Part shown: in pieces, positions 1 through 64,000 of the stretch | How the letters are laid out: the number at the start of each line of letters is the position of its first letter | Position numbering within the stretch: position 1 is the first letter of the stretch | From: an uncultured delta proteobacterium | Lineage (GTDB): Bacteria > Desulfobacterota > Binatia > UBA9968 | DNA length: 64,000 nt | Direction of reading: 5' to 3' | Assembly: GCA_963755715.1 (NCBI GenBank) | Contig: CAVWLW010000069.1 | Coordinates: 146,890-210,889 of the forward strand | The notes under the pieces: generated by a model | The model's input: the letters and a program-made list of their open reading frames with translations, nothing else | Database searches by the model: none | Told to the model about the DNA's origin: nothing | Translations under genes and position numbers: made by a program

Positions 1-28
1 TCCGAGCGCTGTCCTGACAGTCGGCGCT

Positions 29-190
29 TTACAACCAGCTCTCGAATTCGTCACTTTGGCAATCGACCTGGTGTTGGCGCAGACGGTCCCAAGATTCAAA
101 GCAGCCACCACAACCGTCACACTCGAAAGATAAATTTTTCCGCTTCTCGGTTTCCGTCTCGTCATTCTTACTTTCCATACTTGTCCCCAT
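29..190 (-). CDS. 53-aa C2HC zinc-finger microprotein (not in ORF track)
   Basis: Manual translation MGTSMESKNDETETEKRKNLSFECDGCGGCFESWDRLRQHQVDCQSDEFESWL*. It matches F-x-C-x2-C-x3-F-x5-L-x2-H-x3-C, and a sigma54 promoter lies upstream. Confidence 0.7.
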   Translation of the reverse strand: MGTSMESKNDETETEKRKNLSFECDGCGGCFESWDRLRQHQVDCQSDEFESWL

Positions 191-286
191 GAAGATTTCC
201 TAAAACTTTCTCGTTACTGCTGTAAAAACTATTTTGTGAAGGGCAGTCAGCCTCTCATGCGCAACGCGGCAACTGCTACTGGACTC

Positions 287-303
287 AGCAACCGGTGTGC
301 CAG
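287..303 (-). promoter_or_regulatory. sigma54 (-24/-12) promoter
   Basis: Minus strand CTGGCACACCGGTTGCT has exact GG-N10-GC spacing. Candidate enhancer TGTAGGCATTTATCCGCA lies at 376-393. Confidence 0.7.
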
Positions 304-613
304 TCCAAATCGTTTCGCGAATTATCGGGTTGTCCGGTAGTTAACAGCGCATCATAGGTCGGAAAGATTTGATCGTGCGGATAAATGCCTACAGAAGCGT
401 ATGTCTTTTGCCTTTACCCGCTTATTTTTTCCATTCTTAGACGATGCGCGCACCCAAATATTACGCGCGAGCCCGCGTCATAGTTTTGAGGCATACGCTA
501 CGCAGCGATGGCAGGACGTCATAGAGGAGTGTGAGTAAATTCGACTCGCCGCGAAAACCAGATCGACAAAGGGGATTATAGCCGCGACACATGATAGGTA
601 ACTGAATTCCCAC

Positions 614-655
614 GGAGAAGGAAGGTGCCCGGTCGTGCCCGCTGGTATTCAAAAC
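614..655 (+). repeat. Displaced 5' half of tRNA-Sec (att-like direct repeat)
   Basis: GGAGAAGGAAGGTGCCCGGTCGTGCCCGCTGGTATTCAAAAC matches 3156-3196 with 2 substitutions and 1 insertion, and ends just past the anticodon loop. Confidence 0.85.
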
Positions 656-687
656 AGGTCGATAGGGTTTTCAGGAATGTAGCAACG

Positions 688-722
688 ACGGAGAGTTAGC
701 GTTGACTCTCCGTTTTTGTTTT
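688..722 (+). terminator. Intrinsic terminator just after the tRNA fragment
   Basis: Stem ACGGAGAGT/ACTCTCCGT followed by TTTTGTTTT. Confidence 0.75.
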
Positions 723-791
723 CGATTCTCGCCCGAATAGATTTTTCGATTCCCTGTTCAGATTTTCACATCGGCAGTCGTTTTTTCGGGT

Positions 792-814
792 AAATTGCTA
801 CGAGAATTGTTACA
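792..814 (+). repeat. 23-bp repeat copy 1 (probable integrase arm-type sites)
   Basis: AAATTGCTACGAGAATTGTTACA is 22/23 identical to 3092-3114 and is itself a tandem AATTG(C/T)TAC. Confidence 0.7.
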
Positions 815-982
815 AGGCAAGAGGCGTTAAAAAAATTTTGGCCCCGAGAGAGACATGCGCGGCGAAGCCCGCATGATCCCTCTGTGCTACGCTCGGATAA
901 TATTAGCGCGCACCGTGTAGGGAATGGAATTATGATGCTCTGTTGGGCTTATAGGCGATCTGGAACTGATCTACTCTTACGC

Positions 983-2161
983 ATGCTAACAGTGGCATTG
1001 CTTGCCTGGCCAATAACGGGTGCGCTGCCAGCGACGGAGTCAGAGCAGCGCACGTCAAGAACGATTCGAGTCGGCCAGGACTACCCTGTCAAGACGATTG
1101 CGGCTGCCGCTCGGTTGGCCCAAGACGGGGACATCATCGAAATCACAGCGGGCGACTACGTAGGAGACACAGCCGTCTGGACACAGACGGACCTAAAAAT
1201 TCGCGGTATCAATGGCCGCCCGCGCTTGATTGCTGAGGGCAAGGCAGCCGAGGAGAAAGGTATTTGGGTCATACGCGGGGGCGACATCCTAGTAGAAAAC
1301 ATCGAATTTACGGGCGCAAGAGTAGCCAATCGGAACGGCGCCGGGATCAGGTTTGAGCGCGGAAAATTGAAAGTACGCAAGTGTGTTTTTAAGGATAACG
1401 AAAATGGCATGCTGGTCGGCAATGATCCTTCCATGATTTTGGAGATTGAAGATTCGGAGTTTGGCGATAACGGTGCTGGGGACGGGCAGAGCCACAATCT
1501 CTACGTCGGAACAATAGAGCGCTTTGTTGTACAAGGAAGTTACTTCCATCATGCCCGTGTAGGGCATCTTCTAAAGACGCGCGCCCGGGAAAACTTCATT
1601 TACTATAACCGCCTCACCGATGAGCCCGGTGGACGTGCAAGTTACGAATTGGAGTTTCCAGCGGGTGGCCTGGCTTTTGTTGTTGGTAACCTGATCGAGC
1701 AAGGCGAGAAAACAGAGAACCCAACTATAATTTCTTTCGGTGCCGAAGGCTATAAGTGGTCGCGAAACGATCTTTACCTTTCACATAATACGATCGTGAA
1801 TGATAGAATTGAGGGCGGCGTTTTTATCCTGGCGCGCCCGGGATCTGCGTATGTGAAGGCTTTAAATAATGTCCTGGTCGGCAAAGGAGATCTCGATCTC
1901 AAGACCCGAGCGGACATCGGCCAAAATTGGAGACTGGATCGGAGCGAGTTCGTGCTTCCGGAAGGATTCGACTTTAGACTGAAACCAGATTCGCAGGCTG
2001 CAGGGAAGGCCGATGATCCGGGAGAGGCAATGGGAGCTTCGCTTCGCCCCACTCGAGAATACAGTTATCGGGTCGGCACCGAACTCCTCCCCCTGACTAG
2101 CTCGTTTAATCCTGGAGCGTTTCAGACTAGATCCCGAAAAAATGACCCTGCCTTACCTTAA
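983..2161 (+). CDS. Secreted right-handed parallel beta-helix protein (pectin-lyase-like fold)
   Basis: TIAAAARLAQDGDIIEITAGDY cap motif, Asn-ladder repeats (NIEFTGA, FKDNENG, SHNLYVG) and a hydrophobic N-terminus. ORF is open from 884, start uncertain. Confidence 0.75.
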   Translation: MLTVALLAWPITGALPATESEQRTSRTIRVGQDYPVKTIAAAARLAQDGDIIEITAGDYVGDTAVWTQTDLKIRGINGRPRLIAEGKAAEEKGIWVIRGGDILVENIEFTGARVANRNGAGIRFERGKLKVRKCVFKDNENGMLVGNDPSMILEIEDSEFGDNGAGDGQSHNLYVGTIERFVVQGSYFHHARVGHLLKTRARENFIYYNRLTDEPGGRASYELEFPAGGLAFVVGNLIEQGEKTENPTIISFGAEGYKWSRNDLYLSHNTIVNDRIEGGVFILARPGSAYVKALNNVLVGKGDLDLKTRADIGQNWRLDRSEFVLPEGFDFRLKPDSQAAGKADDPGEAMGASLRPTREYSYRVGTELLPLTSSFNPGAFQTRSRKNDPALP

Positions 2162-2254
2162 CGATCAGGTCGCCGCGGCAGAATCCAAAAACCAAATTTG
2201 AACCGGCGGCCAGACTCTTACGCCTGCGTCGCGCTATGCGCCGTCCTAACCTTC

Positions 2255-2323
2255 CTAAATCGCAACTCTCGCGTAAATTTCCGTCATGATGATCGATGCG
2301 TGGCCGAGCAGCTTTTGAATCAG
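2255..2323 (-). pseudogene. Tyrosine recombinase box II remnant
   Basis: Translates LIQKLLGHASIIMTEIYARVAI*, the LLGH...T..Y catalytic motif. Confidence 0.75.
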
Positions 2324-2605
2324 TTACGGGTGCGACGCAGGAAGCGAGCCGCACTGTTCAACGCGCCTTCCACTAGGTTCGACATAGATAATGCAGGCTG
2401 AGCGGCGTTCGACAGCGGTTTCACCGGATAATATCGAGACGGCGCCGCACATCATAGCGCCAAGCGGTGAGCACGGCTCTTCCAATATGCGAGCGTTAGC
2501 TGGTATCGGTGCCGTATCGAGAGGGTGAGTTTGAGACTGGGGCGCGCACGCGATCGGGAAAACAACTGCCACGAGCGTGAGAAAAACTTTAAGTCCGCGC
2601 GCCAC
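2324..2605 (-). CDS. Small Cys-rich putative lipoprotein (~93 aa)
   Basis: GTG start after an AG-rich stretch. Signal peptide ARGLKVFLTLVAVVFPIA-C followed by four further Cys. Confidence 0.55.
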   Translation of the reverse strand: MARGLKVFLTLVAVVFPIACAPQSQTHPLDTAPIPANARILEEPCSPLGAMMCGAVSILSGETAVERRSACIIYVEPSGRRVEQCGSLPASHP

Positions 2606-2825
2606 TACAGATTCTTCTTTCCAAACACCCGTCAGCCGACGAGAATCGCCAGATGGGCATACACCAATCCAAAAGCAATACCTTACCACGAAACCGAATG
2701 GGCGAATCCACCTGGCGACAATGACCAACGCCAGCACGTTAGCAAAGAAAAGATAGATGTAAAACTTGAGCGCGTACAATACTTGAAGAGCCAAATCGGG
2801 GGGTCAGAAATGGCCCCCGCGGTAA

Positions 2826-3141
2826 ACCCAGGGGTTCGTATTCACGAATCCCGACGGTTCGCCTATCACCAAGGGGCAAATTGAGTATCAAATCGAAAAG
2901 GCCGTTAAGAACGCGGGAATCAGAAAGTTTGTTTTTCATAACTATCGCAACACGGTTTGACGCGGTGGGCCCGTCAGGGCATCAACGTCGACGTGGCGAT
3001 GAAAGCCAGCCGGCCACAGGCTCAGTGCAAATGCACAAGCGTTACGTCGATCTCTAAGAAACAGATATCGCCGCCGCCTTCGGCACCTCGCAAATTGCTA
3101 CGGGAATTGTTACAGATGAGCGGTTAGACAATCGTAAATAG
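2826..3141 (+). pseudogene. Tyrosine integrase C-terminal remnant
   Basis: FVFTNPDG...AVKNAGIRKFVFHNYRNT, frameshift, then LTRWARQGINVDVAMKAS..(GH out of frame)..SVQMHKRYVDL*. It ends 14 nt before the tRNA. Confidence 0.8.
3092..3114 (+). repeat. 23-bp repeat copy 2
   Basis: AAATTGCTACGGGAATTGTTACA. Confidence 0.7.
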
Positions 3142-3155
3142 CTGATCTTCTTTAT

Positions 3156-3250
3156 GGAGAAGGAAGGTGCCCGGTGGTGCCGCTGGTCTTCAAAACCAGT
3201 CTGGGGGTCGTAAGGTCCCCGGAGGGTTCGACTCCCTCCCTTCTCCGCCA
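3156..3250 (+). tRNA. selC: tRNA-Sec (UCA)
   Basis: 95 nt with 8-bp acceptor GGAGAAGG/CCTTCTCC, G discriminator plus CCA, 6-bp D-stem with 4-nt loop, anticodon TCA at 3190-3192, long variable arm with GTAA loop, and 5-bp T-stem with TTCGACT. Confidence 0.96.
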
Positions 3251-3556
3251 CAAAAATACTGATAATTAAATGCCTACATTTTGCGATTGGGATTTAGCCC
3301 ATCGTAGCCCGAATTCGCATGAGCGATCCCGAATCACGACAATTCATTACTTTTGTTTTTCCTCAGAGCGATTGTGTCATGAAATAAGATTCGCGGAAGA
3401 ATACCCTGGCATTAGATTCGGCGCGGTTGTATATCGTGCTTTACTCTAATACGATCTCGCGCATGCGCTTTCTTTCATTTACCGTTGAGATAAAGTCGTG
3501 GGTATATCGAGACCACAGAGCGTTTGCTTGCGTCGCTTGAGATTAGCAGATCCAAA

Positions 3557-4606
3557 ATGGGCATTCCTTTACGCCAAAGTCTGGCCATTCTAAGTCACAT
3601 TCTGAAAAAGCGCTTGCAGGGCGTTGAACGCTATCCGCTCGTGCTTATGTTAGAGCCGTTGTTTCGCTGTAATTTGGCCTGTGCCGGCTGCGGCAAAATT
3701 GACTATCCCGAAGGGATTCTGGATCGACAACTGAGTCCGGCGGAATGCATGGCTGCCATCGATGAATGTGGGGCTCCCGTGGTTTCCATCGCCGGGGGCG
3801 AGCCTTTAATCCACAAAGACATGCCGGAGATCGTTCGCGGCTTTATTCAGCGAAAGAAGTTCGTCTATTTATGCACGAACGCGTTACTTCTTTCTCGACG
3901 GATGAACGAATACGCCCCTTCGCCCTACCTGACATTTTCGGTTCATCTGGACGGCAACCGCGACCGGCACGACACCTCAGTCTGCCGCACGGGGGTGTTT
4001 GATGAAGCTGTGAAGGCGATTCAAATGGCGATCCAAAGGCGGTTCCGGGTAACGATTAACTGCACTCTGTTCCAAGGCGAGTCCGCGCAAGAGGTGGCAG
4101 CCTTTCTCGATGATGCGATGGCGCTCGGAGTGGAGGGGGTAACCATTTCGCCTGGTTTTAGTTACCAGCATGCGCCCCAACAAGACGTTTTCATCCAGCG
4201 CAATGCGAGCAAACAACTGTTCAGAAATATTTTCAAGCTGGGCAAGAAGCGCCGCTGGCGGCTCAATCACTCGAGTCTGTTTTTGAATTTTCTGGCCGGT
4301 AACGAGACTTACCGTTGCACACCCTGGGGCAACCCAACGCGTAACGTGTTCGGTTGGCAAAGACCCTGTTACTTGCTCGTGGACGAGGGTTATGCGCCGA
4401 CATTTAAAGCCTTGATGGAAGAAACGAACTGGGATCGTTATGGCACCGGCAACAATCCCAAATGTGCCAACTGCATGGCGCATTGCGGTTATGAAGCCAC
4501 CGCTGTCAATGATGCCATGGGTCATCCGCTCAAGGGCTTACGCGTTTCACTGCGCGGTCCAAAAACCGAAGGGCCCTTCGCACCCGAGTTGCCCACCACT
4601 TATTAG
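3557..4606 (+). CDS. hpnH: Adenosylhopane-forming radical SAM protein
   Basis: YPLVLMLEPLFRCNLACAGCGKI, CTPWGNPTRNVFGWQRPCYLL and CANCMAHCGYE motifs, in shc context. Confidence 0.95.
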   Translation: MGIPLRQSLAILSHILKKRLQGVERYPLVLMLEPLFRCNLACAGCGKIDYPEGILDRQLSPAECMAAIDECGAPVVSIAGGEPLIHKDMPEIVRGFIQRKKFVYLCTNALLLSRRMNEYAPSPYLTFSVHLDGNRDRHDTSVCRTGVFDEAVKAIQMAIQRRFRVTINCTLFQGESAQEVAAFLDDAMALGVEGVTISPGFSYQHAPQQDVFIQRNASKQLFRNIFKLGKKRRWRLNHSSLFLNFLAGNETYRCTPWGNPTRNVFGWQRPCYLLVDEGYAPTFKALMEETNWDRYGTGNNPKCANCMAHCGYEATAVNDAMGHPLKGLRVSLRGPKTEGPFAPELPTTY

Positions 4607-4647
4607 ATTACGGAAAAATTTCCGCCTTTGAAAAAAACCCTGGAACA

Positions 4648-5668
4648 TCAAGCAAACTTTTTCTTCGGCGGCTTCTGCGCCACATAGCCGTTTTTGTAAA
4701 ACCAATCTATCTCATCGCGCAGACCCGCCACGGCGGGTCGTGCAGCATAGCCGAGCTCGCGCCGCGCCTTTTGCGCTGGAGAAATACATGAGCTTGCGAG
4801 ACATGCGGACAGCATCAACAGTCAGCATCGGTTCGCCTCCTCCTCGAACACGCGCCACGCCTTCAGCGACGTAGGCGATCGGGGTAACAAACCAATGTGG
4901 CAGGCGTATGCGTGGTGGACGCCGGCCGGTAAGTTCAGCCACGGTTTCCAAAATCCATTGAAGGGTTCGATTCTCGCCACCTAGAATGTAGCTTTCGCCA
5001 ACCACTCCCCTGTCGTAAGCCAACAGATGACCAGCTGCTACATCGTCCACGTGGACCACATTCAGCCCGGTATTTACATAGGCAGGCATGCGCCCCGAGG
5101 CGGCTTCGATAATCATTCGTCCGGTCGGCGTCGGCTTGATATCACCCGGCCCGAAGGGCGCCGAGGGCTTCACGATAATCACCGGTATCCCTGCCTCTTC
5201 CACTAAACGTTTCACCTCGCGCTCAGCCAGAAACTTCGATTGCTTATAGGCGCCAATCATGTCGCACAGCTCCGCGTGGGAGGCTTCATCGGCAGGAAGG
5301 CCATCGCTTCTTAAGCGCAAGGTCGCCACGCTCGACGTGTAAACGACACGCGACACTCCCGCGGCGGCCGCCGCCCGGAGTAGATTGACCGTCCCCTGAA
5401 CATTGGTCCGGTTCATTTTCTCTCGATCAGGCACCCAGAGTCGATAATCCGCAGCCACATGAAACATAGCCTCGCAGCCGCGCACCGCGCGCTGGAGTGA
5501 CTCGTGCTCAACGAGATCGCCCGTAACGATTTCACAGTCGACGCCCGTCAAGTTGCGCCGGTCGCTGCTGGGGCGGACCAGGGCGCGCACCTGGTGGCCC
5601 GCAGCCACCAGAGAACGCAGCACTGCCGCGCCGACAAAACCTGTCGCACCGGTCAATAGGGTGGTCAT
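4648..5668 (-). CDS. hpnA: Hopanoid-associated sugar epimerase (frameshift near 3' end)
   Basis: TGATGFVG, FHVAADYRLW, YKQSK and DIKPTPTG motifs. Removing one base in the 4769-4772 run restores SSAKARRELGY...IDWFYKNGYV to a stop at 4648. Confidence 0.88.
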
Positions 5669-5828
5669 GGCTGTTGCTTTCGCCTGCCCGATTCAAAGCT
5701 CCGCACAGTAAAGCGCAAGTTCTGGGCTTTCGCGCCGGCCGTCGTCTTTTCTCTAATTTAGAATTTTTAAAATAACAAACTCGGCAAGCTGGTTGATAAA
5801 ATAACTTTTCAATGAAATTAATCTAACC

Positions 5829-6950
5829 GTGAACAGGATCACCTGCCCTTTAGCTTTGCGAGTTTCGTGGGTTTTCATCTTGCTCGCGCTGTCCGCCTGT
5901 GCCGGCCTGCCAGTGCGCGGCACAGTGGGCGGGCAAACGATCGAAACTCGAGTAGACTCGGAAGTGGCGCGCTACTATCTGGGAAGTTATCTTGCCGGCA
6001 ACCGCACCAATCCGACCCTCGATGCGCGCATCGATCAGATTTATCAGGCTATCGACGGCCACCTGCCCGGCCGCATCGAGCTCAAAGAATTGAGCGACGA
6101 ATTTTCTGTTGACTTCGCAGCACTGTACATGGCCGACCAGATCGCTCGTGTGCCTGCAAATCGTCGCTTTCGGAGCGCCTTCGATCAAGTGTACGAATAC
6201 ACCCGCAAAGCCTTCCCAGAAGGTCGAATGCAGGTACCTCAAGCTGGCAATTATGATGTGCTGTTTGTGCCGACCTATCTCTATAAACGTCTTACCTTTA
6301 CCGGTGCCGATATGGCTGTTCCGCGAAAGGCGCTCCAAAAGGTAGGATTTACCTGCCATTTTGTCGAAACCCAAGACGACGGCACGATTGAAGCAAATGC
6401 AGATCTGGTGGCTGCCGCTATTCGCGCCCTCGCGCCGAGCGGCCGACGGTTGATCATAGTGAGCGCCAGCAAGTCCGGCCCAGAAGTTGCGCTAGCGCTA
6501 ACCAAACTTGGGCCCGCTGAAACCCACCACGTTGCGGCATGGATCAATACGGTGGGCGCACTCCAGGGCACGCCACTGATAGATGACCGCGTTCTCCCCG
6601 AGGTTGAATTTATAGTCGGCAAGGTCAATCCGGCCGGCGTTGCAAGTATGACGACAACGCAAAGCCGTCAACGGTTCGAATCCTTCCGCATTCCCAAACA
6701 TGTGTTTGTGGTCAACTACTTTGGTATACCCACGGTTGGCAGCATTTCGTTTTTGGCAGCCAAAGGCTTTTATCCGCTGCGAAAGTACGGGCCCAACGAT
6801 GGGATTGTGCTGTTACCGGATATGATTTTTCCAGATGGAGTAACGCTAGCTCAGGTGGGCAGTGACCATCTTCGGCTTAACGACCATATGGATATTGCCG
6901 GAGTGGCATTGGCAGTGACTGTAATCAATTGGCTGGAAAGCCAGCCATGA
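5829..6950 (+). CDS. Lipoprotein, lipase-like alpha/beta hydrolase
   Basis: Lipobox LSAC, nucleophile elbow variant VSASKSG, then GALQGTP, NDGIV and SDH motifs. Confidence 0.65.
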   Translation: MNRITCPLALRVSWVFILLALSACAGLPVRGTVGGQTIETRVDSEVARYYLGSYLAGNRTNPTLDARIDQIYQAIDGHLPGRIELKELSDEFSVDFAALYMADQIARVPANRRFRSAFDQVYEYTRKAFPEGRMQVPQAGNYDVLFVPTYLYKRLTFTGADMAVPRKALQKVGFTCHFVETQDDGTIEANADLVAAAIRALAPSGRRLIIVSASKSGPEVALALTKLGPAETHHVAAWINTVGALQGTPLIDDRVLPEVEFIVGKVNPAGVASMTTTQSRQRFESFRIPKHVFVVNYFGIPTVGSISFLAAKGFYPLRKYGPNDGIVLLPDMIFPDGVTLAQVGSDHLRLNDHMDIAGVALAVTVINWLESQP

Positions 6951-7014
6951 CCATCAAATGGTCAATGGGCTGGAAAGTCATGATCATCAAATGTCGCCGG
7001 TTCCTGAGGATTAG

Positions 7015-10000
7015 TTACGCGATCATTCCGCCGAGGCTTCTGAGCATGGCGACCACTTCGTCGGGCAAAACGGGCGGAATCTTTCCCATCATGTGGCAAG
7101 CAATGAGATTGTTGGCGGTCTGCTCAATGATGAGGGTCATATCGATGGTTTGACGCAGATTTGGTCCGCGGACGATAAGGCCGTGGTTCTGCAGGATCAC
7201 TGCGCTAGCGTCCTTCACAGCCGCACCAACTGCATCGGCTAGCTCGGCCGTTCCGGGCATGATGAACGGGATGCGCGGGATCTCCCCGATGTATGCGGCT
7301 TCTGTCGAGATCGGCAGAAATGGGATGTCCGACAGACCCAAGAGCGTTGCCTTCGGCGCATGCGAGTGGATCACCGCGCCGACATTTGGGTTGTTGCGGT
7401 ACACCGCGCAGTGCAACATGCGCTCGCTCGATGGTGCATGGGGAGGATCACCGATCGGATTTCCCTCCAGATCGATGCGCACCAACATATCGCTTCGAAG
7501 CGCGCCCTTGAAGCACGAATTGGGCGTGATCCACAGTTCGTGTTTGCCTGGGATACGCACGCTTACGTTGCCGCCCGTCGCAGTAATGAGTCCGTGAGCG
7601 TACATTTCCTCAACGGTGCGAATGACTTCGGCGCGAATATCACCGGCGACAATTCGATCCGCGTCCGCGCCGCTTGGCGCGGGCATAGTAAGCGTCCCGG
7701 CAGGTGCATTGTTCTGCGTGAGTTCTGCGTAGGCTACCCGTTCAAAAACGGCGTCAAGATCTTTGACTTCGGCGCGAGCCTCGGTGTAGAGACGATTGAA
7801 ATCGTTCTGAATGCGCTGCAGCGACATGGCCTTGATCGTGTCGCCAATGAATGACAGTTTGCCGGTCATCGCCGCCTTCGGACCGTTCTCTTTTCCGGTA
7901 AACAGCTTATCGAGAATATCAGCCTTCATTTTCAAAGTGACTTGCGGCTTGTCCGGCGACTCGCCCACGCCGCAACGCACTGCGCCTTGATCGAAAGCGG
8001 TATAGAAAGAGATTTTTATATCCGTGAGCTCATAGCGTACCGTCACCCGCCGGCCTTCAGCAAATGACAGGATTTTCTCATCGCGGTTCACCCGCTGGGT
8101 AAAGATGTCCAAGAGTTGTTCCATATGCGTACGCACTTCATTGAGTAGGTCCGAATCCGTGCGGTCCTGGTGCGTAAGCGAATGGTCGTTTCGCGGCCCA
8201 ATAGTCTCCGATCGAGAACCGAGAAAAGCATTCTTGAGACCGGACAGCAGGCTTTGCTTCTTTGCTGCACGCGGCGTTGCGGCGTGCAAGACCGACGACG
8301 CCTCTGGAGGCGACCCGGTCTGCGTGCTGCTGCTAGGAAGGTCGGTTACCGACGGCCGAGAGTTCTGCCGTAGTCGCTCGAGAATCTCAGTTGAAGGCAC
8401 CGGCCGCGGCGCGATCCAACTGAAATGATCGAGGACCTCAGCATTGGCGACGTTAGCCGCCCGCCCGTCGTGCAGGAGGTCAGCCAGGTTCGCGGTCACG
8501 ATGGCGCCCTGGTGGGAGAAGACTTCGAAGGTGTTGCCGCCGATGTGCGGCGTGGCGATCACATTCGCAAGCTGGAGTAGCGGATGATCTGAAGCTGGCG
8601 GTTCGACGGGAAATACATCCACCGCCGCGCCCGCAAGCCGCCCGTTTTTGAGCGCCGACACGAGCGCCGCTTCGTCAACCAGAGCCGCCCGGGCGGTATT
8701 GACTAAATATGCGCCTGGCTTCATCTGTTCAATCTCCGCGGGCCCGAGCAATGGCCGCGATTCGTCGGTCACGGCCGCGTGTAGGGTGATGAAATCGCTC
8801 TCGGCGAGGAGCTCTTGCAGCGAGACCGATTCGACGTCGAGGAGCACCGCCTTTTCGGGCGAAAGGAATGGATCATGGGCGATCAGCCGCGCCCCGAACG
8901 GCTGAAGTCGCTTAGCCACACATTGCCCGACGGCCCCGAGACCGACAATGCCGATCGTTTTATGCCACAACTCATGCCCCTGTAGGCCCTCGAACGCCCG
9001 GCCCATGCGGCCGACATCACCTTCTTCGCCGGGATCATGGAGGAATTGCGTCGCTTGCGGTAGCTTGCGCGCCAACATCAGCATGAAAGAGACCGCAAGG
9101 TCGGCGACCGCGTCGGCGTTGCGAGCCGGGGTCGTAATCACTAAAACGCCATGCGCTGTGCACGCCTCGATGTCGACGTTGACTGCGTTACTGCGGCAGC
9201 ACACGACGACGCGAAGATCCGGCGCCTTGCTCAGTACTTCCGCGTCTACTGCGTCAACCTCAGTGACGAACACCTGAACTCCGGCGAGCGCTTCGATGAG
9301 ATCGTCACCGGTAAGCAATCGTAGGTTTTCGCGAAAGCCTTCATAGCGCACTTCTCCAAGCTGGCGCAGTGCCGCCAAGGCTTGTTCGTCTATAGATGCA
9401 GTCACGAGGATATTGGGGCGTGGCGCATTACTATTGAATGGATCGCGCGCGCTATGCTTGGTCGCTTGTTGTATGAACGCTTGAATCGCGCTTGATTCGG
9501 CTAGCTCGTCGACCTTCTGACGCGCGGCGCGCATTTCAAGCCAGCGATCGTAGTGAGATTGATATGCCGCACGCCGATGCGGATCGGGCAGAAAACTACG
9601 CCGTCCACTGGCAAAACGCTTGGCGCCCTCGACAATGTTGGAATAGAGGCTCGCTCCGACGCCGGCGCAAATAGCCGCGCCAAGCGCCGAGCACTCCGGC
9701 ACAAGGACAGCTTCAATCGGGACGCCGGTCACATCCGAGAGAAGCTGGGCGAAGAATATGCTTTTCGACATTCCACCCGCCAATCGAAGCGATTCGAGCG
9801 GTTGGTTTTGCGCCGTTTTTTGCAGCAGTTCAATATTGCCCCTCGCCGCGAAAGCCAATCCTTCGACAACTGCTCGCGACACATGACGCCGGCGCGATGG
9901 ATCCTCGGCCACCAGCATTGGTGACAATGTGAGATGCCCGACGGGCATCCGCAGGTGACTGGCGTCGAATATTTCGGCTCCGAGCGTTGAAACGATCCCT

Positions 10001-11001
10001 TCGGCGCCCACCGCACTTTGCGATGCTTCGGCAAACAAAGCCGCAACGGGATCGCTCAAGCCGGAATAAATCACGCCAGCCAGCCACTCGATCAAGTCGC
10101 CGGTCGGGCCGCCGTTGGACTCGAGTGTCCAGCGTTCCTCAACGACATGATGCGATGTCCAGACGCGCGCCTCTGGATCGATGAGCTTGGTATTGACTAC
10201 CCATTGGAGCGGCATCGTCGAACCAGCGATGATGCCCATTTGGCCTGGATCAATCACGCCCGCGCCAAGCAGCCCGCACTGTGTATCGCCACCGCCGGTA
10301 ACGACGGAAATGCCTGGAAGCAGACCTAAATGATGAGCGGCATCCTCGAGAAGGGGCCCAAGCACACTCCCTGACGCCGCTATCTCTGGAAACAGATGTC
10401 GTGGTAATCCAAGCGACCCAATGAGATCATCCGCCCATCGCCTTGGGCCTATCTCGAACAGCCCGCTTTCGCTTGCCACAGACGGTTCGACTACCATCTT
10501 TCCCGACAGTCGGTATGCCAACCAATCGCTTAGCGCCAATACCGCGTGCGCTCGAGATAGAAGCTCCGGCTCAGAGTCCGCAATCCACAACAGGCGGGAA
10601 ACTGTAAACAGCGGCGCCGGAAAATGGCCGGTACGCTCGTGAAACTCGCGCCCTCGCTCACTGGCCAGCTGAAGGGATTGCATCGAACCACGCGCATCTC
10701 GCGTCGGGGTTGCGAGCAATGCCTCTCCTCGGGCATCAACCAGCACCGACCCGTGGCGCATGCCCGTGGTAGAGACCGCCAAAACATCTTGCGGTCGTGC
10801 GCCGATCTTGATCATCGCCTCATGCGCCGCATCACCGAAGAGACGCCACACTTCGAGAGTATCGAGGTCGTAACCAAATCCGGCGGTCATCCGATGATGC
10901 AATGGCCGGCGCGCGCTGATCACCGCGCCAGAATCCACGTCAAGAAGCAAGCAGCGGATTTTTTTGCCGCCGAGGTCGAGCCCCATTAGGTACTGCGCCA
11001 C
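7015..11001 (-). CDS. Four-domain fusion: FGGY sugar kinase + D-2-hydroxyacid dehydrogenase + SCP2 + class II aldolase
   Basis: Kinase motifs [22 protein letters not shown]. Dehydrogenase motifs GLGAVG, NTAR, DVFPVEP, TPHIGG. SCP2 segment [34 protein letters not shown]. Aldolase motifs GGNVSVR, PSSE, IHSH, LQNHG. RBS AGGAGG before a GTG start. Confidence 0.9.
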   Translation of the reverse strand: [1328 protein letters not shown]

Positions 11002-11151
11002 TGATTTCCTCCTGCCAATAGACCAACGATAACGTTAGCCGAGACAGCCAGCCAATTGAACAGCCTCTTAGCCCAATCGAAGATTGATTGTCCACTCACC
11101 GGGTTCGAGTGTGAGCAGTGTCGGGGATATTGCTTCGGTGGCATCCTTATA

Positions 11152-11185
11152 CTATGTACGAACTGAATGCTATGTACGAACTGAA
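11152..11185. repeat. Perfect 16-bp direct repeat in divergent promoter region
   Basis: CTATGTACGAACTGAA at 11152-11167 and 11170-11185. Confidence 0.8.
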
Positions 11186-11269
11186 ATTTTTACTAAACGA
11201 GAGAGGCGTAAAGCTGTCTTTGAAGCGACGAGAACTTCTGAATCTCGGTTCTAAAGCCTGGTGAGGTTA

Positions 11270-12166
11270 ATGTCGTACGGTTCTCTGTTTGGACGGTCTA
11301 CAATTGAGGCCCGCCATGACAACTGGACGTCCTACCTCGACTTCATTCGCAAGACCTCCGGCGAGTTGCTCGAAGCGGACAAAGATTTAACCCATAAGCG
11401 GGAGCTGCTCAAGCAGCTGTCGGAGCCAGCGGTTCTCACGCGCCAGCCACTTGCTTCAGGGGAGGCCTTTTACCGCAATTGCGACAAGCTGCGCGATGAT
11501 CCTCGCTCCCTCGACGAGAAAACGCTCACTCTCACTTGCATTTACAAGTTTGCGCGCCACGAGTGGGCCGGCATCGAGGCCGCTTGGAGCGCCGTTCCTA
11601 CCCTCGACCAGTGCGACAACGTGCGCTCCCGAATTGCCCGCTACCACCTCGCCGAAGAGTTTTGTCATGTACGCTTGTTCGGCGAGATGTTTAAGACCTG
11701 TCGCCTCGATCACGTCGAGTGGATTCCCATGCCGCGCTTCACGCGCTGGTTTTACGCGGCCATCGCGCGTTTCCCTTACGCCATTTTGGGAGCGCCGGCC
11801 CTCGCCTCAGAGCTGATGGGGGTGACTTTCTATTTTCATTTGAAGCCGCTCTTAAACGAAGTTTTTGCCGACGAACCCGAAGCCCTGGCACAACTCCAAC
11901 GGCTGCTCGAAGTGATCACCCTCGACGAACTGTCACACATCGGCCAGCGCCGCAACTACTTGGGCGCCATCGCGATTCGTGTCGCACGGAGGCTACTATC
12001 GCCGATGATCCGATCGTATTTTGCCGACATTCCTGAGGCCAAGTTGCTTTTTAACGTCGATAAGATGGTGCAGGATGCGCGAGAGTTTGACTACAACCTT
12101 CTGTCGCCGCGCATCCTCGAGCGTATCTGGATCCCGAGCTACATTCTCGCCGCCAGAAGCGTGTAG
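11270..12166 (+). CDS. Ferritin-like diiron-carboxylate protein
   Basis: E...EEFCH...SE...DELSH ligand pattern. Confidence 0.7.
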   Translation: MSYGSLFGRSTIEARHDNWTSYLDFIRKTSGELLEADKDLTHKRELLKQLSEPAVLTRQPLASGEAFYRNCDKLRDDPRSLDEKTLTLTCIYKFARHEWAGIEAAWSAVPTLDQCDNVRSRIARYHLAEEFCHVRLFGEMFKTCRLDHVEWIPMPRFTRWFYAAIARFPYAILGAPALASELMGVTFYFHLKPLLNEVFADEPEALAQLQRLLEVITLDELSHIGQRRNYLGAIAIRVARRLLSPMIRSYFADIPEAKLLFNVDKMVQDAREFDYNLLSPRILERIWIPSYILAARSV

Positions 12167-12223
12167 CCACTGCGAACGCCTACGGCTTTCTACGAGAGCT
12201 TTTTCAGCGCAGCGATAGGCGAA

Positions 12224-12322
12224 TCACGGCAGGATACGGCAGAGTGCTTTGGCAAGGGTCGGAACTAAGCGGAGTCGTATCAAGCGCGCGTCGTAACGAT
12301 CTAACCATCGGGCATTCTCCGC
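12224..12322 (-). pseudogene. 3' remnant of a paralog of the ferritin-like gene at 14661-15566
   Basis: Reads ENARWLDRYDARLIRLRLVPTLAKALCRILP* versus ENARRLDRYDARLIRPCLVPTIAKALCRLLP*. Confidence 0.85.
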
Positions 12323-13220
12323 TCAGCCCACCATTGGACTCAAGCGTCCAGCGCCCCTGAACGACATGGTGTGACGTCCACAAGCGCGCCTCATCATCAA
12401 TGAGCCCGCGATCGAGCACCCACTGCATTGGCATCGTCGAACCGGCGACAATACCCATCTCGCCCGAGTCAACGGCGTCCGCGCCAAGCAAACCACACTG
12501 CGCATCGCCGCCACCCGTGACGACTGGAATGCCCGGCTGCAAACCCAGGTGGGCAGCCGCATCTTTGCCGAGCGGCCCAAGCGCGGTGCCCGACGAGACT
12601 ACCTCCGGAAAAAGATGTCGTGGTAAGCCCAGCGAGCGAATGAGATCATCTGCCCACCGTCTCGCGCTAACCTCGAACAGGCCACTTTCGCTCGCCACCG
12701 ATGGCTCAGCGACCATCTTTCCCGACAGCCGATACGCCAACCAATCGCTCAGTCCCAACACCGCGTGTGCCCGGCCGAGAAGCTCTGGCGCTGAGTCCGC
12801 CATCCACAATAGGCGCGAAGCCGTGAACAAGGGCGCGGGAAAGTGTCCGGTGCGCTCATGAAACTCGCGCCCGCGTTCGCCCGCCAGCTGAAGGCCTTGC
12901 AGCGCGCCGCGCCCGTCCCGCGTCGGGGTCGCAAGCAGCACTTCTCCTCTGGCATCCACCACTACCGACCCATGGCGCATGCCTGTGGTAGAGACCGCCA
13001 AGACATCCTGGGGCCGCGCACCGACCTTTGCCATCGCCTCGCATGTGGCTTCACCGAAAAAACGCCATACCTCGACGGTATCGAGGTCATAGCCGAATCC
13101 AGCTGTCATCCGGTGCTGCCACGGGCGACACGTGCTCACCGCGTCGCCAGACTCCACGTCGAGAAGTAAACAGCAGCCTTTTTTGCTGCCGAGGTCGAGC
13201 CCCATCAAGTACTGCGCCAC
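12323..13220 (-). pseudogene. Truncated duplicate of the fusion gene (FGGY N-terminal ~300 aa)
   Basis: Same [11 protein letters not shown] start and high identity to the fusion up to RWTLESNGG, then abrupt loss of similarity. Confidence 0.85.
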
Positions 13221-13420
13221 TAATTTCCTTTCGGTAAGAAAAGTCTAGGGAATTTAAAGCCGTCTTACCGTAATCGGGGCTCAGATGTCCAGCTTAGGAG
13301 GGGTTATGTAGCGCTAAGGAATTTGCGTTTAGCGCACCATTCCTCACCTTTATCCGAGGACTAACTATGCGTTATCGGACGAAGTGACAAACGGAGCGCT
13401 TTATCGAAAAATCGCAGGGA

Positions 13421-14263
13421 TTAAGGGGCGCTAGTCCGGCAGGCGGATCCGAAGTTTTCTTTCAGAAAGGCTGTAGTTTTTTTTCTGACGTCTGCCACCG
13501 GCAGCAGATGCCCATTATCGGGATAGAGAACGAATTGGTAGGGTTTCTTCGCAGCCTCGAGGGAGTCGCGCAAGAGATTTGCCTGTTGGACGGAAACCAC
13601 TAAATCTTTTCCACCATGCAGAACTAGGGTCGGAGCGTGCCACGTGGAGACCTCCGGGAGTATGCTGATGAGCTTGGGGTTCTGTTCGCCGTTAGGATTC
13701 AACATGGAACGAAACCATGGTGCATCCTGATAGAACCGATTCAGGTCATATGCTCCTGAGTGCAAGATGATCCCTTCGATTCCCTCCATCCTGTTTGCCA
13801 GCAGCGAGGTGAAGAATGCGCCACGAGAGAAACCGTAAAGGTAGGATCGCTTCGAATCGATCCACGGGAGCTTTCTTATTACAGAGGCGGCATCTAGGAC
13901 GACGCTTAAAGTGACTTTTGGATCTGTCCCGGGCAGCACTTCTGTTGCGCCATAGCCGGGAAGCGAAACGGCTAAAGCAGCATAGCAGACATCGTTGGCA
14001 AAAGCTTCTGCCTCACGTACGACGCTTTTGGCGCCGATGGATCCAAGAGTGTGGCCGTGGAGCAGGATCATAAGCGGGAACGGGCCGGGCCCTGCGGGTT
14101 TGATGAGATAGGCCTCGGCATTTGAACCAGAAGTCGGAAAGAGAAAATGGCTGGTGACACCGGGGGAAACGTCAACCAGCGCATCTATGGATATCGTCTT
14201 GGCGGCGTTGCACGCAAAGAGATGGAAAATACCAAAAGCTGGGAATATGAATCTGCGAAGCAT
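13421..14263 (-). CDS. Secreted S9 / alpha-beta serine hydrolase
   Basis: ILLHG, YGFSRG, PTLVLHGGKDLVV and YPDNGH motifs. Likely start MLRRF, possible lipobox LFAC. Confidence 0.8.
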   Translation of the reverse strand: MLRRFIFPAFGIFHLFACNAAKTISIDALVDVSPGVTSHFLFPTSGSNAEAYLIKPAGPGPFPLMILLHGHTLGSIGAKSVVREAEAFANDVCYAALAVSLPGYGATEVLPGTDPKVTLSVVLDAASVIRKLPWIDSKRSYLYGFSRGAFFTSLLANRMEGIEGIILHSGAYDLNRFYQDAPWFRSMLNPNGEQNPKLISILPEVSTWHAPTLVLHGGKDLVVSVQQANLLRDSLEAAKKPYQFVLYPDNGHLLPVADVRKKTTAFLKENFGSACRTSAP

Positions 14264-14660
14264 CGGGTACTTGCTTCGATGAAGTGTTCTTCGGGTTTCA
14301 TGAAACTGCCTGACACATATGGACGCAACAACTGCGAACGATGAGACTTTTGCAAAGCTCTTGGTGTTCCACACGCGGAACACCGTCGCGCAATTCTTAA
14401 GCCAAGGGAATGGCTTGGGTAAATTGGCGAATAAGGAAACTTCTATCCCTCTAGGGTGCGCCATTACGCGGAGTTCGTGAGCTTGAAAATGCTCCGTTGT
14501 CCGTAATTGTCCGTAGTTGTATTGATGAGCTTCTCTGTTTGGTGAGTTCTAGATGAGATGAGAGATGGCTTAGAAAATTTAGCCGGCCATTAAAGATTGA
14601 AAATTGGGTCCAAAACTCGCGGACAGCGGAAATGCTGTCGGCGAATGGTTACTGAGGACA

Positions 14661-15566
14661 TCAGGGCAGCAAACGGCACAATGCTTTAGCGATGGTCGGC
14701 ACGAGACAGGGTCGTATCAAGCGCGCGTCATAGCGATCTAACCGTCGGGCATTCTCCGCCAGACACAGTTCAAGAAAACGTCGCGGCGTGATCTCCTTAG
14801 TGATCTGCTGATGCGCTTTCATGGTAAAATCCTTGTTCGTGCGTACCCCGAGCGCAATCTTTAGGCGCTTGTGTGCCTGTAAAACTCTTTCCAATGCTCC
14901 GAGTCCGAGACGCTTTTGGCGCTGCCAAAAAGGGCTTTGAGCCCGGTGGTAGGCTTCCCAGTTGACGAAAAAAAGAACGTGGCGCGCCTCCTCCTGTATA
15001 ACCGGCTCAAACGTCTCGACCAACGGCCGTGGGACAAGTCCTGAGTCACTTGCGATGGCAAAGAGCGCACAGCTGAAAAAGGCATCGAAACACTCGCTAT
15101 AGCCGAAACGCAGGAATTCCCATTCGGCATCCACCGGCGGTAGTGGCGGCGGTAAATGAGGCATGGGAATCCCGTAGCGAGTCGTAAGACCTTCGATAAT
15201 AGCCGCATGCCGCGCTTCTTCTTGCGCTAGGAGCGTCACCGCCTGGCATATTAAAGGATCGGTTTGAAGAGCCGCATAACTCTGAATCGTGCACGTCCCC
15301 AGACGTTCGGTCTCCATCGCTTGGCTCCATACGGGCAAGCTGTGGAGGAACTTGAGGCTGCCCTCGTCGAGCTCAGGCCATTCAATAGCAGCAGGATCGA
15401 AGGCGATATGCGTATCTATAAAGAACCGACAGAATAGCTCCTTGTGCTCCGTCGAACCGACGACGAGCGGGCTCGATCGGCCATTCTGAGGCACAAGCGA
15501 GTGGGTTTGTAATGCCATCGCTCGGCTTATGTCGTTGGTGAAGTTATCATCGCCTTTCTGTTCCAT
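14661..15566 (-). CDS. Ferritin-like diiron protein
   Basis: ETE...QEEARH...SEC...QEEARH ligand pattern. Confidence 0.75.
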   Translation of the reverse strand: MEQKGDDNFTNDISRAMALQTHSLVPQNGRSSPLVVGSTEHKELFCRFFIDTHIAFDPAAIEWPELDEGSLKFLHSLPVWSQAMETERLGTCTIQSYAALQTDPLICQAVTLLAQEEARHAAIIEGLTTRYGIPMPHLPPPLPPVDAEWEFLRFGYSECFDAFFSCALFAIASDSGLVPRPLVETFEPVIQEEARHVLFFVNWEAYHRAQSPFWQRQKRLGLGALERVLQAHKRLKIALGVRTNKDFTMKAHQQITKEITPRRFLELCLAENARRLDRYDARLIRPCLVPTIAKALCRLLP

Positions 15567-15662
15567 TTGAGTTCCCGGTTTTTCGGTTTAATTGTCCCTT
15601 TTTATGCTAAATCTCAGGAAATTAAAAGCTAATTTGTTGTCACGCTCGTAAAGGAGCTCTCA

Positions 15663-16820
15663 GTGGAAACATTTTGCATATTGATCGCGGCCCTCTCGAC
15701 TGTTTTGTGGGTCGGTTTCGCTCTATTGCCCTGGGGGCTTTGGCGTAATCGCGAGGTACTCGAAGCGGCTCCGACCGCCGCCGACGCACCGCTAGCGCAA
15801 ATCACCGCCGTGATCCCGGCTCGCAATGAGGCCGAGCTTATTCAGCAGACGATCCCTCGCGTCGCCGCACAGGGAACGGATCTGAAGATTATTTTGATCG
15901 ACGATGGATCCGATGACGGCACCGCGGCCGTGGCGCGCCAGCTTGCCTATTCCAATCTTCGAATCATCGAAAGCGCGCCGCTGCGCGACGGCTGGAGCGG
16001 CAAGCTTTGGGCGCTAGAACAAGCCTGGCGCCAGGTGACGACTCGGTACACTCTGTTCCTCGACGCCGATATGAAATTGGCGCCCGGCAGCATCAGAGCG
16101 CTCGAAAACCAGATGCAGCAGCAAAGCACGGCCTTCATTTCGCTTATGGCCGCTCCTTCGATGGCGTCGGGCTGGGAAAAGCTCCTAATGCCCGCATTTA
16201 TTTACTTCTTCAAGGCCCTTTATCCATTTCACCGAGTAAATTCGTCCGATAGCAAAATGGCGGCGGCGGCAGGTGGATGCATCCTTGTGGAGACCCGGGT
16301 TTTGGAACAAATCGGCGGCTTTGAATCGATCAAGTCTGCGGTCATCGACGATTGTGCATTCGCCCAACGCGTCAAATTACACGGATTTAAAATTTGGTTG
16401 GGTTTGACGCATTCGGTGGAAAGTATTCGGGGTTATAAAAAATTAAGGGAGATTGGCGACATGGTCGCCCGATCTGCTTTTGCGCAGCTTCATTACTCCC
16501 ACGGTCTTTTGATCCTCTGCACCTTCGTCCTGCTGCTGCTCTACGCCCTCCCTGCTTTCATGCTCGCATCTTCAAATGGCGTAATCCGCTATCTTTCGCT
16601 GGCGTCGTTGGGGACGATGCTTTTGACTTATTTGCCGACACTCCGATTCTATCGGCGATCATGGGCTTGGGCGCTCTGTCTGCCTCTGATCGCCGGGTTC
16701 TTTCTTGTGATGACCTGGACGTCGGCGATTCGCTACTGGCGTGGCGAACGCACACGCTGGAAAGGCAGGGTCTATGCCCGCGAAGGCGTTGCCGCGTCGA
16801 GCGAAAGACAATCTAAGTAA
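15663..16820 (+). CDS. hpnB: Hopene-associated GT2 glycosyltransferase
   Basis: VIPARNEA, DDGSDDGT, GWSGKLWAL, FLDAD, AAAAGGCIL, IDDC and MVARSAFAQL motifs. Confidence 0.85.
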   Translation: METFCILIAALSTVLWVGFALLPWGLWRNREVLEAAPTAADAPLAQITAVIPARNEAELIQQTIPRVAAQGTDLKIILIDDGSDDGTAAVARQLAYSNLRIIESAPLRDGWSGKLWALEQAWRQVTTRYTLFLDADMKLAPGSIRALENQMQQQSTAFISLMAAPSMASGWEKLLMPAFIYFFKALYPFHRVNSSDSKMAAAAGGCILVETRVLEQIGGFESIKSAVIDDCAFAQRVKLHGFKIWLGLTHSVESIRGYKKLREIGDMVARSAFAQLHYSHGLLILCTFVLLLLYALPAFMLASSNGVIRYLSLASLGTMLLTYLPTLRFYRRSWAWALCLPLIAGFFLVMTWTSAIRYWRGERTRWKGRVYAREGVAASSERQSK

Positions 16821-17518
16821 AGCTGCGAGGCATCCAGCACCGGCCCGCGAATTTTCTTCAAAGTTTTTCGCGCAGCGTTGTACTGCAAGCTGAGTTTGAT
16901 CATCGCGATCCCATCCGCCGGGCGGAGAATGGCGCGAGCGAGAAGACTCTGGACGTTGATATCGCCGTTGGAATCGAGTGCTCGCATGACGTTCTCTGGA
17001 ATTTGCGTGGATGCGGTATCGACGACCGCCCGGACGACTGCGAAAGGCAACCGGCGCTCCCGCGCAAGCCGCGCCTGTGCGGCGCTCTCCATGTCGGTCG
17101 CTGTCGCCTGCGTTCGTTGGGCTAGAGCCTGCTTTTCGCTTGGAGTTTGTACGATGGCAGCGCTTTCCACCAGCGGGTCTGTGCCAACGGGACATTTGGC
17201 GGACAAGGCTTGATAGAGTCGTCGATGCCATTCGCTGCTGACGGCGTGACTTTCGCCCGTCACCCCTACAATGAGTTTAGGAAGCAACACGCTTCCCGCA
17301 GTCAGGCGGTCGTCGAGGGCAGCGGCATAACCCCAGCTCAAGAGCGCGGTCGCCCCTCGCGATACCAAAAGCGCGCCCGCGGCATAGGTGCGCTCCGATC
17401 CTATCCCGGAGTACGCAACCAATATATTGTCTCCGATCGTCGTGCATGTTCCCGCGGGAATCGCTTGCCGCGTTAGGCTTTTTAGCTCCCAGGGAAGCGC
17501 GACCACGATTCCCAGCAT
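16772..17518 (-). CDS. hpnG: Hopanoid-associated nucleoside phosphorylase
   Basis: PNP/UDP family motifs SGIG, LLSWGYAAAL, DMESAA and VVRAVVD. Translationally coupled to shc. Confidence 0.82.
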   Translation of the reverse strand: MLGIVVALPWELKSLTRQAIPAGTCTTIGDNILVAYSGIGSERTYAAGALLVSRGATALLSWGYAAALDDRLTAGSVLLPKLIVGVTGESHAVSSEWHRRLYQALSAKCPVGTDPLVESAAIVQTPSEKQALAQRTQATATDMESAAQARLARERRLPFAVVRAVVDTASTQIPENVMRALDSNGDINVQSLLARAILRPADGIAMIKLSLQYNAARKTLKKIRGPVLDASQLYLDCLSLDAATPSRA

Positions 17519-19473
17519 CAGCTTTCGTCGGCTGTCAAATTGCGATAGCGGGCCAACGCCAGCAGCGGAAAGTATTTGTCGTAACCGTGATATTTTAAGT
17601 AAAAGACCCGCGGGAATCCGGGCGCGTTGAAGTCGGGGTCACTCCAAAAGCCGTCCGACTCTTGGGTTTGCAAAAGGAACTCGATACCGAGCTGAACAGA
17701 CTCTGAGTGCACCTCACCGGCGCTCATCAAGCCCAACACAGCCCACGCCGTGTGAAAGGACGTGCTGCGCTCGGCGTGGTCGCGTTTGGACGGCTCAAAA
17801 TAAGTATCGCATCCTTCCCCCCAGCCGCCGTCGGCGCGCTGTATGCTCTTGAGCCAAGCGGCGCCGCGCCGCACCGACTCGTGTGTTGGGCTCACGCCTT
17901 CCTCTTCCAAAGCGATCAGCACGGACCAAGTGCCGTAGATATAATTCGTTCCCCACCGCCCGTACCATGAACCATCCGGCTGCTGTGAACGGAAAAGGTA
18001 TTCCAGACATTTTCCTTTGACGGATTTAATTTCCGGCCCATCAGCCAGCCGCGCCAGCAACATTAGACAGCGCGCGCTTACGTCCTCTGTGGGCGGATCT
18101 AGCAGGGCGCCGTGATCAGCGAAGGGAATTTCGTTGAGGTAGGTGTGATCGTTATCAGCATCAAACGAAGCAAAGCCGCCGTTTTTCGACTGCATGCCAC
18201 AAATCCATTCAGCTGCGCGCTGCACCGGATTGTCAAAACATCGTTCGCCGCTCTTATGCATCCCATAGGCAACCGCTGCCGTGTCGTCGAGATCGGGATA
18301 GTGAGAATTTATGAACTGAAAGGGCCATCCGCCGCCTCTCACTCTTGGCCTGTTAAAAGTCCAGTCTTGAGGCTCCTCCAGCAGTTGTTTTTCAGTCAGC
18401 CAAGCGAATGAATCTTTGACTGCGCTCAAGCTCCGCTCGTCGCCGATCTCCTGAAGCGCGATACAAGCCCACGCGCTATCCCACACCGGCGACATGCACG
18501 GCTGGCAATAAGCGCTCCGTTCACTGACCACCAACAGATCCTTGATCGCTTGTCTTTCCTGAGCTCGCAACGGATGGTTGGCTGGATAACCAAGAAACTC
18601 CAGCGCTTCGTAGGCATTGACCATCGCAGGAAAAATGGCCCCCAGCCCGCCGGCACCATTGAGCTGTTCCAATATCCAGGCTTCGGCCTTTTTGATGGCG
18701 CGGCGGCGAAGCCAGCGCGGCATTAATGGATATAGCTTGAGTCCCAGCCGATCCAGCACGAGCAAGACCCGATTAAGAACAGAACGAGTGGGAAAATAGC
18801 CGCTTCGTTGCCAAGGATCTCCGTCGAAGAGTTCTCGGATCGAGATTTTTTTTGGATTTCGCGCCCGCGCTTTGAACGTGTAGAGAATAAACAACGGAAC
18901 CATGACGGTGCGCGACCAATAAGAAACTTTGAACAGGTGAAAAGGAAACCAGCGCGGCAGTAAAACAATTTCCACCGGTAAAAATGGCACAGCGCGCCAG
19001 GGCAGCTGCTCGAAAATGGCGAGCGCAATCCGCGTAAATACGTTGGCCCGAGAGGCTCCGCCAAGGCGAAGAATCGCCTCCCGAGCTCTGACCATATGAG
19101 ACAGCTCAGGCGAGTCACCGGCAAGCTTGAGCGCATAGTAGCATTTCACCGAGCAACTGATTTCAGCGCCGCCGCCGTAGTAAAGCGGCCAACCGCCGCC
19201 TTCGAGTTGATGAGCGCGCAGATACGCAGCGAGCTTGCGTTCGAGCCCCTCGTCGAGCTCGTCGGCGTAATGCATCATCAGAATATACTCGGCAGGAATG
19301 GTGCAATCGGCCTCCAGCTCGAAGCACCAGTACCCTTCAGCGTGTTGCGCGCGGAGAAGCGCGCTCGCAGCACCCTCTATGGCGTGCTCGAGCTTGGCTA
19401 ACGGCAGTTTTTTAGAAAGACCGATCGTTTCTCGTTCTGGCGAATGATCGGCGTAGGCGATGCCGTCCCTCAT
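17518..19473 (-). CDS. shc: Squalene-hopene cyclase
   Basis: YPDLDDTAAV, QW repeats, WYGRWGTNYIYGTW and GFPRVFYLKYHGY. Start uncertain, ORF open from 19521. Confidence 0.97.
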   Translation of the reverse strand: MRDGIAYADHSPERETIGLSKKLPLAKLEHAIEGAASALLRAQHAEGYWCFELEADCTIPAEYILMMHYADELDEGLERKLAAYLRAHQLEGGGWPLYYGGGAEISCSVKCYYALKLAGDSPELSHMVRAREAILRLGGASRANVFTRIALAIFEQLPWRAVPFLPVEIVLLPRWFPFHLFKVSYWSRTVMVPLFILYTFKARARNPKKISIRELFDGDPWQRSGYFPTRSVLNRVLLVLDRLGLKLYPLMPRWLRRRAIKKAEAWILEQLNGAGGLGAIFPAMVNAYEALEFLGYPANHPLRAQERQAIKDLLVVSERSAYCQPCMSPVWDSAWACIALQEIGDERSLSAVKDSFAWLTEKQLLEEPQDWTFNRPRVRGGGWPFQFINSHYPDLDDTAAVAYGMHKSGERCFDNPVQRAAEWICGMQSKNGGFASFDADNDHTYLNEIPFADHGALLDPPTEDVSARCLMLLARLADGPEIKSVKGKCLEYLFRSQQPDGSWYGRWGTNYIYGTWSVLIALEEEGVSPTHESVRRGAAWLKSIQRADGGWGEGCDTYFEPSKRDHAERSTSFHTAWAVLGLMSAGEVHSESVQLGIEFLLQTQESDGFWSDPDFNAPGFPRVFYLKYHGYDKYFPLLALARYRNLTADES

Positions 19474-19498
19474 ACAGGAGATAATTCTCCCGGCGACA

Positions 19499-20680
19499 TC
19501 ACAGCGCTCTATCAACCTCAAGGTCGCTGGTTTCGGCCGGCGACCAGCGCGTTGAAGTGGGCGTTAAAGGTAGTCGGAACGCAGCAAGATAAAAAAGCAA
19601 CCTCAACAGACCATCGTTTTGGACCGCGAGCCGGCTCATCAAGACAGTCCCCTTGACGCTTAATCGTGATATCTTAACCTGACTTCCATCTGTGTAATCA
19701 AGGTTCTTGTTGATCTTGCGTAGGGTTAACAGAGCGAAGCCGATTGCCCAGAGACAGAAATTGCGGATCCCGACTTCCTGCCCGGGAATAAGTAGTGTGT
19801 ATGTCAAGGCGTTTTTCAAGTGTCCGTGGGCGATGCCGATAAGACGCTGAACCCCGCGCTGGAACTCTTCTCGTTTCTCTGCTCTCGTTAAATCGCGGAG
19901 ATCGAGTCCTTCTTCAGCGAAAATCTCTCGGGGCAACCAGCACGCGCCATTCCGATAGTCTTCCCAAACATCTTTCAGGATATTTGTCATCTGCAGGCCC
20001 TGGCCGAAGGAAATTGCCAACCCCATTAAGGCGTCATGACGCTTGGCGATTTCCGGCGAATGGAGACAAAACAGACTAGTCAGCATCTGGCCCACAACGC
20101 CTGCAACGTAATAGCAATAGCGATCGAGGTCCTCGAGAGTTTGCAGACCGTGTTTCTCATTTCGCAGCTGAAATTGTGTCATGCCTTGAGCCATGGTGCG
20201 GACGCAATGCTGCAATGCTTCGCGTTGAGCCGCAGAGAAGCTACGGGCGATTTGGATCACGCGAGGAGCGTTACGAATCAATTCGTGTTCGGCTGGCGAT
20301 GTTTGCTTCGAGAGCGACGCGCACAATTGCCGAGCGAACAGCGCGGCATTTTTTCCGCCGTCTAGGGCTCTTAAAAACTGCTGACAAAAATAGTTCTTTC
20401 GTGCGCCGTCCAAGAGCGGCTCGTCTTCGATGGTGTCAACGATGCGGCAAAGGAGATAGGCATTGGATACAACTCGGTAAAGCGCGGCAGGAAGCTGCGG
20501 AATGGTCAAGGCGAACGTGCGGGAGACTCCCTGCAACATGTCAGATTGAAAGTCATCGTCGCCGGGCCATGCCTTGTTCGGCCCGAGATCTACAGGATCC
20601 GAAAGAGGGGGCGAAGTAAAAGTAAATTGAGGCACGGCGCTTTCGTTTCTAAAAGCATCATGCTCGATCCGTCCCTTCAT
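19499..20680 (-). CDS. Single-enzyme squalene synthase (squalene/phytoene synthase family)
   Basis: VSRTFALTI, YLLCRIVDTIED, YCYYVAGVVG and LQMTNILKD motifs. Confidence 0.88.
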   Translation of the reverse strand: MKGRIEHDAFRNESAVPQFTFTSPPLSDPVDLGPNKAWPGDDDFQSDMLQGVSRTFALTIPQLPAALYRVVSNAYLLCRIVDTIEDEPLLDGARKNYFCQQFLRALDGGKNAALFARQLCASLSKQTSPAEHELIRNAPRVIQIARSFSAAQREALQHCVRTMAQGMTQFQLRNEKHGLQTLEDLDRYCYYVAGVVGQMLTSLFCLHSPEIAKRHDALMGLAISFGQGLQMTNILKDVWEDYRNGACWLPREIFAEEGLDLRDLTRAEKREEFQRGVQRLIGIAHGHLKNALTYTLLIPGQEVGIRNFCLWAIGFALLTLRKINKNLDYTDGSQVKISRLSVKGTVLMSRLAVQNDGLLRLLFYLAAFRLPLTPTSTRWSPAETSDLEVDRAL

Positions 20681-20766
20681 GGTTTACGTTCTCTTGCGGC
20701 CGTCGCTTTTACTTCTTAAATGGTAAATCTTTGCTCTCATTCTGAACGGCTCTTCACTGCGTGCGA

Positions 20767-21717
20767 CTACTCGGTTCTGCCAGTCACGTAACTGGCCATC
20801 TCCCGCAGCGGCTCCGCCGCTTTGCCGTAAGGCTCGATTTCCCTGAGGCATTCAGCAAAAAGGGCTTGTACGCGGTCCCTGGCCTTTGCTTTCCCGGCGA
20901 CCGCTAAATAATTAGCTATGCCCTTGTGGTTGTCCTCCGAGATTTCATGATCGTCCAATATGTCATCCGTAATCTGGAACGCCAGTCCCAAAGAGCGAGC
21001 GTATCGGGTAATCCTGTCGAGATCCTCGCGTGTGGCTCTTCCGATTATCGCTCCGACACGGGCTGCTGTCGTGATCAGCGCGCCTGTCTTCAGGCGATCG
21101 AGATCCTCCAAAACAGCTGGTGTTACCTTGCGTTTCTCCAATTCGAACTCTTTACTTTGTCCGCTGATCATTCCTCGTACCCCGGCTGCCCCGGATATCT
21201 CGCGAATGAGCTTTGCGATCAAAGCACCCCCCAAAATGCGTGTAACGGCGGGGTCAGACACGATAAAAAAAGCTTCCGTAAGTAAAGCATCGCCGGCGAG
21301 AAGCGCTATTGCCTCGCCAAAGCGCTTGTGGCAAGAAGGTTTTCCTCGACGGAAGTCGTCATTGTCGAGTGAAGGCAGGTCGTCGTGTATCAGCGAGTAG
21401 CAATGAATCAACTCAATCGCGCAGGCAAAAGACAGCATCGGAGCGCGTTTGGCGCCGAACAGTTCTCCGACCGCTAAAGTCAATGTGGGGCGGAACCGTT
21501 TCCCCGCATCCAGAACGCTATAACACATGGCTTGATGAAGCAGCGGTGGAATTTGGGGAACTCTTGTTTTCAGGTATTGGTCTAAAGCATCGTCAATGAG
21601 CGATTTACACTGATCAAAATATTGGCGGCTATCGATAGCTGTCTGAGCGGCATTCGTCTGGCCCGAGTCTTTATGAGTTCTCTTTTTGAGAGTGGTAATC
21701 GTGAAGTTGTATCCCAT
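20767..21717 (-). CDS. ispA: Farnesyl diphosphate synthase / geranyltranstransferase
   Basis: GKRFRP, SLIHDDLPSLDNDDFRRG, KTGALI and FQITDDILD motifs. Confidence 0.9.
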   Translation of the reverse strand: MGYNFTITTLKKRTHKDSGQTNAAQTAIDSRQYFDQCKSLIDDALDQYLKTRVPQIPPLLHQAMCYSVLDAGKRFRPTLTLAVGELFGAKRAPMLSFACAIELIHCYSLIHDDLPSLDNDDFRRGKPSCHKRFGEAIALLAGDALLTEAFFIVSDPAVTRILGGALIAKLIREISGAAGVRGMISGQSKEFELEKRKVTPAVLEDLDRLKTGALITTAARVGAIIGRATREDLDRITRYARSLGLAFQITDDILDDHEISEDNHKGIANYLAVAGKAKARDRVQALFAECLREIEPYGKAAEPLREMASYVTGRTE

Positions 21718-21972
21718 GTGTGGCCTGAACCGAGGTTTAGCTCATTTTATCCCGTCTGATTTAATACTATTACTCCAATTTCTTTGGTTTTTTCAACCCG
21801 TCCACTACGAGTTTCTGACGGTTAAGATTTTACAGCACGAGCCTATTCACGTTGTTCGTCGTGCACTCGATTTAGAAGAAACAATTTCTCTTCATGAAAA
21901 AACCGACGTCAACCCCGAAAATGACGAATTTCATTGGGCCTTGGCCAATCGCGCGGAACCTTTTACGCGGTC

Positions 21973-22182
21973 CTATTCCGCGCCTTTGATAAACGCTTCG
22001 GCGCGCTTCGTCACCGGCAAACTGTGGCGGCGGCTTCATAAAATAACTCGAGATCCGACGAGCGCGTCGCCGATACCGCGGTCAACGCCAACGTGGCGCA
22101 GCCCATCGACCACCACTCCCGCCTAATCGGTCGAATGCCAAACCTCGACTTTCATTTTGCAGTTGAGCGGACGAACGCCTGG
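21973..22182 (-). pseudogene. ino1: Decayed 3' fragment of myo-inositol-1-phosphate synthase
   Basis: PLNCKMKVEVWHSTD*AGVVVDGLR..DRGIGDALVG..SYFMK..AEAFIKG resembles the bacterial Ino1 C-terminus KLEVWDSPNSAGVIID...DRGIGG...YFMKSPP. Confidence 0.7.
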
Positions 22183-22271
22183 AGAATCTTTAGGAATGGC
22201 CTCGCTAACAAGGCGCGGTCTCGGCAGGATCAGCGAGAGCAGCAAAAATCTCTGCTGTTTGATTGCTTCGC

Positions 22272-23324
22272 TTACTGAGCCGCTAATGGATACATCCGTT
22301 TTGGATTCTCGAAACAAATCTTTTGTTTGGTCTCGGCATGAACATCTTCGCGCGCCATGAATTTCTGGATATTTTCATGGAACTCCGAACGCGGCTCGTG
22401 CGGGAAATCCGTCGCGCAAAACAAGATATCGTCGCGCAGCAACTCGGCGATCTGAGCGATGCCGCGATCTTCCAGCTCGCAGTGAATGAAGATTCGGCCG
22501 CTCTTGAGGTGCTCCGAAGGCAATTTTTTGCATGAGGGGACCTGGGTGTTGCGATGCTCATATTCCATATCCAGCCGCTCCATCAAGTACGGCACCCAAC
22601 CACAGCCGGCTTCGGCGTACGCCACCTTAAGTTTCGGAAACTGATCGTAAACTCCGTTGTAGATCATGCTGGTCATCTGAATCATCTGGCCAAAACCGTG
22701 GCTGAGAGCGCGAACCTCGATCAGCCGGTCGAAGGAGTCAACGCCGATACCTTGTGTGGGCGCCGCATGCACCGCTAGTAGAGCGCCCAGTTTTTGTGCC
22801 GTCTCGTACACAGGAAAATATCTCTCATCGCCGAGGGGCTGCCGAAGTCCGACCGCTGGAAGAACAGCGCCCACGAAGCCAAGTTCATTGACGGCGCGTT
22901 TCAATTCCTTAACCGCGTCAGGAATCGATTGAAGCGGAATCAATGCCATCCCTTTAAGACGCTTTTCCGGCTTGGTGAAGGTTTCGTATAAATAGTTGTT
23001 ATAGCCGGCGGCAACCGCGCAGGCCCAATCCTTGTCTCTGACGAGTCCAAAGGTCAGCCCCGCCGTCGGATACAACACCGACCAAGCAATCTGATCTTCG
23101 TCGAGAAACTCCTGCCACTCCTTCAAACTCCCTTTGGCAATGTAGCGCCCCTTGCCATCGGCAACCCTTCGCGCCTGGCGGTGGAAACCATCCAGCGTCG
23201 GAAAAAATGGAAACGCCAACAGATCCTCGCGGCCTTTAAACGGCGCGGGTAAAAACTGCAAGAGTTCGCGATCGCTTTCAACGACATGACCATCCGCGTC
23301 GATGACGCCTTTGATGTTGGCCAT
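22272..23324 (-). CDS. Amidohydrolase_2 family protein
   Basis: IDADGHVVE, VLYPT, LAVH, AEAGCGW and ATDFPH motifs. Confidence 0.9.
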   Translation of the reverse strand: MANIKGVIDADGHVVESDRELLQFLPAPFKGREDLLAFPFFPTLDGFHRQARRVADGKGRYIAKGSLKEWQEFLDEDQIAWSVLYPTAGLTFGLVRDKDWACAVAAGYNNYLYETFTKPEKRLKGMALIPLQSIPDAVKELKRAVNELGFVGAVLPAVGLRQPLGDERYFPVYETAQKLGALLAVHAAPTQGIGVDSFDRLIEVRALSHGFGQMIQMTSMIYNGVYDQFPKLKVAYAEAGCGWVPYLMERLDMEYEHRNTQVPSCKKLPSEHLKSGRIFIHCELEDRGIAQIAELLRDDILFCATDFPHEPRSEFHENIQKFMAREDVHAETKQKICFENPKRMYPLAAQ

Positions 23325-23414
23325 TGCGTGATTCCTCCCTTTGCATACCCGAGTTTGCCCGAGATTACCGCACGGTGCAAATCATACGCCGCAATCACAT
23401 AATGTAAAAAATCT

Positions 23415-24296
23415 TCATAGGGAAAACAGGGTCGACAACGGGGCTTTGTGGGGGATCTGTCCTACTGCGACGAGCAAATCCATCTCGGCTTCAGCAAGTT
23501 TTTGCTCCTTTTCCGTAAAAGTAAATTCGACCTTTGGATAACGCGCCGACGCCAGCAGCGCTTCCCGATCACCGCCATAGCGCGCAATAAAGGCCGCGGC
23601 GATCTCTTCCAAATGGTCTTCACTATAGGCAAACGAAGCGCGAAATGCTTTGAGCAATGTGTCCTTGATGCCCGGATGCTGCTGCAATAAATCCTCGCGG
23701 GCGGCGACCATGTGTTTGATCAGTTCATCGAACCCATGAAGTTTTTTCCAGGCCTCGCCGTCCGTGTAGAGACAGGTAACACCCGCCGCAACTTCACCGC
23801 GGAAAAAGAAATGGTCGAGCAACACAACGGCGTCCGCTTTACCGCTTATGAGCGCGTCGAGGAGTTTTTCTTGCGGGTAAGATTCCCACTTTAGCTTCTT
23901 GTCGTCTACGCCGTAAACCCGCCGCAGCAAATATTGATGGATCGCGTGCAAACCCTGGTGCGTGGCGATGAGCCGCCCTTCGAGATCTTTGGGCGTCTTG
24001 ATCGGACCGTCCGCGCGCACAAAGACGCCGTTGCCTTTCATCGTCGACTTCCATTCCGTCGCCAGACCGATGATCGGCGCGCCTTGCAGTTTGCGCCGAA
24101 GGAAGTTTGGCAGGTAAAGATTCGCCGCCTGCACGTCGCCGCGAATTAACGCTTCCTCCTGCTCCTTACTCGGCGGGTCCGGCAACTCGATGACTTTCAT
24201 GTTGATCCCGTCCGGCTTGATCTTTCCCACAGCCAAGGCGTAGTAGGTGCGAAACATGCAGAAGCGATTACGATAGTGGGCGAAGGTGAGATCCAT
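23415..24296 (-). CDS. Type-2 periplasmic-binding-fold protein without signal peptide (NMT1/SsuA/MqnD/PhtD-like)
   Basis: ALAVGKIKPDGI, IKTPKDLEGR and ALISGKADAVV motifs. No hydrophobic N-terminus. Confidence 0.7.
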   Translation of the reverse strand: MDLTFAHYRNRFCMFRTYYALAVGKIKPDGINMKVIELPDPPSKEQEEALIRGDVQAANLYLPNFLRRKLQGAPIIGLATEWKSTMKGNGVFVRADGPIKTPKDLEGRLIATHQGLHAIHQYLLRRVYGVDDKKLKWESYPQEKLLDALISGKADAVVLLDHFFFRGEVAAGVTCLYTDGEAWKKLHGFDELIKHMVAAREDLLQQHPGIKDTLLKAFRASFAYSEDHLEEIAAAFIARYGGDREALLASARYPKVEFTFTEKEQKLAEAEMDLLVAVGQIPHKAPLSTLFSL

Positions 24297-24341
24297 GGTG
24301 ATTCCTCATTCAATACTAAGCATCGAAGTCCCGCATTTCTA

Positions 24342-25598
24342 TTAAGTAGTCGGACTTCGCAGGGTCTTCGCCACTTCTTCCTTGTTCTTGTTGCAGATAT
24401 CCAATGCGGCCATCGCATAAACCTTGGTGCAGTTCACCATATTGGTGATGCCGACGCCGCGACGCACGCCGGTCGGCGAATCCCATTCTTCTCCCGCTTT
24501 GGTTTCCGTCGGATCGACGAGATGCGTGCCAAATCCCGGACCATAGGTGATCGCCGGCACGCCGTACGCTGCGATGCGCGAGCCGTCGCTGGTGATACCG
24601 TAACGGATCGGCTTCGCGTAAGGCACATCCGCGTTAAAAACTTTTTTGTGCGCCTCTTCCATCGCCTTGACCAGAGGCTCGTCTTTGGAGATCTCGTAGC
24701 CGGGCGTCGTCAGATAGAGATCCACCCGAATATCGAGGATATCCGACTCTTGTTTGCGAACGTTTTCACAAACCTGCTCGATTTCGCGCTTGAGCGCGAG
24801 CGGCGGCGTCCCGGGCAGCATCTTAACGATGACAAAGATATCGGTCGTGGGACGAGTTCCGGGCTTAAACGCGTTGCCACCGTCAATGGCGCCGATCTGC
24901 ACCGTCGGCAGCATAAATGGATGCGTATATTTGCGCTGGTACTCTTTTTCCCAATCTTGAATCGCTTGCGCCACCTTGCATGCGGCGAGCACAAATTTTG
25001 TCGCCTTGCCGTCCACGCTGACGCGCGCCCATAACAGTCCGGAGTTGCCAATTTGCAATTGCAATCCTGTGGGCTCGCCGATAATGCACATGTCCGCCAT
25101 CACCCCATGGTCCATCAAGTAACGCGCGCCGACGCCGGCGCCGCGATAAGTCTTGCCCTGAAAGCGCCCGACTTGCGCTTTTTCGATCTCGCCGACGACG
25201 CCGGCAATGATCAAATCGCCTTTTAGCTTGACGCCGGCCTTCTGAAGCGCCGACACGGCTTCGATGTAACACGGAAACGCCGCCTTCATATTGACCAGTC
25301 CGCGGCCGTAGATGCGGTCATCATCGACAACGGTTTCTTGCGGACTATCGAAATGGTCCATATGCGCGTTGAACATCAACGTCGCGCCCCCGCCGGTTCC
25401 TTTCAGCGTGCCGACGACATTCGGCCTGCCGTCTTCAACGTATTGATACTCGACCTGCATGCCGAGCTTCTCTAACTCGCTGCCAAGATATCTTGCCACG
25501 CCCTCTTCCTCGCCCGTGATGCTGACGATATTGGCCAGGTTGCAGGCCAATTCGATGATTCGATTGCGATTCACTTGATTCAAGACTTGTTCACTCAT
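24342..25598 (-). CDS. M20 metallopeptidase (ArgE/DapE-like), variant active site
   Basis: RPNVVG, LMFNAHMD, GRGLVNMK, VGEIE, IIGEPT and YGPG motifs. Confidence 0.85.
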   Translation of the reverse strand: MSEQVLNQVNRNRIIELACNLANIVSITGEEEGVARYLGSELEKLGMQVEYQYVEDGRPNVVGTLKGTGGGATLMFNAHMDHFDSPQETVVDDDRIYGRGLVNMKAAFPCYIEAVSALQKAGVKLKGDLIIAGVVGEIEKAQVGRFQGKTYRGAGVGARYLMDHGVMADMCIIGEPTGLQLQIGNSGLLWARVSVDGKATKFVLAACKVAQAIQDWEKEYQRKYTHPFMLPTVQIGAIDGGNAFKPGTRPTTDIFVIVKMLPGTPPLALKREIEQVCENVRKQESDILDIRVDLYLTTPGYEISKDEPLVKAMEEAHKKVFNADVPYAKPIRYGITSDGSRIAAYGVPAITYGPGFGTHLVDPTETKAGEEWDSPTGVRRGVGITNMVNCTKVYAMAALDICNKNKEEVAKTLRSPTT

Positions 25599-26035
25599 GT
25601 TTTCCTCCTAAATCTTCGTTCTCTGTTCAAATTCTTTCCTGATCCATTGTCCTTATGAAACTCGCTAACCGACAAGGCACGAAGCGTCTCGTTCAAAAGC
25701 TGAATATCACGTCTGAGAAGCTTTATGATGACATCTTCTTCTGGGCTGGCGCCGTGCTTATCGATGTTGGCAATTGTTTCTTCCATCCGGGATGCTGCGC
25801 GCAAGTGCGTGCGCAGGTCTTTTTGCACCGCGCGTTTCATCTCAGGGAACCCTTTAAACCCTAGACTTTGAGTGAACCGCACGACGGTGGATTCACTGAT
25901 TCCAACAACGCGGGCGAGATCCCCCGTTGTCGTTAGGACCGCGGCCGTATTGTCGTTGAGGATATATTGTGCCAAGCGTTTCTCTGTCGCGCTTAAGGAG
26001 TCGACTTTCTTCTGGATCTGCGTTTGGAGATTCAT
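25595..26035 (-). pseudogene. RpiR/MurR regulator, HTH only (SIS domain missing)
   Basis: LSATEKRLAQYIL...LARVVGISESTVVRFTQSLGFKGFPEMK. Similarity ends where the SIS domain should begin. Confidence 0.7.
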
Positions 26036-26585
26036 CGAGTTAGGGGCAAAGGCGCAACTCCTTCTAGTATGGTTTGCGCGCCAGTATCAAGCTGACCTGG
26101 TTTGTCGATCCCAGGATGATTCTTTAACTGTCATTCCGAGTAAAACGAGGATCTTTCTTGTTGCGAGCTGGGTTGGCAATCGGATTGGAGGAGCTTCATC
26201 GGAAAGATCTAACAAGCAGGCGGAAAGATCTCATGCACTTTGATTGTTCGCAGCACCAGCCCTGCCTCAATTGCGACAAAATTAAACTCAGCGAAAATAG
26301 ATCTCACGAAACTCCTTGCTGTATTTGGACAATTCTTCCCCTACGCTCGGGTCAGGCTGCAAGAACCGACGATCTCGACGAAGCCGATTGCTGAAAACCG
26401 AAGTTCCTACAAGAGTTGGGTTGCGAAACGCAAATCGATCGTCTGGACGGTTGGATGTGGAACCGTTGATCCCGGAGATGCATCCTAGCAAGCTAAACAA
26501 AGTTTAGATGCACCCCATCAAGAAATGAGCGCCAGCAAGCGTTTCGACAAATCGCTTTGTAGAACGCGCAGTTTTGAAACGAGAT

Positions 26586-27584
26586 CTATTTACTCGTTCT
26601 CGCATCCGACAGTTTCTTGAAAAATCCTTCTCTTTCCAATTCGTTGATCAAGCTCTCATCGATAAACTGCTCGACATTGATTTCACCCCTGGCTTCACGG
26701 TCGCGGTCGCTCACCAGCTCGAGCGCATTGCGGATACCGTCGCGCTCGATCCTTGGCGGAAAAGAAAATTTGGGCGCGAAGTAATCGTAGGTCGCGTCGA
26801 GCACTTTCGAGTCTTGCTGCTTGAGACGATTGGCGTAGACCGTCAGCGCTTTTGCTTTGTCGGTTTTGAAGTCATAAATCGCCTCGCTGTAGGCGCGCAC
26901 AAACCGCTTCACCGTGTCGCGACTTTTCTCCAGAAACGAGCGCCGCACCGTGATCACGGTTTGAGGAAAGGCTGCCTTCAAATCGCTCAGGTGCGCGAGA
27001 ATATTCATGCCCAGGCGAGTCGCGACCAGCGTCTCCGGCGGCGACAATACCGACGCGTCGATTGCGCGCGTGGACAACGCCGCAAGTCGCTCCGGCGCGC
27101 CGCCGCTGGCGAAGATCGTCACGGATTGCCGCGGGATATTCCACTCTTTAAGGGCCAGAGTGATAGCCAGATCGGTGGAACCGCCGAAATTGAGAATGCC
27201 GATTTTTTTGCCGATCAGATCGGAGGGCTTGCGGATTTCTTTTTGCGCTACGACGCTGAAGGGAAATTTATTGAGCGCCGCGGCGACAATGACGAGGTCG
27301 CCGCCGCGCAAACGGATGGGAATCGACGCGCTGGCGGAGCCCTGAGCAAAATCGCTGCTTCCAGAGATCAGCGCGGCCATGCCGCGGGCGCTGCCGGTAA
27401 TCAGCACCATCTCCGTTTTCAGGCCGTGCTTCTTGAACAGCTCCAAATCCTTGGCGGCCCACAACGGCCCTTGGAACCCAGCATAACCGTCATAGCTGAC
27501 GACCACGCCGTCCTGCGCGCAAAGCGCGAAAGGAATTGCCAGCGCAAAAACCAATCCCGCGAAGATTCTCAGCGCCGACTTCAC
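26586..27584 (-). CDS. ABC substrate-binding protein, NMT1/SsuA type
   Basis: Signal peptide, LWAAKDLELFKKHGL and DLIGKKIGI. GTGA overlap with the upstream gene. Confidence 0.85.
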   Translation of the reverse strand: MKSALRIFAGLVFALAIPFALCAQDGVVVSYDGYAGFQGPLWAAKDLELFKKHGLKTEMVLITGSARGMAALISGSSDFAQGSASASIPIRLRGGDLVIVAAALNKFPFSVVAQKEIRKPSDLIGKKIGILNFGGSTDLAITLALKEWNIPRQSVTIFASGGAPERLAALSTRAIDASVLSPPETLVATRLGMNILAHLSDLKAAFPQTVITVRRSFLEKSRDTVKRFVRAYSEAIYDFKTDKAKALTVYANRLKQQDSKVLDATYDYFAPKFSFPPRIERDGIRNALELVSDRDREARGEINVEQFIDESLINELEREGFFKKLSDARTSK

Positions 27585-28342
27585 TGCTGTCCTCTGGCGG
27601 CCGCATTCATGCAAGCATCGAGAATCACGCCGTGGAGATCGATGCAGCTCAAAGCGCAATATTCCAGCGTATAACCCGGCCTCACCTCCGCGCCCTCTTC
27701 CAATAGTCGGCGCAACACCATTTTCCGGAACTCCCCGTGCCCCATGATGCCGCCCTCGTGCTCTCGCGTATCAGCTTCTTCGTGGAGCGAAAAATACACC
27801 GCCTGCTCCGCGGTCAGGCCGTAGTGAGTCGTCAAAGCGGTGAATACTTCGCCCGCCCAATGGCCGAACTGCTCCTCGGTAGCGCCGGTGGCATAGAACT
27901 CTGCCACCGTGCCTTCCCAGACAATGGCGCGAAAGTAATCGATCTTGGCACGGAACTCGGCCAGCATGGGAGAGACAAAGACTTCATCCTCGCTGATGCC
28001 CAGCGCTTTCGCCGTTTCTATAACCACGTGAATATGACCCGGCGGTTTCGGATGGATCAACTCATCCGCCAGTTTTTCCGCCATGGCCGCCATTAGGTCC
28101 CGATGCTTACGAAAGAAGTGAATGTGTTTATGATACGAAGCCGCTTCCAGCGTGTTGATTTCGATCGTATACGCGGCCCAGTTCTTGAAAAACAACCGGA
28201 ACGTTTCCTTTGAAAGTTTCCCCGCAACCAGAGCTTTCATGAATTGTGTGCTGCTGACCCGCTGGCGCCAACGCTCGGCTACCTGCCGATAGATTCCGTC
28301 GACGAAAGCTTTGGCTTCCTCGCCAGTCATTTTGACATTCAT
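27581..28342 (-). CDS. Heme-oxygenase-like (TenA/PqqC/CADD) putative diiron enzyme
   Basis: FMKALVAGKLS, DE...PGH, ATEEQ and YFSLHEEAD...H motifs. Confidence 0.75.
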   Translation of the reverse strand: MNVKMTGEEAKAFVDGIYRQVAERWRQRVSSTQFMKALVAGKLSKETFRLFFKNWAAYTIEINTLEAASYHKHIHFFRKHRDLMAAMAEKLADELIHPKPPGHIHVVIETAKALGISEDEVFVSPMLAEFRAKIDYFRAIVWEGTVAEFYATGATEEQFGHWAGEVFTALTTHYGLTAEQAVYFSLHEEADTREHEGGIMGHGEFRKMVLRRLLEEGAEVRPGYTLEYCALSCIDLHGVILDACMNAAARGQQ

Positions 28343-28373
28343 CGTCCTTTTCCTCGTGATCGTTGTCGCCGAT

Positions 28374-29441
28374 TTAGAATTTCAACCGAACTTCGACGCC
28401 TCGTTTGGCGCACTCTTGGACAAAGGTCTGATGGATCTCCGGATCCTGATCCTTGTAATCGATCTGTGTGCCGCCGGCGGCTTCGACTTCCAGCGTCTTC
28501 ACCAAGTCTTCTACCTGATAAGTAAATCCCCAGGGTTTCAGAGCGAGATAGCGCGCGGGTTCCTTTCCCGGATTGAAATGCTGATGAAACCATTTCGCCG
28601 GCGGCACGAACATCGTGCCCGGCCGCCAGTCGATGCGCGTGCGCGGCTTTCCCGGCTCCCAAAGGAGCGAGTATCCTTCGCCTGAAAGGATCACGATGTG
28701 CGCGCCCGGCCCATGCCAGTGAGCGCGAGGATAAGTTCCCACGGGGTATTCCTCGATATGCGCGCTGATGGTGTTCGACGAGAAATGGAGCAAAATACCG
28801 CTCGCTCCCTGTCCGCGCGCGCTGTGATCGATCAATTTGAATCCAGGGACGTCCGCGATGAAGTTCGAATCCCACGTGCGGTGGCTCTCGACCACCTTGC
28901 CCTTGCCGCTGAAAAATCCCTCTTCGCCGCTAAAGCGATCAGCAAATCCGAAGGGATTGCCGAAGATAAAATCCAGATTACGAAACCGGTTGATCATCAC
29001 CGGCGCGTCTGTGAGCGCGACGAATCTCGCCGGCTCATCGCGTTGAACGTTGAAATGCTGGCGCCAGGTATTGAGCGGCGGCGAAAACATGCTGCCTTCT
29101 TGCCACTCGAACGTCTGCTTGCGGCCGCCTTCGGTCCAAACACTGGTCGCACCGCGCCCTTTGACGACATAGATCAACTCTTCAAAGAGATAGCGCTCGG
29201 GCAAAGTTTGTTCTTGGGCCGGGATTTCACACACGTAACTGTCGCAACTGCGTCCGGCGCCGAGCATATTGATCAGGGCGCCCGAAACTCCCTTTCGTTT
29301 CCACGGTCCCACCGCCACCGTCGTCAAATCATCGATGGCGAGACCCTTGTAAATCGGCACGCCTTCCGTTTCCTGCCACACTTCATAAGGCGTTTTATCG
29401 CTGTAGGCCGAATTCTTGGTGAGATCCAAACTCATGTCCAT
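28374..29441 (-). CDS. Bicupin (gentisate-dioxygenase-like)
   Basis: EELIYVVKGRG, FEWQEGS, AHWHGPGAH and WFHQHFN. Only the C-terminal cupin keeps the His ligands. Confidence 0.8.
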   Translation of the reverse strand: MDMSLDLTKNSAYSDKTPYEVWQETEGVPIYKGLAIDDLTTVAVGPWKRKGVSGALINMLGAGRSCDSYVCEIPAQEQTLPERYLFEELIYVVKGRGATSVWTEGGRKQTFEWQEGSMFSPPLNTWRQHFNVQRDEPARFVALTDAPVMINRFRNLDFIFGNPFGFADRFSGEEGFFSGKGKVVESHRTWDSNFIADVPGFKLIDHSARGQGASGILLHFSSNTISAHIEEYPVGTYPRAHWHGPGAHIVILSGEGYSLLWEPGKPRTRIDWRPGTMFVPPAKWFHQHFNPGKEPARYLALKPWGFTYQVEDLVKTLEVEAAGGTQIDYKDQDPEIHQTFVQECAKRGVEVRLKF

Positions 29442-29610
29442 TCCTCATTTCGGTGGATTTTTGGGGCCTCATCCTTCCTATGCGTTTTTGTATGTTGAAC
29501 TACGTAATTTCTGGTTTTCATCTCCCATATAAAACAAAATGTTAGCTGTCAATCAGAAGTAGTTTTGATATGTTGAATTCCATGACACTGGGCGAATGCG
29601 GGCGAATTGC

Positions 29611-30520
29611 TTAGGAAGTTGCGTTGGCCGGAAAAGATTGTCTGGCGTATCCCAGCTCGCGTGAAATGAGCTCGGCGATGTGCTTTAGATCAGGCAAGAA
29701 TTTCAGCAGTTGCTTCATATTGCACAAAGATTCAACGGCGGTAAGCGCCAGAGCCGCTTCGACCCGTCCAGCCGAACTCCATACCGGTGCGGCCAATCCG
29801 ATAGTGCCCCGAATCGCTTCGCCGTCGCTCACGGCGTAACCCACGCGGCGAATTTTGTTTAGTTCGTCTTGCAACTGGCGCCGGTCCGTCAACGTGCGCT
29901 CAGTAAGTTTGTCGATCTTGGCCGTCAAAAAAAACTCCCGGAATTGTTTATCCGTTGGATAGCGGTAGGCAAGAAGCAGTTTCCCCGGCGCGCCGTGATT
30001 GCACGGCTGATGCGTGCCCACGGGAAAATTCACTTTCACCGGATCATGACCCTCCACTCGATCGAGAATAACCATCCGATCGTTTTCCAAGATTCTCAGC
30101 GAAACCAGGAGTCCAGTGATTCTATTGAGCTCGATAAGATAGGGCGATGCTCTTTCGACTAGCCGTTTCGGCGCGCCAAACACGGCCCCGGTCAATTCCC
30201 AGATCTCGGAACCGAGCTCATACTCGTAAGTGTCATCATGACAGCGCAAAAAATGCTTCCGTTCGAAAGTCTTGACCAACCTAAACACGCCGCTTTTCGG
30301 AACGTTCAAATAGCGAGCCAGTTCGGAAATCGTCCAGCGGGGCTTTTTCGGTGTAAATAGTTTTAGGAGCTCGCATGCTCTTTCTAACGTCGTCGAGGTG
30401 GCCCAAGGCGTTTTTCTGCTCGATGACTTTTACGGAGGATTTCAACCTCCGACTCGACGGGCGACTGCTGAACCGTCGCGCTCGTTGGGGTGGTTTCGCT
30501 GTTTTTGTTTTTCTGGTCAT
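29611..30520 (-). CDS. IclR family regulator (frameshift near 30403)
   Basis: TLERACELLKLF..WTISELARYLNVPKSGVFRL HTH, plus APGKLLLAY, IRRVGYAVS and LAAPV. The upstream ATG is in another frame. Confidence 0.85.
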
Positions 30521-30850
30521 GGAACGAGTGTTTTGCAGCGCCGGGCAATCATCCTCAGTTTGATATCCTTATGCAAGTGACTTGCTTCCTCAGTTTTCTT
30601 GCAGTCCCCAGACCCGTGTGATACCAGTCGCATACCGTATTATGTTTCGTAAAGATTTTCGCTACAGGAGTAGTTTGTGTATTACCGTCACAGTTTGCCG
30701 TACCGCGTGTTTACTAATTTCTTTATTCCATCGCTTTTAATAGTTTCTCTCCTGGCAGTTGAAAGACGACAATCCGAGCGCGTGTAGGTGATGCTCTTTT
30801 CCGGCCGCGTGCGCCGTTGAATAGAATATCTCCGTTAAAAAAGGAGCTCT

Positions 30851-31894
30851 ATGAGCACTCTCGATCAACCGATATTGATCGCCAACAGCAACTACCACGT
30901 CGGCCATCAAGTGGCCATTTTCGTCGCCGAAGAGCAGGGTTTTTTTCGTGAGGAGGGACTCAAAGAATACGAATATGACTCGCGCGGATTGATTCCGGGC
31001 ACGATCGAGCGCGAAGGATTAGGAGCCGCGATTAAAAATCACGGCGTTGATATTGCGACCGCCGTCGATGTCGAGGCGGCGATTTACCAGCGTTCGCTCG
31101 GAGTCGATGTCTACATCGTTGGCGGCTGGCGCTACACGCCGTTTCTCAGGTGGTACGGCGCGAAGCATGTGACAAACATGAGCAAGCTGCGCGGTGGCAG
31201 GATCGGCATGCGCGAGAAAGAAGGACTGGTCCAAACATTTATTACGGACGCGTTGCGTGAAGCGGGGGTCGATCCAGAAACTGAAGTTCAATGGGTTTAC
31301 GATCCGGTTTTCGGTTATCGCAATAACCCCAACCACATGGAGAGGCTGCGCTCGGGAAAAATCGAAGCGATCACCTCGCAGCCGCCGTTTTCCGAGCAGC
31401 TCGAAAAGGAAGGCTATCCGATGATTCTCGATCCGAATACGGTTTTTCCCCGGCGTCCGGGGAAACTCACCGTGGCGACGGAACAAATGATCGAGAAACG
31501 CGGCGACGAATTGCGCGCCTATTTTCGTGCGATCATCCGCAGTTTCTGGTTTATGCGCGACGTCAAGAATTTCGAATACCTCCGCGACCTTGAGAAAAAA
31601 CTCAGAAGATCCAACACCCACAACGAAGACGAACGCGGTGTGGTCGCCATCGTCACCGCGCCCGACCGGTTAGAAAGCTGGGCGTTGCCCATCGACGGCG
31701 GCATCGCCCCGGAAACTGTGCAACGAATCGCCGACGACATGGTGAAGTCTGGCAAACTGTCGAGGCCAATATCGGCCAAAGATATTTTGCGGGACGATGC
31801 CGTAAAACAAGCCTATCGTGAAGTCAGCGGCCGTGCCGAGCTTAAGGCACCCTTTGGAATCGCGCTAACGGCTCAGGAGAAATACGGATTCTAG
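30851..31894 (+). CDS. NMT1/SsuA-fold protein without signal peptide
   Basis: IFVAEEQGFFREEGL, LRGGRIG and LRSGKIEA. RBS AAGGAG. Confidence 0.8.
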   Translation: MSTLDQPILIANSNYHVGHQVAIFVAEEQGFFREEGLKEYEYDSRGLIPGTIEREGLGAAIKNHGVDIATAVDVEAAIYQRSLGVDVYIVGGWRYTPFLRWYGAKHVTNMSKLRGGRIGMREKEGLVQTFITDALREAGVDPETEVQWVYDPVFGYRNNPNHMERLRSGKIEAITSQPPFSEQLEKEGYPMILDPNTVFPRRPGKLTVATEQMIEKRGDELRAYFRAIIRSFWFMRDVKNFEYLRDLEKKLRRSNTHNEDERGVVAIVTAPDRLESWALPIDGGIAPETVQRIADDMVKSGKLSRPISAKDILRDDAVKQAYREVSGRAELKAPFGIALTAQEKYGF

Positions 31895-31902
31895 GAACGA
31901 CT

Positions 31903-32904
31903 ATGAGCACCGATTCAAAATTCGACCATCGAAGCGCTGCCGCGCGATTACTATTAACGATGGTTCTGGTTCTTAACCTTGCTTTACCAAGTCCGTCGTT
32001 CGCTTTGGACGAAGTCAATCTCCACATATCGGCCGGCATCAGCGGCAACGCCTTGCTCTATAAATTCGCCATCGAAAAAGGCTTCTACCGCGAAGAAGGC
32101 CTCGATGTTCGACCGATTCAGGCGGGAATGTTGGCTGGCATTCAGGGACTGGTGGGTGGCAGTTTTCATTTCAGTCAGATTCTCGGCCAAGGTGCCGGCG
32201 CCATTCTCAGAGGCGTCCCTCTGAAGATCGTGATGGTCTTCGACACTCGCCCGCTCAACTGGCTGTTCGCGCGCAAAGAAATCAAATCGCTGCAAGATCT
32301 GAAGGGCGGCAAGCAGATCGCCGTCTCAAGCTTCGGCGCCGCACTCGATCAAATGACCCGCGACCTGCTGCCTAAACGCGGCATCGATCCGCAAAAAGAT
32401 GTGGTCCTGCGTGCTATCGAGCCGACGCCGGCCAGACTCGCCGCGTTGATGAGCGCCGCCGTCGACGCCGCGGTGGTCAACCAGATGGACCGCATCATCG
32501 CGAAGAAGAACGGTTTCACCGAGTTGCTCTTCTACGGCGACGATTTAGAATTCGTCACCGCGGGCGCCGTGACGACTGAAAAACTTCTGGCTCAGAGACC
32601 CGATTTCGTGCAGCGCTTTCTCCGCGGTACGCTCAAAGGTTTTCACTGGCTGAAGACCAACGAGAAAGACGTGGTCGCCCGTATGATTCCGATCATGAAG
32701 GTTTCGGAGAGCGAAACTACCGACGTCTATAGAGCATGGCCGGGTGTGATGTCCGTCGACGGCACCATTCCGCGGAGCCTCCAGGAAAAAATGATCGCCT
32801 TTCAAAGAAAGTCGCTCAAGGTCGACCGCGAGGTGCTTCCGGAAAACGTCTATGACTTCACGATGGTTCGAACGCTCAACGAAGAGCTGAGGAAAACCAG
32901 GTGA
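31903..32904 (+). CDS. ABC substrate-binding protein, NMT1/SsuA type
   Basis: Signal peptide ending SFA, AIEKGFYREEGL and IKSLQDLKG. Confidence 0.85.
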   Translation: MSTDSKFDHRSAAARLLLTMVLVLNLALPSPSFALDEVNLHISAGISGNALLYKFAIEKGFYREEGLDVRPIQAGMLAGIQGLVGGSFHFSQILGQGAGAILRGVPLKIVMVFDTRPLNWLFARKEIKSLQDLKGGKQIAVSSFGAALDQMTRDLLPKRGIDPQKDVVLRAIEPTPARLAALMSAAVDAAVVNQMDRIIAKKNGFTELLFYGDDLEFVTAGAVTTEKLLAQRPDFVQRFLRGTLKGFHWLKTNEKDVVARMIPIMKVSESETTDVYRAWPGVMSVDGTIPRSLQEKMIAFQRKSLKVDREVLPENVYDFTMVRTLNEELRKTR

Positions 32905-33064
32905 GCCCCTATTTAACTTAACAATCTGGAGCCGCAATAAAGATAGCGACACCCCAATGGAGTAAAGGATTTGAGCGGCGCCAAAATTCGCTGTTTAATC
33001 AATCATGGGTTGCGAACGGCGAAATGATGCGTGCGGCGCGGATCTGGATGGATTGACGGCGGAG

Positions 33065-34495
33065 TTAATTTAGACCCATTTCGGTTCGTTTGAATTCATC
33101 GATCTTGATTTCGTGTTTTCTTAACAATTCATAAAAATCCGTGCGCGATTTCCCGGCCAGCTTTGCTGCCTCACTTGCCTTTCCACCGCAAAGCTTCAGC
33201 AGATGGAGCAGATATTCCTTTTCGAATTCATACTTGGCCGTCTTATAGGACTTGACCGAGGTCTTCGTGCCGTTGATAAAGGAATTCAAAACGTCCGGCC
33301 GCGTGTTCCCAGCCGCGCCCTTTATCAGGATCGTATCTTCCGTCAGCGTATCGTGACGGGTCATAGCGATCGCATATTCCAAGGTATTTTCCAGCTCGCG
33401 GACGTTTCCCGGCCAATCGTAGAGCATGAGCTTTTGCATGGCTTCCGGCGTGATGCCCTTGAGGTCCTTGCGCATCTGCTGGGAAATCTGCTTCAGGAAC
33501 CGGTCCGCCAATAGCGGAATATCTTCCTTCCGTTCGCGCAACGGCGGCAAATGAATTGGGATGACGTGAAGCCGATAAAACAAGTCGAGACGAAAGCTCC
33601 CCTTCGCCACCTCCTGTTCCAAATCCTTATTGGTGGCGACGATGATGCGAACATTAACCACAACCGGCTTTTCGCTTCCAACCGGATAGAACTGACGATC
33701 TTGCAACATGCGCAGCAGCTTGGCCTGGATCGATAGCGGCATGTCACCGACCTCGTCGAGAAAAAACGTGCCGTTGTTGGCTTGGCTCAATAGGCCGCGG
33801 GTGCTCTTATCGGCGCCGGTGAAAGACCCTTTTTCGTGCCCAAACAGCTCGCTTTCCAAGAGCGGCTCTGGTAAAGCGGCGCAATTCACGGCGACAAAAG
33901 GCTTATCTCGCCGGCTGCTCGCCAAATGAATCGCCTTGGCGATTACTTCTTTTCCCGTGCCGCTTTCCCCTTGTAAATAGATCGTCGATTCGGTATCGGC
34001 GATCCGCGAGACGGTATCGAGCACGGTGCGCATCTTGGCGCTTTTTGCGATCACGTTAGGAAAGTCGTAGGCTTGCTCCAAAAGCCCTCTTAAGCGTTGA
34101 ATTTCGGTATTGAGCCGACGATTTTCCAGTGCCCGCGAGATCTGCAGCAAGAGCTCCTGTGTGTTAAAAGGTTTGGTCAGGTAACTGTAAGCGCCCTCCT
34201 GCATAGCCTGGACCGCGCTTTCGACGCTGCCGTAGCCGGTCAGGATGATGACCCGCAAGTCAGGATTGATCTTGTGCAACTCGCGCATCAGCGAGATACC
34301 ATCCTGGTCTGCAAGTCGCAAATCCAGCACACAGAGATCGAATATGTTTTGCTTCGCTGCTTGCAGCGCGTCGACGCCGCTCGAAGCCGATGTGACCTCG
34401 TACCCCCCGGAATGTAACTTCAGACCGATGAGCTCAATAAGATTTTGATCGTCATCTACGACGAGGATATTACCCGCTGACATGTTGGATCCCAC
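33065..34495 (-). CDS. sigma54-dependent response regulator (GlrR-like)
   Basis: Receiver domain, GESGTGKE, ESELFGHEKGSFTGA, FLDE and WPGNVRELEN. HTH AAKLAGKSRTDFYELL resembles the GlrR HTH. Confidence 0.92.
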   Translation of the reverse strand: MGSNMSAGNILVVDDDQNLIELIGLKLHSGGYEVTSASSGVDALQAAKQNIFDLCVLDLRLADQDGISLMRELHKINPDLRVIILTGYGSVESAVQAMQEGAYSYLTKPFNTQELLLQISRALENRRLNTEIQRLRGLLEQAYDFPNVIAKSAKMRTVLDTVSRIADTESTIYLQGESGTGKEVIAKAIHLASSRRDKPFVAVNCAALPEPLLESELFGHEKGSFTGADKSTRGLLSQANNGTFFLDEVGDMPLSIQAKLLRMLQDRQFYPVGSEKPVVVNVRIIVATNKDLEQEVAKGSFRLDLFYRLHVIPIHLPPLRERKEDIPLLADRFLKQISQQMRKDLKGITPEAMQKLMLYDWPGNVRELENTLEYAIAMTRHDTLTEDTILIKGAAGNTRPDVLNSFINGTKTSVKSYKTAKYEFEKEYLLHLLKLCGGKASEAAKLAGKSRTDFYELLRKHEIKIDEFKRTEMGLN

Positions 34496-34735
34496 TCTTA
34501 AAATTACGGAGTCTATCGCCGGTTTCTATAGATCGCTAAATTTTTGCTGGCAGGGCAATCCCGCACCTTTTGCTGTTTGATTAAAGCTCAAAAAAGAAGA
34601 AATTCCCTGCCTCTTTGTTAGGAAAATAGCCACCAATTTGGGGCTCTCATATCGCTTTTTATTACATCTAACAAGTACAGCAAAATTCTAACCAGATGAA
34701 CTGACATACTTGTGACCAATTGGCGGATGGTGGGA

Positions 34736-34798
34736 AATTTTCTGACAGGCAAAACATCTGTCAGAAAATTCACATCTACCTGTGGAAAAACCCCTACA
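34736..34798. promoter_or_regulatory. Candidate enhancer (UAS) array
   Basis: Perfect 13-bp inverted repeat AATTTTCTGACAG-N9-CTGTCAGAAAATT plus TGTG-N10-TACA at 34781-34798. Confidence 0.6.
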
Positions 34799-34867
34799 AA
34801 ATTTCTGCCAAATATTTTTTCGCACCAAAAAACCTTTATTTATTGCCCGCCAAAAATCTGTCATCTT

Positions 34868-34882
34868 TGGCACATTCTTTGT
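34868..34882 (+). promoter_or_regulatory. Probable sigma54 promoter (variant -12)
   Basis: TGGCACATTCTTTGT (GG-N10-GT) downstream of an AT-rich spacer and the UAS. Confidence 0.5.
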
Positions 34883-35080
34883 GTAGCGAATAACCAACCA
34901 ACAAGCCCTCACAAGAACCGCTGATGAATCTGAGAAACCGAACCGCTTCGCTGCCTTTGATTTCCCCAACGTTTTTCGTTTCTTGTGAAAACAACATACC
35001 AGCGATGATGGTGGCGACCGGGTGCCTGAGATGATTCTGTGCCCCCCGGCCAGATCTTAATACGAAACCGAGGGAATAAA

Positions 35081-36202
35081 ATGCCGCAAAACCGCAACAG
35101 GCGTGACGATTATGCAGCATGTCAGAAGAACCGCAGCGGCGACCCTGTAAGCTGCGCATTGATTCTGGCGGGCGGAGAAGGAAAACGGCTACGCCCTTTT
35201 GTCCATCTTTTGCGCGGAGACTTACTGCCGAAGCAGTATGTCAATTTCATTGGCCGGCGTTCGATGCTGGAGCACACGCTGGATCGGGCCGAAAGGCTTG
35301 TGCCCGGTGAGCGGGTTTTTACAATCATAAACCGCAACCATCTGATCTTTCCGGAAGTGACTCGGCAAGTCGCGGCCCGGCATCGCGGTACAGTGATCGT
35401 GCAACCTGAAAATAAGGAAACCGCGCCGGGAATCCTGTTTTCCCTTGTCCATATCGCCAAGCGTTACCCGGACTCGATTGTCACTTTGCTGCCTTCGGAC
35501 CACTTCGTTCTGGAAGAGGACCAACTGCTAACTTACTTGAGCACGGCTTACCATGCGGTCAAGCGCGATCCTTCACGCATCGTGCTTTTGGGGATCGAGC
35601 CGGACGGCAATGAGTCGGACTACGGCTACATAGTTCCTGGGAGTAAAATGAAGCGCGGCGGTAATGCCGTTTTCCAGATTTCGTCATTCATCGAAAAGCC
35701 GGATTACCGAACGGCCCAAGAGCTGGCGCACAGCGGAGCGCTGTGGAATACCATGATGATGGTCTTTAAAACCACCACGCTGATGAGTTTAATCAAGGAA
35801 ATTTCGCCCTTGTTTTTTGGGGTTTTTCAAACGATCTCTGACGCGATTGAAACCGTCGACGAAGAAGCGGTTATCGAGCAGATTTATCAGGAGCTGCCGC
35901 CGCTCAATTTCTCCCACGACATCATGGAGCCGCTGGCGCGCTCGCATTCAGCGAACCTTCTAACTCTGCCGGTGCAAAACGTTTTATGGAGCGACTGGGG
36001 CTCGGAGAGCCGGATCATGGAGATCCTCAGACAGACAGGCTATGACACCAGGCTCAACGGTCTAACCAGGGCGCCTCACTTAACCGGCGAATCCGCATAT
36101 GGACCGCATTCGTTTGTCGATATCCCGAAAGTGCTTTTCACCCAGGCAGAAAGCCTAGGGACGCGCCGCAAGGCAGCCAGCTCGTTATCGAAGGCACTGT
36201 AA
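35081..36202 (+). CDS. Sugar-phosphate nucleotidyltransferase (mannose-1-P guanylyltransferase-like, no isomerase domain)
   Basis: ILAGGEGKRL, PKQY, QPENKETAPG, LPSDH, YGYI, FIEKP and WSDWG motifs. Confidence 0.85.
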   Translation: MPQNRNRRDDYAACQKNRSGDPVSCALILAGGEGKRLRPFVHLLRGDLLPKQYVNFIGRRSMLEHTLDRAERLVPGERVFTIINRNHLIFPEVTRQVAARHRGTVIVQPENKETAPGILFSLVHIAKRYPDSIVTLLPSDHFVLEEDQLLTYLSTAYHAVKRDPSRIVLLGIEPDGNESDYGYIVPGSKMKRGGNAVFQISSFIEKPDYRTAQELAHSGALWNTMMMVFKTTTLMSLIKEISPLFFGVFQTISDAIETVDEEAVIEQIYQELPPLNFSHDIMEPLARSHSANLLTLPVQNVLWSDWGSESRIMEILRQTGYDTRLNGLTRAPHLTGESAYGPHSFVDIPKVLFTQAESLGTRRKAASSLSKAL

Positions 36203-36412
36203 GCGCCGCCCTAGGGACGACAACGGCTCGAAGAGGCTTGGGTTCTTGGGCTGGGACTGGTGCTGCTAATTATTATCGTTCTGTTAGTGGCGGGCTGGCT
36301 GTGAGCGTGGGTGCGCCTAGAAATCATTTTTTTATAAAGCTTATAGTCGTAAACCCTGGCAGTCTACGAATCCGTATTTACCCAATAGAATTCGTTCAGA
36401 TCAGGACGGTTT

Positions 36413-36697
36413 ATGTCCACCCGAAGCCAACCTTCGACCCTATGGATAACAGTAGCGTCCGCTTTGTTGGCGATTCTTCTCTCGAGCAGCGGCTGCGCAT
36501 CCCTGACCAATCAGAGTACCGCTGAATACTTTGATAACCATAACCTCACACTACGGCAGCGGTGAGAGCCCTGCCCAATTCTAAAGTCTCAAATTCGGTA
36601 ATGCGCGCGCCGGCCCGGCCGCGCCGCGGAGAGCTGCGCGAGCAAATGTGCGGTGTTGCGTCGGTTATTGCTTGCCTGGCGTACGGATCCAATGATA
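36413..36697 (+). pseudogene. Decayed BON-domain (OsmY-like) lipoprotein
   Basis: MSTRSQPSTLWITVASALLAILLSSSG-CASLTNQSTAEYFDN, frameshift, then TAAVRA...RGELREQMCGVASVIACL. Confidence 0.5.
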
Positions 36698-36823
36698 GAA
36701 AACTGACGGCGATATCGGCGGCGCTTTCTTACCTATCGCACCCCGGAAAACAATGGAATCACATCTTCGAGCAAAGCTCACGCCTGCCCAAATTTGTATC
36801 GGAAAGCGATCGAGAATTGACTT

Positions 36824-37198
36824 ATGAGCGAAGCCAATAATGCCCACTCAATATTGATCGTCGATGACGAAGAAAATCTCTTGGTGCTGCTCGATCGCAT
36901 CCTCAGCAAAGAAGGTTACGCGGTCCGCACGGCCCATGACAGCCATCAGGCTCTCGATTTGATTGCGAACCATCAGTTTCGCGCGGCGATTCTCGATATC
37001 AAGATGTTTCCGATCGACGGTGTGACTTTGCTGGGCATGATTAAAGCCCGTGTGCCGGCGATCCGGGTCGTCATGATCACCGCTTACCCTACGACGGACA
37101 GCCGCGCTGAGTCCATGCAGAAAGGCGCGGCGGCCTACCTCACGAAACCGTTGGACATCGTCGAGTTTAAGCGCGTCCTGCGCGAGCTGACCAATTAG
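36824..37198 (+). CDS. Single-domain response regulator
   Basis: ILIVDDE, LDIKM, MITAY and YLTKP motifs. Confidence 0.92.
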   Translation: MSEANNAHSILIVDDEENLLVLLDRILSKEGYAVRTAHDSHQALDLIANHQFRAAILDIKMFPIDGVTLLGMIKARVPAIRVVMITAYPTTDSRAESMQKGAAAYLTKPLDIVEFKRVLRELTN

Positions 37199-37279
37199 AC
37201 AAAAGCCGTGCGTTGCTGGTCTGATCTCACCTGCTGGAAAAACAGACGTCGTTTTTGACTCCCTACGGTTAACACGACG

Positions 37280-39661
37280 ATGAAACAAATCCCCAATCAA
37301 ATTTTGATGGCAGTGCTCGCCTCGATCGTCGGGCTGCTCGTCACAAACGCGTGGTTGGGCTACGAAAACATCGAACAAATGCGCCAGGGGAGTTTGGCCG
37401 CTTCGCGCAATCGCAGCATCATCGTGGCGCTCGAGAATACTATTTCGCTGGTCACCGAAGCCGAATCCGGACAGCGCGGCTACTTGATTACAGGAGAACC
37501 GGAATACCTGGAGCCTTATCGAAAAGCCCTCGCGAATATCGACGGCCAAATCAAATTTCTCGAACACGCCACCGCGAACAATCCCGTTCAGCGGACGCGC
37601 ATTCCAGAGCTCAAGCGCCGCCTCGAAACCAGAATTCAACAATTGCAACAAAGGGTCGAGGCGCGCGCCAGCGAAGGCCTCGACGCCGGTCGCCAAGCGA
37701 TCTTACTCAATCGCGGCAAAGTCGAGATGGACGATCTCCGCCAACACGTGGCCGAGATGGTGAGAATCGAAAGCGAGATCCGTGACGCCAGCGTGCAGCG
37801 CTCGGCGCGTAATTATAATGTCGCGCTCTCGAGCAGCCTGATTGGCGATGCGGTGGCCATGCTTATGGTTGCCGCCTTCATTTACCTGTTGGGGCGCCAC
37901 TTGAGAGAGCGCAAAAGGACTGAAGCCGTTATTCACGAGCAGCGCGAGCTCTTCCGCACGACCATTTCGAGCATCGGCGATGCAGTGCTGACCACCGACA
38001 CCGATGGACGAGTGAAATCGCTAAACCGGATTGCACAATCATTGACGGGCTGGACCGAGGAAGCTGCGCTCGGACAAGATCTAAAGACCGTGTTTCCGAT
38101 TGTCAATGAGCAAACGAACATACCCGCCGAAAATCCTGCGGCCCGGGTGCTGCGCGGAGGAACAATCGTCGGCTTGGCCAACCACACGATTCTCGTCGCA
38201 AGAGATGGCAGCAGGCGTCCCATCGACGACAGCGCCGCGCCGATCCGAGACGCCAGCGGCAACGTCCTCGGCGCGGTGATGGTGTTTAGAGATGTATCCG
38301 AACGAAGAAAGACCGAGGCGGCGGTGCAAGCGGAGGCCCACACGCTCGCCACGCTGAACCGAGTCGGCCGCACGGTAGCGGCGGAGCTCGACCTCGAAAG
38401 AGTCGTCCAGGTCGTCACCGATGCGGCGACGGAGCTTTGCGGCGCGGCGTTCGGCGCATTTTTCTACAACGCGATCGGCGAAAAGGGCGAGTCATATCTT
38501 CTCTATGCGCTTTCAGGCGCGCCGCGCGAGGCTTTTGAAAAATTCGGCACGCCGCGCAATACAGCGGTCTTCGCGCCGACGTTTAGAGGCGAAGGATTGG
38601 TTCGCGTCGCCGATATTACCAAGGACCCGCGCTACGGCCATAACTGGCCCCACAAAGGCATGCCGGAAGGCCACCTGCCAGTGCGCAGTTATCTTGCCGC
38701 GCCAGTAGTGTCGCGCTCGGGTAAAGTGATCGGCGGGCTTTTTTTCGGACACCCCGACATCGATGTTTTTACCGAGCGTGCCGAGCGCATCATCGCGGGT
38801 ATCGCTGCCCAGGCCGCTATCGCGATCGATAATGCGTACGTCTACCAGGCGGCGCAGAAAGAGATCGAGCAGAGGGCTCGCGCCGAAGAGGCCCTGCGCC
38901 GAAGCGAAGATAAATTTCGCCGCCAGGCCGAAGAGCTGGAACGCCAACTGATTGCCTCGGGCCGTCTCGTTTCCGTGGGCGAAATCACCGCGTCTATGGC
39001 GCACGAGTTTAACAATCCACTCGGGATCATTTTAGGATTCGCCGAAGAAGTGCGCAGCGAACTGCCGCCGGGCGATCACAATCACAGAGCGTTGTTGATT
39101 ATCGAGGAAGAGACCCGGCGCTGCCAAAAAATCATTCAGGAGTTGCTTCAGTTCACGCGCCCGACCGGCCCGGAACCGGCTTGGACAAATATTCGTGAGA
39201 CGGTGGAAAAATCACTCGCCCTCGTCGCCAACCATTTGTACAAGCAAAAGATCGACTTGCACATGGGATTTGATGTCGAATTCCCGCAGATTTACATCGA
39301 CGCAAAACAACTGGAACAGGTCCTAGTCAATCTCTATCTCAACGCCATTGCCGCGATGCCGAATGGCGGCAACCTCTGGGTTAACACTAAAATCGATTCG
39401 CCCATTGACGGCGCACCGACAGGCGTCATAGAAGTCAAGGACACGGGGAGCGGCATCGAGCCGCATGATTTGCCCAAGATTTTTGAACCTTTTTTTACGG
39501 CGAAAAAGCGCACGGGCTTGGGCCTGGGGCTTTCCGTCTGCGAGCGCATCGTGAAGAATCACGGCGGGCGCATCGAAGCCGCAAGTCAACCGGGGGAAGG
39601 AACCCAAGTCACGGTTCATTTGCCCGTAGAGCGGAAGGCCGCAATGATTGATCCTGGATGA
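37280..39661 (+). CDS. Sensor histidine kinase (CHASE3-PAS-GAF-HisKA-HATPase)
   Basis: AESGQRGYLITGEPEYLEPY, two TM helices, AHEFNNPL, VNLYLNA, DTGSGI and GLGLGL. Confidence 0.92.
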   Translation: MKQIPNQILMAVLASIVGLLVTNAWLGYENIEQMRQGSLAASRNRSIIVALENTISLVTEAESGQRGYLITGEPEYLEPYRKALANIDGQIKFLEHATANNPVQRTRIPELKRRLETRIQQLQQRVEARASEGLDAGRQAILLNRGKVEMDDLRQHVAEMVRIESEIRDASVQRSARNYNVALSSSLIGDAVAMLMVAAFIYLLGRHLRERKRTEAVIHEQRELFRTTISSIGDAVLTTDTDGRVKSLNRIAQSLTGWTEEAALGQDLKTVFPIVNEQTNIPAENPAARVLRGGTIVGLANHTILVARDGSRRPIDDSAAPIRDASGNVLGAVMVFRDVSERRKTEAAVQAEAHTLATLNRVGRTVAAELDLERVVQVVTDAATELCGAAFGAFFYNAIGEKGESYLLYALSGAPREAFEKFGTPRNTAVFAPTFRGEGLVRVADITKDPRYGHNWPHKGMPEGHLPVRSYLAAPVVSRSGKVIGGLFFGHPDIDVFTERAERIIAGIAAQAAIAIDNAYVYQAAQKEIEQRARAEEALRRSEDKFRRQAEELERQLIASGRLVSVGEITASMAHEFNNPLGIILGFAEEVRSELPPGDHNHRALLIIEEETRRCQKIIQELLQFTRPTGPEPAWTNIRETVEKSLALVANHLYKQKIDLHMGFDVEFPQIYIDAKQLEQVLVNLYLNAIAAMPNGGNLWVNTKIDSPIDGAPTGVIEVKDTGSGIEPHDLPKIFEPFFTAKKRTGLGLGLSVCERIVKNHGGRIEAASQPGEGTQVTVHLPVERKAAMIDPG

Positions 39662-39718
39662 ATCAACCCCGACGCCTGCAGCGCTGCCAATCCATGGCGC
39701 TGGAGGCAAATTCTAAGC

Positions 39719-42700
39719 ATGTCGGATCTAGAGAATTCATTCTCTGAGAATTCACCCGCCGCAGCGAATGCGCTCACCGGCGGGGGTCAGATGGGCGCAT
39801 TGATCCGGTCAACGGATTGGTCGGAAAGACCGCCTGGTCGGATCGACTTTTGGCCGCAGAGCCTGCGCTTGGCTTTGCGTATCATGCTCGATGCGCCCAA
39901 CCCGAGCTTTGTCTGGTGGGGCAAAGCGCGAATCAATTTTTACAATGATGCGGCGGTCCCGCTGTTCGGCAAGCGCCACCCCGACGCCTTAGGCGAACCG
40001 GCTGACAAACTTTGGCGTACCGTAGGGGATGGGATCGGGCCACCAAGCAACGTTATTTTCAACGAAAGGAAAGGCGGCCGGCTTGATCAAGTCGCTTTGA
40101 TGGTCGAGCGGCACGGCTTTGCCGAAGAAGCTTATTTCACATTCTCATACAGCCCGATTGCTGACGATGGTGGTGAGGGCGGCGTATTCTGCGTGGCGAC
40201 GGAGGACACGGAGCGAATTTTGAACGAACGCCGCCTGGGCGCTTTGAGCCGCCTCACGCGCGTCGGCGCCGACGCGCGCACGGTGGATCAGGCATGCCAG
40301 TTGGCGGCGCAGGTGATCGAAGAGAATCCGCGCGATATTTCCTTCGCGCTAATTTATCTAATCGATCCGAGCGAGAAGCAAGCGCGGCTCGCGCGGCGGG
40401 TCGGGCTAGCTAATGACGAAGCCCATGCGCCTCTTTTCATCGATCTGGTGGGTGAATCAGAATGCCCTTGGCCGTTGGCGCGCGTTCTCGAGGGAAAAAC
40501 AGAAAAGCTATTCCGGCTCGACAGGGCGGCGACTTTGCCGGGTGGCATTTGGCCGGAGCCCGCCAACGCCGTGGTCATGCTGCCACTTCGCGAAGTCGGC
40601 TCGGAGCAACTAACGGGCTTCATGGTGATCGGCGCCAGCCCCCGCCTTTACCTGGACTCCAAATACGAAGAATTCTTCGAGCTCTTCGCCAACGGCGTGG
40701 CAGATGCTATTGCGGCGGCGCGCACGCGCGAACAAGCGCGCAGCCGGATCGAAGCAGCCGCGGTGTTTGAAATACTGAAAAAACGCGAAACAGAGCTGTC
40801 TCGCGAAGTGACAACCATCAGCCAACTCTATCGCCTGAGCGCGCAACTGCTCCAGCCAACGAGCCTGCACGCCGCGCTCGTGCAGATTCTCGATGCGTCG
40901 ATCGAGCTGATCGGCGCGGACATGGGTAACATCCAAATCTTTCAACCCCTGCGCGATACTCTGGAAATCGTCGCTCAGCGCGGTTTCACCGGGGAGTTTC
41001 TCGACGATTTCGAGCCGGTCGCGGCGGGGGACGGGACGGCTTACGGTCGCGCGCTCGCAACCCGGGAGCGGGTCATTATTGAAGACGTCGAGCGCGATGA
41101 ATTATTCAGGCCGTATCGCGCCACGGCGGCTCGAGCGGGTTATCGCGCCGTGCTTTCCGTGCCGCTCGTCAGCCGGCGCGGCGATATTCTTGGCGTGCTG
41201 TCGACGCATTGCCGCGAGCCGCACCGTCCCGAGGAACACGAGTTGCGCATGCTCGACCTGTACGCGGGCCATGCGGTCGATGCCATCGAACGCATTCGTG
41301 CCGAGGAAGCGCAGCGCGAAAGCGAAATGGATCGGCAGAAGTTCGTTTCCCTGGTGGAAAACTGCACCGACTTCATCGGCATGGCAGCCCTCGACGGCAG
41401 GGTTCTCTATATCAATCCGGCGGGCCGGGACATCGTCGGTCTCGACAGCGAAGCGGCCGCGCGCCAGGCCGTCATGGCCGATTATCTCCCGCCCGACATG
41501 GAGCGCTATTTCGAATCCGACGTGCTCCCGACGGTGCTCAAGTCAGGACACTGGGAGGGCGAGGTCGCATTTAAGCACATCAAGACCGGGCTGCCAGTAC
41601 CGATCTATCAAGTCATGTTTTTGATTCGCTATCCGAGCGACGGCGGACCGTTTTGCTTGGCCATCGTGGCGCGGGATATCACCCGACGCAAGCAAGCGGA
41701 AATGGCGCTCCACGCCAGCGAAGAACGCTTTCGCCTCGCCACGCGGGCGGGAAAAGTCGGCGTGTGGGACTGGGACATCGTGCGCAACCGCATTTCTTGG
41801 AGCGAGTCCTTGTATGGCATTCATGGGGTGAAGCCGGAAGCCTTCGATGCCACCCTCGAAGGCTTCAGCGCCTTGATTCACCCTGAGGACAGCCGACGGG
41901 TTTCGGAAAAAATCGCGCGCTCGCTCGACACCGGCGAACCCTACGAAATCGAGTTCCGCATTCTTCGGCCCGATGGAAATATCGTGTGGATCTTTACCGA
42001 TGCGACGGTGATCCGGGCCGGCGATCAGCCTGTGCGCATGGTTGGCGCGACGGTCGACATCAGCGAACACAAGCACCTCGAGCAAGCGTTGCGCCAAAGC
42101 GAGCAGAAGTTACGCGATCACGCGAAAGAGTTGGAACAGCAATTGATCGCGTCGGGAAGACTGATCTCTCTGGGCGAGGTGACCGCTTCCATGGCCCACG
42201 AATTCAACAACCCGCTCGGCATCATCATCGGCTTTATCGAAGACCTCCTGAGCAGCAAGCGGCCGAGCGACCCCGACTTCCACTCTCTGCAGATCATCGA
42301 CGAGGAGGCCAAGCGCTGTAAAAAAATCGTTCAGGATCTCATGGAATACTCCCGGCCGAAGAACGCCGAAATGGCGCCGACCAATATTGTAAATGTCATC
42401 GATCGGACGTTGAAGATGGTCGAGAATCATCTCTATAAACAGAAGATCGAGGCTGTCACAACCATCGATCCGTCGCTGCCGCGGATTCACGCGGACTCAC
42501 AACAGCTCGCGCAAGTGCTGGTCAATCTTTTTCTGAATGCCATCGATGCCATGCCCAACGGCGGCAAGCTGACCGTAGCGGCGCAAATAGCTACCCACGA
42601 TCACACACCTCCGGCCCTGGTGGTGAGTGTCGCCGACAGCGGTATCGGTATCGAAAAAGATTTTCTGCCGAAAATCTTTCAACCGTTTTATACCGCGAAA

Positions 42701-42832
42701 AAGCGCCGAGGCTTGGGCTTGGGACTGCCGATCTGCGAGCGCATCGTCAACAACCACGGCGGCAGCATCGAGGTGAAAAGCCGCCACGGCGAAGGCACGA
42801 CCTTCACCATCTACCTGCCGATCACTCACTGA
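39719..42832 (+). CDS. Cytoplasmic multi-PAS/GAF histidine kinase
   Basis: WPQSLR..FYNDA PAS-like domain, GAF domains, DITRRK and DISEHK PAC ends, AHEFNNPL. Confidence 0.92.
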   Translation: MSDLENSFSENSPAAANALTGGGQMGALIRSTDWSERPPGRIDFWPQSLRLALRIMLDAPNPSFVWWGKARINFYNDAAVPLFGKRHPDALGEPADKLWRTVGDGIGPPSNVIFNERKGGRLDQVALMVERHGFAEEAYFTFSYSPIADDGGEGGVFCVATEDTERILNERRLGALSRLTRVGADARTVDQACQLAAQVIEENPRDISFALIYLIDPSEKQARLARRVGLANDEAHAPLFIDLVGESECPWPLARVLEGKTEKLFRLDRAATLPGGIWPEPANAVVMLPLREVGSEQLTGFMVIGASPRLYLDSKYEEFFELFANGVADAIAAARTREQARSRIEAAAVFEILKKRETELSREVTTISQLYRLSAQLLQPTSLHAALVQILDASIELIGADMGNIQIFQPLRDTLEIVAQRGFTGEFLDDFEPVAAGDGTAYGRALATRERVIIEDVERDELFRPYRATAARAGYRAVLSVPLVSRRGDILGVLSTHCREPHRPEEHELRMLDLYAGHAVDAIERIRAEEAQRESEMDRQKFVSLVENCTDFIGMAALDGRVLYINPAGRDIVGLDSEAAARQAVMADYLPPDMERYFESDVLPTVLKSGHWEGEVAFKHIKTGLPVPIYQVMFLIRYPSDGGPFCLAIVARDITRRKQAEMALHASEERFRLATRAGKVGVWDWDIVRNRISWSESLYGIHGVKPEAFDATLEGFSALIHPEDSRRVSEKIARSLDTGEPYEIEFRILRPDGNIVWIFTDATVIRAGDQPVRMVGATVDISEHKHLEQALRQSEQKLRDHAKELEQQLIASGRLISLGEVTASMAHEFNNPLGIIIGFIEDLLSSKRPSDPDFHSLQIIDEEAKRCKKIVQDLMEYSRPKNAEMAPTNIVNVIDRTLKMVENHLYKQKIEAVTTIDPSLPRIHADSQQLAQVLVNLFLNAIDAMPNGGKLTVAAQIATHDHTPPALVVSVADSGIGIEKDFLPKIFQPFYTAKKRRGLGLGLPICERIVNNHGGSIEVKSRHGEGTTFTIYLPITH

Positions 42833-43041
42833 TCCCCTAAACGGATAAAGCTCCGCCACAGCACGATCGACTGGCTAGCCACCGCGTACTAACAAAGCGG
42901 CTTTGTGCCGCCGAACTAGGCTGAAATTGAGATTGGTGGGGCGAGTTTTCTTACGTGCCCTTCAGGTGGGTGTTAGAACTGGCGGGGGGGAATGCAAACG
43001 TGTTTCTTCTGCGGGTCACTCCATAAACCAAGCCGCGACGC

Positions 43042-44688
43042 TTAGTAATCGATCACGATCCGATCGCGTACACCTTTGACGCCCGGCACGCCCAGAGTCG
43101 CCCGCACCGCGGCGAGTTTCTGTCGTGGCGTCGCCACCCGGCCTTCGAGGTAAACGGTGCCGTCATCGACGTAGGACACCTGCACACCGTCGATGGCGCG
43201 GTCGCGAATCGCCTTGTAGATCTCGATCTGCAATTTTCTTTCCGTCAACGCTTCGCCGTTTGGCGCTGGCGGGCGGCGCTTGATCACCATGCGCTTGTTA
43301 TTAGGTATCTCCGGGGAGCTTTTTGCCGGGGCATTTACCGATGGATCAGGAGCCTCGGTTTGTGCGCGCTCGGCTGTTTCCGGCGCCGGCACGATTTCGT
43401 CATTTGTGTTATTTGGCGCAGGCGCCGAGCTGTCAGGCGGGGGTGTGACGTGGGATACCGTGTCGTGATCGTTTTCCAGCTTGTTTGCCGCCAACGGCGC
43501 CGCGGGCTGCGCACCCTCATGCTGTCGCCCAAAGTCGGGCAACTTTGCTAAATATGCGCGCACGAGCGGGACGAGATTGGGTTGGTTCTCCATGCCGATA
43601 AACAGTGCCGCAGCAGCAATCAGGCAGAGGATCACCAAAGTACGAACGCCGCTGCGATGCGCGTGCCGCGGCTTATGCCAGCCGATATCTACGAAGAATG
43701 GCTCGAATTCCGGCTCTGATGACCGGCCGTTTTTTCGTTCGTTTTCGCGCTTCTCCTTTTTACTGCTCCGATGCGCGCTTGTTAATGGACTGCTCGATTC
43801 CCACGATCGAGGGATGGCCTCGTCTCGCGCCGTATTTTCTTTTTGAGGCGGAGAGGCGTGGGGTGTCTTCTCGGAGTGGTCGACGAGCTTCAACTCGTGG
43901 GCCGCCTCCTCTATGTCTGCCGTCGTCACGGAGCTTTTAGCCTTGGCGTAGGCGATCAATAACGCATTATCGCAGATTACGTTGATGAGGCGCGGGATGC
44001 CTTTCGAATAATGCGCAAGGCGCACGATCGATTCTGCATCGAACAAGTCTTGTCTTTCGCATTGGACAGTTTTGAGTCTGGAATCGACGTATGAGCTTAC
44101 CTCACCCTCCTGTAGGGGCTTCATCCTGCAACGAACAGCTACTCTTTGTTTAAGCTGAAGTAGACCGGCTCGATCGAGCTTTTCTTCAAGCTCGGGCTGA
44201 CCTACCAAAACAATTTGGATGAGCTTTTCTGTATTGGTCTCCAGATTGGAAAGAAGCCTGAGTTCTTCGAGCATCTCCTCGTCTAGGTTCTGAGCTTCAT
44301 CGATCAACAAAGAAACAATATCGCCCCTCTCGAGCTGTGCGATCAAATAGTCATAAAACTGCCCGATCATCGCCAACCGCTCGCCTGTAGGATTCGGCGA
44401 CAATCCTAGATCGCTCAGAGTGAGCCGGAGCACCTCGTTAAAAGTGAGATGGGGATCGAAAATCCAAGCCGTATGAACGTTGCGATCCAGGTTGCCCAGC
44501 AGCCTTTTCAGCAGAGTCGTTTTTCCCGTGCCCGGTTCGCCCGTGACAACGATGAAGCCCTTGCGGGCAGCGATGCCGTAACGAAGCGTCGCAAACGCTT
44601 CGTCATAGCAGGCGTTGGTAAAGAAAAATCGCGGATCCGGCGTGATATTGAAAGGCGACTCCGGAAATCCAAAGTGTTCGTTGTACAT
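43042..44688 (-). CDS. ExeA/GspA-like AAA ATPase with TM helix and C-terminal BON domain
   Basis: MYNEHFGFPESPFNITPDP, GEPGTGKT, IDEAQ and GIPRLINVICD. BON segment GTVYLEGRV..GVKGVRDRI. Confidence 0.88.
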   Translation of the reverse strand: MYNEHFGFPESPFNITPDPRFFFTNACYDEAFATLRYGIAARKGFIVVTGEPGTGKTTLLKRLLGNLDRNVHTAWIFDPHLTFNEVLRLTLSDLGLSPNPTGERLAMIGQFYDYLIAQLERGDIVSLLIDEAQNLDEEMLEELRLLSNLETNTEKLIQIVLVGQPELEEKLDRAGLLQLKQRVAVRCRMKPLQEGEVSSYVDSRLKTVQCERQDLFDAESIVRLAHYSKGIPRLINVICDNALLIAYAKAKSSVTTADIEEAAHELKLVDHSEKTPHASPPQKENTARDEAIPRSWESSSPLTSAHRSSKKEKRENERKNGRSSEPEFEPFFVDIGWHKPRHAHRSGVRTLVILCLIAAAALFIGMENQPNLVPLVRAYLAKLPDFGRQHEGAQPAAPLAANKLENDHDTVSHVTPPPDSSAPAPNNTNDEIVPAPETAERAQTEAPDPSVNAPAKSSPEIPNNKRMVIKRRPPAPNGEALTERKLQIEIYKAIRDRAIDGVQVSYVDDGTVYLEGRVATPRQKLAAVRATLGVPGVKGVRDRIVIDY

Positions 44689-44733
44689 GGTTTTTACCCT
44701 CGCGAAACGTCGTTCTCGCGCGGCGCGGATAAA

Positions 44734-46350
44734 CTAATTGAGCCGATCAAAAAAAGCATCTTCTTTGTGCACGTAACCGCGGACGCTTTCACTCTCCATA
44801 GAACGTATCTTGAAATACTCGCCGCTCCTTCCAACCAGTTGAATTCGTGTTCCGGGACGCAGCGTGGCGATAACGTCCGATTTCGCATCCGGCTTTTCCC
44901 GGACAAAGGAATTTCCGATGACTTCAAAACGAGCCCGCGACGATGCCGGCTCTCGGCTTGAGCTCTGATCCCTCACAGAGGCCCGCTGGACAGTTTCTGG
45001 CGGCACCGAGGGATCAATGCGTTTTGGCTTCAGACCGGCGAGATCTTTATCTTTGTTCTCGATTCTTTCCAGTCTACGCTTACTTGCCGGCGTCAAAGAT
45101 TTTTTGACGCTATAGGGGCGCGCGGACTCTAACACAGGCGGATCCTGTCGCTCCGTGAGTTTAACCGTATCTTCATCGCTTGGACCGGTCGTCAAAACAC
45201 GTAAGATTCGCTCCGGAAGCGGCACGACGGCCTCTTTGATTTTTTCTATTTCTATATTGTCGCTCCCAAGCGAGAGATAATTTGAATTCTGCCGGTAGGA
45301 GAAAAACTCGACGACTCCCAGGACGAGGACGAGCGTCGCAAACACGGCCGCCAGTCCTGCCCATCGCGTTTCGTTGGCGTGGAAAGGCGGAGTTGTCTGC
45401 GTGCGGCTTTCAAAATCCGCCTCTCCATCTTGAGCCATGCGGCTTTCGTTTATGATTTCTCGGCGGCAGTCGATCTCTTCAGCCGGAATTTCTAATTTTG
45501 GCGCTATCAGCGAGACAGATGGCAACGATTTGGGATAAGGCTCTTCAAGATGAAGGTCGGCGGCGGCCTCAGCGATCATCTCCGCGTTAACCACTTTTTG
45601 CGATTTTGCGTATGCAATAAGTAGCGCATTATCGCAAATCACATTAATGAGTCGAGGAATACCTTTGGAATAGTATGAAATCCGCTCGATGGCGGTGGTC
45701 GCAAAGATAGCTTTCCCTGAATAGCCCACGGCCGCGAGTCTAGAATCAATGTAGGAAGAAGTTTCATGGCTCTCGAGCGGCACGAGTCGAGAGCGAAGAA
45801 CGATCCGTTGTTTGAGCTGACGAAGTGACGGTTTTTCGAGCTTGGATTCGAATTCAGGTTGGCCAAGCAATACGATTTGGAGCAGCTTTACACCTGCGCT
45901 CTCCAGATTCGAAAGCAGTCTCAGCTCCTCAAGGACATCGTCACGCAGATCCTGCGCTTCGTCAAGCAATAAAGCGACAATGTGATCGTCTCTGAGCTGT
46001 TCGATCAAATAGTCATAAAACTGCCCGATCATCGCCAGTCGATCCGGTGTTGGACTCGGTGGCAATCCTAGATCGCTCAGAGTGAGCCGGAAAATCTCGT
46101 TAAAAGTGAGATGCGGATCGAAAATCCAAGCCGTGTGGACGTTCCGATCAAAGTTGCCCAGCAACCTTTTCAGCAGAGTTGTTTTTCCCGTTCCGGGTTC
46201 GCCTGTAACGACAATGAAGCCCTTGCGGGCTTCGATCCCGTAACGAAGCGTCGCAAACGCTTCGTCGTAGCAGGAGTTGGTAAAGAAAAATCGCGAGTCC
46301 GGCGTGACATTAAACGGCGGCTCGCGTAGCCCGAAGTAATCCTCGTACAT
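44734..46350 (-). CDS. ExeA/GspA-like AAA ATPase with TM helix and C-terminal SH3 domain
   Basis: Same ATPase motifs as 43042-44688. SH3b segment VREKPDAKSDVIATLRPG...GYVH. Confidence 0.88.
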   Translation of the reverse strand: MYEDYFGLREPPFNVTPDSRFFFTNSCYDEAFATLRYGIEARKGFIVVTGEPGTGKTTLLKRLLGNFDRNVHTAWIFDPHLTFNEIFRLTLSDLGLPPSPTPDRLAMIGQFYDYLIEQLRDDHIVALLLDEAQDLRDDVLEELRLLSNLESAGVKLLQIVLLGQPEFESKLEKPSLRQLKQRIVLRSRLVPLESHETSSYIDSRLAAVGYSGKAIFATTAIERISYYSKGIPRLINVICDNALLIAYAKSQKVVNAEMIAEAAADLHLEEPYPKSLPSVSLIAPKLEIPAEEIDCRREIINESRMAQDGEADFESRTQTTPPFHANETRWAGLAAVFATLVLVLGVVEFFSYRQNSNYLSLGSDNIEIEKIKEAVVPLPERILRVLTTGPSDEDTVKLTERQDPPVLESARPYSVKKSLTPASKRRLERIENKDKDLAGLKPKRIDPSVPPETVQRASVRDQSSSREPASSRARFEVIGNSFVREKPDAKSDVIATLRPGTRIQLVGRSGEYFKIRSMESESVRGYVHKEDAFFDRLN

Positions 46351-46606
46351 AAAATTTTCTCGGATGGACGATTGGGCGAAATTACACCATGCCACCGATA
46401 ACGGTTCGCCGGATCGACTTTAAACCGAACACCTTGGTTTCGGTCGGGCACCAAATCAGTGTCACGACCATCTCATGTCGATATAAAAGAAGCAAATTCG
46501 GTTCCTGCACTTGCCGGATCTATCCATGCGTGATTTGAAGTAAGCTGTCGGGCTTAAGTGAGAAGTCCGGCGTTTGACAAGTCGCTGTACGACTCGCGTT
46601 ATCCGG

Positions 46607-48169
46607 TTATGGTTGACTCTGCTTGAGTATCCTAGCGGGCTGGCCGCTGCTCGGCGCCGATTGTTTGGCAATGAAGTCTTTTTCTTTGTAGAGTTTTTTA
46701 TCCAACCCATAACTTCTCATTTTTCGGGAAAGCGTTCTCACGCCTATCCGGCAGGTCTTGGCGGTGAGGCCGACGTTTCCGCCAAGATCCTCGAGCTTAC
46801 GGGCGAGATAATTCTTTTCCATTTGCTTCAGCCACTGTCGAAGCGAAGCAGAGCCCGCGATGGGATTTTTGTCCTGGTTCGGCGCCGGCGTCACATCCGG
46901 CAATTTGACTTCCTCGATAATCCGGCCGGTCGATAGCAGGATCGCGCACTCGAGGCGATTCTGCAGTTCGCGGATATTGCCGGGCCAGGAGTATTCACTA
47001 AGACGCATTAAAACTTTATCTGAAACGTTAACGATTCGCTTGCTCTTGGCAACTGGATGTTGTTGCAAAAAATTCCGCACCAAGAGAGGTATGTCGACTG
47101 AACGCTCACGTAGGGGAATAAGATGGATGGGCACTACGTTTAAGCGATGATAGAAATCCACACGCAGCGTTCCTTCTGTCACCATGTCTTTTAACGACAC
47201 GTTGCTCGCGGCGATCACGCGTAAATCAACGTGCACGTTTTCGCTGGCGCCAAGCGCGCGGACCTTGCGGTCCTCAAGCACGCGCAGCATCTTACCCTGA
47301 ATGGCCAGTGGCATACTTTCGATTTCATTCAGAAACAATGTGCCGCCGTCGGCCATGACGATCTTTCCGGGTCTGGCATCGGCGGTCCCGATCGTTGCGG
47401 CGTTATTGCAGCCGAACAGCTCGTTTTCCAGAAGACGCTCCGGAAAACCGGCGCAATTAATCGCCACGAAAGGTCCGGTACGACGGTCGCTATGATAGTG
47501 AATGGCGTGCGCGACCAGTTCTTTTCCGGTTCCCGTTTCTCCCTGAATCAGTACGGTCATGTCGGTCGGCGCGGCGACACGAATCAGTTCGAAGACCCGA
47601 TGCATCTGCGCCGTTTGGCTGAGCATCTCACTGAAGTGAAATCGCTCCCTGAGCCAGCGTCTCAGATGGCGAATTTCCATCGAAGTCTTACTGCTCTCCA
47701 ATGCCGCTCGAGTCGATTCGAGAACCGCCGCCAAATCAAAAGGCTTCATCACGAAATCGCACGCGCCGAGTTTCAGCACGTCAACGGCGGTTTGGATGTC
47801 GGCATATCCGGTAATCGCGATCACCGGCAGATCGGGGTATTTCTCGTGGATTTGGGATATAAACTGCACACCGTCCATTCCAGGCAGTTTAATATCCGTA
47901 ATCACAAAATCTACATCACCGTCGTCGAGCCGCCGAAGTCCCGCTTCCGCTGAGGAAAAAGCAGACACTGCATAACCGCTTTGCACATAGAGCCGCTCCA
48001 GTTGCTCACGGACGACCGGGTCATCGTCGATGATCAGCACATCGGCAGTCGACAAGTCTGCTCTGTTTTGCGCGCTTTTGAAGCGAACGTCGGTCTCGTC
48101 GGTGCGACGTGCTGATCCCTCACGGTGGTCCCGCAGAGCCAAAACGGTGTTTTCGAAATTCGATGACAT
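46607..48169 (-). CDS. NtrC-family response regulator with degenerate GAFTGA and Walker B
   Basis: Receiver intact and GETGTGKE present, but ENELFGCNNAATIGTA and TLFLNEI. Confidence 0.85.
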   Translation of the reverse strand: MSSNFENTVLALRDHREGSARRTDETDVRFKSAQNRADLSTADVLIIDDDPVVREQLERLYVQSGYAVSAFSSAEAGLRRLDDGDVDFVITDIKLPGMDGVQFISQIHEKYPDLPVIAITGYADIQTAVDVLKLGACDFVMKPFDLAAVLESTRAALESSKTSMEIRHLRRWLRERFHFSEMLSQTAQMHRVFELIRVAAPTDMTVLIQGETGTGKELVAHAIHYHSDRRTGPFVAINCAGFPERLLENELFGCNNAATIGTADARPGKIVMADGGTLFLNEIESMPLAIQGKMLRVLEDRKVRALGASENVHVDLRVIAASNVSLKDMVTEGTLRVDFYHRLNVVPIHLIPLRERSVDIPLLVRNFLQQHPVAKSKRIVNVSDKVLMRLSEYSWPGNIRELQNRLECAILLSTGRIIEEVKLPDVTPAPNQDKNPIAGSASLRQWLKQMEKNYLARKLEDLGGNVGLTAKTCRIGVRTLSRKMRSYGLDKKLYKEKDFIAKQSAPSSGQPARILKQSQP

Positions 48170-48190
48170 CGAACTAATAAATTCCCAGTA

Positions 48191-49264
48191 TTAAATAGAT
48201 TTGTCTGAGGGTACCTTAATCGAAATCGAAAACACGCCCCGGTTGCGTTGTTCTTTTTGAAAAATAATTTTACCGAAATGGCGCCGCAGGATTTGCCGAG
48301 CGAGAACCATGGTTAATCCAACTCGATAATCATTGACCTTTAAATAAGGCCGGAAGACTTCCTTTTCCTCTACATCGAGGCAAGAGGGTGACACATTGAT
48401 GACTTGAAGCTCGATATCAAACGCCGCGCCGATGCGGTTTACGCCGGCCTTGATCTTCAAATCTCCGCCTTTCGGCAGGAGCGCACAAGAGAAATCGATC
48501 ACCCGCTTGAAGGCATTGCAAAAATCCGAGCCGATCGGCAACTCGGGCAACGGATCTTTAAACTCGACCGCGATACGGATACCACGGTCCTTAAGCCGCT
48601 CCGAACTCGATTGAATTACCTCACAGATCGTCCTCGCCGGATTCTCGCGCCATGGCTCGGCGGCAGTCGACGATAGGTACTCATTGACCTCATCGGTCAA
48701 TTCCGCGATGCGTTGAATCCCTCGGTCAACAGCTCTGGCACTCTGAGGGGGCAAGGAACCAGCGAGAAGCAGTAGATCAATCTCGCCTTTTATTGCCTGT
48801 AACCCATTGCCAATCTCATGATTGAATCCATTTAGGAAGTCCCGGATAGACGGGCTTTCCAATATTTCTTTGTCGGAGTCTTCCTGCTGGGCATAGAGAC
48901 TCCAAACTACCGCCGGTTTATTTTTACGGAGTGGATAGGAAAACAGATCCTCGCGCATACGGATTTGCTCAGACCGGCCTCCCGGCAGAAAGCGATAATA
49001 ACACGAGGCGCTATTGTTCTCGCCGCTCTGAATTTGCCGCCAAGCAGATATGAAACTGTCGCGGTCTTTTGGATGGATGCGCTCGATCCAGAGAGACGAC
49101 TCTTGCAAAAAATCGTTCTCGGAGAAGCCCAGAAGCCGGCTAACGTAATTGTTGAATACGCACGACTGACGGTCTGGACTCCACAGCGCCGCAGGAAACG
49201 GCAACCGCTCTATGACAGGTCTGGATTCGCAAAGACCTTGATGGCTTTCTGTGCTGTTTATCAC
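48191..49264 (-). CDS. PAS-domain histidine kinase with degenerate ATPase domain
   Basis: WIERIHPKDR PAS and H-box NHEIGNGL. N, G1 and G2 boxes are not recognisable. Confidence 0.7.
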   Translation of the reverse strand: MINSTESHQGLCESRPVIERLPFPAALWSPDRQSCVFNNYVSRLLGFSENDFLQESSLWIERIHPKDRDSFISAWRQIQSGENNSASCYYRFLPGGRSEQIRMREDLFSYPLRKNKPAVVWSLYAQQEDSDKEILESPSIRDFLNGFNHEIGNGLQAIKGEIDLLLLAGSLPPQSARAVDRGIQRIAELTDEVNEYLSSTAAEPWRENPARTICEVIQSSSERLKDRGIRIAVEFKDPLPELPIGSDFCNAFKRVIDFSCALLPKGGDLKIKAGVNRIGAAFDIELQVINVSPSCLDVEEKEVFRPYLKVNDYRVGLTMVLARQILRRHFGKIIFQKEQRNRGVFSISIKVPSDKSI

Positions 49265-49339
49265 TTTGCGCCCGAACCGTTCTTGGCACTAAATAGGCGC
49301 TGCAAACGGTCGGCCTATGTGCGCCCGCCGTGGTAAACC

Positions 49340-49543
49340 CTAAGTAAAGCTTTGTTGATAGCGCGCCGCGGCGGGTGAATCTCGCGCGGAGATCTCTTCT
49401 GTATGAAGCCCAAGTCTTTGCGCATCGACAAAGCAATAATAGCAAACAGTCATATCGAGTAGTCTAACGCCCGATTCTTCGCTCGTGACTCGGTACGCTT
49501 TGCCCATTATGAATTGGCCGCAGTGTTGGCATTGATAATTCAT
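49340..49543 (-). CDS. 67-aa CxxC...CxxC zinc-binding microprotein
   Basis: MNYQCQHCG...TVCYYC, directly after a sigma54 promoter. Confidence 0.7.
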   Translation of the reverse strand: MNYQCQHCGQFIMGKAYRVTSEESGVRLLDMTVCYYCFVDAQRLGLHTEEISARDSPAAARYQQSFT

Positions 49544-49555
49544 ATCGCCTAAAAA

Positions 49556-49571
49556 CGCAAGGACTGTGCCA
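49556..49571 (-). promoter_or_regulatory. sigma54 promoter
   Basis: TGGCACAGTCCTTGCG. UAS-like boxes at 49663-49681 and 49696-49714. Confidence 0.78.
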
Positions 49572-49705
49572 CGAAATTCCTGTTTTCGCGCACAGTGGAA
49601 ATCATTATCATAGCGATACTTTTGCGGGCTAACCGTTTGAACCGTCAGTTTAGCGAGTCAAGTGACTGGTTTTCCCCGACATAACGGCGCAGAAATGTAA
49701 GAAAA

Positions 49706-50092
49706 CTACAGACAGACCTCTCGCAGCATCGATTTACAAAACATAGCCGCTAGCGTTGCCGAGATCGACTCCAATTGCGGCGGGATTTTCAATATGGCGC
49801 TCACAAGCATGATCAGGATCTGCATCTTTGATTCGTCGATGTCACCGGTTAAATCTAAAATATCCTTTGTACACAAACTTTTGCGCAGGTCCTCTTTTAT
49901 CGAATCGACAAAACTGGTGCCGTCGCACTGCAAATCATTCCGGATTTTTTCGCCTCGGCTTATCCATTCATCGGCCGGCGATTCGGTTTTGCGCAGATCG
50001 ACGAGCCAGACGAGCATATGCGCGACTCGCGTCGGTGGCGCCGCTGCCAACAGCTGACATCCCAGTCGATCACAGGTTCGCTGAGGGGCCAA
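49706..50092 (-). CDS. Hypothetical protein, possibly a fragment
   Basis: Open frame co-oriented with neighbours, no recognised motif. Confidence 0.4.
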   Translation of the reverse strand: MAPQRTCDRLGCQLLAAAPPTRVAHMLVWLVDLRKTESPADEWISRGEKIRNDLQCDGTSFVDSIKEDLRKSLCTKDILDLTGDIDESKMQILIMLVSAILKIPPQLESISATLAAMFCKSMLREVCL

Positions 50093-50174
50093 GGCATCTA
50101 ATCACACCTTTACGGCGTTACCACGCTAGGGAAACTCCGCTTACGTTAAACAACAATTGGAATTCGACGAGACG

Positions 50175-51539
50175 CTACAAAAGAGCTACATTGCCACGGC
50201 TGGTGTCTTTGAGCGCATTGCGCGTATCGAAAATCAATGGGCTGAACTCGGCGACCATGGCATAGTCGAACGCGGAATGGTCCGTCAGAATCGCGACTAA
50301 ATCCATAGACTGCAGCACACTCGGGGTCAGTTCGACTGACTTGAGAGTCTTGTCGTTAATTTGAACCATCGGGATATAAGGATCGGTGAAATGGATCGAC
50401 GCGCCCTTCTCATCCAGCCCCATTAAAATCTGCAGCGCGGGCGACTCTCGAACATCATTGGTGTCGCGTTTATAGGCGACTCCCAACGCAAGGATGTTGG
50501 CGCCGTTGAGACATTTACGTTTCCCATTGAGAGCATCCGAGATGCCCCGGATAACAAAGGCCGGCATCTGACTGTTGATGTGACCGGCGAGTTCTATCAA
50601 GCGCGGTTCGCATCCCTTCATGCGCGCCTTCCAAGTCAAATAATACGGGTCGACGGGAATGCAATGACCCCCGAGACCCGGCCCCGGATAAAAAGGCATA
50701 AAACCGAACGGTTTGGATTTTGCCGCCTCAATGACTTCCCAGACATTTATGCCAAAGCTGTGGCAGGCTAAAGCCATTTCGTTGGCGAGCGCGATATTCA
50801 CGCTGCGAAAGGTATTCTCCAAGAGCTTCACCATCTCGGCGCAATCGGTCGATGAGACGGAAAACACATTGTCGATAAATTGGCGATAGAACAATACGGC
50901 CATCTCGGCACAATGCGGAGTCACACCGCCGACGACCTTGGGAATATTTCGCGTGTTATAAGTTGAGTTTCCCGGATCGACCCGCTCCGGCGAATAAGCC
51001 AAAAAGAAATCCGTCCCAGCTCTTAACCCGGATTCCTCAAGAATAGGCAAAACCACTTCTCGCGAAGTTCCCGGATACGTCGTGCTCTCCAGGATGACCA
51101 GTTGCCCAGGCCGAATATGGTTCCGAATCACTTCGACGGCCGCGATCACGTAGGACAACTCGGGATCTTTGTTTTTTCTTAAGGGCGTTGGAACACAGAT
51201 GTTGATCGTGTCGAGATCCCCCACCGCGGACAGCGACTGAGTTGCCCGCAACTTGCCATCGGCGATAAACGACGCTACCGTTTCACTGGAGATATCGGGA
51301 ATATAAGAAATGCCGGCATTGATCGAATTGACTTTCTCCTTGATGAGATCAATACCGGTTACATGGAAACCTTCCCTGGCCATTTCCACCGCCAGCGGCA
51401 GACCGACGTAACCCAATCCTATAATACCGACTTTGGCTGAACGGTTTCGGATGCGCCGTTTTAGCTCGCGTCCCAGATTGGGCACTTGCGTCATTATTTT
51501 ATCGCCGTAAGACAGAACTGTCTCCCCTCGTAGTTCCAT
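50175..51539 (-). CDS. UDP-N-acetylhexosamine 6-dehydrogenase (WbpA/WecC family)
   Basis: GLGYVGLPLA, ICVPTP, LESTTYPG, YSPER, KLLEN and GGHCIPVDP. RBS AAGGAGG. Confidence 0.93.
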   Translation of the reverse strand: MELRGETVLSYGDKIMTQVPNLGRELKRRIRNRSAKVGIIGLGYVGLPLAVEMAREGFHVTGIDLIKEKVNSINAGISYIPDISSETVASFIADGKLRATQSLSAVGDLDTINICVPTPLRKNKDPELSYVIAAVEVIRNHIRPGQLVILESTTYPGTSREVVLPILEESGLRAGTDFFLAYSPERVDPGNSTYNTRNIPKVVGGVTPHCAEMAVLFYRQFIDNVFSVSSTDCAEMVKLLENTFRSVNIALANEMALACHSFGINVWEVIEAAKSKPFGFMPFYPGPGLGGHCIPVDPYYLTWKARMKGCEPRLIELAGHINSQMPAFVIRGISDALNGKRKCLNGANILALGVAYKRDTNDVRESPALQILMGLDEKGASIHFTDPYIPMVQINDKTLKSVELTPSVLQSMDLVAILTDHSAFDYAMVAEFSPLIFDTRNALKDTSRGNVALL

Positions 51540-51609
51540 TAACACTCCTCCTTAAAATGGTGATCGCCGGATTCGTTCGATAAGCGTCCGGTGCGCCGTT
51601 ATGCTGCGC

Positions 51610-52719
51610 TTATTGAATGCGGAATTGAGACGGCATGCATAGATTGATCGGCATGAGCAACAACTTGCATACCGACGGGATCGGCAGAGTCAAGGTTTCC
51701 CACGCAACGTTGAGAGTTCTTCGGCTTAAGAGAGATCCAAAGCTCGCGCCGTCCAACATATACTGATCGACGATTTTGTGGACCGCTTTGAGCGTTAAGT
51801 TGCCGAAAACAGGTTGGCCCAGGTAGAACCGCTGCAAAATGCCGTCGGGCAGTGAGATCAATCGTCGGCTTTCCAAATAACTCAACAAAAGATGAAGATA
51901 GGTCAGCGCTGTCGATTGATCGATCCAGGCAAAAATGTTTTCCCAACGCAGGCTGTCGCCCATCTGTTGCAAAAGAAAAATAAGGTCCAGGGCCGCGATC
52001 ATGCCGCCGACCTCTTTGAAGTCTTGCGCCCAATGGACCGCGAGATAAACAACCTGGAGTTCCGGAGAGAGTCGATGGACGGTCCTACCCTGAAACATAG
52101 ACGCTTTTATCTGCGAAGAAACGTGCGACGGTTGAAAAACACGGCCATGGCTCGCATGGTTTTTCGCCGAGATCAGACGATGATGAAGCTCGACCCAGAC
52201 CTGCTTCTCGTCGTGAAAAAACGGCATCACGTGATGGTGCGAATCGTATGTTTTATGCGGCGCATCGGAAGTTTGGCGGTAGCCAAGACCGTACAGCAAC
52301 GTTGCCATAGGGGCTAACGATTCTACCGGGACCAACAGGTCTATGTCGCGCATCGGTCGCAGGTGAAATTCGGGATAAAATTCTTCGGCGATCGAGATGC
52401 CCTTGAGCAGCGTAAGTTGGGGCACAGAACCGCAACTGGCATCGATGATCTCGGTCATGGCTTCGCGGTGATCCGCGCCGATCCATCGTGCCGTGAGATC
52501 GGCGGCTTTTAAAGACTGCCAATGGCGTGAAGTGAAGTTTTCTTGATTCTCTTTCGCGGCGTGAAAACAGGCCGGGCCCAAGCCGGATCGAATGATCCAA
52601 TCGAGCTGCGCGTCATCGAAATCGCCCAGCGAAAGATCGGTGCGCCCTCTCGAGACGGTCTCAAACAACGTCAGCAATTTCGCTCTTGCCGGCGAGCTTT
52701 CGCAGCGCATCGTACTCAC
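51610..52719 (-). CDS. Nucleotidyltransferase (NTP_transf_5-like)
   Basis: LLKG...FY...LRPMRDIDLLV, VELHHRL and LAVH motifs. Confidence 0.85.
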   Translation of the reverse strand: MSTMRCESSPARAKLLTLFETVSRGRTDLSLGDFDDAQLDWIIRSGLGPACFHAAKENQENFTSRHWQSLKAADLTARWIGADHREAMTEIIDASCGSVPQLTLLKGISIAEEFYPEFHLRPMRDIDLLVPVESLAPMATLLYGLGYRQTSDAPHKTYDSHHHVMPFFHDEKQVWVELHHRLISAKNHASHGRVFQPSHVSSQIKASMFQGRTVHRLSPELQVVYLAVHWAQDFKEVGGMIAALDLIFLLQQMGDSLRWENIFAWIDQSTALTYLHLLLSYLESRRLISLPDGILQRFYLGQPVFGNLTLKAVHKIVDQYMLDGASFGSLLSRRTLNVAWETLTLPIPSVCKLLLMPINLCMPSQFRIQ

Positions 52720-52742
52720 CCGATTGGGACTTGAAGAGAAAA

Positions 52743-53633
52743 TTACGAAAATAAACCCGGCGCGGCGCCATCATTCTGGCGCGAAAGCGCAGGTAGGGTC
52801 GACACAAGATCGCTTACCAGTTCACAGCTTGAACGAAGGTCGGCCGAACGAAGCTTGTAGCAAGCCGCGTTACAGGCGATTGCGATGGCGGCAGGCAAGC
52901 CGTCTTCCGTGTGTGCGAGTGGGTTTAGAGCCTGAGCAAATAATCGGGTGGCCGCTTCGCCCTTGCTGATACTTTGTAGCGTCGCACCTGTTTGGTCCTT
53001 GGGAGAATACTCCAGGAAAAACATCGCAGTCACAGGCACAGGTTGAGAAAGGGTTTGATTCGGCAGCATCGGCGTCGGCACGTGAAAAGTTCGAGATGTG
53101 CGAAGGATTTGGGCCGGCAGTGGATAGGCCTCCGGAGGCTCTCGTTTCAGGCATAGCGCGTGCGGATAGGGCGTCACCTTCATGGTTCGCAAATTTAAGG
53201 GAGCAAGCTCGTCGCTCAGATAACGGAAGCCGTGATGCAGCAAGCCCCAGGTCATGGTGGATTTGCCCTGTCCCGATGGGGCGACCAGGAGGATCGCATT
53301 GCCAGAAATTTCCAGCGCCGCCGCATGAACAAAGTAGAGGTCACCGCGCAGGCGCTGCAGCTCGATCGTCAGATCCTTTTCGAAAAGAAAAATAAGTTCG
53401 CCGTCATCGAGCGCCGGCAGCGGGGGACATCCTGCACGTAGGATGCAATATTCACCTCGCCCGTTGTTTTCGTTGATGGTGTATTCCAGGTTTGCACGGG
53501 CGTCATCTTGACGAAGCATCGAGCCATAGCCGTTTGCCAAAAGATTCCATATGGCGCGGTTCTGACATGAGATCTGCACGACGCGATCAAAAATAGAAAG
53601 CGTCAACAGACGTGAGGATGTTATTGAACTCAT
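52743..53633 (-). CDS. HPr-kinase-related Ser kinase
   Basis: VHAAAL, Walker A APSGQGKST and YLSDE. Confidence 0.85.
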   Translation of the reverse strand: MSSITSSRLLTLSIFDRVVQISCQNRAIWNLLANGYGSMLRQDDARANLEYTINENNGRGEYCILRAGCPPLPALDDGELIFLFEKDLTIELQRLRGDLYFVHAAALEISGNAILLVAPSGQGKSTMTWGLLHHGFRYLSDELAPLNLRTMKVTPYPHALCLKREPPEAYPLPAQILRTSRTFHVPTPMLPNQTLSQPVPVTAMFFLEYSPKDQTGATLQSISKGEAATRLFAQALNPLAHTEDGLPAAIAIACNAACYKLRSADLRSSCELVSDLVSTLPALSRQNDGAAPGLFS

Positions 53634-53731
53634 GTCGTGAAAGGCCGATGCCGCAAATGGTATTGACTCTGTACCCGCAGCGCCGCCATTCCAACAGTCG
53701 AAATTACCGCGCTGTGGTTAGCGAAGCTCCT

Positions 53732-53748
53732 GGCCCAGCGGCTGGGCC
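53732..53748 (-). other. GC-rich hairpin just after the peptide stop codon
   Basis: GGCCCAGC-G-GCTGGGCC with no U-tract. Confidence 0.55.
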
Positions 53749-53752
53749 GTCA

Positions 53753-53968
53753 TTAACTGCCGGCTTGCCCGGACTTGGATCCGTTCGGTTGCTGATTCTG
53801 ATCCGTTTCCTTGTCAACTTTGTAACTATCTCTGCTCTTAGTGCTCGATCTCGAAGCTCCGCTACCGGCTGCGGCAAAAGCCGGCAGTGCTTTCAGGGTC
53901 AAAATCATCGGCACCGCATACGCTGCTTTCTTGATAAAGTCTCGTCGCTCGGATTTTTCTTCAAACAT
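53753..53968 (-). CDS. 71-aa putative RiPP-like precursor with twin-arginine signal
   Basis: AAGGAG 7 nt before the ATG. Sequence MFEEKSERRDFIKKAAYAVPMILTLKALPAFAAAGSGASRSSTKSRDSYKVDKETDQNQQPNGSKSGQAGS*. It is hidden inside the 267-aa ORF call. Confidence 0.8.
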   Translation of the reverse strand: MFEEKSERRDFIKKAAYAVPMILTLKALPAFAAAGSGASRSSTKSRDSYKVDKETDQNQQPNGSKSGQAGS

Positions 53969-54029
53969 GGGATGTCTCCTTTCATTGAACATAAATTTAA
54001 ATTCATCGGGATTCGGCAAATTCACCCGT

Positions 54030-54359
54030 TCAACATTCTTCCAGGAGCTTCGATCGGCGCAACGTCTCGACCGTAGCCAGCACGTCCCTACGAGCCGTCG
54101 GGTAGTCGATCTCGAATGCTTGGCAAAGCTCGTGCGTGATTTCGTCCGACGTACGAATCCCATCACAACGCTCCCATATGTAGGTCGCGGTTTTGTTGAA
54201 CTGGTGAATAAACTCCTCCCGGCGGTCGAGCACAACCGTTTCTCCTTCAACCACGCGGGTTCGTATATCCGGCCGCCGCTTCGGTCGAAGCATCGAGGAT
54301 CGCGGCGCATCGAGATTGCCATGAGTTGTCCCCGCTGCTGTAGCTTTGTATTCCTGCAT
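54030..54359 (-). CDS. PqqD-family RiPP recognition element
   Basis: VEGETVVLD..IHQFNKTATYIWERCDG..I..LCQAFEID..TARRDV..LRRSKLL. RBS AAGGAGG. Confidence 0.9.
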   Translation of the reverse strand: MQEYKATAAGTTHGNLDAPRSSMLRPKRRPDIRTRVVEGETVVLDRREEFIHQFNKTATYIWERCDGIRTSDEITHELCQAFEIDYPTARRDVLATVETLRRSKLLEEC

Positions 54360-54536
54360 CGCTTGCCTCCTTTCTCCAGAAGATTTTTACTCACTTCATG
54401 AAGCGTAAATACGATCTTTTTAAATATTTCGACTCCGAGTAAACAACCACAGCACGACGGCGACTTGCAAGACCGGTCTGCCGGCTCCTGCGCAGTCTTG
54501 ACAAGATGGTTTCGATCGTGTCTTGACTGTTCTCGA

Positions 54537-56465
54537 TCAAGCCGTTTCTCTGGCAATCCGCAAGTTGCGCAGGACGTCCTTTTTAGTTTGCTGACGACGC
54601 AGTTGTTCCGTGGTGTCCATGTCGGTTGGGCGAAAAGTCGGGACCATTTCGCAGAGCACCTCTAACGCCAGCCAAGGCTTGCCGTTGATCGCCAGCCGCT
54701 CCATTTCCTCGATCTTTCGGGTGACAGAATCTAAGTCGGCTACCCAGCCCGATTGCACTCGTTTAATCTTTTCGACTTCCGACGGGACGATCATTTCGTC
54801 CATCGCGACCAACTCCTCGCGCAGCTTTTCTCCCGGCCGCAGGCCGACGACTTGGATGGCGATCTCGTCGTCAGGGATAAAACCCGCGAGACGAATCAAA
54901 TGACGCGCCATTTCCATAAGCTTCACCTGCTCGCCCATCTCTAGCACGAATATGTCTCCGCCGCGCGCGAGGGCGCCCGACTGGAGCACCAATTGAACCG
55001 CCTCCGGAATCGTCATGAAGTAGCGGGTCATCTCGGGATGGGTAACCGTTACAGGGCCGCCCTGCTCGATTTGCTTAAGAAACAGGGGAACCACGCTGCC
55101 ATTGCTCCCCAGGACATTGCCAAAGCGCACGGCCGTGAATATCGTTTTGACTCCTTCAGCGCTCTTTGCCAACGCTTGGATGTACATTTCACCGACGCGT
55201 TTGGTCGCACCCATGACGTTGGTCGGGTTGACGGCTTTGTCGGTCGAAATTAGCACGAACCGCTCGATCTTTTTTCGCAGCGCGAGCTGAATCAGACGGT
55301 GAGTGCCGACGACGTTGTTCAGCACGGCTTCTCCCGGATGTTGCTCCATCATCGGCACATGCTTATATGCCGCCGCGTGAAAGATGATTTGCGGATTCTC
55401 TTGGAGAAAAACCTGTTCGATGGGCCTGATGTGCTTCACGTCAGCAAGCACGGAAACCCGGTTCACGTCGGGAAACGAACGCGCGAATTCCATGTCTATG
55501 TCGTAAAGCGCGCTTTCGCTCTTATCCAAAAGAATCAGACGCGCGGGCTCATATTTCGCGATCTGCCGAGCCAACTCAGAGCCGATCGATCCACCCGCAC
55601 CCGTCACCAGGATCCTCTTGCCCTTCACCAGGTTCTGCACGGGGCCGATATCCAACCCTACCGGCAACCGCTCCAGGAGATCTTCGATCGATAAATCTTG
55701 GATCTGGCTGGCGCTGACTTTGCCATTTTGCAGCTTCGCCACGCCCGGGAGAGTTTTGATCGGAATCTTGAACAGCTCCAAGGCTGTGAGAATTTGCCGG
55801 ACCAACGCAGGTGAAGCGCTCGGGATCGCGAGAAGAACTTCAGCAATCTTGTGCGATCGCAGAATCTTGGGGAGGTCTTGCCGCGAGCCGAGCACGGGCA
55901 GCCCATGAATACGCTGACCTATCTTGCTTGCACTGTCGTCGATAAAACCTATCGGTTCGTAATCATAGAGAGCGCCATTGTTTTTTATATCGCGAACGAT
56001 CATCTCGCCCGCATCTCCCGCCCCATAGATCAAAACACGCTTGCCTCGATGCACCTGCCCCACGCCATGATAGAGGCGGCGGGCCAGCCGACTGCCCCCC
56101 ATGAAGAAAATCAGCAGCAAGGAATCAATGATAAAAACCGACAGCGGATATTTTACGAGACCCATGCCCCAATGAACCAAAACATAAAAAACAGCGGTAC
56201 TCGAGAGAACTCCATAAATGACATTCCGGAGATCCCAAATACCGGTATAACGCCAGAGTCCTTGGTAAAGCCGCAGGGGAATAAAGATGACTCCTCGAAT
56301 CAGGACGAGCCAAGGGATCATCTGAATGAAAAGCGCGATTTCCTGAGCCGGAATCACGCCATCGAATCTAATCCAGAAAGCCAAATAATTGGCCAGCGCG
56401 ATCAATACGATGTGGAATCCGACGTTGAGAAATCGCCGAAATTTTAGAAGCATTGATTTGGTCAT
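54537..56465 (-). CDS. Membrane UDP-GlcNAc 4,6-dehydratase (CapD/PglF/WbpM family)
   Basis: Four TM helices, [34 protein letters not shown] and RFGNVLGS. Confidence 0.93.
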
Positions 56466-56652
56466 GAGAATATCTCCAATGCCGATCGTGAACTGCCTTA
56501 CTGGTGCGTCCGGCGGCAAGATTGAAAGGAAAAAATACTGCGAATCGGGAACTTTTCAGCTCCCGATCCTTCTACCCTAAGTGGTCATGCTAAGAGGAAA
56601 CGATTCGGAAAACGAAATAGAGGAAAGCATTCAGGAGACAAATAATTCGGGA

Positions 56653-57621
56653 TTAAGGATTTTGACCAACGGCGACTTCGCGGCTACTAGCCCGATGTGC
56701 GATAAACCAGGCAACTGTTTTTGCTATACCCTCGCGCAGGTCACACTGGGCCCGAAAGCCGAAATAGCGTTCGGCGCGGCTAACATCGAGGCATCGGCGC
56801 GGTTGGCCATTGGGTTTGGTTGTATCCCAACGGATGGCACCGCAAAACCCGACTTCCGCCGCGATCATTTGAGCCAATTCTCTGATGGAAACCTCTTGCC
56901 CCGTGCCTAAGTTCACGGGCTCGCCGCCGTCGTACCGTTCACTAGCTATTACGATCGCTTCGGCGGCGTCATCGACGTAAAGGAACTCACGAGTCGGCGA
57001 ACCGTCGCCCCAAAGAACAATTTCCTTGTCGTTGTTTTCTTTGGCCTCGACACACTTACGGATGAGCGCTGGAATGACGTGTGAAGTGTCGAGATCGAAG
57101 TTATCTCCCGGCCCGTAAAGATTGACAGGAAGCAGGTAAATAGCGTTGAACCCATATTGCTCGCGATAGGCCTGAGCCTGTACGAGGAGCATTTTTTTGG
57201 CCAAGCCGTAAGGAGCATTGGTCTCTTCGGGGTAGCCATTCCACAGCTCCTCCTCTTTAAATGGAACCGACGCAAACTTAGGGTAGGCACAGACGGTGCC
57301 CACCGCAACGAACTTTTCAACTGCGCATCTGCGAGCATATTCCATCAGTTGAATTCCCATAATCGCGTTGTCGTAAAAAAATCGTCCGGGGTTGGCCAGA
57401 TTCGCGCCAATACCGCCTACAACGGCCGCAAGATGAATCACCACGTCGGGCTTCACATCGTTATAAAGTTTAACGATCATCTTCTGTTCCCGCAGGTCGT
57501 AACTCTTGGAACGGGGAACAAAAATATATTGACAACCCCGAACGCGAAGTTTATCTACGAGAACCGATCCTAAGAAACCGGCCCCCCCCGTCACCACGAT
57601 TCGTTTATGCTCCAACCCCAT
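56653..57621 (-). CDS. fcl: GDP-L-fucose synthase
   Basis: [32 protein letters not shown] and [10 protein letters not shown] motifs. Confidence 0.92.
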
Positions 57622-57930
57622 AGCGCTAACTCCTCATGATTCGCCTTAGTGCGTTGTGGACTATCCAAGATTTAGGACCCAGGCATTTATCAGAACACTG
57701 AGACTAATAAGCTTCCTTTTCGCTTTTTTTATGCACGCTTTTAGTTTCTCCGCTACAATTCGGTCATGCTCGAGCATATATGAGTTGAATACCCCGAGAT
57801 CAAAGAACTTGTCACGCTGTTTGATTCGATCGTGGGCTGAAGCTGAAGGTTCACGTGGCTACAAGATCTGAAGCCGTAGACATTCTCAACTGCTATCCGA
57901 GTATAACGAACCTGAGGGCGTGAGCGTTTG

Positions 57931-59010
57931 TCAGGGTGTTTTAAAGACCGAACGATCGGGATACTGCTGTCTCACTAGTGAAGCTGGGTCAAGGTTCGGT
58001 TTAGAACTTTGATACCCGTTCATGTGCGCCTCTTTCTTGGCCGCCTCCATGTCGGCATCGATCATCAAGCGCACCAAGTCTCTAAACTTGATCTTAGCTT
58101 CCCAACCCAATTTTCTCTTGGCTTTACTCGAGTCGCCGATCAATAAATCGACTTCCGCAGGACGATAATAGCGTTGATCGATTTCCAGGTACTTGCGCCA
58201 GTCCAGGCCCGCATAGGAAAAGGCTTCCTCAAGAAGCTCGCGAATCGAATGCGTCTCGCCGGTCGCAATGACATAGTCTTCAGGCGCGTCTTGCTGGAGC
58301 ATCAGCCACATGGCTTCCACATACTCCTTGGCATAACCCCAGTCCCGTTTAGACTCTAGGTTGCCCAAATAAAGCTTGTCTTCCAAGCCGGTTTTGATGC
58401 GCGCCACGGCACGGGTGACTTTACGGGTGACGAAAGTTTCTCCTCGGCGCGGCGACTCGTGATTGAACAGAATGCCGTTGCAAGCAAAGATACCGTAACT
58501 CTCCCGGTAATTGACCGTTAGCCAGTAAGCATAGACCTTCGCTGCCCCATAGGGGCTTCGCGGGTAGAAAGGAGTCGTCTCGCGTTGCGGCACTTCTTGA
58601 ACCTTGCCGTACATCTCCGAGCTGCTTGCCTGATAGAACTTCGTCTTCAGTCCAGTCTCGCGAATCGCCTCAAGAATTCGTATCGTGCCCAACCCGGTGA
58701 CGTCGCCGGTATATTCAGGTATGTCGAAACTCACGCGTACGTGGCTCTGCGCCGCCAGATGGTAAATTTCTTGCGGCTGAATCCGGTAGAGCAACTTGAT
58801 CAGGTTCGTTGCATCGGAGACGTCACCGTAATGCAAGAAAAGACGCACACCGTTGATATGGGGGTCTTGGTAGAGATGATCGATACGCTCCGTGTTAAAC
58901 GTTGAAGCCCGGCGAATGATTCCATGGACCTCATAGCCTTTTGCCAAAAGCAGCTCCGCTAGATAGGAACCGTCTTGCCCGGTAATACCCGTGACGAGAG
59001 CCTTTTTCAC
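57931..59010 (-). CDS. gmd: GDP-mannose 4,6-dehydratase
   Basis: [27 protein letters not shown] and [15 protein letters not shown] motifs. Confidence 0.96.
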
Positions 59011-59225
59011 TGCCGTTTCCTTTCCAGGTAGAAAACTCTGATCCCTTGTCATTTTTCTGCCGCACTTGTTATTGCTTTAGGGGCCGAAGTTCAGGGCGAA
59101 CTGAGAAAGCATTGTGCCATTATTCCCGCTTCCTAAGCAAAGAGTTCAACACCGACTCAAAACGAAACCGGGATTGATGGTGGACGAGTCGACAACCAAA
59201 CCGGCCCCATACAACTTTAGAAAAC

Positions 59226-59999
59226 TCAGACGGCACGTGCTATCCCCAAGACGTTCCAGGTCGTCTCGTCGGGGTTCCGATCGAATTCCGGGAAAGCTCC
59301 CAAGCGTACAGGAGCAAAGTCACAGCGTTCTAGAAACAAATCCAATTCGAGGGGGAAGAAAAAGCGCATCAGATGAGTCTCTTCGGTTTCGGATCTCAGC
59401 CGGTCTCCCTCCATTTTCCACAAGTGATAAGTCACTTTGCAGAGATGGCGCTGGACGTCAAGTTGCCCGGAGGCGAAGCGCAGTATTTGGCCGCCGTCCG
59501 TGGGGATCGATTTGACGCGATCGCTGGGCCCTTCTTTGAGCACTGCGGGACCGTACCACACGTCGAAAATAAGAAGGCCGCCTGATCGCACATGCTGCCT
59601 GGCGCTTCGAAGAGCCGCAAGCACGTTATGGTTTTCCAATTGATAGCCTAGCACCGCGAACATCATCAGCGCCGCATCAAACGATTGATCGACCCGTAAA
59701 CTGCAGATATCTCCTTCATAGAAAACAGCCTTGGCGTCGAGCTGCTGATCCGCTGCTTTCTTGCGGGCCCTATCAAGCATTGTATTTGAGCGGTCCACGC
59801 CGACAATTTCGTAACCCTGCTGGGCGAGTGGCAAGGCATGGTTTCCCGTGCCGCAGCCAAGATCCAAGATGTTCCGAACGGGTCGGTCGCCGTACGTTTT
59901 GAGCAACCTAGCGATCAATCCGCACTCTTCTAAATAGTCCTTGTCTTTGTAGAGGACATCATACGTACCCGCATATTCCGAACCAAAGACCCCGCTCAT
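59226..59999 (-). CDS. Class I SAM methyltransferase
   Basis: YDVLYKDKDY, ILDLGCGTG and FDVWYGPAV. ATGA overlap with the aminotransferase. Confidence 0.88.
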   Translation of the reverse strand: MSGVFGSEYAGTYDVLYKDKDYLEECGLIARLLKTYGDRPVRNILDLGCGTGNHALPLAQQGYEIVGVDRSNTMLDRARKKAADQQLDAKAVFYEGDICSLRVDQSFDAALMMFAVLGYQLENHNVLAALRSARQHVRSGGLLIFDVWYGPAVLKEGPSDRVKSIPTDGGQILRFASGQLDVQRHLCKVTYHLWKMEGDRLRSETEETHLMRFFFPLELDLFLERCDFAPVRLGAFPEFDRNPDETTWNVLGIARAV

Positions 60000-61134
60000 G
60001 AAAGGACCTCGTGCACGGCAGCGCACACCTCGTCCAGTTGCTCTGCTGTGAGCGCCAACCCCGAGGGGAAATATAATCCCTGACGAGCAATCCGCTCTGT
60101 TACTGGAAATCGCTCCTGCACGAATAATCCTCTCTGATGAAAAACTGGTTGCTCATGCAATCCCAAAAAAAATGGGCGAGTTTCTATGCCATGCTGTTTC
60201 AGCCTCTGCGCAAAAATAGTCGCGTCCATGCCGGTTTCTTCGGACAAGACGACACCGTACATCCAATAGACATTCCGGGCCCAGGGTTCCTCTACCGGCA
60301 ATTGCAAGCCCTTTAAGCCTGCGAGGCGCCGATTGTATTCCTGGCCGATCCAGCGCTTGCGCGCGACGATTTCCTCGAACCGTTCCAATTGAGCGAGGCC
60401 AAGTGCAGCCTGCAGGTTTGTAAGGCGAAAATTGAATCCGAGCTCCTCATGATGAAAACGCCGATTGGCTTGAAAACAGAGGTTACGCAAAGAGCGCGCC
60501 TTTTCAGCCAAGCTTGGGTCATCGGTGAGAACCATGCCACCCTCACCGGTCGTGATCAAGCTTATTAGCATAAAAACTGAAACAACTGAGCGTCCCGAAA
60601 TTACCGCAACGACGCCATGCGGAGTGGAGCGTGTCCCGTTTGGAGAGATATTCCGCCCCATGCACCTCCGCAGCGTCTTCAACAATGGCGAGGCCATGTT
60701 TCTCCGCCAGGTCCAGAATCGGATCCATATCCACCGGGTGTCCATATATATGTACCGGCATAATAGCGCGAGTCCGCGCGGTAATCTTCCTCTTCACTTG
60801 ATCGACATCCATGCACCACGTCCGAGGATCACAATCCACCAAAACCGGCACGCCGCCGTTATAAACAACCGCAAGAGCACAGGAAATGATCGTAAATGTC
60901 GGCATGATGACTTCATCGCCCGGCTTTAACCCGAGACAAGCTACCGACAACTTGGAGGGCGACTGTGCCGTTACTCACAGCAATCCCATAGCGCCGGCCG
61001 CAGTAAGCTGCCCATTTCTCTTCAAATTCTTCGATAAATCTGCCCGCCGAAGAAATCCAGCCGGTGCGTACACATTCCGAGACGTACTCTAACTCGCGTG
61101 CACCCAGATACGGCTCATTCACGGGTATCATCAC
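59996..61134 (-). CDS. DegT/DnrJ sugar aminotransferase (perosamine-synthase-like), two frameshifts
   Basis: Three consecutive frames: IPVNEP..GWISS..SNGTVAL, then PVHIYGHP..EDAAE..FSFYANK, then ITTGEGG. Shifts near 60950 and 60560. Confidence 0.85.
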
Positions 61135-61158
61135 TTTGTCCGGATCCCTATCGGTAGA

Positions 61159-62293
61159 TCAATGGCCTATTTGACAGGGAGTGACCTCGCAACTATCTGA
61201 AAGGTTAGCGAAAACCCCCTTCTCCCAATATGCCCTGCAATTAAAGATATCGGCGAAACTCAAACTGCTATCGGATTTATCGGAGTTCAGTTCTTTCAAG
61301 GAGCCATAAATTTCACTCCGTGTCATTGGATAAACTCTTCTGGCTCCAAGTGACAATTTCCGGCTGATCCCGCCATTCAGATGATTGGGAAACCGAAAGG
61401 GATAATGAATATTGCGCAAAACAATCGCCGCATTTACGTATCTTGAAAAATCGCTTTGGAAGTGCCAAAAGGCAATTTTTTGATTGTCAACATAGCAAGT
61501 GTTGCCGTCACTTAAAAATTCCAATCCCGCATCCTTGGAGAGCTGAATTTTTGCGTGTGAATCAAAATAGAGCGGATTCTCCATATAGAATAAGCTTAGG
61601 CGCTTTACAAATTCTAAAGGACTGTCCTGAATGATTCTCCCAGTATGGATCAAATGAGATAACAAATCCTGATCGTGAGAAATAATTCGTCGATCCCGGC
61701 TGCCTGCCCATCTCTCTCGAAAGGATTCCTCCCAGCCTACTCTTTCCTGCCAAGCTAGCGCCGAGTAACCTTCAATGTCCCGATGGAACTTTGCCAAGTT
61801 CTTCGCAATAACATTCGAACCAATCATAGTTTGTAATCGTCACAAAAGCCGGACATCCCTGCAACACAAAAGTCAGGCCTGTGACGTCATTTGCAATTTC
61901 TTCAGGTCGTGCATTGAAAATAATGTCTCCATCGATATGAAAAATCTGTTCTTTGATATTTTCTGTCTTCACGTAGTGTAGTAATGCCGGCCATCGCAAG
62001 AACCAAAGCATTCCAGTCTTCCCGAACCGATCGAGCTTTTGGAACGCTTTCATCAACCGTCGGCATTCAGAGGAGAAATTTATCAAGTTAAAGCCAACAG
62101 CCTTAAGCTTGGATATGAAACTGTTAGAAAGTTGATCATAGCCCTCCAAGAAGATTATATTGAATGTTTGGTTCGAGCCTTGTCGCCTCAGATGATTCCC
62201 TAAAAATAGTAAAGGCACTTGTTCTTCGAAAGAGTCACCGTGCTGATTTTCGTTGAGCCAGGCAAAAATGAAGAACATACGGTTAACAGGCAA
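61159..62293 (-). CDS. Hypothetical protein, possibly glycosyltransferase-like, one frameshift
   Basis: HIDGD (DxD-like) and FLRW. Frames join near 61795 (EELAKFHRD). Confidence 0.5.
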
Positions 62294-62330
62294 AAGACTT
62301 TTGTCGGAACTGGCTCTCTAAAGACATGCT

Positions 62331-62500
62331 TCAGAATCGCTCTTTTTCCTCGAAACCTGTGTAGGGACCTTGTTTTACCTCAAGAAAAACCGTGTCCTCT
62401 ATCATACGAAAGCCGTGTCCGCCGTCGACCATCAGCATGATATCACCCTGCCACAGCTCACGGGTCGCGACTAACTCTCGCGCGTTATCGAGGATCACCG
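62331..62500 (-). pseudogene. 5'-truncated small cupin of sugar-biosynthesis clusters
   Basis: GDIMLMVDGGHGFRMIEDTVFLEVKQGPY with the N-terminal half absent. Confidence 0.6.
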
Positions 62501-62767
62501 TACTCTCACCCCACAGGCTTCCCCGCGCCAAGAATCTATCGATGTGCCGTAACAACAATGTCGAACTTGTCGGACTTTAATTCGTCAGGTGACAGGTCTT
62601 CAATAAAGGTTATGTTATTTGCTCTGATTCCATGATCCAATATGAAAAATAGATAGTCATTTCGTGGAATTAATGCGGTAAAGCGATGAGAAGTTGACAG
62701 AACCCTGTTGTATCAAAATCATCGAATCTAATCTGCCTCCATCGGATCAATCCGGATCCGTCTGGTT

Positions 62768-63866
62768 TCACTTCGTATTTTCCCGATAAGCGCAATCCGG
62801 AAAAGATGCAAACAAAACAACACATAGGAATCCCAGTGAAACCAAAACATACTCACCGAGTTTCGTTTTTGTGAAAGGACGAGGTACCCAGTGATGTATG
62901 GCAAAAGCAGCAAACGAGGGATAGAAAAATGTATATTCCATCATCTTGTCACTCTGAATATTATTGATAACTCCGTAAACAAAGGCACCGGCTGGTAGAA
63001 TAAGAGTAGCTAGGATAATCATTCACAAAGACTAATTGGTATATGCTTACGGAATATCTCGAATATTCCCTTAACGGCGAACAGCAAAAGCACTAGGGTG
63101 GTCGGCTTTGCCGCTTGCGAAATAGCTGTCTCCAGATATGGACGTATGACCCGAGGAGAATGTTGGAACGTTGCGATTTGAGATGATGCTTGCGGAAAGT
63201 ATGTTACGCAGGCGCTCAAAAATGCTTCCTTTGTCGGGTACGCCAACAGATACCCATATAGAGCATGAAGTGCTCCCATTACAATGGCTAAAAAGGCGAT
63301 CAGCGTTACTTTGTCGGCTTTCTCTTTCCTTATGAAGCGAAGGAAGAGAATAAAGACCAGAATAATCTCCGCACCAGGCCTGAAGAGGCTAGAGACGAGT
63401 AAATTAACCACCCCGGCAATTTCTCTGTGTAGATGAAAGTAGAGGTACAAACCGATAAACGCGAAGGGAATACTGAATGCAGGATTGTCGCAATTGACGA
63501 CGATCTGGTCCCAATCAATATTTATCGAAAACCCCAGGAACGCGATCCAGGAAGCACCTCCAGTGCGCTCGCCCAGCGACAAAGTGGCAACCATGAACGC
63601 GTTCAAAAGGATCGCCAGTAACGTCAGATATTGAAAATTATGCGTGAGCTGGTACACGGAGCCAAACAGCGCGATGCTTAGCAACTTGGGCTGTGTCCGC
63701 CATCATAGAGACCATAGATCGACGGGTTAACAAGCTTGACGAACTGGACCGCCGAAAGCATCGAATCTCCATCCCAGCCGAAACCGCGACAGTACAAAAA
63801 AATTCCGTACAGAGATGCTGAAGCGATAAAATAAAGGAAGAAGCTAGACGATGGCAGCTTTGTCAT
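62768..63866 (-). CDS. Polytopic membrane protein (GT-C-like?), multiple frameshifts
   Basis: Three abutting hydrophobic ORFs with WDGD after the first TM helix and an RP motif. It probably extends further 3'. Confidence 0.5.
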
Positions 63867-64000
63867 GATTCGAGAGTCTGATCGTCGACGCGACCGTAAT
63901 CCGTCCGCAAGTGCGTCGCTAATTAAGGTAGCTCAGTTTGCGACGAAACTACCAGAGAGCCGTTCAAAGCCATCCAAGAAGAGCAAATGAAAGACTTGGT

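Follow-up and report, generated by a model that had tools for sequence, protein, structure and literature searches.

Described systems with an HprK-like kinase

Among known systems, the nearest is the pathway for Linear Polyphosphorylated Peptides (LPP) in Bacillota (Popov et al., Nat Commun 2026, PMC13381572). The LPP enzyme set makes linear phosphorylated peptides and is encoded inside capsular polysaccharide loci; the pathway is described there as restricted to Bacillota, with the family defined by a SipW-like protease. The LPP kinase phosphorylates the precursor peptide itself, one Ser near the core start being phosphorylated several times, and in LppA the experimentally phosphorylated residue is Ser3, which lies 18 residues past Tyr-16. 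Deletion of LppN had no effect in a heterologous host (PMC13381572).

The second group comprises the paeninodin/pseudomycoidin-type lasso systems, in which a precursor Ser receives one or, in some cases, several phosphates from an HprK-family kinase, and PsmN is needed to add one or more hexoses onto the phosphate (PMC6993621). A PsmN double mutant in the predicted metal-binding residues (D134A D136A) was inactive (PMC6993621), and phosphorylated lasso peptides of the paeninodin type are also the subject of PMC5067487.

Organisation of the cassette

The window, that is, the whole stretch of 64,000 nucleotides that was analysed, contained four co-oriented genes on the minus strand at 51610-54359. 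The first coded for a discrete RiPP recognition element (RRE) of the PqqD family (109 aa; 54030..54359; PF05402, E 2.1e-16), with the SD sequence AAAGGAGG preceding its ATG. It was followed by a 71-aa ORF (53753..53968 including the stop; leader profile E 1e-17) with a strong ribosome-binding site (SD AAAGGAGA, 6 nt upstream of the ATG), an HprK-like P-loop kinase (296 aa; 52743..53633; TIGR04352, E 1.8e-21, below cut-off) and a nucleotidyltransferase-fold enzyme (369 aa; 51610..52719; PF14907 NTP_transf_5, E 1.2e-29). The flanking genes lay on the same strand, with a membrane-bound CapD/Polysacc_synt_2-type NDP-sugar dehydratase upstream (54537..56519; PF02719, E 8e-116) and a nucleotide-sugar (UDP-ManNAc-type) dehydrogenase downstream (50175..51545; TIGR03026, 433 bits), which is the arrangement that the initial annotation had given.

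From a pool of 79 ORFs of at least 130 aa plus the small cassette ORFs, 53 (12 + 33 + 3 + 5) were compared with NCBIfam or Pfam. None of these 53 was a lasso cyclase of the asparagine-synthetase-like type, a B2 cysteine peptidase, a transglutaminase-type peptidase, a YcaO protein, a SipW-like (archaeal-type) signal peptidase I or an MsbA-like export pump. The sole radical SAM protein among them was HpnH (3524-4606), which belongs to a hopanoid cluster some 47 kb from the cassette, so the earlier observation that no lasso cyclase, B2 peptidase, radical SAM or YcaO gene adjoins the cassette was borne out.

Conservation of the gene set

A profile of the kinase yielded 80 related loci, 45 of which were full loci with at least 2.5 kb on each side of the kinase. 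The titles of the 80 locus records carried many non-Bacillota lineage labels (Binatia; delta-, gamma-, beta- and alphaproteobacterial groups; Rokubacteria/Methylomirabilota; Acidobacteriota; Planctomycetes; Verrucomicrobia; Bacteroidota; Acidimicrobiia), in contrast to the Bacillota restriction given for LPP. A distance of no more than 3 kb separated the kinase from the RRE in 44 of the 45 full loci and from the peptide in 43, with no peptide detectable in the remaining 2; the transferase was present in 34 and was not found in the available locus DNA of the other 11. The initial annotation had suggested searching homologous loci for a conserved small ORF with RRxFxK and YxxP motifs; such an ORF was found, and its partnership with the RRE, kinase and transferase proved conserved, given its place near the kinase in 43 of the 45 full loci.

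Other neighbours did not recur. BLAST clustering of 839 chosen ORFs from the 80 loci placed any further family in at most 9 loci, with an ABC_tran cluster in just 3 and no SipW-like peptidase cluster, and no lasso cyclase or B2 peptidase family recurred. Of 484 ORFs lying within 5 kb of the kinase, the closest 125 were searched with Pfam, and no family had more than 6 members among them; GATase_7 was found in 2 ORFs, and signal peptidases, ABC exporters, Asn-synthase and transglutaminase were absent from the 25 commonest families (down to 2 members). The four-gene set is a conserved module with no other recurrent neighbour family. The combination of RRE, kinase and transferase is widespread in this four-gene form under many non-Bacillota lineage labels, and genome-mining rules that take a protease or cyclase as their anchor would overlook it.

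The CapD/dehydrogenase flank of the window was shared by its nearest loci alone (L001, L002, L022 and L027). The CapD-type upstream neighbour was seen at these four loci and the downstream dehydrogenase at L001, L002, L006-L008, L019 and L022, while in the majority of loci the cassette lay beside non-polysaccharide genes such as polA, ileS, ribF and murJ. Exosortase, PEP-CTERM or Poly_export genes occurred near the cassette in some of the other loci.

Precursor peptide and candidate acceptor

The 71-aa ORF matched no Pfam or NCBIfam family. It is not a chance ORF, because the leader profile found 73 copies in 66 of the 80 loci, nearly always beside the kinase (one copy in 61 loci, two in 3 and three in 2). 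A set of 5.8 billion proteins contained 307 relatives, so far unnamed or called 'hypothetical' wherever a name was given, and none carried a Pfam domain.

The N-terminal part of about 36 residues was constant in length and nearly constant in sequence, with the consensus [ST]-[RK]-R-x-F-[LVI]-K-K-A-A-Y-x-x-P-x-I-L-T-L-x-A-x-P-[SA]-x-A-x-x-G-S, and was followed by a hypervariable tail rich in Gly, Pro, Lys and Arg. These alignments of related copies support the RiPP-precursor build proposed for the peptide. In the window peptide, the leader or signal-peptide-like part (residues 1-32, 53873..53968) holds E-R-R-D-F-I-K-K (R8, R9), Y17-A-V-P20-M-I-L and the small-x-Ala motif P29-A-F-A32, and the variable tail or core comprises residues 33-71 (53756..53872). 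The tails of 73 copies (all below 200 aa) had a median length of 32 aa (range 5-92) and a median net charge of +3, with 16.7% G, 10.6% P, 9.4% R and 9.3% K.

In an alignment of 61 sequences, R9, P20, G35 and S36 were invariant, and F11, Y17, T24, P29 and A32 were conserved in at least 90%. Reading of 74 copies by eye placed a Ser at position 36 in all and a Gly before it in 72. Ser36 (codon 53861..53863) lies 19 residues past Tyr17, and its conservation together with its LppA-like position makes it the likely phospho-acceptor, which is precise enough to be tested directly. The C-terminal Ser71, which the initial annotation had named as the acceptor, was not conserved, Ser being the terminal residue in only 7 of 73 tails.

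Proposed recognition of the leader by the RRE

The best NCBIfam match of the window RRE was lasso_PqqD_Strm (5e-11, below cut-off). A profile of 62 family members matched TfuB1 (1.5e-15), TbiB1 (2.2e-13) and LppB (9x8z_B, 2.3e-09); the actinobacterial lasso B1 proteins were thus its closer matches, ahead of LppB. Asn55 (61 of 62 members) aligned with LppB N33 and Asp92 (55 of 62) with LppB D70, the residues by which LppB holds the YxxP motif (PMC13381572).

The 70 copies in which RRE and leader could be paired showed covariation between the leader Tyr and RRE residue 92, in line with the partnership assumed at the outset. Tyr was paired with Asp92 in 63 copies and with Glu92 in 2; in the 4 copies with Ala92 the leader Tyr was replaced by Phe or Val every time, no Ala92 RRE had a Tyr leader, and one Phe leader was paired with Glu92 (L021). 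The loci behind the covariation (L012, L020, L024 and L033) are all labelled Rokubacteria/Methylomirabilia, so that it perhaps reflects a single evolutionary event.

Co-folding of the RRE with peptide residues 1-45 gave a score of 0.58, against 0.00 for the best of three controls; the runs shared at least 90% of contacts, and the partner pLDDT was at least 55. Of 157 solved complexes, 116 reached the mark, as did 2 of 215 mismatched pairs. The co-folding check proposed in the initial annotation was therefore passed, but weakly, since the band of scores up to 0.60 that reach the mark holds 18 of the 157 solved complexes and also both passing mismatches. RRE-leader complexes have already been solved, and for that reason the pass may mirror mere likeness.

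Kinase and transferase

The window kinase scored 76.5 bits with TIGR04352 (HprK_rel_A; cut-off 200) and matched Hpr_kinase_C with E 0.0016. Its Walker A residues S120, G123, K124 and S125 were invariant in 24 sequences. The AlphaFold2 model (pLDDT 88.8) was matched by Foldseek to PEP carboxykinases (2e-07) and to the HPr kinases 3tqf (3.7e-05) and 1knx (1.2e-04). In the transferase, K106, G107, R121, D125, D127 and H179 were invariant (46-54 sequences); its model (pLDDT 92.3) gave weak fold matches to the nucleotidyltransferases ANT(2'')-Ia and LnuA and to those of the MenT type, the best with E 4.3e-03 and none at or below 1e-3. With an intact Walker A motif, a PEPCK/HprK fold and an invariant DxD, both enzymes look active. 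LppN and PsmN, each called an uncharacterised NTP transferase in the papers, are taken here to be members of PF14907 as well. The D125-x-D127 motif may correspond to PsmN D134/D136.

Comparison with the LPP and lasso systems

LPP clusters and the cassette share a discrete RRE of the PqqD type, a kinase resembling HprK and an NTP transferase so far uncharacterised, one to three precursor genes whose products carry a hypervariable tail behind a YxxPx[VI]L leader, a Ser 18-19 residues past the Tyr and near the end of the leader, and the lack of a macrolactam cyclase. The capsular polysaccharide setting of LPP is likewise shared by the cassette in the window. The LPP pathway differs in having a SipW-like signal peptidase (LppS) and an MsbA-like exporter (LppD), neither of which was found in the scanned window ORFs or as a recurrent neighbour in the 80 loci. 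The published LPP leader motif xHQxIxFETxxS is unrelated to the cassette leader, and YxxPx[IV]L alone matches.

Paeninodin/pseudomycoidin-type systems have in common with the cassette a PqqD-type B1 protein reading a [Y/W]xxP leader and an HprK-family kinase with a PF14907-like transferase. They also encode a cyclase, together with a B2 peptidase and an ABC exporter, whereas the cassette is without a cyclase, and their acceptor is the C-terminal Ser, in contrast to the invariant Ser that adjoins the leader here.

The initial annotation had stated that no substrate was defined for such neighbourhoods, which is outdated since the 2026 LPP paper (PMC13381572). Its overall reading keeps the conserved peptide partner and the precursor build and gains the LPP precedent, but loses the Ser71 acceptor together with that statement. 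The nucleotidylation or glycosylation with NDP-sugars of the operon, the export and the primer or signal role that it put forward stand as hypotheses.

Proposed pathway and export

By analogy with these systems, the cassette is probably a leader-guided peptide-modification system, a counterpart of LPP outside Bacillota whose product would be a phospho(glyco)peptide exported by Tat or Sec. The 71-aa precursor would be made in the cytoplasm, where the PqqD-type RRE would grip Y17-x-x-P20-x-I-L of the conserved N-terminal part and present the peptide to the HprK-like kinase for phosphorylation of Ser36, perhaps several times as in LPP. The PF14907 enzyme would then add a group to the phosphate, which by analogy with PsmN could be a hexose or other sugar, possibly drawn from the NDP-sugars of the flanking genes. 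Since the cassette is without its own protease or exporter, export by the general machinery of the cell is proposed, with the leader doubling as a twin-arginine (or Sec) signal and signal peptidase I cutting past the conserved [SA]-x-A32. A cut directly before G-S would be impossible family-wide, because the residue before Gly35 is often Asn, Gln, Arg, Leu or Pro. The product would be a short, disordered, mostly basic phospho(glyco)peptide outside the cytoplasm that may act on or with exopolysaccharide.

The twin-arginine consensus is S/T-R-R-x-F-L-K, and the cytoplasmic chaperones TorD, DmsD and NapD bind Tat signals. The family leader shares with Tat signals a motif of this kind, moderate hydrophobicity in the stretch behind it and a site of the small-x-Ala type. 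The motif columns of 66 sequences contained S/T in 52, R/K in 66, R in 66, F in 59, L/V/I in 66 and K/R in 56, and the cleavage-site columns contained A32 in 64 and S/A30 in 62. About 18 moderately hydrophobic residues followed the RR motif (mean hydropathy 1.40 in 70 copies), and residues 15-32 of the window peptide had a mean Kyte-Doolittle hydropathy of 1.47. The window peptide carries Glu, not Ser/Thr, ahead of its Arg pair (E-R-R-D-F-I-K). Profile matches were few, as Pfam TAT_signal (PF10518) matched 4 of 61 peptides weakly (best E 0.02), the window peptide reached only E 0.054 with the Rieske Tat-signal model PF10399, and it matched no NCBIfam model. In its sequence the leader looks like a Tat signal peptide whose small-x-Ala site is conserved; the strength of conservation in the hydrophobic stretch is unusual among signal peptides and could reflect enzyme recognition alone.

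The fuller reading, held tentatively and with less than even confidence, is that the leader serves both as RiPP leader and as Tat signal, that the RRE holds it until the Ser is decorated, and that general export replaces a dedicated protease and pump. The RRE would retain the signal peptide in the cytoplasm, like the Tat proofreading chaperones, until kinase and transferase have finished, and the decorated Ser would lie three to four residues beyond the signal-peptidase site. Like those chaperones, the RRE would be a small cytoplasmic protein that binds the signal region before export; the cassette differs in that the binder has a PqqD fold and that a short disordered peptide takes the place of a folded cofactor enzyme as cargo. 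This idea of a RiPP pathway without its own protease and pump is also testable. If it is true, the cassettes would represent a class of secreted phospho(glyco)peptides that is widespread and unannotated in many non-Bacillota phyla; the hypervariable tails of these peptides, basic or rich in Gly and Pro, may have their function in the extracellular matrix. Should the products act in the exopolysaccharide matrix, they would have a bearing on the biofilm biology of soil and sediment bacteria.

Alternative explanations

A different fate of the leader is conceivable but rather unlikely, namely that the N-terminal part is an uncleaved signal-anchor helix and the peptide a membrane-tethered protein, phospho-glycosylated at Ser36, that serves as a polysaccharide anchor or primer. 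The conservation of the stretch of about 18 hydrophobic residues, far beyond that of ordinary signal peptides, would fit such a helix, but Pro20 is conserved within it and position 26 is often Lys or Gln, which is weak for a stable anchor, and the conserved Pro29-[SA]-x-Ala32 has the typical look of a signal-peptidase I site. The position of the cassette between NDP-sugar enzymes in the window and its closest relatives, the exosortase, PEP-CTERM and Poly_export genes near some other loci, and the hexoses that PsmN-type enzymes put on phosphoserine (PMC6993621) would suit a primer, although polysaccharide genes are missing beside most loci and a mere primer would not need hypervariable tails.

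It is improbable that the kinase and transferase act on a sugar, a polymer or another protein, with the RRE and peptide paired for regulation or scaffolding instead of acting as enzyme partner and substrate. The substrates of HprK-type kinases and of nucleotidyltransferases are diverse, 11 of the 45 full loci show no transferase, and loss of LppN changed nothing in the LPP host (PMC13381572). The homologous kinase, however, phosphorylates the peptide itself in LPP and paeninodin-type systems (PMC13381572, PMC6993621), the Ser at an LPP-like distance from YxxP is invariant, and peptide, RRE and kinase occur together in 43-44 of 45 loci whatever their neighbours.

Least of all is a lasso precursor to be expected that would rely on a cyclase and a B2 peptidase from another part of the genome: the RRE family does match lasso B1 proteins best (NF033530 in 62 of 62 members, besides TfuB1) and kinase and transferase are typical tailoring enzymes of paeninodin-type clusters (PMC13381572, PMC6993621), but no cyclase or B2 family recurs in the 80 loci (of this genome, 64 kb were covered), core positions 7-9 carry Asp/Glu no more often than chance would give (depending on which of two core starts is taken, 12 or 19 of 62; expectation about 25%), the penultimate-Thr leader rule (PMC10368454) does not fit the residues before Gly35, and the tails of up to 92 aa, rich in Gly, Pro and Lys, are unlike lasso cores.

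Relation to the HPr-rel-A system

NCBIfam defines an uncharacterised 'HPr-rel-A system' by two models, TIGR04352 (HprK-related kinase A) and TIGR04353 (PqqD family peptide chaperone), for which the literature search found no paper. All 24 kinases tested (best E 5.9e-23) and 33 of 62 RREs had an HPr-rel-A model as their top NCBIfam hit. The window RRE had no TIGR04353 match at E <=0.01, and scores lay far below the curated cut-offs, as given above for the window kinase. The cassette peptide is a candidate for the type of substrate used by this system. On a plasmid of Vibrio alfacsensis, a true HPr-rel-A member has ahead of it a 274-aa protein, the candidate substrate there, which unlike the 71-aa cassette peptide is without the Tyr, and whose residues 35-63 resemble the cassette leader (hhalign E 7.3e-05, probability 62%). 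The intervening 84-aa ORF of that locus is not recognisably PqqD, unlike the cassette RRE, and a gene of the nucleotidyltransferase family follows the HPr-rel-A member.

Organization of the cassette in the window

The reading of the four genes as a cyclase-less, RRE-guided peptide phosphorylation cassette, in which the small ORF would encode the substrate, was well supported by comparative evidence and by the experimental precedent of the Linear Polyphosphorylated Peptide (LPP) pathway of Bacillota. All four genes were confirmed on the minus strand at 51610-54359, with the positions and order of the initial annotation. The first gene (54030-54359) encoded an RRE of 109 aa from the PqqD family (PF05402, E 2.1e-16), and its best NCBIfam match was NF033530, the lasso-peptide PqqD chaperone model (5e-11, under the model cut-off). 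The peptide ORF (53753-53968, 71 aa) carried AAAGGAGA 6 bases 5' of its ATG and matched no Pfam or NCBIfam family beyond a marginal hit to a Rieske Tat-signal model (E 0.054). The kinase gene (52743-53633) encoded a P-loop protein of 296 aa, with TIGR04352 "HprK-related kinase A" as its best family at 76.5 bits against a cut-off of 200, and the transferase gene (51610-52719) encoded 369 aa matching PF14907 "uncharacterised nucleotidyltransferase" (E 1.2e-29).

The cassette was flanked by a CapD/Polysacc_synt_2 protein upstream and a nucleotide-sugar dehydrogenase downstream. Genes for a GDP-mannose dehydratase, a GDP-fucose synthase, a methyltransferase and a DegT aminotransferase followed further on along the same strand, and the other side of the cassette held a histidine kinase, a sigma-54 response regulator and two PEP-CTERM/XrtA-system-type ATPases. 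No lasso cyclase, B2 peptidase or YcaO was seen among the 53 window ORFs scanned, and the sole radical SAM protein among them was the hopanoid enzyme HpnH, distant from the cassette, so the original statement that none of these genes is adjacent holds.

Neither promoter-like sites (4 vs 5.2 in shuffles) nor terminator-like sites (7 vs 9.0 in shuffles) were enriched between window positions 49500 and 57000, and the spacer between the peptide and kinase genes (about 119-136 nt) showed no folding advantage over shuffles (z -0.48). At 53732-53748 on the minus strand, a few bases past the peptide stop codon, lay a GC-rich hairpin of 7 bp (GGCCCAG/CUGGGCC) with no U tract.

Conservation of the module across related loci

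Among the candidates scored from a set of 5.8 billion proteins, 1346 kinase relatives were found at E 1e-3 or better, nearly all of them nameless, and the relatives carried the precomputed Pfam accession PF27840.1. A profile of 24 kinase relatives retrieved 80 loci from species-representative genomes, in which the peptide was searched for by phmmer with the window's proteins and then with an HMM of the peptide N-terminal part. The HMM found 73 copies across 66 of the 80 loci, plus one in the window, with one peptide gene in 61 loci, two in 3 and three in 2. The kinase start lay less than 300 nt from the contig end in 9 of the 14 loci with no peptide match; in the remaining five (L014, L039, L044, L058 and L069) the RRE adjoined the kinase and the available flanks contained no credible peptide. 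A relaxed peptide search of these five loci and L017 gave nothing credible.

Where at least 2.5 kb was available on both sides of the kinase (45 loci), the RRE lay within 3 kb of the kinase in 44, the peptide within 3 kb in 43, and a transferase-cluster member was present in 34; the small ORF thus proved to be a conserved companion of the kinase, RRE and transferase. The commonest orders were RRE-peptide-kinase (8 loci) and the same order with a divergent transferase upstream (8 loci), while the window order RRE-peptide-kinase-transferase occurred in 5 loci.

When all 839 selected ORFs were clustered, no additional co-travelling family exceeded 9 of the 80 loci. Of the 484 ORFs located within 5 kb of the kinase, the 125 closest to it were scanned with Pfam, and no family matched more than 6 of these. 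Signal peptidase, ABC exporter, asparagine synthase and transglutaminase families were absent from the 25 most-matched Pfam families of these 125 ORFs (down to 2 members each). The neighbours were diverse, ranging from exosortase, PEP-CTERM and Poly_export genes to polA, ileS, ribF and murJ, and the CapD and dehydrogenase flanks recurred in the closest loci only. Since no other family recurred and the neighbours varied, the cassette is a self-contained four-gene module. The polysaccharide-operon setting originally described for it applies to the window and only sometimes to its relatives.

Leader and tail of the peptide

The N-terminal part of the peptide had a fixed length and followed the pattern [ST]-[RK]-R-x-F-[LVI]-K-K-[AT]-A-Y-x-x-P-x-[IV]-L-T-L-x-A-x-P-[SA]-[FL]-A-x-x-G-S. 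In an alignment of 61 peptides (window numbering), R9, P20, G35 and S36 were invariant, the G-S invariance being not fully independent because the HMM whose scores were used to pick these peptides derived from an initial alignment that had itself been picked with a pattern requiring G-S; F11, Y17, T24, P29 and A32 were each conserved in at least 90%. Inspection by eye of 74 copies showed Ser at position 36 in all 74 and the preceding Gly in 72. Downstream of G-S the sequences diverged completely, with tails of median length 32 aa (range 5-92) that contained 16.7% Gly, 10.6% Pro, 9.4% Arg and 9.3% Lys and had a median net charge of +3. Such a pairing of conserved leader and hypervariable tail, at times repeated in tandem, is how a RiPP precursor is built. 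The peptide had 307 relatives, and the best 120 of the 307 were all unnamed or "hypothetical", with no Pfam domain in any.

Certain tails fell into conserved sub-families shared by loci whose lineage labels differed widely (L005 6395-6709, L019 164-370, L022 6693-6911, L025 6600-6887 and L077 6624-6833; also L046, L049, L050 and L073). A sub-family with a GNNGVGNG.DPQPPGNPP[IV]NDGPGTGPGNPG-type core carried the labels Acidimicrobiia, Syntrophobacteraceae, Acidiferrales and Bacteroidota, another with a GNNGIGQEKRG..DGPPPGLAKKP-type core carried gammaproteobacterial labels, and other tails had Lys/Arg/His runs. A leader variant with lower profile scores had a three-residue insertion on the N-terminal side of the Tyr (for example K-T-A-A-A-V-A-Y-V-A-P), with two or three dispersed copies in L026 (5366-7585) and L042 (6898-7583) and one copy in L048 (2614-2769).

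Predicted contact between the RRE and the leader

The RRE family profile matched chain 9x8z_B of LppB, the RRE of the LPP pathway, at 2.3e-09, and matched actinobacterial lasso B1 proteins better (TfuB1 1.5e-15, TbiB1 2.2e-13). In the LppB crystal structure, the side chains of N33 and D70 fix the Pro kink and hydrogen-bond the Tyr of the leader (PMC13381572). These residues aligned in the printed alignment with Asn55 and Asp92 of the window RRE, which were kept in 61 and 55 of the 62 RRE family members, respectively. Pairs of leader and neighbouring RRE residues were distributed as Tyr/Asp (63), Tyr/Glu (2), Phe/Ala (3), Val/Ala (1) and Phe/Glu (1). All RREs lacking the carboxylate stood beside leaders lacking the Tyr hydroxyl, with zero pairings of a Tyr leader and Ala, a covariation that is the change expected if an LppB-type contact exists in the cassette RRE and that may represent one event, since all loci with the loss were labelled Rokubacteria/Methylomirabilia. 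In L012, L020, L024 and L033, which carry these labels, the leader Tyr was changed to Phe or Val and the RRE Asp92 to Ala, and the peptide gene of the variant loci lay upstream of a divergent transferase rather than between the RRE and the kinase; in L039, labelled likewise, no peptide was found.

When the RRE and residues 1-45 of the peptide were co-folded, using a separate alignment for each, the pair scored 0.58 against 0.00 for the best of three controls, which lends weak support to the pairing and shows likeness rather than binding, because RRE-leader complexes have already been solved. The runs had at least 90% contact agreement and a partner pLDDT of at least 55. Of 157 solved complexes, 116 attained the co-fold mark, as did 2 of 215 mismatched pairs; only 18 of the 157 complexes did so with a score of 0.60 or less, and both passing mismatches fell in this range.

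Probable phospho-acceptor residue, kinase and transferase

The distance from Tyr17 to Ser36 is 19 residues, compared with 18 residues from Tyr-16 to the phosphorylated Ser3 in the LPP precursor LppA. Given this LPP-like spacing and a C-terminal Ser in only 7 of 73 copies, the likely phospho-acceptor is Ser36 and not the C-terminal Ser71 favoured by the initial annotation, which was dropped as a family feature.

Both enzymes look intact from their conserved residues and models. In the kinase, the Walker A motif was invariant and the model (pLDDT 88.8) matched PEP-carboxykinase/HPr-kinase folds. In the transferase, K106-G107, R121, D125-x-D127 and H179 were invariant and the model had a pLDDT of 92.3; its fold matches were weak (ANT(2'')-Ia, LnuA and MenT-type nucleotidyltransferases, best E 4.3e-03), and a search of its sequence against the PDB gave nothing at E 1 or better.

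Comparison with known pathways

LPP clusters are sited in capsular polysaccharide loci and encode an HprK-like kinase (LppK), a discrete RRE (LppB), a SipW-like peptidase (LppS), an MsbA-like pump (LppD) and an NTP transferase (LppN), together with one to three precursors of 35-200 aa that have a conserved N-terminal YxxPxVLxHQxIxFETxxS and a variable C-terminus (PMC13381572). In the same study, LppK places one to four phosphates onto core Ser3, LppS cleaves after Thr-1 with LppB required, deletion of lppN had no visible effect, and the authors state that the final product and role are still unknown (PMC13381572). They regard LPPs and paeninodins as Bacillota-restricted, and the text of the paper mentions neither twin-arginine, signal peptide, Proteobacteria nor Gram-negative (PMC13381572). 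For the lasso peptide pseudomycoidin, the NTP transferase PsmN is reported to be needed for the addition of one or two hexoses to the phosphoserine, and activity was lost when both Asp residues of the predicted metal-binding pair of PsmN were mutated (PMC6993621).

The cassette and LPP are alike in RRE, kinase, transferase and precursor architecture, whereas counterparts of LppS and LppD, the processing and export components of LPP, were not seen among the window ORFs scanned and did not recur in the 80 related loci. Outside YxxPxIL, the cassette leader is unlike LppA and resembles a twin-arginine signal peptide. The cassette is widespread and unannotated, occurs in many lineages besides Bacillota and is without the marker gene used to define LPP. 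The text of two RRE-mining studies contained no "kinase" or "HPr" (PMC7470986, PMC12710340), and the paper listed in a literature search for PF14907 dealt with phosphonates and mentioned neither NTP_transf_5 nor PF27840.

Leader as a possible export signal

The leader motif fits the twin-arginine consensus S/T-R-R-x-F-L-K. Behind the motif lay an 18-residue moderately hydrophobic stretch (mean hydropathy 1.40, 70 copies), followed by Pro and [SA]-x-Ala32, with Ala in 64 of 66. The conserved candidate cleavage site was [SA]30-x-A32. A cut directly before G-S, an A-x-A reading that suits F-A-A-A-G-S of the window, was dropped for the family; the residue before Gly35 was Ala or Ser in 45 of 66 only, and often Asn, Gln, Arg, Leu or Pro.

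Since LppS and LppD counterparts are missing and the leader is twin-arginine-like, it is proposed that the leader may double as a signal peptide. The RRE would keep the leader in the cytoplasm during Ser36 phosphorylation and further decoration, and general export and signal peptidase I would then free a peptide beginning at residue 33. The export step is a proposal because curated Tat profiles matched only 4 of 61 peptides (best E 0.02), the hydrophobic stretch was conserved far beyond export needs, and the window peptide has Glu, not Ser/Thr, ahead of the Arg pair. A narrow full-text literature search found no description of a signal-peptide-like leader on an RRE-dependent precursor.

Retention of the leader as an uncleaved signal-anchor, which would give a membrane-tethered phosphoglycopeptide or glycan primer, is a less probable alternative. 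A lasso precursor is unlikely, since no cyclase recurred in the related loci and Asp/Glu at core positions 7-9 was at chance level (12 or 19 of 62 vs about 25%); with no cyclase or B2 protein nearby and no enrichment of an Asp/Glu acceptor, the lasso reading was set aside.

HPr-rel-A annotation and the Vibrio locus

NCBIfam "HPr-rel-A system" models were the best or a good match for all 24 kinases tested and 33 of 62 RREs, at scores far under the cut-offs, and no mention of the system (TIGR04352/TIGR04353) was found in the literature searched. A true TIGR04352 member (323.9 bits) was present on the Vibrio alfacsensis plasmid NZ_CP140104.1 (locus L081, 3839-6918), where a nucleotidyltransferase family gene came after the kinase and a gene for a 274-aa hypothetical protein came before it. 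In this protein, residues 35-63, which comprise an Arg-Arg-Arg-Phe motif and then a hydrophobic stretch, gave a modest hhalign alignment to the leader profile (E 7.3e-05, probability 62%). The protein was not matched by the leader HMM, and the 84-aa ORF between it and the kinase was not PqqD-like (E 0.34). The leader-like N-terminus hints that the wider family may target signal-bearing proteins besides peptides.

Other features of the window

In the polysaccharide operon, the DegT/DnrJ/EryC1 aminotransferase (59996-60950, minus strand) was broken across two overlapping frames, with ORF 60543-60950 covering Pfam profile positions 57-174 and ORF 59996-60745 covering 172-359; the split is due to a frameshift, whether genuine or introduced by sequencing. 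The two XrtA/PEP-CTERM-system ATPase-type paralogues formed a tandem pair (43042-46395, minus strand) scoring 255.7 and 260.3 bits, both below the curated cut-off of 324.5, and they differed in carrying a C-terminal BON domain in one case and an SH3_3 domain in the other. The scanned window ORFs included no recognised exosortase gene. A 67-aa ORF (49340-49543, minus strand) with C-x-x-C near its N-terminus, C-Y-Y-C later and no family match separated the dehydrogenase gene from that of the histidine kinase.

A 1328-aa ORF (7015-11001, minus strand) combined an FGGY sugar kinase, a D-2-hydroxyacid dehydrogenase and a class II aldolase/epimerase-like part, and the match of a nearby 338-aa ORF (12204-13220, minus strand) was confined to the N-terminal half of an FGGY kinase of this kind. 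A hopanoid cluster at 3524-21717 contained hpnH, hpnA, hpnB, hpnG, a squalene-hopene cyclase, a squalene-synthase-like gene and a farnesyl diphosphate synthase.

What the first reader, a model, noticed from the sequence alone, without database searches (positions are those of the whole stretch)
51610..54359. Cyclase-less RiPP-like cassette (RRE + Tat/YxxP peptide + HprK-like kinase + nucleotidyltransferase) inside a polysaccharide operon
Seen: four co-oriented genes, PqqD/RRE, 71-aa peptide, HprK-like kinase and nucleotidyltransferase, lie between the CapD-type dehydratase and the UDP-HexNAc dehydrogenase. No lasso cyclase, B2 peptidase, radical SAM or YcaO gene is adjacent. Known: RREs bind YxxP-type leaders, and paeninodin/pseudomycoidin-type lasso clusters pair an HprK-like kinase that phosphorylates the C-terminal Ser with a nucleotidyltransferase. 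HprK-related kinase + PqqD neighbourhoods occur in EPS loci, and I know of no defined substrate for them. Inference: the peptide is the substrate, is phosphorylated and then nucleotidylated or glycosylated using the operon's NDP-sugars, and is exported as a linear phospho-glycopeptide, glycan primer or signal.
Basis: partly seen in the sequence, partly recalled or inferred. Interest (0 to 1): 0.92.

Follow-up and report, generated by a model that had tools for sequence, protein, structure and literature searches.

The report
Tat-leader phosphopeptide gene cassette
Four neighbouring genes encode a small peptide plus the adaptor and enzymes that probably add phosphate (and perhaps a nucleotide or sugar) to one fixed internal serine before the peptide is exported, making it a likely Gram-negative cousin of a phosphopeptide family recently described in Bacillus relatives.

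Summary
The four genes are real and the 71-aa peptide is very probably the kinase's substrate, but the target is not its last serine. Kinase homologs carry this peptide in 46 of 47 well-flanked genome loci. In 120 non-redundant precursors the leader is fixed (twin-Arg, YxxP, AxA, then Gly-Ser; Ser36 position in all 120), whereas the C-terminal residue is Ser in only 11. The RRE keeps both residues that read Tyr-type leaders, and a co-fold (0.92, best control 0.71) lays residues 14-36 across the RRE and the kinase's catalytic residues. No lasso cyclase, B2 or SipW-type peptidase is linked. The closest known system is the Bacillota LPP family (Popov 2026, PMC13381572), which is phosphorylated on an equivalent internal Ser but uses its own peptidase and ABC pump; here a Tat signal seems to replace both (inferred). 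The nucleotidyltransferase (36/47 loci) and polysaccharide context (26/47) are frequent, not obligatory. The scan noted related cassettes, and this genome's second copy, before. Verdict: new variant of a known kind; export, sugar addition and function untested.

The parts
54030..54359 (-). Stand-alone RRE (PqqD/B1 fold), Tyr-reading type
   Evidence: PF05402 60.4 bits; profile hits TfuB1, TbiB1, PqqD, PbaB1, LppB structures; N55 (67/67) and D92 (58/67) align with LppB N33 and D70
53976..53982 (-). Ribosome-binding site of the peptide gene
   Evidence: AAAGGAG 7 nt upstream of the ATG at 53968
53753..53968 (-). 71-aa precursor peptide: conserved 36-residue leader plus variable hydrophilic tail
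   Evidence: covered by contigs of three RNA libraries shown in the table (weak)
53933..53950 (-). Twin-arginine motif, residues 7-12 (ERRDFI)
   Evidence: Z-[RK]R-x-hydrophobic-hydrophobic in 117 of 120 precursors; RR 107, KR 12
53903..53920 (-). RRE-binding motif YxxPxI, residues 17-22
   Evidence: Y17 95%, P20 100% (the anchor used), I/V22 97%; contacts RRE strand 49-58 in the co-fold
53873..53881 (-). A-F-A, predicted signal peptidase I site (cut after Ala32)
   Evidence: small residues at both -3 and -1 in 106 of 120; inferred, not tested
53861..53866 (-). Invariant Gly35-Ser36, predicted phospho-acceptor
   Evidence: G 97%, S 98% in register; all 120 have the Ser 16 or 17 residues after the Pro; last residue of the confident co-fold interface
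52743..53633 (-). HprK/PEPCK-fold kinase with His103, Lys124, Asp141, Glu142
   Evidence: TIGR04352 76.5 bits; four residues invariant in 46 homologs; model pLDDT 91.8 matches PEPCK and HprK folds
51610..52719 (-). NTP_transf_5 nucleotidyltransferase, catalytic DxD intact
   Evidence: PF14907 104 bits; D125, D127, D245 invariant in 58 homologs; nearest folds ANT(2'')-Ia Z 12.2, rmsd 3.5, 166 aligned; LnuA Z 9.8; FKRP Z 7.2
54537..56519 (-). Upstream CapD-type polysaccharide dehydratase (context)
   Evidence: PF02719 387 bits; same side of the cassette in L006, L008, L023, L032, L092, L093, L137
50175..51545 (-). Downstream nucleotide-sugar dehydrogenase (context)
   Evidence: TIGR03026 433 bits; same side in L006, L008, L010, L012, L023, L093, L137 and others

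Best explanation
A linear phosphopeptide (RiPP) cassette whose leader is read twice. In the cytoplasm the RRE binds YxxPxI (strongly inferred) and presents the leader to the HprK-fold kinase, which phosphorylates, probably several times, the invariant internal Ser36 (inferred from conservation, the co-fold and the LPP precedent). Where present, the nucleotidyltransferase adds a nucleotide or sugar-phosphate to that phosphate (weakly inferred; accessory step). The same leader then acts as a Tat signal, and housekeeping signal peptidase I cuts after Ala32, releasing a 39-residue hydrophilic peptide with the modified Ser at +4 into the periplasm or matrix (inferred). Housekeeping Tat and peptidase thus replace the dedicated pump and peptidase of Bacillota LPPs. 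Most likely role: a modified component or signal of the cell surface/biofilm matrix. My odds by step: substrate 0.9, Ser36 0.8, Tat export 0.7, second modification 0.5. None of these steps is shown by experiment.
For: Peptide within 2.5 kb of the kinase in 46 of 47 and RRE in 46 of 47 genome loci with 3 kb or more on both sides, in MAGs titled Binatia, Rokubacteria, Beta/Gammaproteobacteria, Planctomycetes, Acidobacteriota and others. Fixed leader, free tail, Ser invariant. RRE keeps the LppB N33/D70 equivalents, shown in LppB to be needed for binding. Co-fold of kinase, RRE, ATP and peptide 1-45: 0.92 against best control 0.71 (mark reached by 116 of 157 solved and 2 of 215 mismatched pairs; runs share at least 63% of contacts; partner pLDDT at least 58); interface is peptide 14-36 and includes kinase H103 and E142. 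In LPPs the kinase phosphorylates Ser+3, five residues after a Phe; here Ser36 is five after Phe31 (F or Y in 98 of 120). Tat features: motif 117/120, AxA 106/120, Met a median 8 residues before the second Arg, only 1 of 114 tails with a hydrophobic stretch, which fits Tat's tolerance of small unfolded hydrophilic cargo (PMC13673990). TatC in 48 of 50 host genomes and twice in this one; no SipW-type peptidase over cut-off in 50 or in this genome.
Against: No biochemical data. The co-fold passes by only 0.01 over the required margin, an unrelated 54-residue protein scored 0.71, RRE-leader complexes are solved so that part may be recalled, and Ser71 was not in the model. Only 18 of 79 leaders match the Tat model TIGR01409 even at E 0.1, this one below cut-off; the h-region is mild (mean hydropathy 1.4, two prolines). 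TatC is near-universal in these groups, so its presence says little. The peptides were collected with a profile seeded on this leader, which favours motif conservation. The nucleotidyltransferase is absent from 11 of 47 loci, from 3 of those 11 genomes, broken in this genome's second copy, and its LPP counterpart had no effect in a heterologous host.
Confidence: 0.62

Rival explanations
1. Same phosphorylation, but the twin-Arg is not an export signal: the basic N-terminus docks on the RRE or kinase, and the peptide stays in the cytoplasm or stays uncleaved in the membrane.
For: Weak Tat-profile scores and mild h-region; lasso and LPP leaders also have basic residues before the Tyr.
Against: Residues 1-13 are outside the confident interface yet the second Arg is invariant in alignment A4 and only the first is ever Lys; AxA conserved; no dedicated exporter or peptidase recurs in 313 neighbour ORFs scanned.
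Confidence: 0.15
2. The peptide is a working part of the polysaccharide pathway: a phospho-Ser primer or anchor on which the locus's glycan is built or hung.
For: Fixed position between capD and the sugar dehydrogenase across Binatia-type loci; polysaccharide genes in 26 of 47 loci, large Ig/Fn3 surface proteins in 14; the tail sequence is free, as for a carrier; LPPs also sit in capsule loci and are co-expressed with them.
Against: 21 of 47 loci show no polysaccharide gene in the stretch held, and 16 of those still have the nucleotidyltransferase; no glycosyltransferase is a constant partner.
Confidence: 0.15
3. One reading: the kinase modifies C-terminal Ser71.
For: This peptide ends in Ser; PadeK, ThcoK and PsmK act on a C-terminal Ser (PMC9266682).
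Against: C-terminal Ser in 11 of 120, about the tail background of 7.9%; the C44 copy and the near-identical L087 copy end in Lys.
Confidence: 0.04
4. An orphan tailoring module served by lasso cyclase and B2 elsewhere, or a kinase acting on HPr or sugars with a bystander peptide.
For: About ten of 50 host genomes hold a B2-like gene somewhere; the kinase fold is shared with HprK and PEPCK.
Against: This genome (93.6% complete) has no cyclase over cut-off and only a weak transglutaminase hit inside a 483-aa protein; nearest B2 to a cassette is about 40 kb away; cyclase over cut-off in 1 of 50, on another contig; HPr kinase model only 19 bits of 240; kinase almost never occurs without peptide and RRE.
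Confidence: 0.04

Closest known systems
Linear polyphosphorylated peptides (LPP; LppA/K/B/S/D/N) of Bacillota, Popov et al. Nat Commun 2026, PMC13381572
   Same: Discrete Tyr-reading RRE, HprK-like kinase, NTP transferase, no cyclase; 1-3 precursors with conserved N-terminus and variable tail; YxxPx[VI]L...F-x4-S; target is an internal Ser just past the leader; capsule-locus context.
   Different: No SipW-type peptidase or MsbA-like pump; twin-Arg and AxA instead of HQxIxFET; Tyr-to-Ser spacing 19 against 18; Gram-negative and other non-Bacillota hosts, where the paper says LPPs are restricted to Bacillota and never mentions Tat; RRE profile scores actinobacterial lasso B1 higher (E 9e-14) than LppB (6e-7).
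Phosphorylated/glycosylated lasso peptides (paeninodin PadeK, ThcoK, SyanK; pseudomycoidin PsmK/PsmN)
   Same: Kinase with His-Lys-Asp-Asp-type motif (here His-Lys-Asp-Glu) paired with a nucleotidyltransferase; YxxP leader.
   Different: No macrolactam cyclase or B2; target Ser is not C-terminal; export-type leader.
HPr-rel-A system (NCBIfam TIGR04352 kinase, TIGR04353 PqqD)
   Same: HprK-related kinase with PqqD protein (and, from memory, a nucleotidyltransferase near polysaccharide genes).
   Different: Both models score below cut-off (76.5 of 200; 15.9 of 35), so a sister family; the precursor family matches no curated model.

Membership tests
LPP (Bacillota) | Discrete RRE with N33/D70 equivalents | tested here: met
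   N55 67/67, D92 58/67
LPP (Bacillota) | HprK-like kinase and NTP transferase in the cluster | tested here: met
   NTase within the locus in 36 of 47 relatives
LPP (Bacillota) | Archaeal-type (SipW-like) signal peptidase LppS | tested here: not met
   TIGR02228: none in this genome, none over cut-off in 50 hosts
LPP (Bacillota) | MsbA-like exporter in the cluster | tested here: not met
   none adjacent in the window; one ABC membrane-ATPase type among 313 neighbour ORFs, not a recurring partner
LPP (Bacillota) | Leader YxxPxVLxHQxIxFETxxS | tested here: inconclusive
   YxxPx[IV]L and F-x4-S kept; HQ and ET replaced, one extra residue
LPP (Bacillota) | Polyphosphorylation of the Ser after the leader | not testable with these tools
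   needs mass spectrometry; conservation and co-fold point to Ser36
Phosphorylated lasso peptides | Macrolactam cyclase and B2 peptidase | tested here: not met
   the one adjacent asparagine-synthetase gene (L080) is a true AsnB
Phosphorylated lasso peptides | Conserved C-terminal Ser | tested here: not met
   11 of 120
Class I Tat substrate | Z-R-R-x-hydrophobic-hydrophobic motif, h-region, AxA site | tested here: met
   117/120 and 106/120, against the definition in PMC13673990; curated Tat model below cut-off for this peptide
Class I Tat substrate | TatC-dependent export | not testable with these tools
   TatC present; export not measured
HPr-rel-A system | TIGR04352 and TIGR04353 above cut-off | tested here: not met
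   76.5 of 200 and 15.9 of 35 bits

The most novel reading that the evidence does not exclude
The peptide is a dedicated glycan carrier: a phospho-linked sugar chain is built on Ser36 in the cytoplasm from the locus's NDP-sugars, and the Tat pathway is used because it can move the bulky conjugate intact. That would be a peptide-primed, Tat-dependent route for exporting surface glycan, with one short leader read by RRE, kinase, TatC and signal peptidase in turn.
Probability: 0.15. Interest if true: 0.88.

Novelty: new variant of a known kind. Interest (0 to 1): 0.58.

Why it matters
It supplies a defined substrate and residue (Ser36) for a widespread, unannotated kinase-RRE cassette (1344 kinase relatives at E 1e-10 or better), extends the 2026 LPP concept beyond Bacillota, and predicts a leader that serves at once as enzyme-docking tag and Tat signal. 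The whole unit is 2.75 kb and needs only housekeeping export, so it can be tested in laboratory E. coli, and it may reveal what the PF14907 nucleotidyltransferases do, which is unresolved for both PsmN and LppN.

Tried and rejected
Single-sequence scan of genome contigs found nothing; the alignment did. A phylum sample had the kinase in 1 of 300 other genomes at E 1e-15, a distant variant with a radical SAM gene. Plasmid search gave 4 distant hits. Promoter/terminator scan was at chance level. Leader on long folded proteins: not found; 120 listed hits of the 'longer' search are 80-231 aa with no Pfam domain (weak evidence, candidates capped at 8000), and none elsewhere in this genome. ESM Atlas neighbours are unnamed clusters; named ones are Tat signals below 0.9, a lead only. 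Foldseek gave no match at E 0.001 for the nucleotidyltransferase; its donor cannot be read from the fold. RNA-library contigs from four studies cover the cassette in pieces but cannot show strand or level and may be DNA. ORF picking in GC-rich loci often chose shadow frames, so the neighbour scans can miss genes; absences were therefore re-tested genome-wide. Literature searches for this Tat-leader family found nothing: (one search gave two lasso papers, listing only); the library lacks most subscription papers.

Full report
Observation. The four genes are as described, all on the minus strand with gaps of 61, 119 and 23 nt. Family scans give PqqD for 54030-54359, a sub-threshold HprK-related kinase A match for 52743-53633, NTP_transf_5 for 51610-52719, and no family for the 71-aa peptide. 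The flanks are a CapD-type dehydratase and a nucleotide-sugar dehydrogenase. The peptide has a strong ribosome site; its frame is open further upstream, which is why some databases hold 87-90 aa versions. The cassette's GC (0.537) equals the window's (0.538).

Own genome. A second cassette lies on contig C44: RRE, a 58-aa peptide with the same leader, a 46% identical kinase and a broken nucleotidyltransferase remnant. Its peptide ends in Lys. The genome (93.6% complete) has no lasso cyclase over cut-off, one weak transglutaminase hit in a 483-aa protein, no SipW-type peptidase, and two TatC genes.

Relatives. An alignment of 46 kinases fetched 80 genome loci and 80 metagenome loci (the best 80 of 101 and of 376). 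A profile seeded on the two own leaders converged on hits in 143 of these 160 loci; 11 have two or three peptides; 14 of the 17 misses end within 200 bp of the kinase. Among the 47 genome loci with at least 3 kb on both sides, 46 have the peptide, 46 the RRE, 31 the nucleotidyltransferase within 3 kb and 36 within the locus. RRE-peptide-kinase is the usual order; the transferase is downstream or divergent. Of the 11 loci without it, 8 genomes have one elsewhere. Polysaccharide genes occur in 26 of 47 loci and large Ig/Fn3-type proteins in 14, by similarity to neighbours I had annotated, so these are lower bounds; others sit among housekeeping genes. In 50 of the 80 host genomes, no B2 peptidase lies nearer than about 40 kb to a cassette, a cyclase passes cut-off once on another contig (48 weaker matches were not listed), and no SipW-type peptidase passes; TatC is in 48.

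The precursor. 159 hits collapsed to 121 non-redundant peptides; one (L005) lacked the anchor and was dropped, leaving 120. Consensus: (S/T)RRxFxKKAAYxxPxILTLxAxPxFAxxGS, then a tail of 5-148 residues (median about 30) rich in G, R, K, P. Tyr17 95%, Gly35 97%, Ser36 98% in register, and the two others are shifted by one. The last residue is Ser in 11. So selection acts on Ser36, not Ser71. The twin-Arg motif is met by 117, an AxA-type site four residues before the Ser by 106, and 113 of 114 measurable tails lack a hydrophobic stretch. A Tat review defines the motif this way and states that small unfolded hydrophilic cargo is tolerated (PMC13673990, passages). Against this, the curated Tat model matches only 18 of 79 leaders at E 0.1.

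The enzymes. The RRE keeps Asn55 and Asp92, aligned with LppB N33 and D70, which hold the Pro and Tyr of the leader. The kinase has invariant His103, Lys124, Asp141, Glu142, matching the His-Lys-Asp-Asp motif of lasso kinases (PMC9266682, passages) and an HprK/PEPCK fold. The transferase keeps its DxD and resembles ANT(2'')-Ia, LnuA and, more weakly, FKRP, which allows either NMP or sugar-phosphate transfer. A co-fold of kinase, RRE, ATP and peptide 1-45 scored 0.92 against a best control of 0.71 (mark reached by 116 of 157 solved and 2 of 215 mismatched pairs; contacts agree at least 63%; partner pLDDT at least 58). The confident interface is peptide 14-36, RRE strand 49-58, and kinase residues including H103, E142 and the conserved 226-240 helix. 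The margin is slim, RRE-leader structures are known, the output does not list a Ser36-His103 pair, and Ser71 was not modelled; it supports, not shows, the ternary complex.

Mechanism. Most likely the RRE binds the leader, the kinase phosphorylates Ser36, the transferase sometimes extends it, and Tat with signal peptidase I exports and releases the tail. The gene linkage and motif conservation are shown; every chemical and transport step is inferred. Rivals are a non-exported peptide, a glycan primer or anchor for the locus, the C-terminal Ser model, and lasso or HPr roles; the last two are disfavoured by the counts above.

Comparison. The Bacillota LPP paper (PMC13381572; I read the abstract, introduction, five of six results sections, discussion and search passages, not the supplements or methods) describes cyclase-less RRE, kinase and NTP-transferase clusters in capsule loci, phosphorylated on Ser+3, five residues after a Phe, as here. 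It works like an LPP but fails membership on the dedicated peptidase and pump, and the paper restricts LPPs to Bacillota and has no occurrence of Tat, twin-arginine or Gram-negative. Its supplementary data, unread, may list non-Bacillota clusters. Five searches found no paper on the Tat-leader form. The lead to that paper came from earlier notes of this scan, which describe related Tat-leader cassettes on other DNA and this genome's C44 copy; my Tat and internal-Ser reading was recorded before seeing them.

Verdict. Observation confirmed, interpretation partly supported with the target residue corrected. New variant of a known kind, interest 0.58: a clear, cheap test exists, but the general concept is in print and the biological role is open.

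Noticed in passing
window 49340-49543 (-): 67-aa protein with two CxxC motifs and no Pfam or NCBIfam match; kept downstream of the sugar dehydrogenase, before the PAS and sigma-54 genes, in 11 loci at 54-100% identity; RNA-library contigs cover it in all four runs laid.
   Followed up: partly
window 59996-61134 (-): DegT-type sugar aminotransferase split over three frames; other upstream polysaccharide genes also look fragmented, so decay or assembly errors.
   Followed up: no
window 43042-46395 (-): Two tandem ExeA-like ATPases resembling the PEP-CTERM system ATPase (below cut-off), one ending in a BON and one in an SH3 domain.
   Followed up: no
L003:9900-11863 (G000 C44 about 101900-103862, -): Second RRE-peptide-kinase cassette with a broken nucleotidyltransferase, beside FemAB-like, epimerase and Fn3-protein genes.
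   Followed up: yes
L005:4209-8225 (-): Distant variant with a radical SAM gene between kinase and nucleotidyltransferase, upstream of a Wzc-like gene; its peptide lacks the Gly-Ser in register.
   Followed up: partly
L022, L023, L030, L089, L093, L096, L125, L126, L025, L067 peptide tails: 10 of 120 tails share an N-[NQ]-G-[VL] motif, eight as a conserved GNNGVGNG...DPQPPGNPP...NDGPG block with no family match; 22 of 120 end in aromatic or amphipathic stretches such as IFGF/LFGF that might bind membranes.
   Followed up: partly
L017, L036, L055, L061, L070, L084, L147: Large secreted Ig/cadherin/PKD/Fn3/malectin proteins often flank the cassette (14 of 47 loci); link unexplained.
   Followed up: no

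Follow-up and report, generated by a model that had tools for sequence, protein, structure and literature searches.

A conserved small peptide beside an RRE and an HprK-like kinase may carry a leader that doubles as a Tat-type signal

In the window, by which we mean the whole 64,000-nucleotide stretch of DNA that was analysed, an open reading frame of 71 codons lies with a gene for a PqqD-type RRE on one side and a gene for an HprK-like kinase on the other, the latter being followed by a gene for an NTP_transf_5 protein. This arrangement raises the question of what the small gene encodes, and why its product should begin in the manner of an export signal. On balance, we favour the answer that the product is a precursor resembling those of the linear polyphosphorylated peptides (LPP), yielding a linear kinase-modified peptide; that it belongs to a four-gene module; and that Tat carries it out of the cytoplasm, with the housekeeping signal peptidase trimming it. 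The features on which the argument draws are these:

54030..54359, minus strand: PqqD-family discrete RRE of 109 aa (Pfam PF05402, 2.1e-16, above cut-off)
53976..53980, minus strand: Shine-Dalgarno sequence AGGAG, 7 nt ahead of the ATG, read from the sequence
53753..53968, minus strand: precursor peptide gene (P0001), 71 aa plus stop (ATG 53968-53966, TAA 53755-53753)
53927..53953, minus strand: twin-arginine (Tat-type) motif, codons for S6-ERRDFIK-K14 (motif count over 40 peptides; TIGR01409, 12.7 bits)
53903..53920, minus strand: putative YxxPx[IV] RRE-binding motif, codons Y17-AVP20-M-I22, within the hydrophobic region (family count; complex-model interface)
53873..53881, minus strand: predicted signal-peptidase-I site, codons A30-F31-A32, small-x-Ala, with a presumed cut after A32 (family motif count)
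53861..53866, minus strand: near-invariant Gly-Ser, codons G35-S36, proposed phosphorylation site by analogy with LPP
53756..53860, minus strand: hypervariable hydrophilic tail, codons for residues 37-71, Ser-rich and Ser-terminal in the window's clade only
53732..53748, minus strand: G+C hairpin with a 7-bp stem and a 3-nt loop, starting 4 nt past the stop
52743..53633, minus strand: HprK-like P-loop kinase of 296 aa (TIGR04352 HprK_rel_A, 1.8e-21)
51610..52719, minus strand: NTP_transf_5 nucleotidyltransferase-fold protein of 369 aa (Pfam PF14907, 1.2e-29)

The reading frame and the sequence features picked out by the initial annotation are real and lie on the minus strand, which it had left unstated; the strong ribosome-binding site that it had reported is this AGGAG. 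Its GC hairpin after the stop survives as a stem, whereas the interpretation as a canonical intrinsic terminator was rejected: the element has no T-run, was not flagged by the terminator scan and has a folding z-score of only -1.9. In proteobacterial orthologues, a hairpin followed by a T-run was seen at the same place 3' of the peptide gene when the downstream sequences were inspected by eye. A longer listed frame, 53753..54556, is spurious and overlaps the PqqD gene in a different frame, and an upstream in-frame ATG (MFNERRHP-) is missing from one relative (L040). Contigs assembled from soil RNA libraries lie over the ORF in three of four runs, which come from different studies, and one contig spans both the PqqD and the peptide genes; such contigs may stem from carried-over DNA, and neither the strand nor the ends of transcripts can be read from them. 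In run X7, they leave 53788-53979 uncovered, a contig gap that proves nothing. The G+C content across 44-62 kb has no step at the cassette.

For the PqqD protein, the best NCBIfam match was the lasso PqqD chaperone (5e-11, under the cut-off). TIGR04353, which we take to be the PqqD model of the 'HPr-rel-A system' and partner of the TIGR04352 kinase, was absent from the six NCBIfam families listed for this protein. A profile built from 14 RRE orthologues matched TbiB1 (4e-13), TfuB1 (3e-11) and LppB (9x8z, 3.6e-8) in the PDB, and also PbaB1 (9x90). Because the profile scores the proteobacterial and actinobacterial lasso B1 proteins (TbiB1, TfuB1) higher than LppB, the link to LPP may be one of parallel descent from lasso systems and not of orthology. 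The kinase has TIGR04352 (HprK-related kinase A) as its best NCBIfam match, yet its 76.5 bits stay below the 200-bit cut-off. Its GKST P-loop and LSDE motif are conserved, and its AF2 model (pLDDT 87.5) adopts the PEPCK/HprK fold, with Foldseek returning PEP carboxykinases (top E 1.4e-7) and HprK/P (7e-5 to 1e-4). A literature search yielded no paper mentioning HprK-related kinase A or TIGR04352.

The association of these genes recurs. The window's own genome holds a second PqqD-peptide-kinase cassette, and orthologues of the NTP_transf_5 gene adjoin the cassette in other phyla. PqqD and kinase genes flank the peptide at seven of the 12 genome-contig loci, the other five being located in two genomes that each have a full cassette elsewhere. 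On metagenome contigs, one or both of these genes are adjacent at 8 of 10 family loci. Within the class of G402, the peptide was found in 9 of 400 sampled genomes, and PqqD and/or kinase genes were present at the fetched loci in eight of the nine. Peptide copies standing apart from the cassette do exist; the genomes with such copies that were checked also hold a full cassette. The initial annotation had pointed to an absence of peptidase and exporter genes, and this impression was upheld: no Asn-synthase-like cyclase, transglutaminase-like B2 peptidase, ABC exporter or signal peptidase appeared among the window ORFs scanned, nor were genes for a cyclase, peptidase, ABC exporter or signal peptidase found in five relatives' loci scanned against Pfam (the cassettes L020, L023 and L024 and the lone copies L028 and L030; L021, also scanned, ends 432 nt past the peptide). 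We are inclined to regard the PqqD-type RRE, the precursor, the HprK-like kinase and the NTP_transf_5 enzyme as a module whose logic is homologous to that of LPP in Bacillota, arguing by analogy.

Relatives of the peptide occur in the window's phylum, in named Gamma- and Betaproteobacteria and in Pyrinomonadaceae MAGs (Acidobacteriota). A peptide-profile search of 401 genomes of the window's phylum matched strongly in no genome but that of the window, and otherwise yielded one distant variant (G326, L008) and other weak matches to frames of quite different lengths. Neither Pfam nor NCBIfam contained a family that the window peptide matched at E <= 0.01, and a PDB search with the peptide profile returned chance-level matches only (E > 1). 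Across 15 database homologues, residues 4-36 are almost invariant. When leader codons 1-37 were compared with two relatives of 77-80% identity, 17 synonymous changed codons stood against 6 and 5 non-synonymous ones, and in cross-phylum relatives the reading frame and motifs are unchanged. Judged by these sequence comparisons, the leader is under purifying selection and the conservation of the gene exceeds chance.

Tat signals have the consensus S/T-R-R-x-F-L-K in their n-region, and the window peptide follows it with S-E-R-R-D-F-I-K. The order of its leader is S6-E-R-R-D-F-I-K-K14, A-A-Y17-A-V-P20-M-I22-L-T-L and K26-A-L-P-A30-F-A32-A-A, the uncharged run after the twin-arginine motif comprising only 11 residues and ending at Lys26. 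Among the 40 unique family peptides, 39 have RR and one has KR; Phe occupies RR+2 in 38, I/L/V/M the +3 position in all 40 and K/R the +4 position in 39. YxxP is found in 39 of these 40 peptides and GS in 38. In the GS-bearing members, Tyr and Gly are spaced 18 residues apart in 37 of 38, Ala stands at G-3 in 35, a small residue at G-5 in 37, and the segment between Tyr and GS contains zero or one charged residue in 37. Left out of these counts were L049 and L050 (two of the 12 metagenome hits) and L012, which are ordinary Tat-signal enzymes, as well as L042, which is cut by a contig end; in those three enzymes, the word RRDFIKKA is present and AYxxP absent. The initial annotation had proposed that export signal and recognition motif overlap in this leader, and the family counts bear this out as a conserved Tat-type motif, a YxxPx[IV] of the lasso/LPP type and a small-x-Ala site. 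It had also envisaged that the arginine pair might not be conserved in homologues, which is not the case.

How the RRE may engage this leader was addressed by a complex model of the PqqD protein with peptide residues 1-45. It reached an ipSAE of 0.64 (median of three runs) as compared to 0.00 for the best of three controls; in the benchmark, 58 of 80 solved complexes attained this mark, as did 2 of 110 mismatched pairs. The runs agreed in at least 93% of contacts, with a partner pLDDT of at least 56. This pass may reflect likeness to solved RRE-leader complexes (TbiB1, TfuB1, LppB) and not independent evidence. The confident interface consists of peptide residues 14-27, the hydrophobic region of the signal, and does not name R8 and R9; residues that the model leaves unnamed are merely uncertain, and the arginine pair may still make contacts.

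The genome of the window encodes the machinery that a Tat-type signal would call for, with two tatC genes (205 and 192 bits, above cut-off) and one bacterial signal peptidase I (sigpep_I_bact), while archaeal-type SpI (TIGR02228) had no match in the genome, which is 93.6% complete. An RRxF[ILV]K motif is combined with an uncharged stretch in at least 15 larger ORFs. A crude genome-wide Tat filter, which asked for RRxF[ILV]K and at least 12 uncharged residues, missed the window peptide and its paralogue, an outcome that owes as much to the filter's own limits as to the peptide. On the window peptide, the TIGR01409 TAT_signal model likewise stayed below its cut-off of 16.7 bits. Of six family members, four match this model at E <= 10, and one reaches the cut-off (16.8 bits). 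The sub-cut-off score, the 11-residue uncharged run and the single KR member count against a Tat reading, and the arginine pair with its basic neighbours could serve the kinase or another partner instead of TatC.

The same modified peptide could, in principle, have a leader that serves recognition by the RRE and the kinase only, with no Tat export and with the product either remaining in the cytoplasm or being processed and exported by unlinked genes. We consider this unlikely. It would agree with the TIGR01409 score and with a hydrophobic stretch that is short and stops at Lys26, and RiPP leaders are often conserved for enzyme recognition alone, those of LPP functioning without a signal role. 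However, the constrained positions are precisely those that Tat and signal peptidase I read, namely the arginine pair, Phe at +2, the hydrophobic residue at +3, Lys at +4, the uncharged region, the small residue at -3 and Ala at -1, and the modelled RRE interface at 14-27 leaves the arginine pair unnamed. Moreover, the Tat features co-occur with missing genes of the LppS and LppD types, and the LPP leader, as far as the primer table of that study conveys it, seems to lack a twin arginine and to be polar or charged where the present family is uncharged.

A further possibility, to which we assign a low probability, is that the leader works as a Sec-type signal and that the twin arginine is merely part of a basic n-region. 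The full consensus RR-x-F-[ILV]-K, which Sec does not require, is kept in 38-40 of 40 members. Tat signals typically have a short hydrophobic region that holds Pro or Thr and precedes a basic residue, and the family has a short region with Pro and Thr, trailed by a basic residue in many members. A peptide given a bulky polyphosphate or sugar in the cytoplasm would also make a poor Sec substrate. Conversely, the combination of a basic n-region, a hydrophobic core and AxA is compatible with Sec, an unstructured hydrophilic peptide has no need of Tat, and bufferins provide a precedent of RiPP precursors carrying Sec signal peptides (PMC11626156).

Beyond the leader, the Gly-Ser pair is the point at which conservation ends. 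Tails range from 5 to 94 residues among the 38 GS-bearing members, with no sequence relationship between them. The stretch of 39 residues past A32 in the window peptide includes, as counted by eye, 9 Ser and 2 Thr and finishes with Ser71, such that the "Ser-rich core ending in Ser" of the initial annotation describes this peptide; it does not extend to the family, in which only 5 of 40 unique members have a C-terminal Ser. By analogy with LPP, the conserved candidate phosphate acceptor would be Ser36, just past the predicted cleavage site, rather than Ser71. It is improbable, in our view, that the kinase targets Ser71 as in paeninodin and pseudomycoidin, with the nucleotidyltransferase glycosylating the phosphate and Ser36 being kept for cleavage or binding only. 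The C-terminal Gly-Ser of the window peptide and its nearest relatives would fit such a scheme, but the same-genome paralogue ends in Lys after a Lys/Asp-rich tail, the last residue is Asn or Pro in relatives at 61-71% identity, the tails of the database variants P0004 and P0006 are altered, apparently by frameshifts, and the acceptor in linear LPP is core Ser3. Least credible is the view that the ORF arose by chance or encodes a small Tat-exported protein unrelated to the cassette, with PqqD, kinase and nucleotidyltransferase acting elsewhere, for which the missing family match and the lone copies away from the cassette would speak, but which sits badly with the synteny across several phyla, the purifying selection on the leader, the fixed spacing of YxxP, the complex model that passes where its controls do not, and the full cassettes elsewhere in the checked lone-copy genomes.

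In the LPP-like module that we favour, the RRE would bind the leader via Y17-x-x-P20-x-I22 and the following strand, as suggested by the modelled interface, and the kinase would phosphorylate Ser36, perhaps repeatedly, in analogy to core Ser3 of LPP. The NTP_transf_5 enzyme may then add a sugar or a nucleotide to the phosphate. The leader would double as a Tat-type signal, composed of the n-region S-E-R-R-D-F-I-K-K, the hydrophobic region 15-25, Lys26 and A30-F-A32. Upon release from the RRE, the modified hydrophilic peptide would cross the membrane through the housekeeping Tat system, and its leader would be removed after A32 by signal peptidase I, likewise a housekeeping enzyme, the two standing in for the dedicated LppS and LppD of the Bacillota system. 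More tentatively, and with somewhat less than even confidence, we propose a RiPP pathway with Tat as its exporter, in which a lasso-type RRE would mask the hydrophobic core of a genuine signal as a proofreading chaperone until the kinase, perhaps together with the NTP_transf_5 enzyme, has put polyphosphate or a phospho-sugar on Ser36; the peptide would next leave through Tat and be cut by LepB at an LppS-type Tyr(-16) ruler, giving a periplasmic or secreted product that possibly resides in the exopolysaccharide or biofilm matrix. In LPP, the RRE hands the leader to the peptidase, a step that is impossible with the periplasmic active site of LepB and that counts against the favoured scheme.

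LPP were described in 2026 as confined to Bacillota and dependent on a dedicated signal-peptidase-like enzyme and an exporter (PMC13381572). The present family would place the same logic of RRE, kinase and NTP transferase in named Proteobacteria, in Acidobacteriota MAGs and in the window's phylum, with four genes and a leader constrained where Tat and signal peptidase I read. Our literature search found nothing that joins a Tat signal, a RiPP and a precursor peptide, and none of the twin-arginine/RiPP matches listed was relevant; if the Tat reading is true, the peptide would be without precedent, within the reach of that search, as a natural RiPP precursor bearing a Tat signal. An RRE, the Tat receptor and LepB would then recognise the same short sequence one after the other, which hints at how dedicated RiPP peptidases may relate to general secretion and offers a compact system for the export of modified peptides.

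The closest experimental system is that of LPP in Bacillota, with the components LppA/B/K/N/S/D (Popov et al., Nat Commun 2026, PMC13381572). It joins an RRE, an HprK-like kinase and an NTP transferase with a YxxP leader, variable C-termini and a polysaccharide-locus setting; Ser3 of the core is polyphosphorylated by LppK, the signal-peptidase-I homologue LppS removes the leader, and LppD is the exporter (PMC13381572). The leader primer names in its supplement give Y-16, P-13, V-11 and L-10, and a cut after A32 would set the window peptide on the same ruler, with Y-16, P-13, I-11 and L-10. [quoted passage not shown] They also share a Ser 3-4 residues past the leader cut, a polysaccharide locus as genomic setting and, by our prediction, a leader peptidase of the signal-peptidase-I type. 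The NTP_transf_5 protein is likened to LppN, the uncharacterised NTP transferase of LPP, an equivalence that we assume, the text of the paper giving no Pfam accession for LppN. In contrast to LPP, the archaeal SpI (LppS) is missing from the window, the five loci and the genome, and the MsbA-like LppD from the window and the five loci. The twin arginine, the uncharged hydrophobic region and small-x-Ala mark the leader of the present family; the LPP motif reads YxxPxVLxHQxIxFETxxS, and its HQxIxFET part is replaced here by an uncharged xxxP[AS]xA, with Ser one position later. This offset, which puts the conserved Ser at core position 4 and not 3, counts against the LPP link. Whereas LPP are described as Bacillota-restricted, the present family occurs in Proteobacteria, Pyrinomonadaceae MAGs and the window's phylum.

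The lasso systems of paeninodin and pseudomycoidin share a B1-type PqqD RRE, an HPr-kinase homologue, a nucleotidyltransferase and a [Y/W]xxPx[L/V/I] leader motif with the present locus, which differs in having no cyclase C, no B2 cysteine peptidase, no ABC exporter and no Thr at the penultimate leader position. The kinase of those systems targets a C-terminal Ser, which is unconserved here (PMC8498205).

With Tat signals and their REMPs, the present leader shares the motif, a moderate hydrophobic region, a basic residue before AxA and a cytoplasmic protein predicted to sit on the hydrophobic region. Tat signals typically contain an S/T-R-R-x-F-L-K-type motif, a moderately hydrophobic region and a basic residue before AxA, and REMPs such as TorD and DmsD are their dedicated cytoplasmic binders. 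Here, by contrast, the cargo would be an unstructured modified peptide of 9-96 residues, not a cofactor enzyme, and the binder a PqqD-fold RRE, not a TorD-family protein. Other RiPPs that rely on secretion signals are the bufferins, which have a Sec signal peptide that is dispensable for modification (PMC11626156), and the DAG-RiPPs, which have a lipoprotein signal peptide (PMC13056109), both being described with MNIO enzymes. As in these two systems, a general secretion signal would replace a dedicated leader peptidase and exporter at our locus; unlike in them, the RRE motif lies within the signal, which would be of the Tat type.

The candidate precursor is a 71-codon ORF read from the minus strand of the window (ATG 53968-53966, TAA 53755-53753), with AGGAG 7 nt 5' of the start codon. 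Its gene neighbours are likewise all on the minus strand and are listed in the order Polysacc_synt_2 protein, PqqD protein, small ORF, kinase, NTP_transf_5 protein and nucleotide-sugar dehydrogenase. The features around it, including assembled contigs from soil RNA libraries, are:

50175-51545, minus strand, nucleotide-sugar dehydrogenase
51610-52719, minus strand, NTP_transf_5 protein (PF14907, 1.2e-29)
52743-53633, minus strand, HprK-like P-loop kinase (best match TIGR04352, 1.8e-21; 76.5 bits, below the 200-bit cut-off)
53732-53748, G+C hairpin with a 7-bp stem, starting 4 nt past the peptide stop codon
54030-54359, minus strand, PqqD-family RRE (PF05402, 2.1e-16)
54537-56519, minus strand, Polysacc_synt_2 protein
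53704-53962, RNA-library contig of run X2
53756-54302, RNA-library contig of run X4, spanning the PqqD and peptide genes
53805-53959, RNA-library contig of run X11

In translation, the n-region reads S6-E-R-R-D-F-I-K-K14 and is followed by A-A-Y17-A-V-P20-M-I22-L-T-L, by K26-A-L-P-A30-F-A32-A-A and by a polar stretch of 39 residues containing 9 Ser and 2 Thr, with Ser71 last. The initial annotation had described a Tat-type motif, a YxxP stretch, a small-x-Ala site and a polar tail running to the terminal Ser, all of which are present. A 267-aa ORF (53753..54556), which lies in another frame and overlaps the upstream gene, was discarded as an artefact. The hairpin lacks a T-run, went unreported by a terminator scan and folds only 1.9 sd better than shuffled sequences.

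Comparison with relatives identifies the small ORF as a genuine and conserved gene. Searching proteins returned 15 homologues in which residues 4-36 are almost invariant and the remainder varies in sequence and length. When the window peptide was compared with its relatives at loci L041 and L042 (77-80% identity), 17 of the changed codons in the leader (codons 1-37) were synonymous, against 6 and 5 that were non-synonymous. Contigs from three of four soil RNA-library runs, each from a different study, cover the ORF, and those of run X7 leave it uncovered; because these data are contigs, they allow for DNA carry-over and carry no readable strand or transcript ends. Among the database entries of close relatives (P0002, P0003, P0004, P0006), some are extended N-terminally from an upstream start, probably by mis-calling, and two others have altered C-terminal tails resembling frameshifts through the hairpin region.

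To describe the constraint on the peptide, we used 40 unique sequences gathered with an HMM from all loci, leaving out an ordinary Tat enzyme (L012) and a truncated copy (L042) and adding a Lys-Arg variant (L056). The set contains near-identical relatives and its rows therefore lack independence. Twin arginine occurs in 39/40 peptides (one KR), with Phe at RR+2 in 38/40, Ile, Leu, Val or Met at +3 in all 40 and Lys or Arg at +4 in 39/40. YxxP is likewise found in 39 (one FxxP), and Gly-Ser in 38 of the 40. Within these 38, the distance from Tyr to Gly is exactly 18 in 37, Ala stands three residues before Gly in 35, a small residue five before Gly in 37, and the interval from Tyr to Gly-Ser contains no or one charged residue in 37. 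These statistics indicate that the leader, the small-x-Ala site and the Gly-Ser two residues on are under constraint. The tails of the 38 members range from 5 to 94 residues and are Lys/Pro/Glu-rich, Gly/Asn/Pro-rich, Ser-rich or Arg-rich. The emphasis originally placed on a C-terminal Ser did not hold up, as only 5/40 peptides end in this residue; the Ser-rich core with a terminal Ser is confined to close relatives of the window peptide. The Lys-Arg variant (L056 163-579, minus strand) carries a 94-residue tail in which DNRGS-type units recur and whose end is rich in Arg and Lys. A recurrent proteobacterial tail subtype, NNG[VI]G...PPPG or GNP-rich and in some cases with paired Cys (L045, L053, L054, L057, L058, L061), may be under its own constraint.

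We modelled the PqqD protein in complex with peptide residues 1-45. The model passed: the median ipSAE of three runs was 0.64, and the best control of three scored 0.00. Of solved complexes, 58 of 80 attained that mark, as did 2 of 110 mismatched pairs. The runs share at least 93% of contacts, with a partner pLDDT of at least 56, and the confident interface pairs peptide residues 14-27 with PqqD residues 49-58, 61, 80-84 and 92-103. The modelled arrangement is the usual strand-addition mode, a likeness rather than proof because similar complexes have already been solved. R8 and R9 are absent from the named contacts, so the modelled RRE interface does not explain the near-invariance of RR-x-F-[ILV]-K.

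A near-invariant RR-x-F-[ILV]-K is what TatC recognition would demand. The window's genome encodes two TatC proteins and one bacterial signal peptidase I, no archaeal-type enzyme being found there, and a Tat-type motif occurs in at least 15 larger ORFs of this genome. Given this machinery and the constraint on RR outside the RRE interface, we read the leader as dual-purpose, most likely combining an RRE docking site and a Tat signal in one sequence. Two observations weaken the Tat assignment: the uncharged run ahead of Lys26 spans only 11 residues, and the curated Tat model TIGR01409 scores the window peptide at 12.7 bits, short of its 16.7-bit cut-off, which only one of six members tested reached. 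Alternatively, RR could serve the kinase. Under the dual-purpose reading, the RRE would dock on the leader and the kinase would modify Ser36, the putative phosphate acceptor by conservation and analogy; the NTP_transf_5 enzyme would possibly extend this modification with a nucleotide sugar. The peptide would then be exported by Tat and cut by LepB after A32. With residues 14-27, and hence the signal's entire hydrophobic core, covered by the RRE, a bound precursor should be unable to engage the translocase. Tat reportedly accepts small, unstructured hydrophilic passengers, which fits the hydrophilic tails of the family. The mechanism of the initial annotation is plausible, now with comparative support.

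With a pLDDT of 87.5, the model of the kinase is confident; it resembles PEP carboxykinases (top Foldseek E 1.4e-7) and HprK/P (7e-5 to 1e-4), and nine orthologues conserve a GKST P-loop and an LSDE motif. The window at large is a polysaccharide region, which includes a sigma-54 response regulator, GDP-mannose dehydratase, epimerases and a DegT aminotransferase. The proposed absence of peptidase and exporter genes agrees with our scan of window ORFs, among which we found no Asn-synthetase-like cyclase, transglutaminase-like peptidase, ABC exporter or signal peptidase. Also part of the polysaccharide region are two tandem paralogues (43042-46395, minus strand) that best match the XrtA/PEP-CTERM-associated ATPase model (TIGR03015), at 260 and 256 bits where the cut-off is 324.5, and that end in long, unrelated C-terminal extensions. 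A hopanoid-type set (3524-4606 and 17518-21717) comprises a DUF3463 radical-SAM protein, squalene-hopene cyclase, squalene/phytoene synthase-like protein and polyprenyl synthetase. A 1328-aa ORF (7015-11001, minus strand) fuses FGGY kinase, 2-hydroxyacid dehydrogenase, SCP2 and class II aldolase domains, and a separate ORF nearby (12204-13220, minus strand) holds the FGGY N-terminal domain only. A DegT/DnrJ/EryC1 aminotransferase (59996-60950, minus strand) may be split: ORF 59996-60745 matches profile positions 172-359 only and is overlapped upstream by ORF 60543-60950, a possible frameshift or assembly error.

The same genome contains a second PqqD-peptide-kinase cassette (contig C44, locus L006, 7860-9863), whose peptide P0017 retains the leader and has a Lys/Asp-rich tail ending in Lys, and whose NTP_transf_5 gene survives as a remnant interrupted by two in-frame stops. 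In a 401-genome sample of the window's phylum, a strong match was seen in this genome only, plus one distant variant. A scan of one genome per species yielded 12 loci in named MAGs, from Thioalkalispiraceae, Thiotrichaceae, Chromatiales, other Gammaproteobacteria, a betaproteobacterium and Pyrinomonadaceae. PqqD and kinase genes flank the peptide gene in seven (L020, L022-L027); lone copies make up the other five (L021, L028-L031) and come from two genomes, each of which has a full cassette with a further peptide copy elsewhere (L032, L033). Four of the lone copies (L028-L031) sit in one betaproteobacterial MAG, away from its L033 cassette, and share Lys/Pro/Glu-rich tails and near-identical downstream hairpins with metagenome contig L047; it looks as if a single cassette serves several precursor gene copies in trans. 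Two of 12 metagenome loci were rejected as ordinary Tat-signal oxidoreductases. PqqD and/or kinase genes are adjacent in eight of the remaining ten, and neither is seen in the last two, on contigs of at most 1.3 kb. In a 400-genome sample of the class of genome G402, nine genomes encode the peptide, often in 2-3 copies, and eight of them show PqqD and/or kinase in the fetched loci. Proteobacterial loci examined by Pfam place the cassette among housekeeping genes (rpsT, murJ, ribF), with no cyclase, peptidase or exporter in it; the four genes therefore form the conserved module, and the polysaccharide setting is not universal. The two proteobacterial genomes that contain the lone copies also carry a more distant kinase and NTP_transf_5 pair (L034, L035; 26-27% identity to the window kinase), and no family peptide was seen in these loci.

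Literature searches found no work joining Tat signal, RiPP and precursor peptide, nothing relevant to twin-arginine and RiPP among the matches listed, and no mention of HprK-related kinase A. RiPP precursors are known with Sec signals (bufferins; PMC11626156) and lipoprotein-pathway signals (DAG-RiPPs; PMC13056109). The closest known system to the cassette is that of the linear polyphosphorylated peptides (LPP) of Bacillota, described in 2026, whose clusters frequently lie within capsular-polysaccharide loci and which, with paeninodins, the authors state to be restricted to Bacillota (PMC13381572). The text makes no mention of Tat, twin-arginine, Proteobacteria or Gram-negative. It describes precursors that conserve the N-terminal sequence YxxPxVLxHQxIxFETxxS and vary greatly at the C-terminus, addition of up to four phosphates to core Ser3 by LppK, LppB-dependent leader removal by LppS, and an LppN without activity in a heterologous host (PMC13381572). 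For pseudomycoidin, a review reports a nucleotidyltransferase adding hexoses to the kinase-made phosphate (PMC8498205). Mutagenesis primer names place LppA residues at Y-16, P-13, V-11, L-10, F-3, E-2, T-1, A1, Q2 and S3 (PMC13381572). A cut after A32, predicted from the -3/-1 rule for signal peptidase I, would put Y17, P20, I22 and L23 of the window peptide at -16, -13, -11 and -10, on the same ruler. The invariant Ser36, however, would be core residue 4 rather than 3, and the LppA leader, as far as the primers reveal it, lacks a twin arginine and has polar and charged residues where the window family is uncharged. Whereas LppB presents the site to LppS, LepB acts in the periplasm, out of the RRE's reach; Tat and LepB would stand in for LppS and LppD. 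By profile matches (TbiB1 4e-13, TfuB1 3e-11, PbaB1 9e-9, LppB 4e-8), the family RRE is of the lasso-B1 type and not obviously closest to LppB. The cassette represents a four-gene system that is LPP-like, occurs outside Bacillota and has a leader showing the constraints of a Tat signal peptide.
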